Source: Octopus sinensis
Lineage: Eukaryota
Assembly (NCBI RefSeq): GCF_006345805.1
Contig: NC_043006.1
Coordinates: 4,154,001 to 4,218,000, forward strand
DNA length: 64,000 nt
Direction: 5' to 3'
Shown here: positions 1 to 64,000 of the stretch, one piece after another
Layout of the letters: each line of letters starts with the position of its first letter
How positions within the stretch are numbered: position 1 is the stretch's first letter
Notes under the pieces: model-generated
Database searches by the model: none
What the model was told of the DNA's origin: nothing
What the model saw: the letters and a program-made list of their open reading frames with translations, nothing else
Translations under genes and position numbers: made by a program

Positions 1-219
1 TTGTAAGATGGTTAATAGTTTTATGGGTGTCTGCCAAGTCAGCTGCCAGACGTCGGAGTTTCAATGTATCCATGCCCAAGGAAGTAAGGCGTTCAGAATA
101 TGGCAAATGCCTGATGGAGGGTATTCTCTTGGTTGCACGTCGCTGAACGGCTTCCAGACGATTAATATCCTGGGCAAGATAGGGGTTCCAGACCGGTGAT
201 GCAAATTCCAGGTGAGGTC
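1..219 (-). mobile_element. CR1-type LINE fragment (RT C-terminal region), same family as 61084-64000
   Basis: Reverse complement of about 63480-63700; ORF 8..199 is nearly identical to part of the antisense ORF 63392..63919. Confidence 0.9.
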
Positions 220-1703
220 GCCATACAAACATTATAACGCCTGTATTAACGCCACACAAACATTATAACACACATATAACGCCATCAAAACGAAATCCCC
301 TGAAGGAGTATGGGTTTTCCAGAAACATAAATAGACGAACATGTAAAAAAAAAAATTGTTCGTGGATACATTCACGCATATTTATGGGAACGGAACGCCT
401 GTCCTTTCCTCAACAAATAATTCGCAGTAAGTAGCCTTTTCTTCTATGCCTTGATCTGACAAAACACTGCTCAGAGTGGACATTATAAACACACATGGCT
501 TGAGATCAACTTGGAAACAACGCCACTTACTCAACGACCTCAGGTGTCGATGTATTGGCCATCAGTGAAACTAGACTCCGACCGACAAGCTTTCTTGACT
601 ATTTTCGGGGGATATAAGATGTACGTATCTCCATGTCAACCTAGAATCGGAGTTAACGACTGTGTTGATCAGGAGAAGTCTGAATTCCTAGATAAGAACT
701 ACCTTCCTGGCCCCAGAAAGTAAGTTGGTGGCCATGGACGTGAACTGTAGTGATGTGGAGAGAAGGGTGGTTTGAGACTGGTGGCTTTTTTACACCAACA
801 ACAGCAGAACAGTCGGATTTCTTGAGACGTTTTGAGGTTTTCCTAGAAACGTTTCGATGGGCGACTGGAACACCGTCTTACACACACGTTTTGTTTGTGT
901 GGGGCTAGCGACTAGAAGGCGGGTGGTAAAAGCCCTGCAAACCTGCTCAGACATTTGCAGCTGTTTGACAAGTATCGACCCTATTTTCCCGGATATTCAA
1001 ATGTAGACATGAAGGAATTGCCCCTGGTTATCCAGGTTGTATCTAGATAGGGTTTTCTGTAGGCCAGTAGGTAAAGATAACATATGATGTCCACTTTTCA
1101 AACTAATCGGCTACACAGACCACAAATTTGTGATCTATATGGTCGCCGTAGATAAGCTTAGAAGGCAGGGAGCCGGTTGCTGGAAGTTGAACAAATTACT
1201 CCCGGTGTGTCAATGCTACAGAGACCGAATTAGAGAATTAGTCAGGAGGACGTTGACAAGGGCACTTCTCAATAAGCGGGGGTTTGCTTTGAAAATGGCA
1301 ATTAGACTAGAATCAGTTTATTAAGGCGTTAGTGATAGAAAGGAATAAAATGAAGGGGTCTTAGAAACATAGAAGAGGCACTTTGGAAGGGCATTGCAAG
1401 CGACCTGCTGACCGCGAGATTGGCCCTGAGCCAATTCTTTGGCGTTAAACACGAAGGTTGCTCTGTTAGAGTTAAGGCGCATGTCAGAGCTAAAGCAAAA
1501 TGTGAAAACAAAGCCACAATTCGGTCTTTGGTTGGCCAAAATGGGCGCGTGGTACTTGAATTTGGGCGAATATATGCAGCATTTCAGCATCGGTTCGCCA
1601 AACGCTTGGGAAGAATAACAGCTCGGCAGATATCCCCGATCTGTGAGTCGACGAGCGGTGGCACTTCTTCTTCTTCTTCTTCTTCTTCTTATTATTATTA
1701 TTA

Positions 1704-1742
<39 letters not shown>

Positions 1743-1987
1743 CATTATTCAAAAAGTTTGATTTGATCCCATAAAGTTTCGTAGCTCCGTTACAGGAATC
1801 TCGCTTGTTGAAGATTGGCGCATCAGAACCAGAATGTATCCAGAAAGTTGGTGGAACATCCCAGTAGAATCAGAAAGCCGGAGTAAACACAACGGACCCG
1901 ATATTGTTCTAAGGGACAGGAAAATAAGTCAAGCACTTTTGAAGAGATCATCTGCCCAGTCATATGTCAGTATCTCATCGTATTAAA

Positions 1988-2192
1988 GCGGCGAGCTGGC
2001 AGAAACGTTAGCACGTCGGGCGAGATGCCTAGCGGTATTTCGTCTTTACGATCTGAGTTCAAATTCCGCCGAGGTCGACTTTGCCTTTCATCCTTTCTCG
2101 GTCGATAAATTAAGTACGAGCTGCGTACTAGGGTCGATCTCATCGACTGGTCCCCCAAAATTTCGGGCCTTGTGCCTCGAGTAGAAAAGAAT
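1988..2192 (+). mobile_element. tRNA-derived SINE, family A (GGCGGCGAGCTGGCAG head; GTCGACTTTGCCTTTCATCCTTTC core)
   Basis: A-box-like head, B-box GAGTTCAAATTCC, core shared with many copies in the window. Confidence 0.85.
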
Positions 2193-2493
2193 ATCTCATC
2201 ATATATTAAAGAAAAAGAGATCTATGGAGAACTGTTTGAAAAAATACAGTTCTGATATACAGGCCATAGATTTTCATTTCTACCTACTAACAGAGATGCA
2301 CTGGGCTAAGTACAAACAGATCGACATAAAAACTACAAATGCTGGGGTAATTCAGGTACCCTGAGTCCCTTCTGTTGCAATCGTTCCAATTATTTAACAC
2401 GGTCCAATTATTTAATAAAAGAGTAAAAAACACAAGAAGTACAGAAGAGGAAAGTGGCGATGAGAAATCGGGTGGAATGAAAGCGTAACTTAC

Positions 2494-2678
2494 GGTGGTC
2501 TGAAATGAAGACTTCCTGCCTGTGCCGTTGAGTTTCCAGAATCAAGCGTTTCGTTAGAAACCGACAATTCTTCACTCAGTGTGGGACTTAGAGTCACTGG
2601 CCCATCAGTCGTCTGCTGTCCTTCTGTTAGCCAAAGACCAACAACGAAAACAAATAAGAACAGAACCAGATTCTTCAT
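2494..2678 (-). CDS. Candidate first coding exon of a secreted/membrane protein (signal peptide + Thr/Ser-rich stalk)
   Basis: ACAGCCATG context; MKNLVLFLFVFVVGLWLTEG|QQTTDGPVTLSPT; donor CC|GTAAGT at 2494/2493; possible acceptor TTTTCGTGTGTCAG at 2717; downstream exons not identified. Confidence 0.5.
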
Positions 2679-3399
2679 GGCTGTTATTTTCTTCTTTTTA
2701 GTGCTCCCCCTGTTTACTGACACACGAAAAGCTTGTATAATCAGAAGGAATAGATTCGACTAAATAAAGAACAGAGGATAAATGTGTAAACTTTTTGTTG
2801 GTGTTGCCTTGTCGTGTGATGGTTCTTGAAGCACAACAACCTTTTCAACAACAGCAGCGGAAGTGTCTACAGAAGAGTCCCGTTGCGAAATCGACCTGGC
2901 TCTGTCACATCTCCACCAAGACACTCATATTTATAACAAACCGCAAGCAAAGAGGTGGTTGTGTATCAAATCTGAGAGAAGAAAAGTTGAACAACAAAAG
3001 GCCATTGACATCAATCGGATCCATTGTCAGGTAAAATACCGCAGGTGAGAACAAGGTGTCTCTTATGCAAAACAACTGCTCAAACAAGATTGTTAACGAC
3101 TACCATCACAGGTATATGCATGTGACCATTACACACACACACACACCACATACACGCACGCACACATGCACAAACACGGAAACACATATGCACTCCCACG
3201 CACTCACACACACACACACAAACAAACACACATGCCCCCTCACACACCCACATATAAATGCATACAAATAAATGTGTTTGTACATGCATCCCTGAGAGAG
3301 TTTGTGTGTGAGTGTGAGTGTGTGTGTGAATTAATATGTTGTGTGTGTGTGTGTGAGCATATATATATATATATATGCTCATATATATATATACATATA

Positions 3400-4145
3400 T
3401 TTCCTGAGTCAAAATCAGTGCGTGACCTGGGTATTGACATGAGCAATGATGCCTCTTTCCAAGTGCATATTACTAATTTGGTGATAAAATGCAGACGGCT
3501 AGCTGGATGGATTCTCCGAACTTTCAGAACTAGAGAGAAGGAGACACTGATGGTCCTCTGAAAAACATTCGTCCTCAGCCGCTTGGACTACTGCTTCCAA
3601 TTGTGGTCACCAAACAATATAAAACAAACAGCAGAACTCGAAGCAATTCAGAGAAGCTACACAAAGAAAATCGTCTCAATGCAAAATATCAGCTACTGGG
3701 AAAGACTGAAAGTATTAAAACTCTTCTCCCTAGAGCGGAGGCGGGAGAGATATGAAGTGGAAAATCCCAAACTTTGGCATTCAAAGTTACTCCAACTGCA
3801 GAACGGGGCGCCACTGCATGGTGCCAAAGATTCCAACATTACCATCAAAATACAGGACCAGATACTGCAACAGCTTGGGTTTCAGAGGACCACAGCTCTT
3901 TAACATCATCCCTAAATGCCTGAGAGACTTGCATAGTATGGATGTGGGTTTCTTTAAAACTAAACTGGATCTCTTCTTGTCGGGGGTCCCAGATGAACCT
4001 ACCTGTCGGCAGGTGACACAGATGCGGGCAGCGGTATCGAACTCCCTTGTCGAACAAGTGCCGCGTATCAGAGGTGGATTCACATACTAATGTAGCTCGT
4101 TCAACGATGGTGCCCCAGCATGGCCGCAGCCTTCGGGCTGAAACA
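3400..4145 (+). mobile_element. Degenerate CR1-type LINE, RT C-terminus and 3' end
   Basis: VRDLGI..HITNLV..WILRTF, LDYCFQLWSP, YWERLKVLKLFSLERRRERY motifs; broken by a stop and frameshifts. Confidence 0.85.
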
Positions 4146-4165
4146 TTTTTAAGGATTTAAAGATT

Positions 4166-4235
<70 letters not shown>

Positions 4236-5244
4236 AAGGATGAAAAGGAACACACGAGTTGATATATATGAAAAAATAGGTCAAAATAGAAAATGCTAAA
4301 ATAACGTTATAAAGAACATTTCAGTACCGGTTTCAGTCATTTTGAGACCTTTTCAACTGTAACGATTAAATAATTAAATTTAGAAAAATTAAAAGAAATG
4401 TTTTTTTAAAGGAATATTTGTATAGTGTTCAAATATAAGTGGTATTTTCCTTGTTTCTGCCTTTCTCTGTCTCTCTTGTTTACACTTGTGGGTTGGAGGT
4501 CGTTGTGAATTCTTGGTAGGGAAGATGAAGAAGGATGATGAGGAGGGGGAGGGGGAAAGCGGTCGCTGCTATACTCTTTCGCCCCAACTTTCTCTCACTC
4601 TTTCTTCTGTTGGCCTGCTCGCTTAGGCAGCGGGGTGGCGTCATTTGAAGGCTAAAACAATGCGAAGCGCATTGTGACCAGCGATGTGTAACAACATCTG
4701 ATAGCCTGGTCGGTCACGGTGATCACGGTGATATATATATATATATATATATTTTAATCTTCGGATTCTTTTTTAATATGCTAGACCACTGGTCTTAATT
4801 GATAAATATCAATTTCTACCCTTAATTAATTTTATATAAATAAATATGTTCTCTAACCGATAAATTAACTGCTGCTAATTATTAGCTGCAGTCTAGTTTT
4901 CTCGGGTTCCAACGCGCCAAGGTAAAGGCATTTGAAAGATATATTCAAATGTAATAGGCTGAACTCCATGCACGCGATATTTCGGTATCGTGTTTGCATC
5001 TAGTCCAGCAAATTACATTTATAACGGACCATGCTGATGATGGCTGCAGTTTTCCTTGCGGAAAATAACAGCTGAAACTAATTTAGTACATGGGTAATTA
5101 TTTTATTTCGTATATTTTTCACTTGTTTATTGCTATGGTTTTGTGTTGAGTTTGATCTGAGAACATAATCTTTTGTGGTGAATGGCGATTTGACGTCTAT
5201 ATCTAGCATGTTGACTGTCCACTTTTCGTGTTCAGTCCTTAATT

Positions 5245-5282
<38 letters not shown>

Positions 5283-5283
<1 letters not shown>

Positions 5284-5468
5284 CAAAGGGTGAGAGAAAG
5301 TTGTGGCGAAAGAATACAGCAGGGACCGCTACTCCCCCCCCTGCCGGAGCCGCGTAGAGCTTTAGGTGTTTTCGCTCAATAAACACTCACAACGCCCGGT
5401 CTGGGAATCGAAACCGCAATCTTACGACCGCGAGTCCGCTGCCCTAACCACTAGGCTATTGCGCCTCC
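5283..5468 (-). mobile_element. tRNA-derived SINE, family C (GGAGGCGCAATGGCCCAGTG-type head)
   Basis: Reverse-complement match to the copy at 30300-30603; also related to 22043 and 45420. Confidence 0.8.
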
Positions 5469-5479
5469 ACACACACTCA

Positions 5480-5564
<85 letters not shown>

Positions 5565-5798
5565 CCATCGTGTTCTGTTTTTGAATTTATTTGCTATATC
5601 CTCTCTCACCTCTGCCACTATCTGGCATATACAGGTGCTTACACTTATCAAGTATTCACCCTAAATTTACAGTACCTACTTGATATATACATATATATAT
5701 ATACAAACATATACGAACATATATATAAACATGTATGTACATACATATACATGTATATGTATGTGTCTATATACACATACACATGTACATATACATAT

Positions 5799-6003
5799 GT
5801 GACCGCGTGTGTACCGTTGGCAATTTTTTTTCCTCTGTCTTACCTTCTCTGGATCTTTCCTTTTCCTATGTTTCCGATGAAGAGCTCCGCTCGAAACGTT
5901 AAACCCTCCTTCTTTCCTTCTTTCCTGAGCGTCCAATAATATTATACTTGTTCCACGTCCCCGCGTTGTTGTGTTTTTTTGTGCTTTCTTGTTTGGATTA
6001 ACT
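5799..6003 (+). mobile_element. About 200-bp non-autonomous repeat with hammerhead-like motif (Penelope terminal-repeat-like)
   Basis: Second copy at 9232-9436; motif CCGATGA-AGAGCTCCGCTC-GAAAC-GTT-AAAC at 5874-5904; flanked by (TA)n. Confidence 0.6.
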
Positions 6004-6332
6004 TTATATATATATAAAACATTATATATATATATATACATACACACATATATATATACATACATATGTATTATGTTTTAATATACACGTGACTGTTGAT
6101 GTGTATCTTCGCATTTTTAATTACTTCAGCGATGCTTGACAAGCGATGTGAACGTCCATCTCACTTAGCGATGCCGCAAATTCTACCGATAAAATGAGTA
6201 CCAAGCTTAAAAATTACAGGGGTTGATATATATAAAGATTACAGGGGTTGATATGTTCGATTAAAAACTTAAAGTTGGAAGTTGGTTCCAAAGCATAACC
6301 TCCGCGTAAACAACACAAATAAAAGATATGTG

Positions 6333-6363
<31 letters not shown>

Positions 6364-6391
6364 GCACATATATATAATCCTACTCTTAAAA

Positions 6392-7560
6392 TTGGCAAAT
6401 GTTGGAATCCGTGGAAAAGTTCTACGCTGGATTCAGTATTTCCTGGCGAATAGAACACAACATGTTGTAGTTGATGGAGTCCACTCAAACCCAGCAAAAG
6501 TCACCAGCGGTGTTCCCCAGGGAACTGTTTTGGGTCCGCTACTCTTCATAATTTACGTAAACGACCTTTCCAGTGTCGTACATCACTGCAAAGTGAAAAT
6601 ATTCGCTGATGACACTAAGCTCCAGCAAATCGTCAATGAAGAAGCAGACCGAACTCAACTCCAGTCTGATCTATATGCTGTGAGTCAATGGGCAGACAGA
6701 AACAAAATGCAACTGAATGAGGGAAAATTTGAGCTGATGCATTTTGGAAGAAATTCTTCACTAAAACAACCATACTCTCTTCCTTCAGGGGAAACGCTCA
6801 CAGCCTCTAACAATATCAGAGACCTGGGTGTAATTGTTGATGACGATCTCAGTTGGAGTGCACACATCAACAAGAAGGTCGATATAGCTCGTAGGATGAG
6901 TTCCTGGATCTTAAGAACTTTCCGGTCTAGAGAACAAGGTGTCATCATACCACTTTTTCCTCCTTTGTACGGCCACACCTTGAATACTGCTGCCCACTGT
7001 GGTCTCCTCACACAAGACAAAACATCTCCAGAATTGAGTCACCCCAGAGGGCTCTCACTAAACAAATTGAAGGCATGGCTGCTCTCGATTATTGGGATCG
7101 CCTTAAAGCCTTGAAACTTTACTCCCTCCAGCGTCGCCGTGAGCGGTACATCATTTGTACGATGTGGAAAATATACCGCCAACTTTGCCCAAACGACCTA
7201 AACATTAGCTTCAAGGTTCATCCAAGACTTGGACCACGGGCTATACATCCCCTGCCAAATTCAAGATCACAACATACACGTACACTGCAACATAATTTCT
7301 TTTCCTCAACAGGCCCTGCCCTATTTAACATTGTCCCGAGAGAGATCAAAGAGGAAAAGGATCCCATCAACTTCAAACAGAGTCTGGATAGATTCCTTCA
7401 AAGAATACCAGATAAGCCACCCATAATTGGATACAACTCACCCAACAAGAACTCACTACTTGAACAAAACTGGATACAACTCACCCAACAAGAACTGACT
7501 ACTTGAACAAAACTTGACTTAAACAGGATTCGAATAATCCTATCAGGTGGTGCTATTAAG
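6392..7560 (+). mobile_element. 5'-truncated CR1-type LINE (RT domain to 3' end)
   Basis: GVPQGTVLGPLLFIIYVND, IFADDTKL, DLGVIVD, YWDRLKALKLYSLQRRRERY; one frameshift near 6960. Confidence 0.9.
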
Positions 7561-7612
7561 TTAGACATGGCCTGGACCAATCTTTGGTCGAAACATATCT
7601 AAGTTTTATCTA

Positions 7613-7687
<75 letters not shown>

Positions 7688-7756
7688 ATATGTGTGTGTG
7701 TATATATGGGTTTATGCATTTTTATCTATCTATCTGTCTGTATGTCTGTCTCTCTG

Positions 7757-7806
<50 letters not shown>

Positions 7807-7949
7807 AATCTATCTACCACTCTCTCTCTCTCTCTCTCTGTCTCTCTCCCTCTCTCCCTATATGTATCTATCCATCTACATATCTATGTATATATCTACG
7901 TATGTATGCTCATTAATATAGTCGCATATCTAAACATGCTCATATATAC

Positions 7950-8410
7950 TTAAATAATTAACTTCCGGAAAGTTTTACAGATTTTTACAGTTCCAGTGAT
8001 AGATTCCATCTTTGGTTTTCGAATCAGCTTTCTCCTTGAGAAGCCTAATTTCTCAAAATTAGTATTTAGGCAGTGTGTTTCATACCCCAGGGCCCCAATA
8101 ATTTCAGGTATAAGCCTGAACTTGTAATCTGGAAAGAGTAACAGCATATTTCTCAATAGTTCAGTGTAGGTGTTCTCTTTTCCACTGATCTTCAGCTTTA
8201 TGTTAACATCCGCTGGGCAGCTAATTTCTACAACTGTGCACGGTTTTTCTTGTCTATCCCAAGTCATTATATCGGGTCTGTTGTGCTTAAATTTTATTAA
8301 GGTCTTCACTGGGAGATTCCAATAGTATTCCTTACTATTAGTGGCTATGGCGTCTACCACCCTGTGGGTTCTTATTTCTTTAGACTCAGGACTATACTTC
8401 AGGCGAATCT
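7950..8410 (-). mobile_element. Restriction-like endonuclease (RLE) domain of a non-LTR retrotransposon, fragment
   Basis: HNRPDIM..VVEISCP.D.N...K...Y..L...IIGALG pattern in ORF 7950..8360. Confidence 0.75.
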
Positions 8411-8633
8411 CATTATGTATGGATGTATAGATGAATAGACGGTTGGATGTACAAGCACAAGCACGGGGTGCTGATTTCGAATCAACATTCTTTCAAGTTC
8501 AATCCCCAATGCACTTTACCTGGGGTAAGTATCTACTCACGGCCTCCACTGTTGAACGACGGTTTCTGAGCGAATTCGATAGACGTACGATGCATGGAAT
8601 CCTGTCACACATATATATTATATATATATAATA

Positions 8634-8664
<31 letters not shown>

Positions 8665-8961
8665 AAGGAAATGAAGAAAATGCTGACAAAATAATTTAAG
8701 TAATTTAAATAATTTAATTAGGTGAAAGTTCTTTTTACCGGTTGCGCATTTGTTATGCTTATCAAAAGATATTTTTTTAAGAGAGAAAGAGTTCTTTTCT
8801 GATATATTTTTTCCTCTTATCTGACTTTATGTTGGGTTTGCTGTCTCTTATATGTGAAAAAAGAGGCTCCAGAGTTGTTTAAGATTTGCTTGGTTTCGCG
8901 CCTAAAATTTCTTGTGGACAATGGTCAATACAATTTTGATTGGTCATTATGAAGGGGTCAC

Positions 8962-8997
<36 letters not shown>

Positions 8998-9149
8998 TTA
9001 AGAAAATAGATGGAAGGAGTAAAAGATATTTTTGGGTACGACACATGTTTCGACCCGTTCTGGGTCTCTTCGGGTACATCAATAAAAAGTCTCACAAGAG
9101 ATATTTGGAGTCGGCTTACGTACCACTATATGTCCATAACACACACACA

Positions 9150-9199
<50 letters not shown>

Positions 9200-9231
9200 T
9201 ATATATATATATACATATACATATATATATA

Positions 9232-9435
9232 TGTGACCGCGTGTGTACCGTTGGCGATTTTTTTCCTCTGTCTTCCCTTCTCTGGATCTTTCCTTCTCCT
9301 ATGTTTCCGACGAAGAGCTCCGCTCGAAACGTTAAACCCTCCTTCTTTCCTTCTTTCCTGAGCATCCAATAATACTATATTTGTTCCACGTCCTCGCGTT
9401 GTTGTGTTTTTTTGTGGTTTCTTGCTTGGATTAAC

Positions 9436-9436
<1 letters not shown>
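9232..9436 (+). mobile_element. Second copy of the 200-bp hammerhead-like repeat
   Basis: Closely similar to 5799-6003; motif at 9303-9337. Confidence 0.6.
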
Positions 9437-9533
<97 letters not shown>

Positions 9534-9884
9534 CATATATGCACAGATACAAATATAAGGCTAAGAGAACTTAATATAATTAATTTATTAAAGGTAGTTA
9601 GATTATTAATTAATAGGAAGATAAAGGGAGAATATATGAAAGTTAAGGGAAAATAGAAAGTAGAAGTAATTGTGCAGAAATGGGCTTCCATAGATTCGTA
9701 TAGAAGAAGAGAAAAGCTACACGTGGAGAACAAAACAAAACTGTAAGAGGATTTGTTACATGATGTTTGGAATGAAAATAAGATAGAAGATAATTAATGA
9801 ATGAGACTAATATTACGGAGATGTACTTGCATAGCAAGTGACCTGATCTGAGATCGTGTGCTGGAACGAAAACAATTGCAGCGG

Positions 9885-10103
9885 GGAAGGTGTTTATAAG
9901 CAATTTAAGAAACACACAAAAATCGTAAGATTCACTTCAACATTTAAATTTGTCAAAATATTTTTGTCGATGCAGCACGGAATTTTGTCAGTGAACCGGT
10001 TGCGATCTCAAAGCGACGAAAATATTTTGGCAAATTAAATTTAAATGTTGAAGTAAATCTAACCGTTTTTGTGTGTTTCTTAAATGACTTATAAACACCT
10101 TCC
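9885..10103. repeat. Palindromic MITE-like repeat
   Basis: Arms GGAAGGTGTTTATAAG...TTTAAATT and AATTTAAA...CTTATAAACACCTTCC; related partial copy at about 26650-26850. Confidence 0.7.
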
Positions 10104-10134
10104 ACCTGAAACTAATATTATATGGGCATAGCTA

Positions 10135-11206
10135 CAGATTTCTGCCCCATCCGACTTTGGATGATCATAACTTTCAGAAAAATGGATATTTTTTAATGAA
10201 ATTTTCTATGAATATGTGTTATATCATGTAGATACCGAATATAGAAGATTTTGAGGGGAAAGTGTTCTAGGAGGGGGTGAGGTGGGGAATTTCGGAAAAT
10301 TCCTCAGAGTCCAATTCGTCTTAACTTTTAGAAAAACAGATATTTTTTATGAAATCCTCTACAAATATACCTCCAACTATGTTCCGAGGAGAAAAGCATT
10401 TCGCAGTTATTTTTGAGAACTGTTCCCCACCATGGGGTGTTTCGGAACAAATCGACCATATTAGTTTCATTTTCTCCGTTTTGTGTGTTTGTGCATCCGT
10501 AGTTTTCTACACACATCCACACACACATATTTAAATTAATTAGTTCCAACGGGGTATCATTACATTTAGTATCAGGTTTATTATAGAGATTATGTAACAA
10601 ATTATACTTTACACTTCTATATTTAACTGAGCGTGTATATTCCTTATTCTTGCTTCTGGTGTCTTCTGCCTTTCTATTAGAAACGTTTACCTGGGAATTT
10701 ACTTAAAGTGAAAAAAATTCGTATTCGACAGATAAGTCGTCTTAATAGCATATTTCTATGTACCAGACCTTTAGCAGTTATTTTTAGCATGATGAGTTTT
10801 CTGGTGACGGCTTCATTTGCCTTCATTGTCCATTTGTTGCTTTAGTAGAAATCTACGGATGTACAAACCGTAGAAAATAACTATTTGATAACTATTCCCC
10901 CTTAGTGGGGAATAGTTATCAAAAATTACCCCCAATTGTTTTCCCCAAAACTTCTTATGTCCTCGGAATCTACATAGCTGGAGGTATATTTGTAGAGGAT
11001 TTCATTAAAAATATATCCATTTCTATGAAAGTTAAGACGAATTGAAGTGGATTCCGGTAAATTATCCGAAATTCCCCAGCCCACCCCCTCCTAAAACACT
11101 CCCAAATTTTGCATATAATCCATATCCGTAGAAAATTTCATTAAAAAATATCCATTTTTCTGAAAGTTATGATCATCCAAAGTTGGCGGGGGTAGGCAGA
11201 AATCTG
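10135..11206. mobile_element. Non-autonomous DNA transposon (Tc1/mariner-type MITE) with long imperfect TIRs
   Basis: TA|CAGATTTCTGCC ... GGCAGAAATCTG|TA; inverted similarity extends about 250 bp (10135-10390 vs 10960-11206). Confidence 0.75.
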
Positions 11207-11486
11207 TACTTATATTATTATATGTAATATTTAAATGTTAATTATACAAATCTATATATCCATATGTAATAATTATCCCGCAAAAACATATACACTCACT
11301 TTTATTCGTATATATAAAAAATATATATGCGCATACGTACAGACACACACACACACACGTATATAAATACTTACACAGACACATAAATACACATATGCAC
11401 AGATACATACCTACAGAAATATCGAACATAGAAGAAAAAACAAAGTGGAAAAATTATACATTTAAATTAAGTTACTTAATCTATTT

Positions 11487-11958
11487 AAAACAGGTTTTAT
11501 TAATAGTTATGTATATACACCCACCCAAGGACAAATTAAAAAAGTTTTACATATGAATAAATTGAATTCATGCAAAACAGGTTTTATTAATAGTTATGTA
11601 TATACACCCACCCAAGGACAAATTTAAAAAGTTTTACATATGAATAAATTGAATTCATGCAAAACAGGTTTTATTAATAGTTATGTATATACACCCACCC
11701 AAGGACAAATTAAAAAAGGTTTACATATGAATAAATTGAATTTAAGCAAAACAGGTTTTATTAATTGTTATGTATATATACCCACTCAAGGACAAATTAA
11801 AAAAGGTTTACATATGAATAAATTGAATTTAAGCAAAACAGGTTTTATTAATTGTTATGTATATATACCCACTCAAGGACAAATTAAAAAAGTTATACAT
11901 ATGAATAATTTCATTTATGCAAAACAGGTTCTATTAATAGTTATGCATACACGCACCC
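11487..11958. repeat. 87-bp minisatellite, 5 full units plus a partial unit
   Basis: AAAACAGG unit starts at 11487, 11574, 11661, 11748, 11835 and 11921. Confidence 0.95.
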
Positions 11959-12299
11959 AACATCCTAGTTGTAACCTATAGATTTGTCCTGGTTCCTCGG
12001 TACATACCTGATATTCCCTCAGTATAGTGACTGCGGGATTGTCCGCTTATGCAGACACAGCTCTCCCGTGGCCTAGCCCCAACATGATGCCCCTGAAATT
12101 ATCCAGCATTCGCAACAAAGAATTCAAATGTCAAACTATATAAAGCAGCGAGAAGGGGCAACCTGGTGCAACCGAATGTTCAATATTGAAAGGTTCCAAT
12201 AGGGGGCCCTTTTAATTTAACGACAGAGCAAACGCCACTATACATTGTGGTGTTCCAGCGTATAAAGACGGGGGCCGAAACTGACAGCTATTTAGGTCA

Positions 12300-12570
12300 G
12301 TCGCCAGATCGCTACATGGAATCGATCGCGTTGTCCCTTCTTGTGTAATTCTTCTTCATGTCTTTTTTGTACTTCTTCCTTTGTTATTCCTTTTCTCTCT
12401 GCTCTCAATACTCCTTCGTTCCTGATTGTCACTAGCAAGGTTTCCTTACTATGGGCGACGTATCTCATTAAGCTCTCGAGTTCAATACGCACGCAGTCTT
12501 CCACACTTATCAGTCCCCTTCCTCCATTTGCTCTCTTCATGCATAGGAAATTAGTTCCTGCACTTGCATT
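12300..12570 (-). mobile_element. R4/Dong-type LINE fragment
   Basis: KRANGGRGLISVEDCVRIE motif; abuts (TAT)n at 12572-12611. Confidence 0.7.
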
Positions 12571-12571
12571 C

Positions 12572-12612
<41 letters not shown>

Positions 12613-12873
12613 GGCGGCGAGTTGGCACAATCGTTAGCACGCCGGGCGAAATGCTAAGCGGTATTTCGTCTGCCGTTACGTTGTGAGTTGAAATTCCGCC
12701 GAAGTCGTCTTTGCCTTTCATCATTTCGGGGTCGATAAAATAAATACTAGTTACGCACTGGGGTCGAAAGGCAAAGTCGACCTCGGCGGAATTTGAACTC
12801 AGAACGTAGCGGCAGACGAAATATCGCTTAGCATTTCGCCCGGCCTGCTAACGTTTCTGCCAGCTCGCCGGCT
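12613..12873. mobile_element. Two family-A SINEs in inverted (tail-to-tail) orientation
   Basis: + copy 12613-12766, - copy about 12768-12873. Confidence 0.85.
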
Positions 12874-12889
12874 TAAATTATTTGCAAGT

Positions 12890-14460
12890 TTCTAATAAAC
12901 CCCAATGTGTCTTCAAATACGTCTTTTCCTCAAAACCTGGGACTTCGGATTTGATCTGAATGTATAATGAGGAGGATAAGAGCGGCGGTGGAGATAAATA
13001 CGGGATGACGTGGCTTTTCAAAATATTTCTGTGACTATTCGGCCTTTCGAAAACTTACCTTTTGTGTCCAAAGATTCGATGCTAGTTTTTGAACAGCTCA
13101 ACGTGTATTTTATTTTGGACTCAAAGCCATAGTCTTCCGCGAAACAGTCACAGAAATGTAAAAATTTGACTAAACTATCCTGTGTTCCTTCCTAGACAAG
13201 GAAAGACGACGTCAATGAACCGTAACCAGAGTGTAGGTTTATGATCATGTAGGGATTTGAATATCTCCATTGATTGCATTTCAAGTTTTGTCATGAAGAC
13301 ATTTGCGAAATTAACCGCCATGGGGTTACTCATGGCGCAGACCTTCATCTGATGGAAGAATTTTTTTTGCCAAACTTCATTGTGTTACTTTGTAACACAA
13401 ATCTTAATATTTTACAGAGAATATTTTAGGGAATTCTTTTCTTTGAGAATTTTTGAAAGGTTTTCATGCATACTTCCACCCCATCGTCGTGATCGATGTT
13501 GGGTTATAAGGAAGAAACATCTATGGCTACCAAAAACCACTACTTCGGTGTTTAGAAAATTCGTTCAATTTGGAAACAAAATGAAAAATATCCCGAATGT
13601 AGGAACTTGATCTTTTAGCGGCTGGGAGTAGAAAGCCATCCAGCCAATCTGAAATATTTGCAGTGCAACATTCATACCCACTGAAAATTGGGCGCAATGG
13701 AGGAAATATTTCGAAATTTTTATGTATTTTTGGAAGACCGTAAAACACAGGCGTTCTTCTTTCTGAACATAATACCGTGTCATTTATGAAGTTCTTTTCC
13801 TCCATTTCCAAAATTATTTTATCAAATTCCTCTCTGTAATTGGGGTTGGGTTCTACAAGTAGTTCTTCATAAGAAGTTTTGTCATTTAAAACTTCTTCAA
13901 AAGCTGAAAGGTACTCGTCCTTGTCCATAATCACAGTAGCACCTCCTTTATCTGCGATTTTAACAGGAATAGAATGGTTGTTTGCTAGGCGACGGAGTGC
14001 GCTACACTGGGAATCCGTAAGGTTATTCTAGCTCTTTTTCTTACAGGTTTTAAGGCTTTCCCTAATTCCTGACAGATAAGATTCGAGAAATTCCAACAGT
14101 GGTTGTGACCGTCCCTCCCGAACTTTATCCGGGTACCAATTTGGATTCTTTAAAATCTAATTATGCCAAATCCGATTATCATTTCTTTCAACGGACATGG
14201 GGTTTTCTGACACCCGTTACCAATTCTTTCAAAAAATATACTAGAAGCTTGTGACGGCGGACAAACTGATATATTCCTTGTGTTAATTTATTTTTGTGAA
14301 AATTCTTAGTACTTGGGCAGAAACTCAGTCCAAGTTCTAAGACAGAAGCATTGATAAATTCCTTACCATCTTATTTTCTAATATGGTTGATGTTCTTGGT
14401 CTAGCGTTTTCCCCAGCATTACTTGCATCAGATTTCTTACTCCGTTTTTTTTTTTTGATG
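12890..14460 (-). mobile_element. Degenerate Penelope-like element, RT domain
   Basis: LELGLSFCP, ADKGGATVIMDKDEY, FYGLPKIHK..PPLRPI, a decayed QxxGxAMG-like motif and LWLRFID; many stops and frameshifts. Confidence 0.85.
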
Positions 14461-15264
14461 GAAATACTCACATAAAACATGGAATCTATTAGGTGTCAAA
14501 AAACGCTGTTGATAATTCAGTGATGGGGTCATAACTTCTACTCGTCTTTGCCGGAGTAACCCATTAGTGGGTGGGTGATAAAAAAGTGTGTGATTTCATT
14601 GGTTTTTGTTGGAATTTGAAACACTTACAGTTTTGGAAAGGAAATAAAAATAAAAATGAAAAAAGAAAAGCCGTTAGAAAACCTATTCTAGCAGCGACTC
14701 CATCTAAGAATATCTGAAGAAGGAATTTTATTCCGAAATATCGTATCAGACTATGGATAACTAAATTGCAACAGGTATATAGCCTATTGTCTGTATTATA
14801 GTGCATTGTTGTACCATTCAAACCTTTTTTATTCTTTACAAACAATACACAATGCTTCAAGCGAACTACAATACTCTCCTAACAAATTTATTGCTCTCAA
14901 GACAAAATTGAAAATGGCTTGACATATTTGATTAATCAATAGACACTCTACTGAAGAGTTTCCAATCACCAGTTCAAATGTGTATGCAAGCGCAAAAAGA
15001 CCACAGTGGTATGGGCCAGCCTTGGGATTAATTATTTCAACTTGTTTAAATTGTAGGTGTTATATTGTTTTGTGGCGAAGAGTAGAGAGTAGTTATCTGT
15101 GCGGTTAGTTCTTCTAAGACAGGTCAATTTAAACTGTCATATACATAGACGTCTCCGAAAAAATTTGTTTAACAAAGTGTTTGTTTTTGTGTGATCTAGG
15201 AACAATGTGCGGTGGGGACAATAAGAAAATAAAAAAAATATGCATGTGAAAAATAGTGGGTTGC

Positions 15265-15499
15265 ACAGGAATACTCTCTCTCTTTTGCTCTTTTACTTGT
15301 TTCAGTCATTTGACTGCGGCAATGCTGGAGCACCGTCTTTAATCGAGCAACACGACCTCGGGACTTATTCTTTTGTAAGCCCAGTACTTATTCTATCGGT
15401 CTCTATTTGCCGAACCGCTAAGTAACGGAAACATAAACACATCAGCATCGGTTGTCAAGCAATGCTAGGGAGATAAACACAGACACACACACACGCATA

Positions 15500-15557
<58 letters not shown>

Positions 15558-15720
15558 CATATATACGACGGGCTTTTTTCAGTTTCCGTCTACCAAATCC
15601 ACTCACAAGGCTTTGGTCGTCCCGAGGCTATCGTAGAAGACACTTGCCCAAGGTGCCACGCAGTGGGACTGAACCCGGAACCATGTGGTTGGTAAACAAG
15701 CTACTTACAGCACAGCCACT
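15265..15720 (-). mobile_element. tRNA-derived SINE, family B (GTGGCTGTGTGGTAAG head) with internal (TA)n
   Basis: Reverse complement of copies at 39010 and 53510. Confidence 0.85.
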
Positions 15721-16270
15721 CCTCAATCTTGCGTCAACAAGTCGGTCGCATATTTCTCCCGAAAGTAAAAAACAACCTCTCAAATTAAACCATTTTAACC
15801 AAATTGTTCCCTATCTTATAGGATCAGCGGAATAGGAAACCTTCAAATTGTTCAGTTTCTTTTGTTTTTGTTTTTTATTCTCAAGAATTCTCATCTTATG
15901 GTCTGTCAGGAGCGGATGGCGGTGTATCGTGCTACTATGGAAATCCTTAGCTCTTCATGTATCAGATATCTTCCTGGATCCGGATGGTAGGGTGGTCATC
16001 CTAGACATGAAAAATCAAAACCTTTCTTGTTGTCGTAGGTGACCCGGGAATGATAAAAAAAAGTACTGACAAATTTTTCATCACATTCCTAGGAAACCAA
16101 CAATCTATGAGACTCAACAAATTCTGTTGACATCAACCGCCCACATTCTCAATATGTTTTTCTTCATTTAATATATACATGTCATAGGTCTCTCGTTCAT
16201 ATTCGTTGGAAGAAGAAATAAAATGCAAATCAATCGGAAAATAATAATAATAATAATAATAATAATGATA

Positions 16271-18847
16271 ATAATAATATTAACTCAAAGGATCCGCCGG
16301 TACGAGAAACGCCAACGCTTCTTTGAACAAAACAAAAAGTTCAACTCCAACCCCAAAAAGTTCTACCAAGAACTGGGCAAAAATAAAATAGAAGTCACTG
16401 CAGCACCAACGGCAGAAGAATTGGAAGAATTCTGGAGAGAAATATGGTCGGCGAACGAACAGCCAAAAAAAAGGAGTATCAAAATAACAAACTTGGCATC
16501 TGAACAACTTTGGACCCCCATAACAACTGAAGAGGTCACCCAGGCACTGCAAAGACTAAGCAACTGGAAGGCACCTGGGCATGACAAGATCCCCAACTTC
16601 TGGTTGAAATATCTAACAGGAATGCACAAAAAGCTGGCTGAAAACTTTAACAACATACTAGCAGAGCCAGAGACAATTCCTGAATGGCTCACGAAGGGGA
16701 AAACCATCTTAATTCCCAAATCAAATGAAACAGCAAAACCAGAAAACTACAGACCAATAACCTGCCTCCCTACTATGTTCAAGACATTTACTGCAGTGAT
16801 ATCGCAAAGGCTGAACAAGCACCTGGACGAAAACAAACTGTTCCCAGAAGAGCAGAAAGGATGCCGCAAAGGCTCATATGGCTGTAAAGATCAACTAATG
16901 ATTAATAAAGCCATAACTGAAGACAGCCACAGAAAGAAGAAAGGCCTCACTATGGCCTGCATTGACTACAAAAAAGGCGTTTGATAGCATCCCCCACACA
17001 TGGATCCTCGAAACACTAGCCATTAACAAAGTAGCACCAACAATCATAAAATTCATAGAGCACTCTATGAATAAATGGCAAACAGTCATACACCTCCAAA
17101 CAAAAGAGGGACTCATGAAAACCAAAGACATCCCCATTAGAAGAGGAATATTTCAGGGAGACACGCTCTCTCCACTCCTTTTCTGCTTAGCACTGTCAAC
17201 TCTATCTGATATACTAAATAGAACTGGATGCGGATATAAATGTTACGGCAAAACGATCAACCACCTTAGATAGATATGAAATTTGGATTAGAAAAATGCG
17301 CCAAAGTAACCATGAAAAGAGGAAAACTAGTTAAGAGTAACAACATCACACTAGATAAAACCAATGAAATAAAAGAATTAGACCAAAGCCAAACTTACAA
17401 ATACTTAGGAATCCATGAACTAGATAAGACACAACACACATAAATGAAAGAGAAAATAAAAAAAGAATATTATAGACGAGTTAGATCAATACTAAAAACA
17501 GAGCTCAATGCTAAAAACAAGATAATAGGTATCAACACTTTAGCTGTCCCAGTTATAAGTTACAGCTACAATATCCTTAACTGGACACGAAATGAACTGT
17601 CCAAAATAGATAGGAAAACAAGAAAAATAATGACAGAATCTAGGATGCAACACCCAAAATCTGACATAGAAAGACTATATATACAACGTATAGAAGGTGG
17701 TAGAGGCCTTATACAGCTGGAAAACTACTATAAAATAACCACCATAGGACTGCAAAAATATCTATTTCAGAAGGAAGGAAAACTGATCCAGATAGCGGCA
17801 AAACACGAGCAAAACAAAAAACTGTTCTCAGTATTTAAGGAAGCTGACAAATACAAACAAGAAATCATACCACCTAATAAACATGAAGAAGAAGAAGAAG
17901 AAGATGAAGAAACAACAAAAGCTATAAAACAAATAAAATCCAAACTAAAAATAGAACAGCAACGAACCATGATAAAACGATGGCAAGAAAAGCCCCTTCA
18001 TGGTAAATACTGCACTAAACTAAAAGCAAAAGAAATAGACAAAGAAAAATCCCAGCAATGGTTGAGAAGCTCAGGACTCAAAGCAGAAACAGAGGGATTT
18101 TTAATTGCAGCACAAGACCAAAGCCTCCCCACCAGAAATTACCAAAAACATGTAATGAAAAGAAATATTACAAGTAACTGCAGAATATGTGGAGATGGAC
18201 AAGAAACAATAAATCATATTATCTCTAGCTGCCCAGTCCTGGCTAAGAAGGAATATATTCACAGACATGACAGAGATGGAACCTATATACATTGGAAGCT
18301 ATGCCAACATTATGGAATAACAACAGAAAAAAGATGGTATAGGCACACACCAGAAAAGGTCACAGAAAACGAGAAAGCAACCATACTCTGGGATATGCCG
18401 ATACACACAGATAGAGAAATTAAGGCCAACAGACCAGATATAGTTGTCAGAGATCATGAAGAAAAAAAATGCTTTCTAATTGATGTATCAATACCGGCAG
18501 ATGACAACGTGTCTCTAAAAGAAATGGAGAAACTCTCAAAATACAAAGACCTGGAAATAGAGGTAACTAGAATGTGGAATCTGAAAACAGAATCAATTCC
18601 TATCATAGTAGGTGCATTAGGCATGATAAAAAAATATTCAGACAAATGCATAACAAAAACACCAGGACTTACAAACACATATAACATACAGAAAATTGTA
18701 CTACTAGGCACTGCACACATCCTACGCAGAACACTTTCCATACAATAACCATCAGAGCATCACAACAAATCACAGCACATACCCAAGGCACACAGAGCTG
18801 CGCTCGGTAGTGAAGTGAAAGCACGCTATAAAAATAAAACTACTGAA
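16271..18847 (+). mobile_element. R4/Dong-clade non-LTR retrotransposon (RT + CCHC + RLE), 5'-truncated, frameshifted
   Basis: WKAPGHD, NYRPITCL, EQKGCRK, GIFQGDTLSPLLF, RLYIQRIEGGRGL, CRICG..ETINHIISSC, RPDIVV..D.S.P.D..K..KY; bounded by (TAA)n on both sides. Confidence 0.9.
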
Positions 18848-18871
18848 TAATAATAATAATAATAATAATAA

Positions 18872-18961
<90 letters not shown>

Positions 18962-19035
18962 GATAATGATAATGATAATGATAATGATAATGATGATGAC
19001 GACGACGATGATGATGATGATAATAATAATAATAA
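18846..19035. repeat. Compound microsatellite (TAA)n(GATAAT)n(GAT/GAC)n(AAT)n
   Basis: Direct reading; the same compound order recurs at about 19548-19667. Confidence 0.95.
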
Positions 19036-19517
19036 TTGTTCTGTCTTGGTATAAAAGATGGGCTACAGCAAATATTCTGCTCAATACCACAGATTTGCTT
19101 ATCAGTTGTTTGACCATAACCAGTTGAGCATGTCCCTTTGTGGCTGACGATATGTGCATCTCTGATCACGAGCAGAAGTAGTGGGGGAGCATCATAGCCA
19201 TGTGTTGAGAGGGATTCTTTGGGGTTTGAATAATTCACCTCTGGAGACATGGGTGGGTTTTTCAACATCCTTAAACAACCCTTATTCAGGGACAGTTTGA
19301 GCGGGATGGGCTACTCAACCTGAAGAAAATTCTAACTGGGCCCCACCTGCAAGGTCATGTGCAGTTTATCTTGATATGAGATCACCATGCAGCGCACATA
19401 TGGTTGTGATGCATGTGCCTGGTGTGCCCTTATCAGACGGGTAGTCATGATGGGTATATTGGGCTTCGTATATTTTACCCCAGTGTCACTTTGATGGCAT
19501 GAACTGCTCTCTCACTC
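19036..19517 (+). mobile_element. Unclassified 480-bp interspersed retro-type repeat with (AAT)n tail
   Basis: Non-coding block with higher GC, ending in CTCTCACTCAATAATAAT and flanked by a duplicated compound microsatellite. Confidence 0.45.
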
Positions 19518-19629
19518 AATAATAATAATAATGATAATGATACTAATAATGATAATGATAATGATTATGATAATGATAATGATAATGATAATGATGATGA
19601 CGACGACGATGATGATGATGATGATGATG

Positions 19630-19668
<39 letters not shown>

Positions 19669-21850
19669 GGAAACATATACGTTTATTGAAGAGAATAACC
19701 TCTTTCCCACTGAACAAAAAGGATGCAGACGAGGTTCATACGGATGCAAAGATCAGCTCCTAATTAATCGCTTGATCCTTGAGAACTGCCATAACAAGCG
19801 CAGAAATCTCAGCTCTTCATGGATTGATTATAAAATAGCCTTTGATAGCATACCACATTCGTGGATTCTGAAATCGCTGGACATTTTCAAAATTTCTCCT
19901 GTGATTTCAGATTTTTTAAAGTATAATATGTCACTATGGAACACGAAGCTCCAATTATATCATTCTAATGGAGTATTGCACTCAAACAACATTAGCATAA
20001 ACTGTGGAATTTTCCAAGGTGACTCATTTTCATCACTAATTTTCTGCATAGCACTAATACCACTCTCAAGTGAACTGAATAGAACAGGATATGGCTACAA
20101 AATTGACAACAGGAAAATAAGCCATCTATTTTATATGGATGACTTAAAGTTATATGGCAAAGATGATGAAGGGTTTGAAGGATTATTACATACTGTGAAA
20201 GGATTCAGTGATGATATCGGGATGGAGTTTGACCTTGAAAAGTGTGCCAAAGCCACTTTTAAGAAAGGGAAATTGGTAAAGTCTAGTTCAATCGAATTAG
20301 ATGTCGAAATAGTAATAAAGGAACTTGAGCAGGAACAAACCTATAAATACCTAGGAATAAATGAAGGCTCTGGTATCCAGCATGCAAGCATGAAAGAGAA
20401 GGTTAGGAAAGAATGTTATTGAAGAATTCGAGTAGTCCTGAAATCTGAGATGAATGCATATAATAAGGTTTTAGCCATAAATTCTTTAGCAGTACCAGTT
20501 GTTCTTTATAGCTTTAATGTGCTTAACTGGAATACCACTGAAATAATGAAAATTGACAGAAAAATCCGCAAGCTACTGACTTGTAACATGAAGCACCATC
20601 CAAAGGCAGACGTGGATCGTCTTTACCTTCCCAGAGCTCAAGGAGGCCGAGGTTTGATACAGCTTGAACTTACATACAAAACCACCACAATCAGACTGGC
20701 CAAATACCTTGAAGCATCCAACGATTGGATGCTAAAACTTGTTGAAAAACATGAAAGACCTAAAAAACTTCACTCTATTCTCAAAGAGAGCAAAAAATTC
20801 GCTGCTGATCTCTTAGATACCCACCAGATTGATCTGGCTGAAGGAAATGCGCCAACTGCAGCTGTAAAGAAAATAAAATTAATTGCAAAGACAAAAGCAC
20901 ATGAAAATTTAGCTAGCAGATGGGAACAGAAACCTCTGCATGGCAGGTATGTGGCCCGTAGCAAACAAGCTGATGTCGACCAGAAACACACGCACCAATG
21001 GTTACGAAGCTCAGGGCTAAAAGCAGAAAGTGAAGGTTTCATATTAGCTGCTCAAGACCAATGCTTATTAACCCGGAACAACCAAGCCAATGGGATAAAA
21101 AATGGAGCTGACCCAAAATGCCGATTCTGTAACGATGAGATTGAAACAATAGACCACCTAATCTCAGGGTGTAGAGTCTTAGCACCTGCAGAATATAAAG
21201 CAAGACATGACAGAGTCGGCCAGTATTTACACTGGTCAATATGTCGGCATTATAAAATCAAAATCGCTGACAAATGGTATAAACATCATCCTGAAGCTGT
21301 GACTGAGGGAGAAAATGTGTCGATTATATGAGACTTCCCCGTGCAGACCGACAGGACTATAAAGCTAATAAACCGGATATTATTATAAAATATCAGACAA
21401 AAAGGATGTGTTTATTAATTGACATGAGTATTCCCTGTGATCACAATATAGCGGCGAAAGAATTTGACAAGATTAGTAAATATAAAGACCTGCTAATAGA
21501 AATTGAAAAAATGTGGCATCTCAAGGCGACTACAGTACCAGTGATTGTAGGATCTCTAGGAATGATAAAAGAGGTACTGAAACCTATTTGAAAATGATTC
21601 CAGGCTTACCATCCCTAGAGGAAGTGCAAAAAATCGTATTAACTGGAACGGCTCATGTACTGAGAAGAGCACTATCGCTGTGAAAATAACATCCATCCAT
21701 GAATTTATTTATTTATTAATTTTTAAATACATATTTTATCTGTGAATTTGCGCGTGTAATCTAGGAATGCATACAATGCCCTTCTCTGCCCTAGGTGTAT
21801 GGAAAACACTCGGCGAGGAACGGAAGAAAATTTGAAGAAAGAGGGAAAAA
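19669..21850 (+). mobile_element. R4/Dong-clade LINE, second subfamily, 5'-truncated
   Basis: GIFQGDS.S.L.F, HLFYMDDLKLY, RLYLPRAQGGRGL, CRFC..ETIDHLISGC, KPDII..KY; premature stop at 20420. Confidence 0.9.
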
Positions 21851-21854
21851 ACAT

Positions 21855-22010
21855 AATATTAATAATAATAATGATATCAATCTCAACAGATGAAAATGTA
21901 TCTCTGAAAGAAACGGACAAACTCTCAAAATATAAAGATCTGGAAATAGAGATAACTCGAATGTGGCGCCTAAAAACAGAAATTATCCCTAGAATCAGGT
22001 ACAATAAAAA
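21855..22010 (+). mobile_element. Short R4/Dong RLE fragment of the first subfamily
   Basis: ISISTDENVSLKETDKLSKYKDLEIEITRMW matches the end of ORF 17444..18748; preceded by (AAT)n. Confidence 0.75.
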
Positions 22011-22042
22011 AAAAAACATGCAGACAAATACATAACCGAATT

Positions 22043-22340
22043 GTTTGTTCCTTCTCGAGCCATGCCTGGCTCATAAGAGCCGGTTTCCCGGTTTACTTGG
22101 CGTATTGGTTCCCCACCTGGACGGGACGCCGGTCCGTCGCAGGTGAGCTGCAAGATGTAGGAGGAAAGAGTGAGAGAAAATTATGGCGAAAGAGTCAGCA
22201 GAAATTCGCCATCACCTTCTGCTGGAGCCGCGTGGAGCTTATGTGTTTCGCTCATAAACACACACATCGCCCGGTCTGAGATTCGACCCGGCGATCCCTC
22301 GACCGCGAGTCTGCTGCTCTAACCACTAGATCATGTGCCT
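22043..22340 (-). mobile_element. tRNA-derived SINE, family C
   Basis: Closely similar to 45420-45700. Confidence 0.85.
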
Positions 22341-22379
22341 CCACACATAACCGAACTACATTTGCTGTTCTCCACTCCA

Positions 22380-22660
22380 AAATCGAGCTTGCCGCGGCAT
22401 TGTTCAGAGAAATTAACCAGATTTGGGTCAACCGTTCGATTAGCATCCGGACGAAGATCTTGCTGTGTCAGAACATTGACCTATCAGTGTCCTGTACTAA
22501 TGAAACGCGGCCTTTGCAAAACTGGCACAAGAACTCTGTCTACATGAAAGAACATATTAGCTTTAATATTAATTGGTTAAACAGGGATAATTACTTCATT
22601 TATGCTGGAATTGCATCCGCTGATTTGTGTCTGCACAAAATTTTGGAATTTCGGGTGTGT
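22380..22660 (+). mobile_element. Degenerate RTE-type LINE fragment (post-RT region)
   Basis: FREINQIWVNRSISIRTKI..NET..L pattern resembles the RTE W.S..IS..TK..YG.ETW motif. Confidence 0.55.
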
Positions 22661-23066
22661 TTAAGAAATACAAACTTTCTATGCATGATACATACTCTCT
22701 CTCTCACTCTCTCTCACTCTCTCACTCTCTCTTACTCTCTCTCTCTCTTTCGCTCTCTCTCTCTCTCTTCACTCCTTCCTTCTCTCTCTCTCTTCCGCTC
22801 TCTCTCTCTTTCTCTCTCTCTCTTTCGCTCTCTCTCTCTCTTTCGCTCTCTCTCTCTCTTTCGCCCCCTCTCTCTCATTCCTCCCTTCTCTCTCTATCTT
22901 TCTCTCTCTGCTTGTGCCTGTACCTTTTCATAACCCTCGCCCCACACATATGTGTGCTCTCATTTATATCTCACCATATCTCTAAATATTTTATTGTTCC
23001 TAAGATAGAAACACTGTGAGAGAGAGAGAGAGAGTGAGTCAGTGTGTGTGTGAGGGAGAGAGAGTG

Positions 23067-23545
23067 TCAGCGTGTATTGGCAACACACAGACCCAGCTCC
23101 TCACACATCTGCAGCAAAAGCATGCCATTACTATTACACTTCCCCACCCCATTCTTTCCAATTACAGTCCATGTGTTAAAAACCTTACCCACTCTAGCAT
23201 TAAAGTTACCCAGTACGATGACTTTGTCTGCCTGAGGGATATTTCTTATAATGCCCTTCAGAGCATGGTAGAAAGAAAGTTTTTCGTCATCAGTAGAGTA
23301 CATTGTTGGAGCATACACACTTACCAAGATCACATAATTTCCTTTAACCAAAGGAATTCTCATGGGCATAAGACGTTCGTTAATCCCTACTGGGAATTCT
23401 TCCAACTTGTCCACAAGAGTAGTCTTAACAGCAAATACCACTCCAGCCTCTACTCTAAACTCTTCATTCCTCCCTTTCCAAAAGAATGTATATTTTCCAC
23501 AAGATTCTGTAAGATGACCATCTCCAGCTAATTTCGTCTCAGATA
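23067..23545 (-). mobile_element. RTE-type LINE apurinic endonuclease fragment
   Basis: IVALSETK, YTFFWKG, AGVVFAV, NERLM..R, SVYAPT, LGNFNARVG, CNSNGMLLL.MC..LGLCVANT. Confidence 0.85.
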
Positions 23546-24274
23546 AAGCAACGATATGCAAAATATACATAAAATATACGATGTAAAATATATAAAAATA
23601 TATATAATGAGCAAGCTATAGAAATATACAATTAGATATTGACTATAACTGAGATTAGATTATTTGTGGGTTTCTTACCTTAAAAATTAATACTTAAAAA
23701 TTAATATTTAGCATTATAATCGATTGTATGACATAATCATAATCGTTAAACTTCTAGTTTGATAATAGAGTTTTTTTATAAGGAAAAATATTATTTTATT
23801 TATTTCTTTAAAAAATATTGTTTAAATATATTTGATTATTTATTTAAATATTATCATTAACCTGAAGATTGACTATAACCATAATTCGAATTATTAATTG
23901 AATTTAAATTATTGTTATTCGAATTAGATTATGGGCATAAAACGATCGTAGTGGTTTTACTTTTTATCTTAAATTAAACTTTTTAATACTCCTTGATAGT
24001 TATATATATTATAAAAAAAGATTAAAATATTAAATTAAATTAAATTAAATTAAATTAAAATAATAATAAATATAAAAATAATAATAATATATATATATAT
24101 ATAAATTTATAAGTATTAATTAATAATTAAAAATATTAAAAGAAATTTTTTAATTTTAACTTTAATTAATTTAAATTTTGAATTTTATATTTATATATTT
24201 TGTATATTATATTAATTAATTTTATTTTGTTTTGGTTTATGTTTTTCACTGTTTGATAGTGGTTTTATCTCTAA

Positions 24275-24319
<45 letters not shown>

Positions 24320-24325
24320 ATATAC

Positions 24326-24385
<60 letters not shown>

Positions 24386-24393
24386 CATATACG

Positions 24394-24458
<65 letters not shown>

Positions 24459-25589
24459 TGTATATATATATATATATGCATGCACACCCACACATAGAGG
24501 CACATGTATAGACATAATAAGAACAGTGTGTACCAGCATAACCACCGTCGCCACCAACAGCAATAACAACATTAAACCTTTTGGCCTAATTCACACTAAC
24601 TTTGTCAATAAAATACAAAACCACAAATTGATGAGAATTTAATGACATAATTTCAAACTAATTAACGACATAAAATATTTATGAAAGATTAATGTATAAC
24701 AAGTTAATAGCGGTAAGATGGCGACCTACTACTAAACAACTGTAGCTATTAATACTAACTCCTATACTATACATTAGATAATGTAGTCCTAGATACACTA
24801 TGCCTGAATAAAAGATTCGATGGTCACAACTGGAATATCTTTTATCATAGGTATGTCTGGATCAAGACTGACCTGGGGCTAAACAACAACTATAGGCACT
24901 AATACTACACATTAGATAATGTAGTCCTAGATACACTAGGCCTGAATAAAAAATGGGATGGTCACAGCTGGAACATCTTTGATCATAGGTCTGCCGGGAT
25001 CATGACTGACCTGGGGTTAAACAACAATTATAGCTACTAATTCACTCTGTCTGAATAAAAGACGTGTTGGTCATGGCTGGAACCTCATTAGTTAGAGAGC
25101 TGCTAGATATGTGATTGATCGTGTCTCTCGCAGACAAACCCGAAAAGAAGAAATAGGAACCGGCCGTAATGCAGCCACACCAAGATGGCTGCCGCTCGAC
25201 TTTGAACAATTTATCAATAGTGGTGAAGCTGTGGCCTTAATGCCTCTCTGCGGGTTGGTCTTATAAAGCATCACGTGTTGCTTGTTATAGTTTATCTTTT
25301 TTCCGTGTCGAAAGATTTAAGCCAAACAAATGAACTCGAGGATTTGCAGATTATTTTTTCAAGATTAGGACTAATCTAACGTTCTCTTTTGCCAAACTAT
25401 TAAGTTGCGAAGACGGAAACAAACCTACTCCGGCTGTCAGGTGATGTGAAGGTTAAAGATACTGAGAAGAATTGGAATGAGCCCTTCTGTCATTGACCAA
25501 AATTGACATTTCATGATTTGACGAATTAATTCGCACTACCCCCCCCCGTTCCCAAATAAATCAACGTGTGAACAAACGAAAATATGTCT

Positions 25590-25990
25590 CTTATTCTTTT
25601 CTACTCGAGGCACAAGGTCTGCAATTTGGGGGGAGGGGGCCAGTTGATTAGATCGACTCCAATACGCAACTGGGACTTAATTTATCGACCCCGAAAGGAT
25701 GAAAGGCAAAGTCGACCTCGGCGGAGTTTGAACTCAGAACGTAAAGACAGATGAAATACCTATTTCTTTACTACCCACAAGGGGCTAAACACAGAAGGGA
25801 CAAACAAGGACAGACAAATGGATTAAGTCGATTATATCAACCCCAGCGCGTAACTGGTACTTATTTAATCGACCCCGAAAGGATAAAAGGCAAAGACGAC
25901 CTCGGCGGTATTTGAACTGAGAACGTAAAGACAGATGAAATACCGTTAAGTGTTTCGTCCGGAGTACCACCGTTTCTGCCAGCTCACTGT
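25590..25990 (-). mobile_element. Family-A SINE, tandem dimer
   Basis: Two cores (GAAAGGCAAAGTCGACCTCGGCGG) about 185 bp apart. Confidence 0.85.
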
Positions 25991-26144
25991 CTAAGTATGT
26001 CGCTTATTGACACGTCAGCAGGTTAATAAACGTGTTCGCTTACACCTTCAATATGCTTAAACATATTTCACTTAAGCCTCCAACGTGACAATAAATCGCC
26101 ATATTTCGCCCAGTCTATCATTTTGTCAATAAACAATATATTTA

Positions 26145-26365
26145 AGGCGGCGAGCTAGCACGCCGGGCGAAATGCGTAGCCGTATTTCTCCTGCCGTTAC
26201 GTTCTGAGTCCAAATTCCACCGAGGTCGGCTTTGCCTTTCATCCTTTCGGGGTCGATTAAATAGGTACCAGTTACGCACTGGGGTCGATATAATCAACTT
26301 AATCCGTTTGTCTGTCCTCTCTGTGTTTGGCCCCTTGTGGGTAGTAAAGAAATAGGTATTTCGTA
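26145..26365 (+). mobile_element. Family-A SINE
   Basis: Head, B-box, core and tail ending AAAGAAATAGGTATTTCG. Confidence 0.85.
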
Positions 26366-26856
26366 CATCTGATATCGAAAATTTATTATTGGAGTGTGCT
26401 TGTGCCTATTGTTGGATTTATTGTTGAAAAAATTGTATTATAGTTTTCTTTCGAATGTTATCTGTGGTTTTCCCCTGTGGGGGAAAACATTAATTGCCGG
26501 CAAGATGCCGAAAAGTGTGTCTTCGTCGGATGATGAATCATCGACTGAGCGAGAAGGAAGGAAAATAGAAAGTTTAATTTTTGACTACGTTTCTGATGTG
26601 TCGGAAAGTGAATTCTCTATTTACCAAAAGTTACGAATACCAAAACACCTGATCTGAGATCGTGTGCTGAAACGAAAACAATTGCAGCGTGGAAGGTGTT
26701 TATAAGCTATTTAAAAACACACAAAAACCGTTAGATTCACTTCAACATTTAAATTTAATTTGCCAAAATATTTTCGTCTCTTTCAGACCGCGACCTGTTC
26801 ACTGATAGAATTCCGTGCAGTGATCAGATCGCGGTCTCAAAGCGACGAATATATTT

Positions 26857-26909
<53 letters not shown>

Positions 26910-27403
26910 TTTAACCAATCAATCAATTAATGTTGTTATCATGCAATGCCTGCGCAAGAAGATTTTTTTTAAGTGAGGAAAGGTTGTGCACTGAGTCAAT
27001 CCCACTCACTAAGCAACAGCAGCCATAATCCGAAAAGAAGAACAAGTCGACATCACCAGTAACCACTGAGCCGCAGGTTTTATGTCGGAGTTATCCCAGT
27101 TACCTGAGTTACCTTCTCCTAGAAGGATGCCCTAACAAAGGCTAGGAGTCCTTCACTCCCAATGGTTTAACCGCGCGATCGGGCATGTGGAAGAGAGTGT
27201 AATTCGGCAGGAGGACTTAAACGACATGCAAAGGTACATGAAGCCCAGTTACAACTACAACCGGCTATTTCCGGTAAAGGTTTTAGTTGCCAATTTTGTA
27301 CAAGACATTGTAGATCTTTAGCTGGGCTAAAAAACGCATTCGATCACAGCACCAGTAACAGTTAAGCTTCGTGCAATGGCCATATTCGATAACGAGGGGG
27401 CAG

Positions 27404-27439
<36 letters not shown>

Positions 27440-27659
27440 CATACATAGATGCATAGTCTGTTATGTCTGGGGAGGGTCGTTTTCTTTTTGTGCCTTATAA
27501 TATAACACACTCACCGGTAAAATTTCCACTTAATCCTTATTTTTATTTTCCTCAAATTTTCGTTACGTCTTGCAACCTTTTCAATAGTCTTGTACACTGC
27601 GTTTCTTTTTGTTTGTTTGTGCGCATGTGTGTGGGTCAGTGTGCGTGTGTGCCTATATA

Positions 27660-28520
27660 TGCATGTATGTATGTATGTATGCATGTATGTATGTATGTAT
27701 GTATGTATGTATGTATGTATGTGTGTGTGTATGTATGTATGTATGTATGTATGTATGTATGTATGTATGTATGTATGTATGTACGTATGTATGTATGTAT
27801 GTATGTACGTACGTATGTATGTATGCATGCATGCATGCATGCATGTATGTATGTATGTATGTATGTATGTATGTATGCATGCATGCATGCATGTATGTAT
27901 GTATGTATGTATGTATGTATGTATGTATGTGTGTGTGTATGTATGTATGTATGTATGTATGTATGTATGTATGTATGTGTGTGTGTATGTATGTATGTGT
28001 GTGTGTATGTATGTATGTATGTTTGTATGTATGTATGTATGTATGTATGTATGTATGTATGCATGCATGCATGCATGCATGCATGCATGTATGCATGTAT
28101 GCATGTATGTATGTATGTATGTATGTGTGTATGTATGTATGTATGTGTGTATCATATGTATGTATGTATGTATCATATGTATGTATGTATGTATCATATG
28201 TATGTGTGTATGTATCATATGTATGTGTGTATGTATGTATGTATGTATGTATGTATGTATCATATGTATGTATGTATGTATCATATGTATGTGTGTATGT
28301 ATGTATGTTGTATGTATGTATGTATGTATGTATGTATGAATGTATGTATGTATGTATCATATGTATGTGTGTATGTATGTATGTATGTATGTGTGTATGT
28401 ATGTATGTGTATGTATGTGTATGAATGTATGTATGTATGTATCATATGTATGTGTGTATGTATGTATGTATGTATGTATGTATGTATGTATGTATGTATG
28501 ATGTATGTATGTATGTATAT
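27660..28520. repeat. About 860-bp (ATGT)n microsatellite with ATGC, GTGT and ATCAT variant blocks
   Basis: Direct reading; source of the long spurious CMYV/HTYI ORFs. Confidence 0.97.
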
Positions 28521-28595
28521 GTGTTCATCTGTATGTATGTATTCTGCATATTCATGTGCTTGCATGTCCGTGTTTGTGTATTTTTTATATATGTG

Positions 28596-28635
<40 letters not shown>

Positions 28636-28719
28636 ATATAATATAATATACACCCTAAGTTTAGGTGCTCTATACTTTCAATCTATATACCACCTAATAC
28701 ATTATTAGGTGGTCTATAG

Positions 28720-28754
<35 letters not shown>

Positions 28755-29346
28755 CATGATTATTATTATTATTCAGGTCACTGCCTGGAATTGAACTCGG
28801 GATCTTCGGATTAGTACCCAGCGCTCTTAACCACTACGCCATATGATGAAAGCTGGAGGGTGTATCAGCTGAAACGCTGTGTTAACAACGGACAAGATGA
28901 CAAATGTCCGTCAAATGTAAATAATGTAAACAATGTAAATAATCTAGCACTCTGTTTTCCCTTTTCTCCTTCCCTTTTCTTTTTTCCCCCTAATCCTTTA
29001 GACCAATGCTATTTTCCTTCCTTCTTACATTCTTCTCGATTCTCTTCTCTCTATCTACTTCCCCCTACCAGTATATTCTCAAAATTTCATCCACACTACA
29101 AGCATGAATGAACAGCACATGGAATGAATATCTAGTCACGTGTGAGTTGCGACGTCACAGGTGCCAAGCTGTATCTACCTTTGTCTTTCCCTTGGATAAC
29201 ACTGGTGGCGTGGAGAGGGGAGGCTGGTATGCATGGGCGACTGCTGGCCTTCTATAAAACAACCTTGCCCAGACTTGTGCCTCAGAGGGTAACTCTCTAG
29301 GTGCAATCCCATGGTCACTCATGACCGAAGGGGGTCTAAGTCTAAG

Positions 29347-29407
<61 letters not shown>

Positions 29408-29942
29408 TATATATTATATATATATATATATATTATGCAGCGTGCATGATCATATACATATGTGCATGTGTGTTTCTGTGCGTGTGTGTGTATGTTGTGT
29501 ATGTGTGTGTGTGTATGTTTGTGTGTGTGCGTGTGTGTTTGTGTATGTGTGTGTGTGTGTGTTTGTGTGTGTGTTATGCGTGTTCTAGAACATGGGACGA
29601 ATAGTTTGTGAAGAAAATGTTTGTTTAATTTTAAATAATACTTAATTAACGAGGCGAAACGAGATGATTGCTCGACGACACGCAGACAGCGTAGATGGAA
29701 GTAGGGAGGGGGGAGGAAGTATGCGGTAGAGAACGCCAGTTGGGACAGGCAGAGAGCGATATCGTCGTTTGTTTTCGTCCATCAGTAAACCTCTCCACTC
29801 ATATCAAGCACACACTTTGATCAAGGGCCTCACAACACGAGTGTGAGTGTCCACTCTCACTCTCACAGCAAGAGTGTCATCTCTAGCTCTTTCTCTCCCT
29901 AACAGACTGAAAGGCCTCATTGTGTGGCCCTGCCCCCAACTG

Positions 29943-29950
29943 CATATAAG
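29943..29950 (+). promoter_or_regulatory. Candidate TATA-like element of the M4 protease gene
   Basis: CATATAAG about 170 nt upstream of ATG 30119, in a unique, non-repetitive stretch. Confidence 0.35.
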
Positions 29951-30118
29951 GATCACCACCTAAAAATTCGGCTGCCTCGGATGTTTGTCTATGGTTACTA
30001 TTATAACTGTCTCCAGTTTGAAAGTCCACTATTTCATCTCCGTAGTGGCTGTACTTGACCAGTTGCTGCTGTTTTCCACTTCTGACTGACCAGTGTGACA
30101 GAGAGGGAGAGAAAGATA

Positions 30119-30167
30119 ATGGCTGCCTGTATCGGTGGGATTCACTTCCTTTTTCTTTTATTACTCG
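30119..30167 (+). CDS. Exon 1 of the M4 metalloprotease gene (first part of signal peptide, MAACIGGIHFLFLLLL-G)
   Basis: AGATAATGG start context; strong donor G|GTGAGT at 30167/30168; phase 1 matches acceptor TCTTTCTAG|GC at 35292/35293 and gives a continuous hydrophobic leader. Confidence 0.8.
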
Positions 30168-30299
30168 GTGAGTAAAACACGCATTTTCTAGGTTTGCATC
30201 TGTGTTTGTATGTGTGTCTCTGTGTATGCATACGTTTGTGCATGCGCTTGGATGTAATTATGTATGTGACTATATTTTCAAATGCGTAGATAGATAGAT

Positions 30300-30603
30300 T
30301 GGAGGCGCAATGGCCCAGTGTTTAGGGCAACGGACTCGTAGTCGGAGGATCGCGTTTCGATTCCCAGAGCGGGCGTTGTGTGTATTTATTGAGCGAAAAC
30401 ACCTAAAGCTCCACGATGCTCCGGCAAGGGGTAGTGGCGACCCCTGCTGTACTCTTTCACCACGACTCTCTCTCTCACTCTCTCTTCCTGTTTCTTGAGT
30501 AACGCAGAGATGGACTGGCGTCTCGTCCAGCTGGGGGGAACACATATGCCAGAGAAACCGGGAAACCGGGCCCATGAGCCTGGTCAGGCTTGAAAAGGGC
30601 GCA
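30300..30603 (+). mobile_element. tRNA-derived SINE, family C (intronic)
   Basis: GGAGGCGCAATGGCCCAGTG head, TTCGATTCCC B-box, shared body. Confidence 0.85.
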
Positions 30604-31412
30604 TAAAAAAAGATAGATAGATAGAGATAGATATACAGAGAGAGAGAGAGAGAGAGAGACAATGAGGGAGAGAAAGAGTGACTTTTTAAAATGCAAATTA
30701 TTGTGTTTGTCTTTTACGTGTTCCAGTCATTAGACAGCGGTCTATTATTTTATAATTATTATATGCGAATTAAAATCTGAAAATATTAATAGTGATTACT
30801 TTGTTAAATAATTTGGTAATTAAATATTGGAGTATAACTGAGTTAAAGATATTCTATAATTTACTAAAGTGTTTTTTTAAGCTAAATTATATCTTCACAG
30901 ATAAATACATATTTCTATCTATTTACTCTTCTTTTTTAGCATAAATATTAAATATTTAACATAATAAATGTGTTGTAGGAAATAATCCTAATGTTTTAAG
31001 TTTCAAATTTAGTTAATGGACTTTCTTCTATAATAAAAAAAAATATTATTTTATTTATTTTTAAATAAGTATTGTTTAACTCTATTTGCTTATTTATTTA
31101 ACTATTATTGTTAACCTGAAGATTGATGACTATAATTTTAAATTGAATTCATTTCAATTAAATTTAAATTTAATTGTAATTAGAATTTAATTGTACCCAT
31201 GAAACGTACTTAGTTTTTTTACTTAATATATATCAATCATTCATTTTTATACTTTTTGTGATCTAGTTCTATGTTTTATAAAAATATATATTATTTGATA
31301 TTTATATTCTGATTTATGTCTATCACTTTTTGAATTGCATAATAGTGGTTTTTATCTCTAATTTATAATTTATATATATATACATACGCACTGGTACATA
31401 CAGACAAACATA

Positions 31413-31460
<48 letters not shown>

Positions 31461-31814
31461 TTGATATGAGAGACGGGAGATGGAAGGAGCGAGAAGGTTT
31501 ATTGATTACTACTATTGTTTGGACTTATCTAGCATCGATCCCTCATTGGTGAGATACTGCACTACTGGTTTAGGTACATTTGTCCGTGTAGATGTGTCTC
31601 CTTAGATGGTTACAAAATGTATCTTGTTAAGTACTGTTCCGCAAGAAAAGGGCTTCATTTTTATAGAAATTCAATAACAAATATCAGATGCGGAAAGAAA
31701 CGGACACAAAATCGAGCGCAAAAAGTATTGAATATTACCGTTAACAGATGCAGATATATGAAAGCCTCGGTGTGGGTTGTATGGCGCACGTACGCGAGCT
31801 CATACAAACATTCA

Positions 31815-32085
31815 CGTAGATATAACTGGTACTTAATTTATCGACCCTGAAAGGATTAAAGGCAAAGTCGACCAACGGAATACGGAGAGGACAAACAAGG
31901 ACAGACAAACGGATTATGTCGATTATATCCACCCAAGTGTGTAATTGGTACTTGATTTATCGACCCCGAAAGGATGAAAGGCAAAGTCGACCTCGGCGGA
32001 ATTTGAACTCAGAACGTAACGGCAGACAAAATACGGCTAAGCATTTCGCCCGACGTGCTAACGTTTCTGCCAGCTGGCCGCTCTT
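31815..32085 (-). mobile_element. Family-A SINE, partial tandem (intronic)
   Basis: Core and head in reverse orientation. Confidence 0.8.
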
Positions 32086-32670
32086 TCATGTATCTAAATA
32101 ACGTGTTTACATTGCGTCACCTCCATAACCACAATGATTATTATTACCACCATCGTTCTTCCTATAGCATTTACAATCATCAATTATAATATGGGTCCCG
32201 GTATATTGCAGCAGATCTTCGTCCCTTTTTATCAAATACTCGGCAAGCGTTCTCCTTTCACTCCTTATACAGTGTTCTCAGCCCTGCATCACCATTCTTT
32301 CTTTTCATATACAGTCTGTTTACGTTTGTAGTTAACACTTATTATTATTATAGGAAGAATGGCCAGTATGAACGGACCAATTCTGAGGTTACACCCGTAA
32401 CAAAAATGGTAATGTAAAAGGAGAAAAGGGCTCTCTAGCCCCTTTTTGACCAGGCTTCCGCGGTTTTTATGGGTTTTTCCACGAGTAACCTTTCGAAGCG
32501 CCCCTCCCTATAGGGAGTTTTATTTGTTATATTTTTCGTTGTTAACTTGCATTTTTACACGGACCTTTCAAACGGACAAAACCCTTTTTGTAACTTTCGT
32601 CCTGTATTTTGTCTTTACATGTTTCATTTGATTTTTGTTAGCCCTTGTGGCCAATCAACGAATTAATTAA

Positions 32671-32734
<64 letters not shown>

Positions 32735-32774
32735 GTTATTATTATTATTATTATTATTATTAATATCATACTCT

Positions 32775-33177
32775 CTCTTTCTCTTTTCTCTCTTTTACTT
32801 GTTTCAGTCATTTGACTGCGGCCATGCTGGAGCACCGGCTTTAGTCCAGCAACTCGACCCCGGAACTTATTCTTTTGTAAGCCCAGTACTTATTCTATCG
32901 GTCTCTTTTGCCGAACCGCTAAGTAACGGGGACGTAAACACACCAGCATCGGTTGTCAAGCAATGCTAGGGAGACAAACACATACACACACATACATATA
33001 TATATATATATACATATATACGACAGGCTTCTTTCAGCCTACCAAATCCACTCACAAGGCATTGGTCGGCCCGGGGCTATAGCAGAAGAAACTTGCCCAA
33101 GATACCACGCAGTGGGACTGAACCCGGAACCATGTGGTTGGTTAGCAAGCTACTTACCACACAGCCACTCCTGCGCC
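32775..33177 (-). mobile_element. Family-B SINE (intronic)
   Basis: Closely similar to 15265-15720. Confidence 0.85.
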
Positions 33178-33185
33178 TGATATTA

Positions 33186-33238
<53 letters not shown>

Positions 33239-33248
33239 GTTGTTGTTG

Positions 33249-33309
<61 letters not shown>

Positions 33310-33310
33310 T

Positions 33311-35256
33311 TTTTTTTTCTTCTTTCAAATTTGCTTCCATTTCTTGCCGAGTGTCTTCCCGACTCCTAGGGCAAAGAAACTCATAGTATACATTGGTAGG
33401 CCATTAAACCAAACTCAATAGTTCGTTCATTTTTTATTTTTTTAAAGTTAAATTAAAATACATGAGCAGCAACAGTTCTCACATCGACAATACTCTTCTC
33501 AATACGTGTGATGTACCAGCTAAGACAATCTTTTGCACTTCTTGCAGGGATGGTAAGCCAGGGATCATTCGCATATAATTTTCGGTTCCCTTCTTGATCA
33601 TTCCTAGTGCTCCTACGATCACTGGTATTGTAACCGCCTTGAGATGCCACATTTTCTCAATTTCAATGGGTAGGTCTTTATATTTTCTGAGCTTGTCAAA
33701 CTCTTTCGCTGAGATATTATGATCACAGGGGATGCTCATGTCGATCAATAAGCAAACTTTATTGTTTTGGTCTTTCACAAAAATATCTGGTTTATTGGCC
33801 TTCATGGTTCGGTCTGTATGTACTGGAAAGTCCCACAGAATGGTTACATTTTCTCCTTCAGTTACAGCCTCAGGGTGGTGATTATACCACTTGTCGGCAG
33901 TTTTGATATTGTAATGCCGACTTATTAGCCAGTGGAGATATTGGCCAACTCTGTCATGTCTTAATTTATACTCCAATGGTGGTAAGACTTTACATCCAGA
34001 GATTAGATGGGCCACTGTTTCAATCATGTCGTTGCAGAATCGGCATTTTGGGTCTGCTCCATTTTTCATCACATTGGCCTGGTAGTTCCGGGTTAATAGG
34101 CTTTGATCTTGAGCAGCCAGGATGAAACCTTCGCTCTCTGCTTTTAGCCCTGAGCTCCGTAGCCACTGATGGGTTTGCTTCTGGTCAACATCAGCTTGTT
34201 TGCTGCGGGTCACATATTTGCCGTGCAGAGGTTTCTCCTCCCACCTATCAGCCAATTGCTCGTGCGCTTTTTTCGTTGCCATCATTTTCACCTTCTTTGC
34301 AACAATAGTTGCCGTACTTCCCTCGGGTTGTTCAGTTTGGGTATCCTGCACGAGATCAATAGCAAATTTTTTGCATTCCTTTATGATAGAATGAAGCTTC
34401 TTTCGTCTCTCGTGATTTCCACGAGCTTTAGCATCCAGTCATTCGATATTTCGAGATATTTGGCCAGTCCAATTGTGGTTGTTTTGTAAGCTAGTTCAAA
34501 TTGGATCAGGCCTCGACCTCCTTGGGCTCTGGGAAGGTAAAGGCGATCTACGTCTGCCTTTGGGTGGTGCATCCTATTACAACTCAGCAGCTTGCGTATT
34601 TTCCTATCTATATTCTTTACTTCACTCATATTCCAGTTCAACACATTGTAGCTATAAGTAACAACTGGAACTGCTAAGGAATTTATAGCTAACACTTTGT
34701 TATGTGCATTTAGTTCAGATTTCAGGACTGCACGAACTCTCCTATAACATTCCTTCCTGATCTTCTCTTTCATGCTTGCATGCTGAATACCAGAGCCTTC
34801 ATTTATCCCTAAATATTTGTATGTTTGTTCTTGCTCAAGCTCTCTTATGACTGTGTCAACATCTAACACGACTGAATTTGTGGTCTTCCCTTTCCCTTTC
34901 TGGAAAGTGGCCTTGGCACACTTCTCAAGTCCAAACTCCATCCGATGTCATCGCTGAATGCTTTCACGGTGCGCAATAGGCCTTCAAGTTCATTATTGTC
35001 TTTACCATAAAGTTTTAAGTCATCCATATAAAATAGATGGCTTATTTTTTTATTGGCAATTTTATACCCATACCCTGTTCTGTTAATTCACTTGTAAGGG
35101 TATTAGGGCTATGCAGAATATTAAAGGTGAAAGTGAGTCACCTTGAAAAATTCCACAGTTGATGTTATATTTTCTGAGGCAAGTACTCCATTAGAGTGGT
35201 ATAATTGGAGATTCGTATTCCACAACGACATATTGTGCTTCAGGAAGTTTGAAATA
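33311..35256 (-). mobile_element. R4/Dong-clade LINE (same subfamily as 19669-21850), 5'-truncated, inside the protease intron
   Basis: ORFs 33479..34351 and 34381..34941 plus HLFYMDDLKLY at about 35010-35040; 3' UTR like 21780-21850; (TAA)n tail 33180-33310 and (ATT)n 35255-35283 on the other side. Confidence 0.92.
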
Positions 35257-35292
35257 TTATTATTATTATTATTATTATTATTATCTTTCTAG

Positions 35293-37100
35293 GCTTCCTG
35301 GTGAGCCACGTTGTGACGTCAGCAAAATGGCGACAGGCCAGGGATGTGTTCCTGTCCAATGTGGATACCTTGAGCGAGACAATGAAGCGACAACCAAGTC
35401 ACATGATCACCACACGTGACCTATTCGGTCTGACCGAAGACGAGGACGTCACGCTGATGGACTCAGCACCGAGTGAGCAAGGAACCATCATCAAAAAGTA
35501 CGGCGAAACTTATAAAGGACTTCCGGTATTCGATGCCAGCCTCACTGTGGAGACGGACGCCAATACCGATGTGTACACTGGTCAGGTGACCGGAAAACTG
35601 GCTCAGAACCTTGACGATGACATCAGCTCTACAGTACCAACTTTGAACGAGCCGGAGGTGATGCTATTAGCTGCCAACTACGGAAACTTTTCTATGGAAG
35701 AGGCCCGCATAGACTACGATAAACTCCGGTTGACGATCTTCGTGAAGGACAACGTAGCAATCTTGGTGTATCGAATTCAATATTATGCCGTATCTAATGG
35801 AAAAAATTATCGATTTTGCATGCTAATCGATGCGAATAATGGAATGCTTGTTAAAAAATGGAACACACTAGAAACTGCAAAAAACAAATACAAAATGAAA
35901 GGTGTCGGGGGTAACAAATTGATAGGTAAATTGAGATACGGAGAAGAACTACCATATTTGGAAGTGACACGTGAGGGCGATGATTGTTATTTCGGCAACG
36001 ACATCGTTACAGTGGTGAATCTAAAGGAGGAAGAGTCTTTCTGCCTAACGAGGCAGAAAGTGTTTATAATGTAAAATGCAACACTGCTGCGATGGATGAA
36101 GCGAACGGAGCTTCTTCTCCGATAAACGATGCTATTTTCTATGGCAACGTCGTCTACAATATGTACAAAGAATGGGTGAAGATATCCCCGGTGAAAAAGC
36201 TGCCAATGGCTCTCCGCGTACACTTTGGCCAAAACATAGTGAATGCTTTTTACAATGGAAGAAACTTCTCGTCCGGTGACGGCGACAGGGAGTATCGGCC
36301 GCTAGTAAGTCTTGATATCATTGCACACGAAATAACCCATTGCTTCATGGAGGAACTTTCGGGCTTGATATACGAGGGGTAGTCGGGTGGTATCGACGAA
36401 TCGTTCAGTGACCTGGCTGGGGAGGCAGCCGAAAAGTTTTTAATCGTGTTTTAATCGTGTCTACGATTCCAATTCGCAACGTGTGTAACCAATCAACTGA
36501 TGGGAGGTCGATAATACATGCTGGCGACTACAATGATCTTATGGACGTACACTACTCAGTGGGGTATTCAACAGGTTTTACTGTCTGTTAGCCAGAAGGA
36601 GAGGATGGAATACGAAAAGGGTTTTAAAGGATGCGGCACATTCCAATCGTTTCTACTGGCATCCGACAACTACTTTCGTTGAGGCCGCTTGCGACTTCAT
36701 GAAGTCCGCTTATGATTTTGGCTATGATACTAAACCGGTAGAGAGAGTTTTTAGAAAAGTTGGTATAAAAGTGTGTGATCTGTCTTCGTACATCCGAACA
36801 GTGCACCAGAACTCAAAAATCGAGGACCTAAGTGCGATCCCTGAAGAAGAAATCATGTTTAAACTGAAGATAAAGTCAGAATTGAAGAACGTGAAAATTG
36901 CTACGTTTGGCGGTATAGGAGAAGCAGATCTGTTTGTTTGCTACAAGAAACTCCGCTGCAATGAGCATTTGACGAAATGGCGATCGAACAAGCCCGGGAC
37001 AAACCAGAAAATTTTAATGGAGAGTCCAAAGAAAGGTAGATATTTCATAATATTAAAATCAAAAGTCGAGGATTTTATCAAAGATGTAACTTTAAAGTAA
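35293..37100 (+). pseudogene. Exon 2 of a thermolysin-family (M4) neutral zinc metalloprotease, vibriolysin/LasB-like: FTP-PepSY propeptide, catalytic domain, C-terminal PPC domain; disrupted
   Basis: KYGETYKGLPVF (FTP), LIDANNG.LVKKW (PepSY), GVGGNKLIGK.RYG, NGASSPINDA.FYG.VV, VHFG..VNAFYNG..GDGD..PLVSLDIIA-HEITH (36326-36340), SGGID-E-SFSD (E 36398), DGRSI, MD-V-H (36550), FGGIGEADLFV (PPC); lesions at about 36033, 36380 (TAG), about 36440-36470 and about 36557. Confidence 0.92.
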
Positions 37101-37147
37101 CGTTAGAAGAAAAGTGATAAGGAGAAAAAGATCCCTTGTTTCAAAAT

Positions 37148-37153
37148 AATAAA
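37148..37153 (+). promoter_or_regulatory. Candidate polyadenylation signal of the M4 gene
   Basis: AATAAA about 50 nt after the TAA at 37098-37100; AT-rich context lowers specificity. Confidence 0.4.
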
Positions 37154-37335
37154 AGAAAATAGTTATGAAATTTTATAAGTTTTAAAATAAAGATATGAAT
37201 TCATTGTATGACTTTTTAAATTGAATTAGTTGTTTCAACAAATACCTTCTGGGTTAAAATGGCTGGCAAAGACAACAAAAGGAGAAAACGTGTGACCGAA
37301 ACAAAATTATATATGTACACATACATATATATATA

Positions 37336-37373
<38 letters not shown>

Positions 37374-38799
37374 AATGTGACAAGGTGGAAAAAAGAGTAC
37401 TCAAATACCAGTGGTAGAGTAATATGCTTTATTTTAAGCAGCAGAATTCAACAAAATCTGTTACTCTGAGTTTCTCGTTGCCGTTCATCAGACAGTTTTT
37501 TGCTAGAATGGAACTGATATATCAATTCAATCTATACTCTTACAAACGCTACACCTTTAAAAAAGAAATGGACTTGTTTGATTGGCCCTTTAGAAAAAAC
37601 GGTCAATCTTCGAGCGATAAACAAAAAGGTCAAAAATATGTATATATATATAAAAAACTTATAAAATTATAAATCCGAGGAAAAAACCTATGACGTTAAT
37701 GAAGACAGTGCAAATAATGCATAGAAATTAAACCTGTTATAAATAATGCAATACATATTTATATTAAAATCTACATATATATTCAACATACACAAAGGAT
37801 GCGCGTAAACGCCATACATACATATACAGACGTATGATATAAATCTAAATATACACATAAAAGCATGTGTACATATATTCACGCAAACCGTCTCGCACGC
37901 AAGCTAAAATTCATCTATGTAGCAATTCTATATACTGAGCAAGGAGGGGAACGAAAGAAAGGGAGAGAGAGAAAAAAGGAAGAAGGAGGGGTGGGGGAAA
38001 AAACGAATAAGAAAAAATTATGTATACAAGCAGTGTAACGGTATTATTGGCATATATAGAGACCAGTATACATACACAAGTTTGAATGGATACACATACA
38101 TACAGTCGTGTATATGTGTGCTTAAGTACAAACATACTTTCACTTACACATACACAGATACGCATGCTTACAAATACATATGCTTTGCTATACACATACT
38201 TATATAAACATTCTAATTTTGACAACATTGCTTTTTTAAAAAAAAAACATTGCTTTTAAAAATGGGTGCATTAATAAAAATATATACGAAAGATATATAT
38301 ATACATATATATATACATATATATACACACACACACACACGCACACACACACACACACACATATATAATTATATATATATATATATATACAAGCAGTTAA
38401 GCCCGGTTTCACCCGGTCTGTTTGGATGATGTGGCTGTGATCGTTTTCGGTTAGGCATAATCTATAACAGCTTCAGGAGTTCTGAGGAAAGAATTTTTAC
38501 GTAGTCTGTTTCTGAAAGCTAATCTATTGCACCTCTCTCTAATTACACTGATCAACAAAATGAAACTTTCCTTTTAATCATCAGAGTTGCTTATTGACTT
38601 TTCTGGGTTAAATTTCGATGCTGATTACGAATCCGAAGTCCGATTTTCTCAAACCGGTCACATTTTCATGTTAATGATACCTGATGTGTTAACTTATAGG
38701 ATATGTAAAGCATGTCTATATAAAGTATATTGAATACAAGATACGATAATTTCATGGCTTTTTATTGTACAAAATTAAAACTATTGTGTACGAATAAGT

Positions 38800-40040
38800 T
38801 AGAATACACTCAAATGCATAACAACTTGAAATCTTTGGGATTCGGACATTCTATGGTGTTTTGTCTGCGGTTCATCTCTATATAACATCCAACAGTAGTC
38901 ATCTAACATTCCTGCATTCCAAAATCCTTGATAGCATTGTTCCATCGATGCAATATCTTGATGAAAGCGTTCCCCTTGCTTATCAGACACTGGTCCAAGG
39001 TTCACTGCAAATGGCTGTGTGGTAAGTAGCTTGCTTACCAACTACATGGTTCCGGGTTCAGTCCCAATGCGTGACACCTTGGGCAAGTGTCTTCTACTAT
39101 AGCCTCGGGCCAACCAAAGCCGTGTGAGTGGATTTGATAGAGGGAAACTGAAAGAAGCCCGTCGTATATATATATATATACATATGTAGTTGTGTGTGTG
39201 TGTGTGTGTGTGTGTGTGTCTGTCTGTCTGTCTGTATGTATGTATGTATGTGTGTATATGTTTGTGTGTCTGTGTTTGTCCCCCAACATCGCTTGACAAC
39301 GGATGCTGGTGTGTTTACGTCACCGTAACTTAGAAGTTCGGCAAAAGAGACCGATAGAATAAGTACTAGGCTTACAAAGAATAAGTCCTGGGGTCGATGT
39401 GCTCGATTAAAGGCGGTGCTCCAGCATGGCCACAGTCAAATGACTGAAACAAAAGAGTAAAGAGAGAGAGAGAGAGTAAAAGAGTATGTGAATTAAGGAA
39501 ATGGACATTTTGTGACATCCGACAGCGTAGGCGTCTAGAAGACATTTCATTCCATTTCTAAACTCTAGAGATCTCTTGTTGCCTAGGAAAATTTCACAGA
39601 ACCATTTGAAGTTTTCCTAGGCTTTAAGCTCAATCTCATCCAGTGTTGCGAGGATGTGGTTGTCCTTCAGGAGTTCTTTTATCTGCAAACCTATGATGAA
39701 TACGCCCTCCTACAGTTTTGCCTCGGTGATTTTTGGGAATTTGGCCTTCATATAATCAAAACCATTTGAGCTTTTCCTGACAAGTGTCTTCACGAATTGT
39801 TGCACGAGGCCAAGCTTTATGTGAAGAGGGGGAAGAAGAACATTTTGGGGGTTTAAAAGTGGCTTACTCTGGAGCTAGAAACTCCTGGTTCATATGATTT
39901 TAGCAAAGGCCACTCTGATTGCAAATAGTGCTTGTTAGTTGCACGACTGTCCCACAGGTATAAAAAGAAATAATATTTCGTGAACCCAAGTTGTATTCCC
40001 TTCAACATTCTAATCATCTTCAAGTCTCCACATATTTTCC
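38800..40040 (-). mobile_element. Degenerate DNA transposase, probably CMC/Chapaev-like, split by a SINE
   Basis: W.ICGDLKMI, WDSRA, LLPPLHIKLGL.QQFVK, EGVF and VSD.QGERFHQD..ME..YQG.W..DYCW motifs; family label is from recall. Confidence 0.65.
39010..39485 (+). mobile_element. Family-B SINE nested in the transposase
   Basis: GGCTGTGTGGTAAGTAGC head; tail GCAGTCAAATGACTGAAAC-type. Confidence 0.85.
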
Positions 40041-40059
40041 AACTGTAGTTTGTATACCC

Positions 40060-40500
40060 TGTGTGTTTAGCCCCTTGTGGGCAGTAAAGAAATAGGTATT
40101 TCGTCTGCCGCTACGTTCTGAGTTCAAATTCCGCCGAGGTCGACTTTGCCTTTCATCCTTTCGGGGTCGATTAAATAAGTACCAGTTACGCACTGGGGTC
40201 GATATAATCGACTTAGTCCGTTTGTCTGTCCGTGTTTGTCCCCTCCATGTTTAGCCCCTTGTGGGTAGTAAAGAAGTAGGTATTTCGTCTGTCTTCACGT
40301 TCTGAGTTCAAATTCTGCCGAGGTCGACTTTGCCTTTCATCCTTTCAGGGTCGATAAATTAAGTACCAGTCACGCACTGGTTCGATATAATCGATTTAAT
40401 CCGTTTTTCTGTCCTTGTTTGTCGCCTCTGTGTTTAGTCCCTTGTGGGCAGTAAAGAAATAGGTATTTCGTCTGTCTTTACGTTCTGAGTTCAAATTCCG
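40060..40500 (+). mobile_element. Family-A SINE body in tandem (2 full units plus a partial third, period about 185 bp)
   Basis: TAGCCCCTTGTGGG..AAAGAA.TAGGTATTTCGTCTG junction repeated three times. Confidence 0.85.
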
Positions 40501-41090
40501 CTGTCAAGTTACCACACGGAGTCCAGTGGAAAGTTTGAAATTCTAAAACATTAAAAGGACATACTAATATACGAAGATAATGTTCAATTGATCCGAATGT
40601 TTTGTCGACGGGCTGTTGAAATATGACATAAATATCATATTTCAATGTAACTTGTGAATTTTTATTCTCTTGTATCTTATAGTGTGAATTAATAAGTTAA
40701 TATGTCTTATATTCATCTTTTCTATTTTGCTTAAGTATTTATATATATTTATGAGTATTTTTAAATACCTACGAGTTTTTATCTTACATCATATCGACGT
40801 TTTTTATATCTACTTTGCGTTTATATATTTTTAAATATTAAATATTTATATGCTCGTATGTTTTTAATACTAATATTATTTCGAACTTTATATTGATTTA
40901 TTAATGTCGAAGAAAGTACACATACATATTGAATATTCTATTGGATAATAGGTTATGTTCCTCTAGTTTTCCGTTCGTATTTCTTCCATTCAAATTATAA
41001 ATTGGAACTTGGCTCAATTTGAGCACTTTGATTCTAGCCTGTTTCTGAGTATTGTTAATGTTAGCAATCTTTATATAAAATAGTACAATA

Positions 41091-41122
<32 letters not shown>

Positions 41123-41508
41123 AATATTAGGGAATAAATCCAAACTTACAGGGAAAAATTAGATTTAGGATTAAATCCAATTTTATAGTATAATATATTA
41201 TGTTAATATTATATTAAATTAGAGATAAAACCACTATTAGGCAAATCAAACAGTGAAAAACATAAGCCAATACATAAAATTAATTTTAAATATAAAGTTA
41301 AAAATAAAAATTATTTTAAATAATTTAAACTTATAAATTTTATAAATTTTATATATATATATTTGCCTAATAGTGGTTTTATCTCTAATTTAATATATAT
41401 AATATATATAAGTTCAGCAAAATCTAGATTCAAATGAATATGGTACTTAAGTTAGACGCACTAGAATATTGTATGGTGTTATCCATATAAATCCATGGGG
41501 TGATTATA

Positions 41509-41735
41509 ATCAAAATAAGCAACAAGAATAACTTCGGTAATTTGATACGATCGTTTCGCACTACATCATTTTATTAAACATTGTAAGTATAACAACAGTT
41601 TTAAAATGTTGAGCACACATCAGCTATTAATAGAGGTTTTCCATTAATACATAATAATGTATCATTTAATAAAATGATGTAGTGTGAAACGATTGTACCA
41701 AATTACCGAAGTTATTCTTGTTGCTTATTTTGATA
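41509..41735. repeat. MITE-like element with about 70-bp inverted arms
   Basis: ATCAAAATAAGCAACAAGAATAACTTCGGTAATTTG ... CAAATTACCGAAGTTATTCTTGTTGCTTATTTTGAT. Confidence 0.75.
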
Positions 41736-42167
41736 TATATATATATATATATATATATACCAGACATTCTATTCTGAGCTATGGAAGTAGATAACTATCA
41801 ATATACCAGAGGATATTAAAGCTGTTTTTATAACAATGGAAGTGTTTAAGGAGGTGATTAGATATACAACAACACCAACAACAGATGAACATTTCAAAGT
41901 TTATCTTTTTTTAAAAAGTTAATTACTAATAAAGGAGCCAAACCAGCAAAGTGATCTCTATTAGGTTGACAGATCTGCTAGAAATAATAACCAAATTTAC
42001 CAAATTTACACACTTCATCATCTTAAGGTAGGACAAGTGGGACAATGCGGTTCTGAGTTTTCTACATTAGCAATAAAGACAGGATGGTCCCGGCTGGGAG
42101 ACATTTGATCATAGATCATTGTTTGGTCATGGTTGATCTGGTGACTAAACAACATGCACAAAACAAT

Positions 42168-42370
42168 TCACTCATGTAATGATAGACGTTTGAGTGCAGC
42201 GAAGGACTCAGCATCCACAAGAGCTGCCCTCAATGTATCCACCGTAACTTCCTGCGGATCACAATGTGTTGACCAGTAGAGCAGCATCTGGAAGATCTGC
42301 TCTTGAACGTTACCAGAAAAGTCATGCCGGATATGTCCCAGTTTGACACTTTTAACTCCCAAGAAAATGC
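42168..42370 (-). CDS. Terminal exon of a death-domain protein (helices 3-6)
   Basis: Acceptor TCTTCAACAG|GC (phase 1); IFLGVKSVKLGHIRHDFSGNVQEQIFQMLLYW...VTVDTLRAAL fits the LG..I..EQ..ML..W..T...L..AL death-domain pattern. Confidence 0.8.
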
Positions 42371-42598
42371 CTGTTGAAGATAGAACAATAAGAAATTACA
42401 GGAAAAACATTAACAATAATATAAGAGTTGTCTATTGCAACTCTCCAGCAAAGGACGTTCAATTTTTACAGATAATCTCTAAATGAGGCATCAATCCCCT
42501 CTTCCAAAAAAAAACAATACCTATTCTATTGTGCTTCATTAATTTATCCATTTTACCAATCAGGCTAATCTCAATTTTATTGAATCCCATCAATGTCT

Positions 42599-43559
42599 TT
42601 AACCCTTTCGTTTCCGTACTTATTTTGAGATGCCCTGTATTTCCTTCAATTAATTTTAAATTAACAAAGAATTTAGTAAAATAGCTTAATTTATCATTAA
42701 GCTAGTGTTAGGAACAGTATTTGTGACTAAGGTTTGGTGGAAGATTTTAATTCAGAACTTATGAAAACAAGACATTTGTACTACAGAGCCAGAGGCGGTT
42801 CCAGCCAGGTTGATATCGAAAGGGTTAAAAATATCATGGTCACTTTAACCCTTTTGTTACCATATTTCTGTTGAGACGTTCTGTGTTTCTTTCAATTACT
42901 TTAAATATAACAAAGAATTTAGTAAAATATCTTATCCTTAAGCTAGTGTTAGGAACATAAATTGTGACTAAGGTTTGGGGAAAGATTTTCATTCAGAACT
43001 TATGAAAACAAGACATTTGTACTACACAAGCAGAGGTGGTTTTAGCCAGGCTGATATTGAGAGGGTTAAAAATATCAGAGTGACTTTAACCCTTTCTTTA
43101 CTGTATTTATTTTGAGATGCTCTGTGTTTCTTTCAATTACTTTAAATATAAAAAGAAGTTAGTAAAATAACTTAGTTATCATCAAGCTAGTATTAGGGAC
43201 ATAAATTGTGACTAAGGCTTAGCGGAAGATTTTAATTCAGAATGTATGAAAACAAGACATTTGTACTACAGAGCCAGAGGCGGTTTCAGCCAGGTTGATA
43301 TCGAAAGGGTTAAACATATCATGGTCACTTTAATCCTTTTGTTACCATATTTCTGTTGAGACGTTCTGTGTTTCTTTCAATTAATTTTAAATATAACAAA
43401 GAATTTAGTAAAATAACTTAGTTATCATTAAGCTAGTGTTAGGAACATAAATTGTGACTAAGGTTTGGTGGATTATTTTAATTCACAACTTATGAAAATA
43501 AGACATTTGTACTACACAGCCAGAGGCGGTTTTGGCCGGGTTGGTATCAAAAAGGTTAA
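42599..43559. repeat. Tandem array of four about 230-bp TTAA-bounded (piggyBac-like) MITE units
   Basis: Each unit TTAACCCTTT...AAGGGTTAA; units start at 42599, 42845, 43086 and 43330; 16-nt spacers. Confidence 0.85.
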
Positions 43560-43679
43560 TAGAATTATTTTACAGTTAAAATTTCAAAATGGAAATTAGG
43601 AATGGAACCTGTTCTCAGTCATTCTGACATACAAAAGTTCAAGTGAAGGTAAAATTCAGTATTGTTATTTTATACTCAC

Positions 43680-43751
43680 CCACTTGCCACCATTCACTAC
43701 CTAACAGACGTGCCACCCTAAGGAGGTCCCTCTCCTCCAGCTTTTGAGAAT
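43680..43751 (-). CDS. Penultimate exon of the death-domain protein (helices 1-2)
   Basis: TTATTTCAG|AT ... GTGG|GTGAGT, 72 nt, phase 1-1; DSQKLEERDLLRVARLLGSEWWQVG joins in frame to the 42370 exon. Confidence 0.82.
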
Positions 43752-44129
43752 CTGAAATAAATATCTCCATGGTTTACAATTTATAATAAAATTTCTTTAT
43801 CTTTATTAGTAATCTATATTTTATTATTATAGCATATTCGTACCACCAATGGTCAAAAGGTGACCACAACAGTTTCCCCTCGACATTTTTTATGCGTTTT
43901 ACAATGGCACCATACAACAGCTCACTATTCAGGTCCACCACAGAATAGACTAACCTTCCTAAATCTTTTTTTTTATTATGAAAAATCATAGGCTGACAAA
44001 GTTGCTCTCATAGAATGTGAGCAAATGAAGTTTATTTTTGCACAGAGTCCTTCTTGTGGTCCACACACGTCTTCCATCAGTGTTGCAGTTCTTGGATCCC
44101 ATTGCTGAACAAGCTTCCCTCCTGTTGCT

Positions 44130-45285
44130 CACAAAATGCCATCAACAGCAGATATGATGTCATCATCACTGCAATCATAGTTCCCAACTGAGTAGTTTTG
44201 CAAATTAGTGGACAAACAATAGTCAGATGGGACTAAATCAGGGGAATAGGGAACGTAATCAATCAGTTTCACCCCCCAAAGTCATGCACAGCAGCCACTG
44301 AAAGAAAGGACTTATGTTCTGGGACATTGCGTAGACGATGCAATTTTCTGCTTTTCTGGGCATTTGGCCTTCATAGTCTTTTGGAACTGCCTCAGAAAGT
44401 TGGTACAATACTCACCATTGATGGCAGAGCCTTTCTGAGAACAGTAAAAAAAACACAATGCCTTTTGCATCATAAAAACCTGAGACTGTCCCCTTCCATG
44501 CAAATTAAACGATGTTGGCCTCCTTTGGAGCAGGCGAGGTGGGGTGTTTCCACTGCATGGATTATCTCTTTGTCTCTGGCTCAAGGGGATGAATCCAACA
44601 CTCATCCTGGCTTAAGAAAGGCTCAAGGAAACCAGCTGGATCTGCTTCAAAGAATGTCAGATTTTAGCATGATGTGATTTGGTATACTTTTGATCACGTT
44701 CCAGAAGACATGGTGCCTACCAAACAGAAACGACCATCATGCTAAGTTCATTGTACAGAATATTCTTAAATCTCTCACAGAAAATGCTTATAGCATAGGC
44801 TGTATGATTTATAGTCAATTGCTTGTCACCCATGCTGTGAACATTTTAAATGTTTTCCTCGGTGGTGGAAGTTGCAGGACGTCCAGACATTGGGTCCCCT
44901 TCAACACTCTCTGTTCGCCCCTTAAATGCAGCTGTCCACTTTTGCACAGTTGAAGTTGGAGTGTCATCAACCAATACATCAACCGTGTCGGCACAATTGA
45001 CCTTTGGGGCTAAACCCTTTCTCTACAGGTACTTGATTACATCCTGATACCAAATTTTGTCTCTTTTCAAAAGAAGTCGCTGCTGGTCATGTTTCAATTC
45101 TTCTTTGGATGTTCAGATGTCAGTAAACAGATGTCAGTAAACAATTCTTCTTTGGATGTTCAGATGTCAGTGGAATCAAATAATGCAGTTATTAATCAGA
45201 AGTGTCAAACTTAATACAAGCGAGATTTCCCATCCTTAGTATCCCTTGTTCGTTGTCTCCCTATGAACTTTTCAGAACACCCTCG
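44130..45285 (-). mobile_element. Degenerate mariner (DD34D-type) transposon
   Basis: PYSPDLVPSDY motif near 44230-44255, INGEYC; terminal TA|CGAGGGTGTTCTGAAAAGTT at 45266-45287; other TIR not found. Confidence 0.75.
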
Positions 45286-45419
45286 TAATCTAATAATGTT
45301 GCAATTATCCAATTTAATTATCACTTGCTAATACAGTTTTTCACATACAGTTTTGTCTTTCTTTTCTTACATCTGTGCCAAATATGTGGTATGACATATT
45401 CATCTCATCACTTTTTTTG

Positions 45420-45700
45420 TTCCTTCTCGAGCTACACCTGGCTCATAAGGGCCGGTTTCCCGGTTTCCTTGGCATATAGGTTCCCCACCTGGACGGGATG
45501 CCAGTCCGTCGCAGGTGAGCTGCAAGATGCAGGTGGAAAGAGTGAGAGAAAGTTGTGGCGAAAGAGTCAGCAGAAGTTGGCCATTACCTTCTGCCGGAGC
45601 CGCGTGGAGCTTAGGTGTTTCGCTCATAAACACACACATCGCCCGGTTTGAGATTCGAGCTCGTAATCCCTCGGCCGCGAGTCCGCTGCTCTAACCACCA
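45420..45700 (-). mobile_element. Family-C SINE
   Basis: Similar to 22043-22340. Confidence 0.85.
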
Positions 45701-46699
45701 TCTAATCACTAGACTTCACTAACCAATATTCTTATCTGCTTAATCCCAATTTTAACCGAATTGGTTACCAATGATCTTACCAAACACATGGCATGCGACC
45801 TCAAGTAGGATAATCATACAACTGCTTTCTTTGTTAAGGATTACTTCCGGTAATCTTTAATTCTAACTTCCTGCGCCGCAGTTTACCAGAATGTCATCTA
45901 ATTCAAGAAAGATTTGAAGACATTTGAATGATATTCATCCTCCTTAATAAAGCAGCCTTTTTATGGCGAGTAATGGTTAGTTCTAAGTTCTAAATAAGTA
46001 GAACAGAAAGCATTTCGTTTTGGAATTTGGTTTGCAAGATTCTTTATATGAGTTCGTGTGTTGAAACATATTCTGTTGTGTCTGGGGAGAGTCATTTTCT
46101 TTTTGTGCCTTATTATATAATACATTCACCGGTAAAATTTCCACTTTTTTCCTATTTTTATTTTCCTAAAAGTTTCGTTGCATCTTGCAACCTTTTCAAT
46201 AGTCTTGAGTCCAGAAATAAGTGGAAAGTTTACCGGTGAGTGTGTTACATAATAAGGCACAAAAAGAAAATGACTCTCCCCAGACACAACAGAATATGCT
46301 TCAACACACGAACTCATATAAAGAATCTTGCAAACCAAATCCCAAAACGAAATACAATATAATTTATTGTACTGAAATTTGCAGTCAGTAACTATCATAA
46401 AGAGGGAGAAAGACAAACGAACAGGAACAAGGATAGGGAGAAAGATAGAGAGAACTGAAGAGAGAAAGAGAGAGAGAAGGAAAAAGAGAGAGGCAACTGT
46501 TATCTCACTAACAAACCAAAGTCTTGTTGAGTGTAGACATTATGTAGCAGATGTAATGGTAGATTTATTATCAGTAAAAAGAAAAGACAGGGTGTTCACA
46601 ATTGGAACGCTTTATATCGTAAGATTACAAAAGACGTCTGGTTTAGCAAAAACAGTAACTTAACAGTAATCAATGAATTAGCAAAACTCGAAGTCGAAA

Positions 46700-47160
46700 T
46701 CAAACTCGGTGACCGACATCCGTTGCTAGTGGAGCGCTAAGAGTACCATACGAGTGAGATCGTTGCCTGGGCAACAAACTGACCTTTGTGCCGGTGGCAC
46801 GTCAAGCACACCATTCGAGCGTGATCGTTACCGCGTCGCCTTACTAGCACTTGTGCTGGTGGCACATGACAAAAACATTCGAGCGAGGTCGTTGCCAGTG
46901 CCGCTGAAGTGGCTCCTGTGCAGGTGGCACGTAAAGAGCACCATTTGGACGTGGCCATTGCCAGTACCGCCTGACTGGCCCCCGTGCCGGTGGCACGTAA
47001 AAGCACCCACTACACTCTCGGAGTGGTTGGCGTTAAGAAGGGCATCCAGCCGTAGAAACTCTGCCAAATCAAGAATGGAGCCTGGTTCGCCAGACCTCAG
47101 TCAAATCGTACAACACATGCTAGCATGGAAAGCGGACGTTAAATGATGATGATGATGATG
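46700..47160 (+). mobile_element. Interspersed repeat with GTGGCAC subrepeats, RTE-like 3' end and (GAT)n tail
   Basis: GAGTGGTTGGCGTTAAGAAGGGCATCCAGCCGTAGAAAC; related inverted copy at about 58560-58720. Confidence 0.55.
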
Positions 47161-47414
47161 ATGGTGTAAAACAAACAAAAACATCACCCATTTATTCGCC
47201 TGTTTACATCAAAATCCATAAAGACAATATTAACTCTATTGCGTTTCCTTGGTGGATATTTTATGATATTTCAGGAACATCGTTAACAGAATTACTTTAC
47301 AGCTAACTGTTCAAATGGAAATTAGGGATCAAACCTGTCCCCAGTCAAACAAAATAGCTGAACTAAGGATAAAACCGATGGAAGTCAATAAAAGTGTTGC
47401 AATGTTTTACTCAC

Positions 47415-47708
47415 CATCTGGCTCTGATGTACAACGCTCAGGTTGTGATGTAGAAAGCATAGATTGTGATGTAGAACGCTCAGACTGTGATGTAAAAGGC
47501 TCAGGCTGTCATGTAGAAGGCATAGGCTGTGATGTAGTCCGCTTAGACTTGACGTAGAAGGTTTAGGCTGTGATGTAGAAGGTATAGGCTGTGATGTAGA
47601 CCGCTTGGGCTGTGATGTAGAAGGCATAGATTGTGATGTAGAAGGCATAGGCTGTGATGTAGAACGCTCAGGCTGTGATGTAGAAGGCTCAGGCTGTGAC
47701 TGGAGTGT
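47415..47708 (-). CDS. Candidate VNTR exon, 13 x 21-bp units encoding Q-P-x-P/R-S-T-S; carries a 1-bp deletion and a TGA
   Basis: Acceptor TTTTTATTTCAG|ACA, donor GATG|GTGAGT; restoring the missing C at 47549/47550 gives 295 nt, which joins in frame to the death-domain exon. Confidence 0.6.
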
Positions 47709-48179
47709 CTGAAATAAAAATGTCCAAGTTTTGCACATTACTGTAAAGTTTCCCTTGTTAAAAATCTATATTTTATTATTGTGAGACTTTCCTATCATCA
47801 ATAGTCAACTAGTGATCAGTAGTCATTTGACCAACATTTTTATGCCTTCCCTCATGGTCCCACTAGTAGCATCAAATTTAGGTCCACAACAAAAATAGGC
47901 TAACTTTCCTAAATTTACTCTCTCAATTAAGACATCCTCCATAATCTAACATTGTTGCAATTTTCTCATTTAATTATCATTGATAACTCTATTTTGTGTT
48001 CTTTTGTTCGTTTAGACTTTCGTTTCTTATTTAAGGGGCTTGGTTTAAATTTGTCAGTTTGCATAAAGGGAGAAGATTGCACAATATTACCTATTCAAAA
48101 ATAAAAGTATTTAATTAAGTTAAAACATTTCAACTCGAGGTGGCAAGAAATAATAAGTTACTCAAAGCAATTTCTCTCA

Positions 48180-48660
48180 GCTTCCACCATGCTCTGAAGG
48201 TGTCTCTATGGTGCCTGGAAAATCTTTTAACACCTTCTTAGTCTCGGCCACCAGCCCAACCTTCGTGTTGCAGTCAGAGCAGATGGTGTCTTTCTCACAG
48301 GGTGACCCATACTTAATAATTCATGGGATTAAAATCAGGGAAATTACGAGGCTAAAAATTGGGTCTGCGGAAGTCATAAAAATACTTTGACAACCACTTC
48401 TGCCTCTTTCTGAAGTTATGGAAAGGAACCGAATTCTGCTGCCTTGTATAAGGCCTTCCAGCCGCAACTGTGTACATACAGAGTTTTACCACCATCTCCA
48501 GGAGCATCACATAATCATCTTAATTGAACCTAAGACCATATTCAAAGACGTGGGGTGGCATCACATCACCCTCACTGCAGACGCGTCTGAAAACCTACTG
48601 CCCATGGCTCTGTAGACCCCCTTGCACAAGTCCATGTCGTGGCTTACAGCTTTCACAATG
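48180..48660 (-). mobile_element. Degenerate Tc1/mariner transposase fragment (maT/DD37D-like)
   Basis: SEGDVMPPHVF..GLR.N, AGRPY..QQNS.P.H, PDFNPMNY motifs. Confidence 0.7.
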
Positions 48661-49013
48661 TTTACAAATTACTGCACAGCAACTATTATATTGTACACCA
48701 TAATCCTAATAACTCTTTGCCAATCTTCAGTTTGCTTCCAGTCAATGTCAACTAACTTTTAACTCAACTACATATTTCATCATGATACTCTCCACTCTCA
48801 TTAGTTGTTCATCAATACATCCTGGTATCTCAGAAACAAAAAAGACACAAACAGTTGTCAAATTTAATGTGAACACGCTGTATCTGTGCTACACATAAGA
48901 CAAGACACTGTTCTTTCACCTCTAGAAATTACTAACCAAAATTCTTCTCATCTTCTCCAATATATCGGAAATTGTACGTAAGAAGAATATACAAGCAAGA
49001 CGTAGATACTCAC

Positions 49014-49061
49014 CAACTTGCTGTGATGTCTTCAGTACGTCCCCTCTCGACATTTGAGGCT
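49014..49061 (-). CDS. Candidate 48-nt upstream exon of the death-domain gene
   Basis: TAATTTCAG|AG ... GTTG|GTGAGT, phase 1-1, EPQMSRGDVLKTSQQV; supported by splice sites only. Confidence 0.45.
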
Positions 49062-49904
49062 CTGAAATTAATATTTCCAAGTTTTATATTTATAGTATAA
49101 CTACATTATTTAATAATAATCTATTTCATTATTATAGGACATCTTATCATCAATGGTCAACTGGTTATCACTATGACTGGTTACTATGTCACAGCTCAAT
49201 GTCAACTCCGTTGGAGTTGAAAAAAGATATATAGCCACAAACACACAACACCTCATTTGAAATAGGTAACACATACACCTGCTCTCTTTGATTAAACGTT
49301 GCCGCTGGTAATCTTTAATTCTAACAGCTGACAACACAGTTCACCAGAATTCCATCTGATTCAGCAAATATTTGGGCATATTTCAACCTGAGCATCCCTT
49401 ATTAATAAAGCAGCTTTCTTTCCAGATATTCTGCAAGTGGAATCCGGGGTCCTCCATACTTGCACAAACTTCTTTCACTACATGTAACTTGTCAAACACT
49501 TATTATTGCATTGGAAGTCTCTAAAATGTTACAAAGGAACTGATACTCAAGAATATGAGTAATAAAGAAAATAAAGTCAGTGAGACAAACAGACAGATTA
49601 TCAAATAGTATTCTTACCACTTCCCTCAATACATTGTTTACAAGTGGGGCATTTTTCACGAGCAATTTTGATATAACATTCATGACACAGGAGAGTATGT
49701 CCACATGGTATGAATTTTGAAGGGGCGTTAGCTTCACAATATGTGCATCTGTGGAACAAAATACAAACACATCACATCAATAACTTTCATTTATAATAAA
49801 GATTACGTTGTGTACGTGTTTAGAATACAGAATATCACAAGACCCTACGATGACGAGCAAGAATACATCAGAAGGCTTCCTTTTAATAATTACATATTTC
49901 TTTA

Positions 49905-50165
49905 CTACCCACAAGGGGCTAAACACAGAGGGGACAAACAAGGACAGCCAGATGGATTAAGTCGATTATATCGACCCCAGTGCGTAACTGGTACTTAATT
50001 TATCGACCCTGAAAGGATGAAAGGCAAAGTCGATCTCGGCGGAATTTGAACTCAGAACGTAACAGCAGACGAAATACCTATTTCTTTACTACCTACAAGG
50101 GGATAAACACAGAGAGGACAAACAAAGACAGACAAACGGATTAAGTCGATTATATCGACCCCAGT
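49905..50165 (-). mobile_element. Family-A SINE, partial tandem
   Basis: Same GAAATACC|TATTTCTTTACTAC junction as 25760. Confidence 0.8.
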
Positions 50166-50166
50166 G

Positions 50167-50451
50167 CAGCTCCCATGACTTTCGGAAACATTTTTTCACG
50201 CTAAGAGTTGCTGAAGCATGGAACAAACTGCCGACATCAGTGGTTAGTTGTCGGAGCACTGCATCCTTCAAAACGTCCATGCTTCCTGAGATTCGCCAAC
50301 ACTACACCTGATTTTCTCCCCTCCATACACATGCAAGCATACACTGTTCACTTTCCAGACATTTGTACATTACTGCATATACTTTATACGCACTTTTGGC
50401 AAGTTGTGGTGCACCTGAGCACTGTATACAATAATTTCATTATTATTATTA
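50167..50451 (+). mobile_element. 3' end of the CR1-type LINE family with (TAT)n tail
   Basis: Matches 63756-64000; continues GCACTGTATACAATAATTTCATTATTATTAT. Confidence 0.9.
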
Positions 50452-50608
50452 TATGAACACAAGATCACTTGTATATATACCGTAAACCCTCGAGTATAAT
50501 ACGCAGGGGATTTTTAGGGGACTGTATCTCTGAAAAACCTAAACCTTGTCTATAATACGCACCCCTTCTCTAACTTGAGTCAAGGAGGTCTATATAACGT
50601 TCTTGGTT

Positions 50609-50649
<41 letters not shown>

Positions 50650-50655
<6 letters not shown>

Positions 50656-51020
50656 GCTGAAGTTGTCTGTGTATGGCAGGTTTGGTAGCCTTCAACTAAC
50701 ACTACCTCCCCCGAGACCCTGCAAAATTGAGAGTATGATAGAAGGCTTGCTCTTCCCTCCGTAGATGAAAAAATTCAAATCGGACTTTGATAACACCAAA
50801 AATTATTTACATCAAAAAGGTGCTTTTTTTCTATGAAAACCCTATTTTTTACGGTTTTTTGACTGCTGTGTCGCCATTTATCGGTGTATTTCAAACAGAA
50901 AAATGTTCACTTAAAGAGAATAACAAGCTACATAATGCAAAATTTTTACTTTTCAAACATTCCAGTACTAAAGGGTCAAAACAAACCCGAGCAACGCCGG
51001 GCAATACTGCTAGACTGCTA

Positions 51021-51021
<1 letters not shown>
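50650..51021 (+). mobile_element. Probable non-autonomous Helitron-like element
   Basis: 3' hairpin CCCG-AGCAACGC-CGGG (50986-51001) followed by CTAG|T; sits between (TA)n tracts; 5' end uncertain. Confidence 0.5.
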
Positions 51022-51090
<69 letters not shown>

Positions 51091-51359
51091 TGTTAGTGTG
51101 TGTTCGTAGACTATTTTATCATGAGAGCTTACATGATAATAACCGATTGAGGCAGAGAATAAATAGGAAACACCGCTGCTAGACAGATAAATCTCAGTAT
51201 GTGGTCCTGGCTCAAGACATTAGTGACTATAATATATTGACAGATTTATAATTAAACGAACATAGAAACAATTATATACAAAATAAAAAATATACTTGTT
51301 TATCTTTCCGTTGCCACGGAATACTTACTGAGGTCGTAAAAGGGCTTTTACTTTTTCTT

Positions 51360-51600
<241 letters not shown>

Positions 51601-52290
51601 ATGTGTTCAGACGTAATGAATTATTTAAGTTTCTCTCTCTTTTCCATTATTTTCCTCACAAATTCCAGTTAAAATATTTTTCTTGCTTTATTCTTATACT
51701 TTACTCCTTAGAAATAATTCTACTGCTGTATTTCAGTGATGTTACCTTTGTTTAGTAGCAATTACATAAATTCTGTTAAGTTTCACCAGCAGAGGGGCTC
51801 CTCTTTTAGACACTCCAGTCAGTGATGTTCACAAACTTGGCTAATAGTATTATTTCAGAGCAAATGCTTCACAAGAATTCTACAACAGATTCGTAGAAAC
51901 AATGTTATACATCTGTTTTGCATAATATTTTGCTTTAGTCTTTAAAAAATGGTAAATATTCAGTATGTTTCCTTTGTTATGTCAATGTCAGCTGATGTTC
52001 TGAAACAACAGTGTAAGGTTTAGAGGCTATGTAAAAAATACAGATTCAGTTCTATTGAGATAAACTGTAGAAATCAACAGTTAACAGAATATTTTATAAA
52101 AATTTACATCACAGAATCTTGTGTGAAGCTTACGTTTCCACACATATCCATACAGCGTACACACACACACACACACAAGCATCTACATACATATGTGTAT
52201 ATGTCTATATATATATTTATACATGTTTGTGTCTGTGTGTGAATATATTTCCTGCATGCACAGATCTTGTTCTGTTTGTCTGTGTATCTA

Positions 52291-53484
52291 CAGGGGTTGG
52301 ACAAAATAATGGAAATCCCTACCATCATAATTTTGAAATATCTATAAAAACCATCAAAAGCTTGTTTATTTGTATATTTTTTTATTTAGTATTAGGGTTG
52401 CTTAACATGTTTTGCTAAAATTACTGTTTCTTTTCAGATATCATCAGGAAAGGTAATTAAAATTCATTAAAATGACAGATCTGTTGGCCTTTCAAAGAAG
52501 TCAAATTGTCGGTGTTTTTATGGCAGGCGCTAGTGTAACGAAAATAGCTGAAATTGTTGGTGTATCAAGAAGTATTGTCTCAAAAGTAATGACAGCCTTT
52601 GAGAAAGAGGGAAAAAACCTCCTCATCGAATCAAAACTTCAGATGAAAACCAAAACTTTCAGACTCTTATGTATATTGTTAGAAAGGATCACAAAAGTAC
52701 AGTTCCCAAAATTACTGCAGATCTTAATGACCACCTCGAGAACCCAATTTCCACAAAAACTATTTTCCAGGAGCTGCACAAAGCCGGATTTCATGGGAGG
52801 GATGCAATCAGAAAACCACTACTTTCACAATCAAACGTTGCAAAGTATTTAGAGTGGAGAATTGGTCCCTAAAGCAGTGGAAGAATGATATTTTCTTGGA
52901 CGAGTCATCCTTTACCTTATTTCTGACTACCAGCTGAGTATACGTGTGGAGACAGTGAAAAGAAGCATTTGACACAGACTGCCTTCTTCCAACTGTTAAG
53001 CATGGAGGGGGATCTGAGATGATCTGGGGGTAGGGGCTATATCTTGGAAATTTGCCGGCCCAATGGCTTGTCTTCATGGCAGAATTAATAGTTAAGGTTA
53101 TTTAAGCATTTTATCTGATCAAATACATCTTATGGTTGCTGAACTGTTTCCGGAGGGGAACACAATCTTTCAAAGTTGTTACTGAATGGCACAAGGACCA
53201 TTCTAGTGAAGTTGAACATCTTATTTGGCCAACACAGTTCCCAGATCTCAATAATATTGAACATTTATGGTGCACTTTAGAAAAACAAGTAAAGGGTCGA
53301 TATCCTCCACAATCATCACTGCAAGAACTGGAGACTGTTTTAGCTGAAGAAACAATTCAAATTTTGTACGAATCCATACCTCGTAGAATTTAAGCTTTAA
53401 TTACTGCCAAAGGTGGTCCTACCCCATTTTAAAATAAATTTGTTTGAAATTTTAAGGTGTTTCCATTATTTTGTCCAACCCCTG
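52291..53484 (+). mobile_element. Tc1-family DNA transposon, degenerate transposase
   Basis: Perfect 25-bp TIRs CAGGGGTTGGACAAAATAATGGAAA with TA on both sides; HTH region FQRSQIVG..AG.S, FLDES, WPTQFPDLNNIEHLW. Confidence 0.92.
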
Positions 53485-53509
53485 TACATGTGTGTATATA
53501 CATATAGGC

Positions 53510-53870
53510 ACAGTCGTGGCTGTGTGGTAAGAAGCTTACTTCCCAATCACATGATACTGGGTTCAGTACCACTGTGTGGCACTTTGGATAAGTGACTTCT
53601 ACTATAGCCTCGTGCTTTGTGAGTAGATATGGTAGACGGAAACTGAAAGAAGCCCATCATATATATACATATATATGTATGTATGCATCTGTATTTGTCC
53701 TACCACCTGTGTCGTTGTGTTTACCTCTGTGTAACTTAGCAGTTCAACAAGAGACCGATAAAATATATACTAAGCTTAAATAGCAAGTCCTGGTGTTGAT
53801 TTGTTTAACTAAAAATCCTTCAAGCGGGTGCTCCTGCATGGCCGCAGTCAAAAGAGAGTAACAAATGAAA
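53510..53870 (+). mobile_element. Family-B SINE (diverged)
   Basis: GTGGCTGTGTGGTAAGAAGCTT head, shared body. Confidence 0.75.
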
Positions 53871-53989
53871 GAATATATATAAATTTCTACATGTTAAATC
53901 TAATTGCATTTTGGATATACGCTCTTCTACTTTCTCACTGGAAATGTCATCCCTATATATTGCACAAATCTAATTCTTTTCCCCAAATA

Positions 53990-54745
53990 TATTGCACTTC
54001 ATATTCCCTGGATCCAATAAAGCTGTAGGATGTTATTCAGGCACTCAACTAGGAGTCCACTGCATCTTATAGCAGAAATGGCAGTAAGATATTGAAGTCC
54101 AAAACATATCCATCTTTTCCTTCTGTCATCCTTCTCGGATATAAATATAAATATAAAGTAATAGTTTGTTGCCAAACTTAATGTGACTGTCCCAGGAAGG
54201 GGAAGAATGCCACTGCTATTTAACCCCAGGAAACATCGTTTCCACTTGGCTACGTGACACAAGTATTCTGTGTCCTTAAGTTTTCAAATAGGGTAGACAA
54301 ACACTCCCTCCCAGCAAAGCCAGCACCCAGAGACTGGTTTCAGAATTATTGCACTTCATCAGTCTGGAGTAGCTTGGCTTTGCTAGCTGTCGATGTTTAT
54401 TTGCCTTTGAAAATTTGAAGAATTTCAAGTGAAATAAATTCACTGATCAATAAAATTAGAAATATTGCATTTCCAAATCTCTCAGAGAAACTTATACAGT
54501 AGCAGCACAATAAAGTGATGGTTTGTTGCCAACTTAATGTGGCAGTCCCAGGAAGGGGAAGAATGCTACTGCTACACAAGAAACATCGTTTCCACTTGAC
54601 TACGTGACAAAAGCGTTCTGTGTCCTCAAGTTTTCAAACAAGGGAGATAAGCACCTTCACCTAGCAAAGCCAGCACCCAGAGTTATTGCCCTTCATCAGT
54701 CTGGAGTAGCTTGGCTTGCTAGCTGTTGATGCATAATCGCCTTTG
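53990..54745. repeat. Tandem duplication, period about 356 bp
   Basis: ACTTAATGTG..GTCCCAGGAAGGGGAAGAATG at 54176 and 54532; GCAAAGCCAGCACCCAGAG at about 54315 and 54664. Confidence 0.8.
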
Positions 54746-54756
54746 AAAACTTACAG

Positions 54757-54790
<34 letters not shown>

Positions 54791-54799
<9 letters not shown>

Positions 54800-57700
54800 G
54801 AATGGAGTTGAACGACGAATTAACAAAATTCCTTTATTTTCGACATATGTTTCGAAGGCTGCATATTCCTAATTGCGAAGGAATAAGGAGTATATTATGC
54901 CACTTTCTCATCAGGAAAAGCAAGGAACTTATGTCAACATCACGATGCACAAAAAACTTAATGTGACTGTCCCAGGAAGGGAAAGAATGCCACTGCTATT
55001 TGGCCCCAATAAACATCGCTTCCACATGCTCAAGAAAGAAATACAGAAGAATTCCAGAACAACAAATAAGAATACACTCCGACAAGCCAACTTGGAAATT
55101 AAGAAGATCATGGAAAAGTATGGATTACAAACGAAAACGCAACCGCTGAACCCCAGACAACCAAGATTCATCGTCAAGGACCATAAACCAAACTTTCACA
55201 CCAACCCAGCATTAAGGCTCATATGCCCCTCTAGTTCCGACATCGGTTCCCTCAGTAAGTACATTTTAGATAAATACATACCTAGATTAATCAATAAGTT
55301 AAAACTCAATATATGGTCTAACTCCACTCAAGTCGTAGAGTGGTTTTCTTCTATTTCTAATAAAAACAGCACTAAATTCATTCAACTTGATATTTCTAGT
55401 TTCTACCCTTCGATCAACCCTAGTGTACTCAATAAGGCCCTTTGGCACGCACATAATAAGGCAGGCCTCTCAAGGGAGGAAATTAATATAATTTTAGCGG
55501 CTAGAAAATCCTTTATACAATTCGATGATAAGTTATGGGTCCGTAAGGATACTCCCAACGCGTTCGATGTGCCAATGGGAAGCTCAGATAGCGCCCAGAT
55601 AGCCGATTTGGTCGGAATTTATATTCTATATGAATTAGCCGATAATTCCCGGACATCTGCGGCGGTCTGTATCGAGATGATTGTCTTTTTTACCTACAGA
55701 ATGCTCCGAACAGTATGATACAGAAGACTAAAAACAGATTAGCTAGATTTTTTAGCAGAATGGGCATGAGCATAGTTTTCGACGACGAGCTAACTAAAGC
55801 AAACTTTTTAGATGTTACCCTAAATCTGCAAAATAATTCTTACTTCCCTTACCATAAGCCTTCTTCTAACCTTAAATATGTCAGCATTTTCAGTAACCAT
55901 GCAAAAACTATCACCGATAATCTAGTTAAAAATATATCCTTAAGACTATCAAATTTATCTGCGAATGTCGACATTTTTAAACAAAAAGCGGAATTTTATA
56001 ATACCGCCCTGTCAAAAGCCGGTTATAGGGATAAGGTATCATATATCGACCCGGCCCATTCTAAACTAATATTTGCCTCTCAGGATAAGAAAACTAATAA
56101 CAATAGAAATAATGTAATTAATGATTTCAACCCTACCAACGTTGACACTAATATAATTAACAAAAATAATGTACGGACCAGGGGAGGCAATCGAAAACCA
56201 ACACCAATTCTACAATACAGAAATACTCCCTTTAATGTAAATGTTAACACTCTGAGCTATTCTAAGTCCAAAAAAAACTATATCTGGTTTCTCATTCCTT
56301 TCGGAAAACAAATCAGGTCTAACCTCCCTTTACAATTCCGTGAAGCCGTAGCTAGGAACTCTCCCAGGAATTCTAGGTATTACTCTACTATCAATTCGCA
56401 TAAGGTGAGGATTGCATTTTCCAACACTAGAAACCTATCGCAGATAATTGCCTCCCATAATAATAAGCTGCTAAATAAGGATTCATCACCCAGGAGTAGC
56501 GACACTGCCCTTACCAATTTCAACCTAACATATAATAATAATAATAATAATAATAATATAAACAGTATTGATATTAGCAACATTTATAGCAGCACTGGCA
56601 TTAACAATAGTAATAGTGATAATAATATTAGCCGGATTATTAACAGTGGTGGTGTTAGTGGTAATAATAACAGCATTTCTAATAACAGTTGAATTATTGA
56701 TGATAACAGTCCCAGCATTCCTATAGTCAAAGAAATTGCCGACGATATTACAATTAATAGTAATGATAATAAGATGAATAGTATCGTGGCTAATGCTAGC
56801 AACAATATTTACACCTATCATAACAATAAAAACTCTGTCTTAGTATCGGATGTTAACCCCAACAGATTAAAGTTCCTATCCAAAAATTCCAAAATTAGAA
56901 ACACCATTTACCTGTGCAAAATTTCTTCGGAAACCGATGTCTTCTTCTACATTGGAGCAACTTCTTCTAAATTAGCCCAAAGGATATCCAACCATTATTC
57001 AACTTTCAGAGATAAGAGAAAACAACACAACACGGGACTAAGTAAATTATTTGGCGTCTGAAGGACAGCAATACAACTTTCAAACTGGAATGGTCCATAT
57101 TGTCGTTGTCCTTCCCGTTTGACAAGGGCAGAAAACATTGTGGCGTCTGTAATTCCGAACTTTTTCATATTTTGTTCGCCAAAGTCCCTTTAATAAATAC
57201 AATCGTCGAGAGGTCCTACAGATGCATGCACTGGCAAAAAAACACCTTTCAATCATATGAATAATGATTAATATAGATAGCCCCTTGAATTTTAATTAAT
57301 ATAACCTTTTTTATATATTTCACCCCCATAGTCAAAAAATTATTTTTATACTTTCAAAGAACTACTACCCAATCCAGTGAGGTATGTGTTACCTTTGTCC
57401 CTATACCTCACCCTCCTCTTTCTCTCTCTTTCTCTCTCTCTTTCTCTCTCTCTTTCCCTCTATCTATAGTAAGCACATTCAAACACACAGACACAAACCG
57501 TTCACCTCACCACTGTCTGTTTTCTGACACCCACCCATCCACAAACACAATCACGCACACACATACACACACACACACATTAATGCCGTTATATACAGTC
57601 ACACACACAGACACTCATTCACAAAAGAAAATTCACCATTCATTTGAACTGCACCCTTTCACCTTCCTATTCTTATGCCTCTCTTCTCCTACTTCGTTTG

Positions 57701-57995
57701 AACCCTTGAACCTTTAGAACCATCTAGAATCTTCTACATCCAACCATTTTGACGTCACTCCTTATAAAGGAATTTTTTAAAGAGACACTCATTATTACTA
57801 TGGGCTCCGTGTGAGCAGTCATCTAAAAGTTTTTTGTGCATCGTGATGTTGATATAAGTTCCTTGCTTTTCCTGATGAGAAAGCGGCATAATATACTCCT
57901 TATTCCTTCGCAATTAGGAATATGCAGCCTTCGAAACATATGTCGAAAATAAAGGAATTTTGTTAATTCGTCGTTCAACTCCATTCTTTCATATA
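54791..57995 (+). mobile_element. Penelope-like element (Naiad/Chlamys-like RT + GIY-YIG endonuclease) with 169-bp terminal inverted repeats
   Basis: KDHKPNF..P.LRLICP, LDISSFYPSI, FDVPMGSSD.AQIADLVG, frameshifted GLYRDD, FLDVTLNL, IYLC..FYIGATS..QRI.NH; IR 54791-54959 / 57827-57995 with 2 mismatches. Confidence 0.9.
57867..57949 (+). ncRNA. Hammerhead ribozyme fold in the PLE terminal repeat (mirror copy on the - strand at about 54837-54919)
   Basis: TTTTC-CUGAUGA(57872-78)-long stem II-GAAA(57933-36)-C-ATAT-GUC(57942-44)-GAAAA; stem I TTTTC/GAAAA. Confidence 0.75.
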
Positions 57996-58129
57996 TTTTT
58001 ATTTAAAAAAAAACATACAAATTTCCACACGAAAGCACGTAACTTCAAACGTGTCTTCTCTGATGTGAATTTGCTACCCAGGTATCGGTTAACCGAATTA
58101 TCCATAACAAGATAATTCATTCAACTACT

Positions 58130-58187
<58 letters not shown>

Positions 58188-59382
58188 GCACCTTTAAGTT
58201 TCCATCCAGCAGATCTTCTAAGAAAACTTTCCCCAGAAGTAGAAGTCACTAGTTCAAATCACCATGTGGTGGAGTGGAACCCAAGATCATAGATTTGGAA
58301 GGCAAACATCTTAAGCACACGGCCATCTAATCTAATTAAACAGAAATATTCTACTAATCTTTAAATTTTCAGAAATCAATTATTTAACACAAATTGAAAC
58401 ATGTTTGGATGAGTGTGTATAAATTAGAATTCATCTGGATTTACATATTATAACAACACTCTCTGTTTGTGTTTACGAATCATGGCAGGTGGAATTTCGA
58501 AAGAAAAGTCTCATACCTCAAAGCAAAGAAGAAGATATTTTTTTTATTTTTAACCATCACCATTTAATGTCCATTGTCCATGCTAGCATGAATTGAATGC
58601 AGCATGAGCTGCCACGCCGAGGAAGAGGGGAGACTCCAGTCTGATTTGGTATGGTTTCTACCGTCGGATGCCCTTCCTAATGCCAACCACTTTACAGAGT
58701 GTGCTGAATGTTCTCATGTGTCCCCACATGGGCAATTTACGTGACACCACACATATGCTTTTACATGAACCACACGAAGCACGTTTACATGTTGCTGCAC
58801 TGGTGCTATTACCTATCTCCACTCAGAGACTTCAACATGGTACCACCACGGGTACTTTACACAACCAGGTGTATTAGTTTGACGCACGGGAAGGTGATAA
58901 ATTCTTTTACATTTCGAGCCTACGCTGTTCAACAAGGAATTAAACAGAGAGAGAATTAAAAATATGCTTGTGGAATTAGCGGTCATGCTAGCAATATTGT
59001 CCGCTAACAGGGCCACGCTGCATCCCTATATACAATATATATGGTTAGCAGGGTGAGAGAAGCCCAACCATCCACTGGGGTTAAAGAAGTAGTAACATGG
59101 AACAGACATCTTCACGTGGCTAATGACTTCCCCCCTTGTCTCTATCGTTTCGACTTTGCTCTCTTCTCGAGATTTTACGACCAGCTTTCTTGCGTGTTGC
59201 AAATCAGTGACCGATAGTTACTTTGTTTACGATATATGACTAGTGGGAGCGAACCATGGCTATAGCTCTGGCGGTCAGCTACTCGCGACTGAGGATGAAT
59301 GAAGCAACTCGAAACTGAGTCAGTCTAACGATCCTGTATCTGCTAGGGGATAGTAGGGAGTCGGGATCTTTACCTTTTGACG

Positions 59383-59863
59383 GACAGATTTAAAAAATTA
59401 TTTTTTTGGCAACTAAACACTTTCAAAGTTCGTATACTTGTAGAATGTGTCACATAAAACATCTTTTACTCTTGGCGTTGTTGAGAAAAGGCTGTATTTT
59501 GGAAGTTATTTCTTGTTAAAGTTGTCGTATTTCGGTAATTTCAACCAATCAATGACGTGTATTCAGCTGAATATAATTACTGCATTTGTTTGTCAACAGT
59601 AATTATGGGCGGTGTATATTTCGTTTGTCACCGTTATATATGACATCGTTCTTTTGTACGAACTGCAGTAATTTTATTCAGCTGAATACATGTCATTGAT
59701 TGGTTGAAATTACCGAAATACCTCAAATTTAACAAGAAATAACTTGAAAAATACAGAATTTTCTTAACAACGCCAAGAGTAAAACATGATTTATGTAACA
59801 TATTCTACCAGTGTCCGAAGTTTGAAATTGTTTAGTTACAAAAAATTATTTTTTAAATCTGTC
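59383..59863. repeat. 480-bp palindromic (foldback/MITE) element
   Basis: About 200-bp inverted arms GACAGATTTAAAAAATTA... / ...TTATTTTTTAAATCTGTC around a 70-bp core. Confidence 0.85.
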
Positions 59864-61083
59864 GATCCAAATTTAAAGATTCGGGTTCGCCCCCTCTGAT
59901 AGCAATATACGTTGTATATAGAGGGGGCATCTCCTCACCGATAAGCAGCTGGTAGACTATCTGCCTGTGGTTAAACTAGTAGTAACACGGAACAGCCACT
60001 TTCTCTCTTTCCCTACCCTGTCTCTCCCCGTTCCACCTCATTATATCTTACTCTATCACTCTGCTTCTATTACTATTTCTAAGAGAAGCTTTCCTCTTAT
60101 AGATACTTTCAGATTTCTCTTAACAATTTTCTCTCTGTGTTCACTTGGATGTATTTAATTATTTAACTAACGATTAATCACATAATTACTTTCTAAATCT
60201 ATAATCTAAATAATTAAATTGTGTGTTATTGAAACACAGTTTAATAAACATTTAGAAGAAAAACTGTCCTACATGTGGTCTCACAATATGCAGGAAATAA
60301 CAGCCAGTTGACCTTAAATTTGCATTGTTTTTTATTAGATAATTAAAACAACACTTTAAGAAGCTTCTAAGGACTTTTCTCATATGCGATCATTCTTCAT
60401 GCTAGAAATAGAAAGTAAGGGATTTAAAATTTACTTTGTCTTTCATATAAAATTTGAAGGACATTTAAGAAGCATTTTAACAAGAAATTCAACTCTATAT
60501 TGTTTCACTTCATGCTGGAACCTTCTAGAAACAATTTTGTCTTGTCAGTTGCCCCATATTATTTCTAGAAATAACAGCCAAATACACTGAAATTTGCATT
60601 GGTTTTACAGAAAAGTGAAATACATTTGAAAACGAATCTTAAAGAATATCCTCCTAAACTTGGCCTTGCATCATGCTAGAAATAACAGCCAGGTACCTCA
60701 TATCGACATTGTTTTTGCTTTTCCTTTTATTGTCTTTTTATTCCCATCCTGAATGCAGATGGTGAAGTCCGTGGCGACTCGTTCCTTCTCTGTCCATAGA
60801 TGCGACCATCTTTGAGCTAGAAACAACAGGCAAAGTACCCTCAGCCATATCTTATCAACTTTAGAACACGTCCTGGCCTACCACCCGATGTACGTCCAAA
60901 GATAAGATCCGTGGCTTCCCTAAATCGCAACTCTGTGCCACGGGAGAGTTTTAGCCTCCGCGATGATGGGCAGATCTGGAAATTCGTCAAGTCTGGTGAG
61001 TCGTGGATAAGGGATGCCAGTTGGACTGAGCAGACTACACCCACAACAACAACTGGCAATGCAAAAATCTTGGGAAACTAACC

Positions 61084-64000
61084 ATGAACAATCAGCCATC
61101 CCCTGTATATCATCATCTGAAATCCAGATATAAACTGCTGTCCTTGAATGCCCGTAGTTTATGTAACAAGGTGCATCTTTTTGTCTCCTACGTCAAAAGT
61201 ATCAACCCAGATTTCATCACAGTCACGGAAACGTGGGCACACTCTGCACTCTGTTATGGAGTTTTCAGCATAGCCGGCTACAACCTGTTCCGCAAAGACC
61301 GCATTAATCGCCGTGGAGGGGGTGTGATGATTTATGTTCGATCAAATCTATCGGCAATCCCCTGTGATGATTTGAACCAATCTCAGCAGGAGGTATTTTT
61401 CTGCAATGTACACATGACCATGTCAACACTTCTGCTCGGAGTCGTTTACCGTCCTCCAAATTATCGCCAAGACGCACAGCTTTTTGATATCCTCAGGGCG
61501 GCTGCCATGAAAACAGCCACATATGTGTATGTTACGGGGGACTTCAATTTCCCTGAGATTGACTGGGAGGCCTTCCGTTGGCCGCAAAGTGCAGACGATT
61601 TCCTTGAACTGGTGCTGAATTCGAATTGGTCCCAAGTTGTTACCTCCCCCACAAGGGGTAACAACACTTTGGATCTGCTACTTACCGCTTCTCTTGAAAC
61701 AATCATTAGTGTCACTACTGAAGAACCTTTAGGTTACTCTGATCATTCCATGATCATGGCCGACTTGTCTCTGATTGGTTGTAACAAAAAACACAACCAT
61801 CTTCAGATTGCCCGCTTTGACTGGAATAAAGCAAACTGGAGCTCTTATTGTACTGAGCTGCAACGCCCGAACTGGCGCGAATTTTATGCCTCTGGAGATG
61901 TGGACACTATACTCCAGAACATTCTGAATTTAATATGGGCAGCATGTGCAGCATCAGTACCACGCAAGCACAAAAAAAACACCCAATAGTGCAATTTGGG
62001 AGACTGCAGCAGTCCGACTTGCCAGGAAAGAACGCCGTAATGCTGAATGGGAATACAAATTGCACAAATCAGAGAGCAACAGGAAAAAGCGCAATAGGTC
62101 AGCCAACCACCTCAAGCAGGGGACAAAAAAGGCAGTGCTTGAATTTGAACAACGCATTGCAGCTAACCCTGACAGCAAAGGGTTCTGGAAGTATGTGCAC
62201 TCAAAGCAGAGACCCCACTCTCCTGTTGGTCCCCTTCGCAATCCCCTCACAGGACAGATTACTGGCAATCCCGAAGAATGTGCAGAAATCATTGCTGGAT
62301 GCTATGCCGGCATCTTTACTGTCGAAGACCAAAATGTTCCATCATCATCACCACTGACATCGGACTCTATATCTTCTATGCAATTTACACCAGCAATGCT
62401 GCAACGCCACCTAAAGAATAAACGCAATTATGCCTCTCCTGGTCTCGATGGTGTTACATACCTACTTCTCAAACGCGGTGGGTACTCTCTTCTAAGCCAA
62501 CTTTCTCTATTCTTCCAATTCTGTCTTGACAATGGTGTTACTCCAGAACAGTGGAAAACTGCCAGTGTCATCCCTCTGTTCAAAAAAGGCGACCGCACAT
62601 CGCCTGTCAACTATCGCCCCGTCAGTCTTACCAGCTGCATCGCCAAACTGATGGAATTCTGTATCAGAGAAACCCTCTGGAACTTCTGGAAGTCTCACAG
62701 CCTCATCCAGCCGTCACAATTCGGATTTATTTTTAACTCCAGCTGCTGTAATCAACTCATCGAGTTTCTTGAGGATGTTACCCAAATCACTGATCGCGGA
62801 TCCTGGGTGGATGTTGTTTACCTGGACTTTGCTAAGGCTTTTAACTCTGTGCCACACAAAAGACTTATGGTGAAGCTTTCTGCGTTGGGTGTAAGAGACG
62901 AACTCTATAACTGGTTAAAGTCCTTTATTTTCGGCCGAAAAGAGGTTGTCACAGTTCTAGGACAGCCCTCTTCGCCCTATGAGATGACATCTGGTGTGCC
63001 GCAGGGATCTGTTCTTGGCCCTCTTTTATTTGTTGCATATGTTAATGACATAGATGCCAACTTAAAGAATGCCACAGTGCTGAAATATGCAGATGACATC
63101 AAGCTGTACCTCGAAATAAAGAGGTCAAATTCTATACACTATGGATCTCTATTGCAAGCAGACCTGGACACAATGCAGCAGTGGATCATGGACTGGCAAT
63201 TCAAGCTGGCTGTGGACAAATGTACCACCATGCATTTTGGGAGGAGAAACCCAGCGTCCACCTACTCCCTCCACAACACTAGTCTCAAAAAGTCTTCAAG
63301 TGAACGTGACCTGGGTGTTATTGTCGACAGTGATTTGCGTTGGACAAAACACATCGCCAAAATTGTCAAGAAGGCTGAGGGTGTCTTGGCATCACTCACC
63401 AAATCCTTTGTGAGCCGCTCTCCGGCTATCTATCTGCGGCTTTATATAGCTATGGTAAGACCTCACCTGGAATTTGCACCACCGGTCTGGAACCCCTATC
63501 TTGCCCAGGACATCAATCGTCTGGAAGCTGTTCAGCGACGTGCAACCAAAAGAATACCCTCCATCAGGCATTTGCCATATCCTGAACGCCTTACTTCCCT
63601 GGGCATGGACACATTGAAACTCCGACGTCTGGCAGCTGACCTGGCAGACACCCATAAAGTTATCAACCATCGCATAAACAATAACACTGAGCACCTCTTC
63701 AAACTCCACCCATCTAACACCCGTGGACATATTTACAAAGTAAGAAAACAGCACAGCTCCCATGACTTCAGGAAACATTTTTTCACGCTGAGAGTTGCTG
63801 AAGCGTGGAACAAACTGCCGGCATCGGTTGTTAGTTGTCGGAGCACTGCATCCTTCAAGACTTCCATGCTTCCTGAGATTCGCCAACACTACACTTGATT
63901 TTCTCCCCTCCATACACACACAAGCATGTTCACTTTCCAGACATTTCTACATTACTGCATGTACTTTATATGCACTTTCTGAGAAGTTGTGGTGCACCTG
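61084..64000 (+). mobile_element. Near-intact CR1-type LINE ORF2 (APE endonuclease + RT) with one frameshift
   Basis: LNARSL, ITVTETW, RKDR..RGGGV, VYRPP, GDFNFP, LDL, SDH; NYRPVSLTS, YLDFAKAF, GVPQGSVLGPLLF, YADD; one extra A in the A8 run 61972-61979; 3' UTR runs to the window end. Confidence 0.95.

Follow-up and report, generated by a model that had tools for sequence, protein, structure and literature searches.

A broken duplicate of a vibriolysin-type protease gene in Octopus sinensis and the probable bacterial origin of its molluscan family

The M4 metalloproteases are treated as a bacterial family. A sequence-only reading of one stretch of the Octopus sinensis genome reported a vibriolysin/LasB-like M4 gene there and proposed an ancient transfer from a bacterium to a mollusc. 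The locus raises three questions: whether the gene belongs to the octopus, whether it works, and where its family comes from. The stretch analysed (the window) comprises 64,000 nucleotides of contig NC_043006.1, positions 4,154,001 to 4,218,000. Coordinates refer to the window. C3, C10, C11, C27, and C30 denote chromosome-scale contigs, and the window locus is the C10 copy.

The window locus and its motifs

The features of the locus are the following.

935..51368, no strand: segmental duplication, colinear with G000:C27:20,999,949 down to 20,930,792
29802..30167, + strand: exon 1, 5' UTR and coding 30119-30167 (ATG, 16 codons and 1 base), donor GTGAGT
30168..35292, + strand: phase-1 GT..AG intron in the signal peptide, 5,125 bases
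33190..35245, - strand: broken LINE (RT, zf-RVT) inside the intron, edges approximate
35293..37100, + strand: exon 2, remaining signal peptide, propeptide, M4 catalytic domain, and PPC; intronless, broken
35460..35564, + strand: FTP propeptide motif with a KR site before it (from Pfam FTP and the KR count)
36035..36074, + strand: first break, 2 bases inserted, which brings a stop into frame at 36072
36119..36767, + strand: fragmented M4 catalytic domain (36380 stop; bases lost near 36442-36454 and 36555)
36777..37097, + strand: PPC-type C-terminal beta-sandwich domain (from a bacterial profile and Foldseek on the C27 model)

All the M4 motifs named in that reading lie where it placed them, on the + strand. 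They include the maturation junction (KKWNTLETA..GVGGNKLIGK), HEITH at 36326-36340 (zinc-ligand histidines at 36326 and 36338), DESFSD with the third-ligand glutamate at 36398, MDVH with the catalytic histidine at 36550, and the PPC motif FGGIGEADLFV. An arginine codon is at 36475, and cysteine codons are at 35985, 36077, 36690, and 36774. The codons for the catalytic and zinc residues are retained despite the breaks. The stitched frames had been taken as one protease. This holds for the motifs but not for a working gene: the breaks in the window copy spread them over four different open frames.

The proposed HMMER check gave a mixed result on the window pieces. Peptidase_M4 is found (E 1.6e-19, 71.2 bits). 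FTP stays under its cut-off (E 0.0013, 19 bits against 21), and so do both M4_C pieces (E 0.011, 16 bits; E 2.6e-4, 21.3 bits), because that domain is split. Pfam gave no PepSY and no PPC match on these pieces. A profile of 76 bacterial C-terminal domains scores the window PPC at 40.3 bits, with a top score of 2.4 bits among 132 reversed or shuffled controls.

Exon 1 codes for the first part of the signal peptide. It has a 96% match on C27 and matches of 66-68% at both C30 copies. RNA-like contigs cover its span (29802-30167) in four of four runs, and two of them with direct offsets reach about 80-87 bases upstream of 29802. A TATA-like box at 29943 is not supported as the promoter, because contigs of the C27 type begin upstream of it and continue across it, although contigs cannot show a start. 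The exon 1 of the C3 copy was looked for, with no confident location.

The intron interrupts the signal peptide. Its C27 counterpart has about 11.3 kb, and an acceptor of the same phase occupies the matching position in C27, both C30 copies, and four C11 copies. The LINE inside it carries RVT_1 (E 0.001) and zf-RVT (E 0.0016) domains, with an AAT-repeat tail near 33180-33310. This element is missing from the colinear C27 stretch, where the colinearity gap goes from 33189 to 35257.

As had been read, no intron interrupts the pro-enzyme exon (35293-37100). Its higher GC content is also true but uninformative as a sign of transfer. The exon has 43.9% and the downstream sequence 29.9%; the adjacent LINE, however, has 42.5%, and the C11 and C3 paralogues have 35.8% and 36.6%.

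An intact parent gene on C27

The window copy sits in a duplication of C27 of about 55 kb. It starts 2-6 kb upstream of the window and is colinear with C27 over about 50 kb of it, traced as a chain of blastn blocks (~85-96% identity). The window exon and its C27 counterpart present 76 differences in 1,823 bases (4.2%). Their flanks differ by about 4-15% and carry different transposon insertions. The C27 gene is the intact parent of the window copy, and it encodes an octopus protein of 632 amino acids.

Compared with C27, the window copy presents a 2-base insertion, two in-frame stops, and four deletions. They fall into six breaks: +2 near 36036, the stop at 36380, -15 near 36442, -10 near 36454 with a stop at 36452, -1 near 36555, and -1 near 37093. 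No single open frame crosses the catalytic domain, and the first stop is at 36072. After splicing, the frame would end at 276 residues, ahead of the zinc site, so the locus could give at most this piece. The six breaks rule out the locus as a working secreted enzyme. It is a pseudogene, a dead duplicate. In a count of changes by branch, the window copy has 17 amino-acid against 8 synonymous changes and C27 has 13 against 19; the polarity is rough, and 13 changes are unclear.

Sequencing runs were coded without tissue, and their types (RNA-like or DNA-like) are guesses; none of the runs listed is on record as RNA. Contig 12 of run X17 reads across the insertion near 36036 with no difference, and contig 20 of run X18 keeps it. 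The catalytic-domain breaks are found in contigs of X16 and X17; these two runs belong to one study and possibly gave rise to the window sequence. In X18, DNA-like and from another study, the insertion is present together with the stop at 36380, the deletions at 36442-36454, and two more lesions. Run X20 shows the intact form only among the contigs listed, and contigs show presence rather than absence.

Could the window copy be an assembly artefact, a misplaced second haplotype of C27 with indel errors? The colinearity over about 50 kb and the small indels, typical of long-read errors, would fit. However, the divergence of exon and flanks and the differing transposon insertions argue against it. 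In the short-read contigs of X17 and X18, the two forms coexist at 36002-36071, and X18 adds lesions of its own. We consider an artefact very improbable.

The spliced transcripts are of the intact type. In four of four RNA-like runs, from four studies, one contig each skips the 5.1-kb intron and has C27-type letters. Another RNA-like contig, of 160 bases and depth 2.7, is identical to the window copy. Therefore, low-level transcription of the broken copy is possible.

The intact protein and its predicted activity

Pfam, the PDB matches, the tree, and the C27 model all agree with the vibriolysin/LasB-like assignment. In the intact C27 protein, Peptidase_M4 (80.6 bits) and M4_C (90.7 bits) are over their cut-offs. 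The propeptide has a weak FTP (E 0.0077) and no Pfam PepSY match; a protein of the cuttlefish cluster gives PepSY with E 5.6e-4. The residues H346, E347, H350, E370, R404, and H429 are invariant in 30 of 30 aligned mollusc-clade proteins. Likewise, C233, C263, C476, and C504 are invariant in the aligned proteins of this clade, with disulfides predicted; the first three align with LasB cysteines.

The C27 model has a pLDDT of 83.6. It fits MCP-02 with an rmsd of 1.2 and a TM of 0.97 (40% identity), and its propeptide fold matches 3nqz_A (E 5e-11). Pfam finds no PPC in the octopus protein. Foldseek matches this part of the model with 5sv5 and 2o8o (E ~4e-4), which are collagenase PPC/collagen-binding domains.

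The protein shares signal, FTP/PepSY propeptide, M4, and PPC with MCP-02 of Pseudoalteromonas (3nqx/3nqy/3nqz) and the Vibrio neutral proteases. Its identity with the Vibrio chagasii neutral protease is 37% and extends into the PPC. Unlike these, the octopus gene is nuclear, with an intron in the signal peptide and an N-terminal extension ending in KR. Its PPC has diverged below Pfam detection, and the window copy is broken. The top PDB sequence match is pro-elastase, LasB (pseudolysin) of Pseudomonas aeruginosa (E 5e-84, residues 41-502); thermolysin gives E 4e-27. LasB has HEXXH and the glutamate in common. However, its matched chains (498-514 amino acids) are without PPC.

The predicted product of the C27 gene is a secreted zinc protease of the vibriolysin/LasB type. 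By analogy with LasB and MCP-02, the protein would be exported through the ER, possibly trimmed by a convertase at KR, folded under the FTP/PepSY propeptide, and self-cleaved near residue 200. H346, H350, and E370 would hold the zinc, with E347 as the base, and the PPC would bind collagen-like substrates. As a role, the degradation of food or tissue protein outside cells is the leading candidate, at about even odds. A word look-up in the main text of two venom papers returned no mention of an M4 enzyme.

The family was already in NCBI, in answer to the doubt about its annotation, although only under automatic names ('elastase-like', 'virulence metalloprotease-like', 'hap', 'neutral protease-like'). 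XP_029652155.1, 'elastase-like [Octopus sinensis]', includes the translation of C27 exon 2 without a single mismatch; the broken window copy is a different locus. The family also comprises XP_064608632.1, 'neutral protease-like [Liolophura sinensis]', and XP_050407048.1, 'elastase [Patella vulgata]'. In the open literature, we found no paper on the origin or function of mollusc M4 genes. Word look-ups in PMC12773714, PMC7656900, PMC10192322, PMC3625958, and bioRxiv 2026.02.02.703354 returned nothing on animal M4. The 'Peptidase_M4' entries of a Perkinsus paper are actually M41 and M48.

Origin of the molluscan family

The tested genome has 10 M4 catalytic domains (PF01447): five on C11, two on C30, and one each on C3, C10, and C27. 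Contamination is excluded because these domains are on five chromosome-scale contigs. The flanks of the window copy are host repeats, and the C27-type transcript shows that the family, integrated in host chromosomes, is spliced and transcribed. So, the claim of an M4 gene embedded in an animal genome is borne out by the copies, the spliced transcript, the C27 colinearity, and the contigs of an independent run.

Relatives were taken from the top matches listed (in one search, 150 of 9,545 representatives), and 30 proteins were looked up by name. The named ones are cephalopods (Octopus, Argonauta, Sepia), bivalves (Pinctada, four scallop genera, Mytilus, Tegillarca), gastropods (Pomacea, Patella, Haliotis), and the chiton Liolophura. 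They include no named non-mollusc animal, either among the listed matches or in the 30 look-ups. A profile search with the mollusc alignment gave no new animal names among the matches listed, as bacterial candidates took up the list.

The mollusc clade (27 rows) has an SH-aLRT of 99, and its split from the bacterial-type rows has 97. It consists of two subfamilies that predate the divergence of chitons, snails, bivalves, and cephalopods, with the phase-1 signal-peptide intron at the same place in both. With members in these four groups, the gain is at least pan-molluscan and therefore not a cephalopod innovation. The AU test rejects both trees with cephalopod-only gains (p 0.009 and 0.002); P0158, unstable across trees, was excluded from its sets. 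A recent cephalopod-specific transfer, or bacterial contamination, could have accounted for the 1.8-kb exon without introns and the identity of 30-38% to Vibrio, Pleionea, and Xanthomonadales enzymes. However, besides the AU result, the transcripts remove a spliceosomal intron, the flanks are host repeats, and there are ten copies. We give this explanation practically no weight.

The nearest relatives outside the animal-like rows are proteobacterial vibriolysin/LasB enzymes, alike in all four domains. No GTDB or metagenome row falls inside the animal-like clade. One FastTree run nests this clade inside Proteobacteria. In another FastTree run and both IQ-TREE runs, the distant outgroup is at or within the animal-like base; its rows are without labels and taken as thermolysin-type by distance alone. 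These three trees would fit vertical descent since early eukaryotes, with numerous losses, or a transfer from animals to Proteobacteria. However, the animal-side forks are weak (64 or open), and grouping all the animal-like rows raises the likelihood by 4.6. The complete domain set is bacterial, and the exon is intronless. The ten listed Atlas clusters are 98-100% bacterial; P0001 and P0139 fall in bacterial clusters only, in an Atlas that omits small clusters. No fungal or protist vibriolysin-type match is named, except from a contaminated library. Both scenarios are very unlikely.

With high probability, the window locus is a broken duplicate of the spliced C27 gene, and its family probably came from marine bacteria in a single gain that dates to the first molluscs or earlier. 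The proposed bacterium-to-mollusc transfer keeps its ancient bacterial origin; its placement in molluscs is a minimum, and the gain is possibly older. Groups B and C, 17 sister rows with a Siedleckia library as the sole label, suggest an older, lophotrochozoan gain. We lean somewhat towards a transfer far older than molluscs, in which B and C would be other animals (annelids, brachiopods, perhaps deuterostomes or cnidarians). The gene would have entered a stem lophotrochozoan, bilaterian, or metazoan, with later loss in arthropods and vertebrates. Because B and C have no animal label, a clade reaching early metazoans, named in the first reading as a refutation of the transfer, may also hold. 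The molluscs have group B as their sister (SH-aLRT 89), and one clade of all animal-like rows is compatible with the data (p 0.56). The P0286 library is of a parasite from the gut of the polychaete Scoloplos, with host contaminants seen there. P0195 and a paralogue are on one 243-kb contig. The N-terminal extension is common to B and C, as is the KR/RR site. Within 18 residues before FTP, KR/RR is present in 24/28 mollusc-clade, 6/8 group B, and 4/5 group C rows, against 2/38 GTDB and 11/196 other rows. On the other hand, no non-mollusc animal is named among the matches listed or the 30 look-ups, and the support for joining C is 87 or lower. P0185 is in an open fork and rather resembles bacterial proteins, with 59% to a metagenome protein and a pair of strong PPC domains; its relatives in a metagenome-contig search reach 41-54% only.

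For this bacterial origin, the steps would be as follows. An intronless bacterial gene (propeptide, catalytic domain, PPC) would have entered an early mollusc or lophotrochozoan. It would then have gained its phase-1 signal-peptide intron and, ahead of the propeptide, a KR/RR site, and later duplicated. More tentatively, and somewhat less likely than not as a whole, a protease of the type with which Vibrio pathogens attack shellfish may have been captured once by a stem lophotrochozoan, with secretory rewiring (intron, convertase site), followed by more than 500 million years as an unrecognised mollusc/annelid multigene family. One subfamily might then act in prey digestion or saliva in octopus and be still duplicating segmentally.

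Domesticated bacterial enzymes in animals include the cellulases of nematodes and beetles and the Dae amidases of ticks. As in these, a bacterial enzyme would have been kept secreted, gained an intron, and later duplicated. Unlike them, the mollusc enzyme is a protease, and virulence factors from pathogens of molluscs are among its bacterial relatives. One report describes Vsm of Vibrio splendidus, a mollusc pathogen, as such a factor (PMC5078317).

The locus itself is an ordinary pseudogene, and the family is more interesting. Chitons, snails, bivalves, and cephalopods carry M4 despite its bacterial label, and the octopus has ten copies. It would rank among the older bacterium-to-animal transfers of a secreted enzyme. 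When shellfish transcriptomes or proteomes yield matches to 'virulence metalloprotease', 'hap', or 'vibriolysin', these can come from the host's own genes rather than from contaminating Vibrio. Through the intact gene on C27, the role of the enzyme can be tested directly.

A dead duplicate in the window

The window copy is a pseudogene, a recent dead duplicate of the intact parent gene on contig C27. Window positions 935-51368 are colinear with C27 20,999,949-20,930,792 at about 85-96% identity, and the duplication begins a few kb ahead of the window. The window itself spans 4,154,001-4,218,000 of contig C10 in a genome of 2.7 Gb. A LINE insertion in the intron is found in the window copy only. 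The main features of the copy, with lesions relative to C27, are as follows.

Features of the window copy
30119-30167, + strand: first coding exon, start of the signal peptide; ends in GTGAGT
35291-35292, + strand: intron acceptor AG, from sequence
near 36036: 2-base insertion
36380 and 36452: stops
36442-36454: deletions of 15 and 10 bases
near 36555 and 37093: single-base deletions

The protease motifs named by the sequence-only reading were all recovered, on the + strand at 35293-37100, spread over four separate open frames. Pfam matched these pieces to Peptidase_M4 (E 1.6e-19) and, below their own cut-offs, to M4_C and FTP; it returned no PepSY or PPC match for them. With a profile built from the C-terminal domains of 76 bacterial proteins, the last domain scored 40.3 bits; among 132 controls the highest score was 2.4 bits.

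The two copies differ at 76 of 1,823 aligned bases. The spliced frame of the window copy would stop at 276 residues, upstream of HEXXH. Polarised by outgroups, the window branch carries 17 amino-acid and 8 synonymous changes, and the C27 branch 13 and 19; 13 changes were ambiguous in polarity. The breaks were confirmed in contigs of the DNA-like runs X16 and X17, which come from one study and possibly from the window's source. Run X18, from a separate study, shares the insertion, the stop at 36380 and both larger deletions, and has two lesions more. The contigs listed for X20 have the intact form only.

The exon is indeed GC-rich (43.9%). As a sign of transfer this is uninformative, because the adjoining LINE reaches 42.5% and two paralogues have about 36%. 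The remaining long frames of the window are repeats and retroelements.

Repeats in the window
16172-21331: two more broken LINEs of the intronic type (RVT_1, zf-RVT)
27457-28641: long ATGT/GTAT microsatellite ahead of exon 1; its open frames are spurious
54873-56692: long frames of 281 and 348 aa that overlap, resembling a Penelope-type reverse transcriptase by eye
61030-63898: LINE with endonuclease and reverse transcriptase frames and one frameshift (Exo_endo_phos E 2e-12, RVT_1 E 1e-34)

The 281- and 348-aa frames gave no Pfam match at E 0.01. Long contigs of the intronic LINE's family (33190-35245) occur in RNA-like runs, which may mean that elements related to it are transcribed.

Transcripts and gene structure

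Exon 1 has counterparts on C27 (96%) and in both C30 copies (66-68%). In all four runs guessed to be RNA, from four studies, a single contig spans 29802-30167 and then continues in exon 2; the intron is therefore removed. These spliced contigs carry the C27 letters at 29952, 30006, 30062 and 30135 in every run, with indel differences between the copies listed for three of the four. Thus, the transcript is a product of the intact type rather than of the window locus. A 160-base contig (depth 2.7) agrees with the window copy in every base; it could be DNA or faint transcription.

A phase-1 intron lies 11-12 codons upstream of the first conserved aromatic residue in both subfamilies of the mollusc M4 clade. 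From this similar placement, the intron and the family are probably equally old. In two C11 copies the first exon precedes exon 2 by 4.7 and 9.2 kb.

M4 loci on contig C11
71.40-71.50 Mb (L005-L008, L012): tandem cluster of subfamily II genes; three open exon 2, one stop in the propeptide, one fragment
31.41 Mb (L010, L011): copy with a propeptide frameshift
L103:3690-3960, reverse strand: short first exon with TATA-like box, ATG, hydrophobic codons and phase-1 GTAAGT donor
L106:1-260: short first exon of the second copy, with the same elements

The genome holds 10 PF01447 matches on five contigs. Besides C27, six copies have an intact exon 2; besides the window copy, three are broken or partial.

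Family range and probable bacterial origin

Relatives with organism names are cephalopods, bivalves, gastropods and one chiton. In the main tree (IQ-TREE C20, 104 rows), the mollusc clade has SH-aLRT 99 and holds 27 rows, of which 17 are named and 10 unlabelled. Subfamily I joins cephalopods and bivalves (support 99); subfamily II joins a chiton, cephalopods, a bivalve and gastropods (97). A separate cephalopod transfer and a grouping of all cephalopod copies were both rejected (AU p 0.009 and 0.002; 60 rows, LG+G4), both hypotheses being framed after the trees were seen.

Outside this clade stand two sister groups: group B (11 rows, support 86) is joined to molluscs at 89, and group C (6 rows) is unstable in the trees. 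Neither has an animal label, except P0286, from the EukProt library of Siedleckia nematoides. According to PMC6733595, this parasite had been collected inside a polychaete's gut, the host being Scoloplos cf. armiger, and its data contained host contaminants; we therefore infer an annelid source for P0286.

A KR/RR pair closely upstream of FTP is present in 24/28 mollusc-clade rows, 6/8 of B and 4/5 of C, and is rare in GTDB bacteria (2/38) and other rows (11/196), skipping rows with fewer than 22 residues upstream of FTP. No dereplicated row from 80 GTDB loci or 80 metagenome loci falls inside the animal-like clade. Its split from bacterial-type rows is supported at 97, and its monophyly is not rejected (p 0.56). 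Four proteins from JGI environmental data (P0140, P0152, P0260, P0185) fall inside; two carry the name 'vibriolysin' or 'Zn-dependent metalloprotease'. They are probably animal sequences under bacterial names.

The clade is nested in Proteobacteria in one tree and not in three others. Nested or sister placement is set by the attachment of a distant, unlabelled outgroup, so we name no donor. That this old and real family probably derives from bacteria is argued by its vibriolysin-type set of domains, by the lack of introns in the exon and by nearest clusters that are bacterial in composition. Among the relatives covered, which include the best 150 of 9,545 representatives, its range is molluscs and perhaps other lophotrochozoans. 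The proposed ancient bacterium-to-mollusc transfer keeps its old, probably bacterial family and loses its working gene at the window locus.

The intact protein

The proteins are already in NCBI under automatic names. The intact gene is among them: XP_029652155.1, 'elastase-like [Octopus sinensis]', contains the C27 exon-2 translation (P0001). No paper on this family was among the open-access matches listed; saliva proteome tables or genome-wide transfer screens in subscription papers and supplements may mention it. From these matches, the family seems little described so far.

P0001 differs from an O. vulgaris record at 4 of 617 residues and passes both M4 Pfam cut-offs. Its top PDB sequence matches are LasB (E 5e-84) and MCP-02, with thermolysin far behind (4e-27). 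The predicted structure (pLDDT 83.6) superposes on vibriolysin MCP-02 at rmsd 1.2; the model also matches the MCP-02 propeptide and collagenase PPC domains. All catalytic residues and the four Cys are invariant across 30 aligned proteins.

By analogy with LasB and MCP-02, the product of the intact gene would be secreted, fold with the help of its propeptide, undergo self-cleavage near residue 200 and work as a zinc endopeptidase. Its PPC domain would bind insoluble protein, e.g. collagen. At the KR site, a convertase of the animal may make a further cut. Defence and tissue remodelling are rival roles for such an enzyme; our best guess, with roughly an even chance of being right, is that the intact enzyme is digestive or salivary.

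What the first reader, a model, noticed from the sequence alone, without database searches (positions are those of the whole stretch)
30119..35330. Signal peptide of the M4 protease is split by a 5.1-kb phase-1 spliceosomal intron
The ORF finder starts at an internal GTG (35301). Upstream there is an acceptor TCTTTCTAG|GC at 35292. About 5.1 kb further up is a 49-nt exon, ATG...CTC G|GTGAGT (30119-30167). Splicing gives MAACIGGIHFLFLLLL-G-FLVSHVVTSA|KWRQ, a clean eukaryotic signal peptide with a predicted cleavage after VTSA. A TATA-like element lies upstream and AATAAA downstream. Inference: a bacterial coding region was domesticated by gaining a host promoter and a secretion exon. This is also the best internal argument against bacterial contamination.
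Basis: partly seen in the sequence, partly recalled or inferred. Interest (0 to 1): 0.8.

Follow-up and report, generated by a model that had tools for sequence, protein, structure and literature searches.

The report
Split signal peptide, broken octopus protease
The 49-base first exon and 5.1-kb intron that split the signal peptide are real, but they are an old feature shared by mollusc M4 protease genes, they are already in the public Octopus sinensis annotation, and this copy is a recently duplicated, broken gene.

Summary
Observation confirmed. Exon 1 (30119-30167, 49 nt, phase 1, CTCG|GTGAGT) joins the acceptor TTTCTAG|GC at 35293 and gives MAACIGGIHFLFLLLLGFLVSHVVTSA|KWRQ.

- Six intact relatives share the plan of a 46-55 nt phase-1 exon, one 2-11 kb intron and one large exon: four Octopus genes, two Argonauta genes (one only ~33% identical) and the scallop gene.
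- The window is O. sinensis CM016868.1:4,154,001-4,218,000. The exact spliced 276-aa product is already an annotated gene there.
- The bacterial-type origin of these octopus Zn-metalloproteinases is published (PMC6011040).

Interpretation only partly right.

- This copy is a duplicated pseudogene of the intact gene XP_029652155.1 on another chromosome (dS 0.087). It carries a +2 insertion, a CAG>TAG stop 17 codons after HEITH, a 25-nt complex deletion and two 1-nt deletions. The spliced ORF stops before the active site.
- The architecture was inherited. The family spans cephalopods, bivalves and a chiton.
- The cleavage region in exon 2 aligns with the bacterial signal-peptide end, so an intron inserted into an existing signal peptide is at least as likely as a captured secretion exon.

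Contamination is excluded. Low novelty.

The parts
29796..30118 (+). Promoter-like region and 5' UTR conserved among Octopus M4 paralogues. It includes the TATA-like CATATAAGG at 29943-29951.
   Evidence: Alignment of window, L009, L001 and L002 upstream regions; blastn window 29796-30228 vs L001/L002.
30119..30167 (+). Exon 1 coding part: 49 nt, phase 1. It encodes MAACIGGIHFLFLLLL plus the first base of Gly17 (n-region and most of the h-region of the signal peptide). Donor CTCG|GTGAGT.
   Evidence: Homologous 49-nt exons in L001, L002, L009, L010; 55 nt in L003 and L004; 46 nt in L012. Start of the annotated gene.
30168..35292 (+). U2-type GT-AG intron, 5125 nt, phase 1. Contents: SINE-like repeat 30287-30495, 184-bp satellite 31879-32100, microsatellites ~32660-33320, reverse-transcriptase fragment on the minus strand 33479-34941, dispersed repeat 35100-35256, and an ancestral (ATT)n tract up to the acceptor TTTCTAG.
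35293..36035 (+). Exon 2, first intact stretch: end of the signal peptide (GFLVSHVVTSA|KW), the propeptide (weak FTP match) and the start of the catalytic domain. About 95% identical in protein to the intact paralogue.
36036..36037 (+). Lesion 1: a 2-nt insertion (TC) causing a frameshift. The spliced ORF then runs into TAA at 36072-36074, which is the end of the annotated 276-aa product.
36326..36340 (+). HEITH zinc-binding motif (HExxH) of the M4 catalytic domain, now in a different frame from the start of exon 2.
   Evidence: (Peptidase_M4 E=1.3e-19).
36380..36382 (+). Lesion 2: an in-frame TAG where intact copies have Gln (CAG). It lies between HExxH and the third-ligand Glu codon (36398-36400).
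36436..36460 (+). Lesion 3: a complex indel. There is a net 25-nt deletion, about 13 codons present in the intact copies are missing, and there is an 11-bp tandem duplication (TTTTAATCGTG x2). It causes a frameshift.
36555..36556 (+). Lesion 4: a 1-nt deletion, not in a homopolymer, causing a frameshift. The three body indels sum to -24, so the C-terminal part is back in the original frame.
36564..37100 (+). C-terminal helical domain remnant and C-terminal beta-domain, 97% identical to the intact copy. Lesion 5 is a 1-nt deletion in an A-run at 37093, giving a stop at 37098-37100, seven or eight codons early.
37148..37191 (+). Two AATAAA poly(A) signals (37148, 37186), conserved in the intact paralogue.

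Best explanation
The locus is a non-processed (duplicative) pseudogene of a molluscan secreted M4 (vibriolysin/pseudolysin-type) zinc metalloprotease gene.

The family has a fixed two-exon plan. A promoter region, a 5' UTR and a 46-55 nt first exon encode the N-terminal two thirds of the signal peptide. One phase-1 U2-type intron follows. One large exon encodes the rest: the end of the signal peptide with its cleavage site, the propeptide, the catalytic domain and the C-terminal domain.

This plan arose once, early in molluscan evolution, after or while a bacterial-type M4 gene became an animal gene. It was then copied with every duplication.

In O. sinensis a segment containing the intact gene XP_029652155.1 (chromosome CM016885.1) was duplicated to CM016868.1 after the split from O. 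bimaculoides. The new copy kept a spliceable exon 1, intron and exon 2, but acquired five disabling lesions.

If it is transcribed and spliced as annotated, it can encode only a 276-residue fragment (signal peptide, propeptide and the start of the catalytic domain) without the zinc site.

Shown: sequence features, homology of junctions, lesions, duplication, annotation. Inferred: single ancient origin of the intron, loss of function, actual splicing and expression of this copy.
For: - Junction and product. The exact 276-aa product is annotated at this locus, and L011 is identical to window 25119-41074.
- Same phase-1 plan elsewhere:
  - L001 O. bimaculoides, exon 49 nt / intron 2464 nt
  - L002 O. 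sinensis, 49 / 6212
  - L003 Argonauta, 55 / 4677
  - L009 O. sinensis, 49 / 11284
  - L010 O. bimaculoides, 49 / 5917
  - L004 Pecten, 55 / ~3.96 kb
  - L012 Argonauta distant subfamily, 46 / 2090
.
- P0007 and Octopus introns fall in the same alignment column.
- Upstream ~330 nt is conserved among paralogues.
- The window is colinear with L009 at 88-95% across flanks, intron and exon 2.
- dS is 0.087 for window vs L009, against 0.25 for the O. sinensis vs O. bimaculoides orthologues.
- Lesions. Four of the five are not homopolymer-type.
- Window-branch changes are 9 synonymous and 15 non-synonymous, several of them radical; the intact branch has 23 and 19.
- All named molluscan sequences form one clade with SH-aLRT 90. 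It includes scallops, a pearl oyster and a chiton.
- Contiguous-ORF contigs shaped like mRNAs (UTR-like flanks of varying length), from four sequencing runs in a relative, carry the signal-peptide codons contiguously.
- cDNA of family members was amplified from octopus hepatopancreas (PMC6011040).
Against: - No RNA reads for this locus were available, so splicing of this particular copy rests on annotation and homology.
- Lesions were not checked against raw reads. The A-run deletion at 37093 could be an assembly error.
- Pairwise dN/dS (0.30) equals that of intact orthologues (0.31), and the branch difference is not significant (Fisher p=0.21). The decay is therefore recent, and the case for non-function rests on the lesions alone.
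- The Pecten intron lies 7 alignment columns from the Octopus one, so parallel gain in bivalves is not excluded.
- The tree is a quick search with an unknown root, and it includes some unlabelled sequences.
Confidence: 0.85

Rival explanations
1. One reading: a bacterial ORF landed in the animal genome, and a host promoter plus a host 'secretion exon' was captured upstream. Exon 1 would then be host-derived, and the intron would be the former intergenic gap.
For: - Exon 1 has no detectable similarity to bacterial N-termini and lacks the Lys/Arg n-region of the bacterial signal peptides.
- Without exon 1 there is no ATG before the propeptide.
- A promoter region travels with exon 1 in all Octopus copies.
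Against: - The c-region, the cleavage site and the first propeptide residues are in exon 2. They align with the bacterial ...AxA|A(E/T)RVDLH.
- Total signal-peptide length (about 22-28 aa) matches the bacterial ones, as expected if an intron was inserted into an existing signal sequence.
- Signal peptides diverge too fast for either model to be proven.
- Whichever model is right, the event happened in an early mollusc, not at this locus.
Confidence: 0.3
2. The copy is intact in the animal, and the lesions are assembly errors in a long-read assembly.
For: - The 37093 deletion is in an A-run.
- The three body indels sum to -24 nt, so the C-terminus returns to frame.
- dN/dS is not elevated.
Against: - A CAG>TAG substitution, a 2-nt non-homopolymer insertion and a 25-nt complex deletion with an 11-bp duplication are not typical polishing errors.
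- The annotation gives a truncated 276-aa product rather than a corrected full-length model.
Confidence: 0.05
3. The truncated gene is still used. It would express a secreted 276-aa signal peptide plus M4 propeptide fragment that acts as a stand-alone inhibitor or chaperone of paralogous M4 proteases.
For: - Exon 1, both splice sites, the promoter-like region and the first 244 codons of exon 2 are well preserved (95% aa).
- The premature stop lies in the last exon, so nonsense-mediated decay would not be expected (established knowledge).
- M4 propeptides are known to inhibit and fold their proteases (established knowledge).
- The locus is annotated as protein-coding.
Against: - There is no expression evidence. 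The exact-product look-up found only the genome contig.
- The downstream 'dead' part is equally or better conserved (97-98%), as expected for a young pseudogene rather than selective retention of the 5' part.
- Window-branch substitutions in the propeptide include G153E, Q162R and M164T.
Confidence: 0.07
4. Bacterial contamination or an unintegrated bacterial fragment.
For: The closest non-animal relatives are bacterial M4 proteases at 33-37% identity.
Against: - The locus is on a 106-Mb chromosome scaffold, flanked and interrupted by octopus repeats.
- It has a spliceosomal intron shared with paralogues in four mollusc genera.
- GC content is like its surroundings.
Confidence: 0.01

Closest known systems
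Octopus sinensis 'elastase-like' XP_029652155.1 (P0270; chromosome CM016885.1) and its O. vulgaris orthologue CAI9743405.1 (P0153)
   Same: - Same exon 1 (49 nt), same donor and acceptor sequences, same promoter-like region and same poly(A) signals.
- Exon 2 is 93% identical in DNA, and the flanks are colinear.
   Different: - Those genes have an uninterrupted 632/633-codon ORF; the window copy has five disabling lesions.
- The intron is 5.1 kb here against 11.3 kb.
- The window copy lies on another chromosome.
Horizontally acquired Zn-metalloproteinases ZnMP1-7 of Octopus bimaculoides (PMC6011040)
   Same: - Same gene family. The ZnMP7, ZnMP2 and ZnMP1 cDNA fragments match the window at 89%, 78% and 75.5%.
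- The paper reports these genes nested within bacterial homologues and expressed in hepatopancreas.
   Different: - The text I read does not mention introns (0 occurrences), gene structure or pseudogene copies.
- The family is broader than octopus: it also occurs in bivalves and a chiton.
Bacterial vibriolysin/pseudolysin-type M4 pre-pro-proteases (MEROPS family M4)
   Same: - Sec-type signal peptide, propeptide (FTP), HExxH catalytic domain, helical C-domain and C-terminal extension.
- 33-37% identity.
   Different: - The bacterial genes are single ORFs. Here the signal peptide is split by a spliceosomal intron.
- This is an animal chromosomal gene.
- Pfam does not detect a PPC domain in the octopus proteins.
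Excess of phase-1 introns around signal-peptide cleavage sites in animal genes (Tordai & Patthy; Vibranovski et al.; reviewed in PMC1626468)
   Same: A phase-1 intron within the signal-peptide coding region, 10 codons before the predicted cleavage site.
   Different: In this family it is the only intron of the gene, and the gene is of bacterial type.

Membership tests
Peptidase family M4 (thermolysin-like) | Match to the Peptidase_M4 catalytic-domain profile above the curated cut-off | tested here: met
   Piece 35984-36379: PF01447, E=1.3e-19, 71.5 bits against a cut-off of 22.4.
Peptidase family M4 (thermolysin-like) | HExxH zinc-binding motif | tested here: met
   HEITH at 36326-36340.
Peptidase family M4 (thermolysin-like) | Third zinc ligand (Glu about 20 residues after HExxH) in the same reading frame, and an uninterrupted ORF | tested here: not met
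   The Glu codon is present (36398-36400), but a TAG at 36380-36382 separates it from HExxH. The HExxH frame differs from the frame of the start of exon 2. There are three frameshifts in all.
Peptidase family M4 (thermolysin-like) | Peptidase_M4_C helical domain | tested here: inconclusive
   Piece 36564-37097: PF02868, E=0.0087, 16.4 bits, below the cut-off of 24.4. The intact relatives carry PF02868, and the piece is 97% identical to them.
U2-type spliceosomal intron | GT...AG ends with consensus donor and pyrimidine-rich acceptor | tested here: met
   G|GTGAGT and ATTATCTTTCTAG|G.
U2-type spliceosomal intron | Same position and phase in homologous genes | tested here: met
   Seven other loci, all phase 1, all within the signal peptide. 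The Pecten position is offset by 7 alignment columns.
U2-type spliceosomal intron | Spliced transcripts of this very locus | not testable with these tools
   Only indirect evidence: the public annotation uses this junction, and contigs shaped like mRNAs in a relative carry a contiguous signal peptide.
Eukaryotic secretory signal peptide | Hydrophobic core followed by small residues at -3 and -1 | tested here: met
   The Kyte-Doolittle 9-residue mean reaches 3.2 around residues 10-20. In VTSA|K, -3 is Thr and -1 is Ala (read from the sequence).
Eukaryotic secretory signal peptide | Predictor (SignalP) or experimental cleavage | not tested
Duplicative (non-processed) pseudogene | Disabling lesions, an identifiable intact parent, and a retained intron and flanks | tested here: met
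   Lesions. Parent L009 is intact. Intron and flanks are colinear.
Animal gene of bacterial origin (horizontal transfer) | Animal sequences form a restricted clade whose nearest relatives are bacterial, and the family is otherwise essentially absent from animals | tested here: inconclusive
   The mollusc clade is separate from bacterial hits (SH-aLRT 90; quick tree, midpoint root), and only molluscs are named among animal hits. The direction and number of transfers were not tested here. Transfer is claimed in PMC6011040.

The most novel reading that the evidence does not exclude
The two-exon plan, a phase-1 intron inside an inherited bacterial-type signal peptide, may be a single fossil of the domestication step at the base of Mollusca, kept for more than 500 million years (my own estimate of the age of the mollusc classes) in both subfamilies. 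In addition, this young broken copy may still express a secreted propeptide-only fragment that modulates its paralogues.
Probability: 0.06. Interest if true: 0.5.

Novelty: already known. Interest (0 to 1): 0.2.

Why it matters
The finding is a textbook-quality illustration of how a bacterial-type secreted enzyme gene looks once it is an animal gene: a promoter, one intron and a split signal peptide. It firmly excludes contamination for this window.

Its main practical value is corrective:
- This locus should be treated as a pseudogene (or at most a truncated gene), not as a functional protease.
- The 'octopus' transfer reported in the literature is really a pan-molluscan family whose gene structure predates cephalopods.

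Neither point changes current understanding of horizontal transfer or intron evolution.

Tried and rejected
1. I first thought the (ATT)n tract at the acceptor was the tail of the transposon copy at 35100-35256, which would have made the acceptor accidental. I rejected this because the same (ATT)n-rich acceptor is present in L009, L010 and Argonauta.
2. I looked for a second M4 copy or another exon-1 copy in the window and found none.
3. ARAGORN found no tRNA in the window, so the SINE-like repeat in the intron is not a recognisable tRNA gene.
4. The look-up of P0153's locus is not on record. I used the O. sinensis cluster-mate P0270 instead.
5. dN/dS was tried as a test of pseudogenisation. 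It was not informative: 0.30 against 0.31, and the branch counts give p=0.21.
6. The expected co-duplicated ankyrin gene downstream has no intact ORFs. The colinearity there is mainly a ~240-bp tandem repeat.
7. No search read the broken protein through a stop. Pieces were searched separately, and the intact relatives were used as queries against the window DNA.
8. The first literature query failed because one term was too short.


Full report
**What is in the sequence**

The window is eukaryotic DNA rich in microsatellites and retroelement remains. At 30119 an ATG opens a 49-nt stretch, ATGGCTGCCTGTATCGGTGGGATTCACTTCCTTTTTCTTTTATTACTCG, followed by GTGAGT. At 35292/35293 there is ...ATTATCTTTCTAG|GCTTCCTGGTGAGC. 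Joining the two in phase 1 gives MAACIGGIHFLFLLLLGFLVSHVVTSAKWRQARD.... The bacterial-code ORF finder does begin at GTG 35301. Upstream, in the same frame, there is only a poly-Ile run from (ATT)n back to a stop at 35250, with no ATG.

**Is it more than chance?**

Between 20000 and 35250 there are 2134 open phase-1 ATG...|GT mini-exons.

Comparison gives much stronger evidence. The search of representative proteins with the first intact piece of exon 2 found a 632-aa protein (P0001, Octopus bimaculoides 'elastase') that aligns from its residue 18. That leaves exactly 17 residues for an exon-1 product. I mapped intact relatives onto their genomic loci, and every one has the same plan:

| Locus | Protein | Species | Exon 1 | Intron |
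|---|---|---|---|---|
| L001 | P0001 | O. bimaculoides | 49 nt | 2464 nt |
| L002 | P0154 | O. sinensis | 49 nt | 6212 nt |
| L003 | P0156 | Argonauta hians | 55 nt | 4677 nt |
| L009 | P0270 | O. sinensis | 49 nt | 11284 nt |
| L010 | P0152 | O. bimaculoides | 49 nt | 5917 nt |
| L004 | P0158 | Pecten maximus | 55 nt | ~3.96 kb |
| L012 | P0007 | Argonauta, second subfamily (~33% identical) | 46 nt | 2090 nt |

All are phase 1, all have G|GT(G/A)AGT-type donors, and all have a single large second exon. In the N-terminal alignment the Octopus and P0007 introns fall in the same column, and the Pecten intron lies seven columns downstream. About 330 nt upstream of the ATG is conserved among Octopus paralogues. 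The TATA-like CATATAAGG (29943-29951) is conserved in three of four copies. Both AATAAA signals (37148, 37186) are conserved in L009.

**Where the window comes from, and what is already known**

The exact 276-residue spliced product (exon 1 plus exon 2 up to the first stop) is on record as a called gene in O. sinensis GCA_006345805.1, chromosome CM016868.1. The fetched locus is identical to window 25119-41074, and the gene span corresponds to 30119-36074. The public annotation therefore already uses this junction.

The family is published as horizontally acquired Zn-metalloproteinases ZnMP1-7 of O. bimaculoides, with cDNA amplified from hepatopancreas (PMC6011040). The ZnMP7, ZnMP2 and ZnMP1 fragments match the window at 89%, 78% and 75.5%. 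That paper's text does not mention introns.

**The copy in the window is broken**

I also aligned exon 2 at the nucleotide level with L009 and L010. The lesions are:

- a 2-nt insertion (TC) at 36036, which shifts the frame; the spliced ORF then ends at TAA 36072-36074
- CAG>TAG at 36380, seventeen codons after HEITH (36326-36340) and before the third-ligand Glu codon (36398-36400)
- a complex indel at 36436-36460: net -25 nt, about 13 codons lost, and an 11-bp tandem duplication
- a 1-nt deletion at 36555
- a 1-nt deletion in an A-run at 37093, giving an early stop at 37098

Only the last resembles a sequencing artefact. Pfam still recognises the catalytic piece (PF01447, E=1.3e-19). It recognises the propeptide FTP motif and the M4_C domain only weakly.

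**Origin of this copy**

The window is colinear with the locus of the intact O. sinensis gene P0270 (XP_029652155.1, chromosome CM016885.1) through the upstream flank, exon 1, intron segments, exon 2 and downstream repeats, at 88-95% identity.

- Synonymous distance is 0.087 for window vs L009. It is 0.25 for the O. sinensis vs O. bimaculoides orthologues and 0.21 for window vs O. bimaculoides. The duplication therefore postdates that species split.
- Pairwise dN/dS is 0.30, no different from intact vs intact at 0.31.
- With O. bimaculoides as outgroup, the window branch has 9 synonymous and 15 non-synonymous changes, several of them radical. The intact branch has 23 and 19, mostly conservative. 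The difference is not significant, p=0.21.

The decay is thus recent, and the argument for loss of function rests on the lesions.

**Age and origin of the architecture**

- In a quick maximum-likelihood tree all named molluscan sequences fall in one clade (SH-aLRT 90), apart from the named bacterial proteins.
- Its unlabelled members turned out to be scallop (Ylistrum), pearl oyster (Pinctada, both subfamilies) and chiton (Liolophura) proteins.
- One unlabelled group sits on AT-rich, gene-poor contigs that look like animal DNA. There the called ORF begins just upstream of an apparent acceptor, about ten codons before ...QTA|RW.

The family is therefore pan-molluscan. The phase-1 signal-peptide intron is present in both deep subfamilies, so it most likely dates to before their split.

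Bacterial relatives have their own Sec signal peptide ending ...AxA|A followed by (E/T)RVDLH. The molluscan cleavage regions align to it: DG|ARWMDVHD, EG|AYRVDAHE and TSA|KWRQARD. Hence the part of the signal peptide encoded in exon 2 looks inherited from the bacterial-type precursor, and the intron lies inside that inherited signal sequence. This fits intron insertion into an existing signal sequence at least as well as capture of a foreign 'secretion exon'. The data cannot decide between them. Phase-1 introns near signal-peptide cleavage sites are a general feature of animal secreted-protein genes (PMC1626468).

**Mechanism, as far as it can be stated**

In intact family members, transcription from the conserved upstream region and removal of the single intron creates an mRNA whose first 27 codons form a signal peptide. 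The hydrophobic core spans the exon junction, -3 is Thr and -1 is Ala. The pre-pro-enzyme would enter the secretory pathway and mature like bacterial M4 pre-pro-proteases; that last step is inferred from family knowledge.

In a relative, contigs shaped like mRNAs (a contiguous ORF with UTR-like flanks) from four sequencing runs carry the signal-peptide codons contiguously.

In the window's copy the same splicing is possible, because the donor and acceptor are identical to those of L009. The product, however, stops after 276 residues, before the zinc site. The stop lies in the last exon, so nonsense-mediated decay would not be expected (established knowledge). A secreted propeptide fragment is therefore conceivable, but nothing supports its use.

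**Verdict**

It is wrong to treat this locus as a working domesticated gene, wrong to place the gain at this locus, and unproven in claiming a gained secretion exon. Both the junction (public annotation) and the bacterial-type origin (PMC6011040) are already known. Interest is low.

Noticed in passing
window 47315-47557 (+): An ORF made of a ...CDVESIDCDVERSDCDVKGSGC... repeat. It matches the repeat-derived alternative C-terminal exon of the O. vulgaris isoform P0269 (767 aa), so the alternative 3' exon of the parent gene also seems to have been copied.
   Followed up: partly
window 61084-63898 (+): Two long overlapping ORFs (301 and 650 aa). The second has a strong reverse-transcriptase match (RVT_1, E=1.3e-34). 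This may be a nearly intact non-LTR retrotransposon.
   Followed up: no
window 16223-21331 (+): A string of reverse-transcriptase and zf-RVT ORF fragments with strong A-over-T skew: a decayed retroelement. Its segment 19904-20060 is a copy of the repeat that lies just before the M4 acceptor (35100-35256).
   Followed up: partly
window 25642-26364, 31879-32100, 40059-40503, 49888-50168: A ~184-bp tandem satellite, one block of which lies inside the M4 intron. The same satellite is in the introns and flanks of the paralogous loci L009 and L002.
   Followed up: no
window 42594-43560: A ~240-bp tandem repeat shared with L009 (28.5-30.2 kb), where it overlaps an annotated ankyrin-repeat gene on the minus strand. 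No intact ankyrin ORF was seen in the window.
   Followed up: partly
window 27463-28641: A long (TGTATG)n-like microsatellite gives spurious ORFs of up to 392 aa (CMYV repeats) on both strands.
   Followed up: no
L013 8001-9965 (ENA contig ctg33680l): An unlabelled relative (P0159) on AT-rich, gene-poor DNA. The called ORF starts just upstream of 'tttttctctacag|G', about 10 codons before ...QTA|RW, so a hidden first exon of the same kind is likely in another, unidentified animal genome.
   Followed up: partly
window exon 2 vs L009 and L010: With O. bimaculoides as outgroup, the intact copy (L009) has accumulated more substitutions (42) than the broken copy (24). This is unexplained; gene conversion or a rate difference are possibilities.
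   Followed up: no
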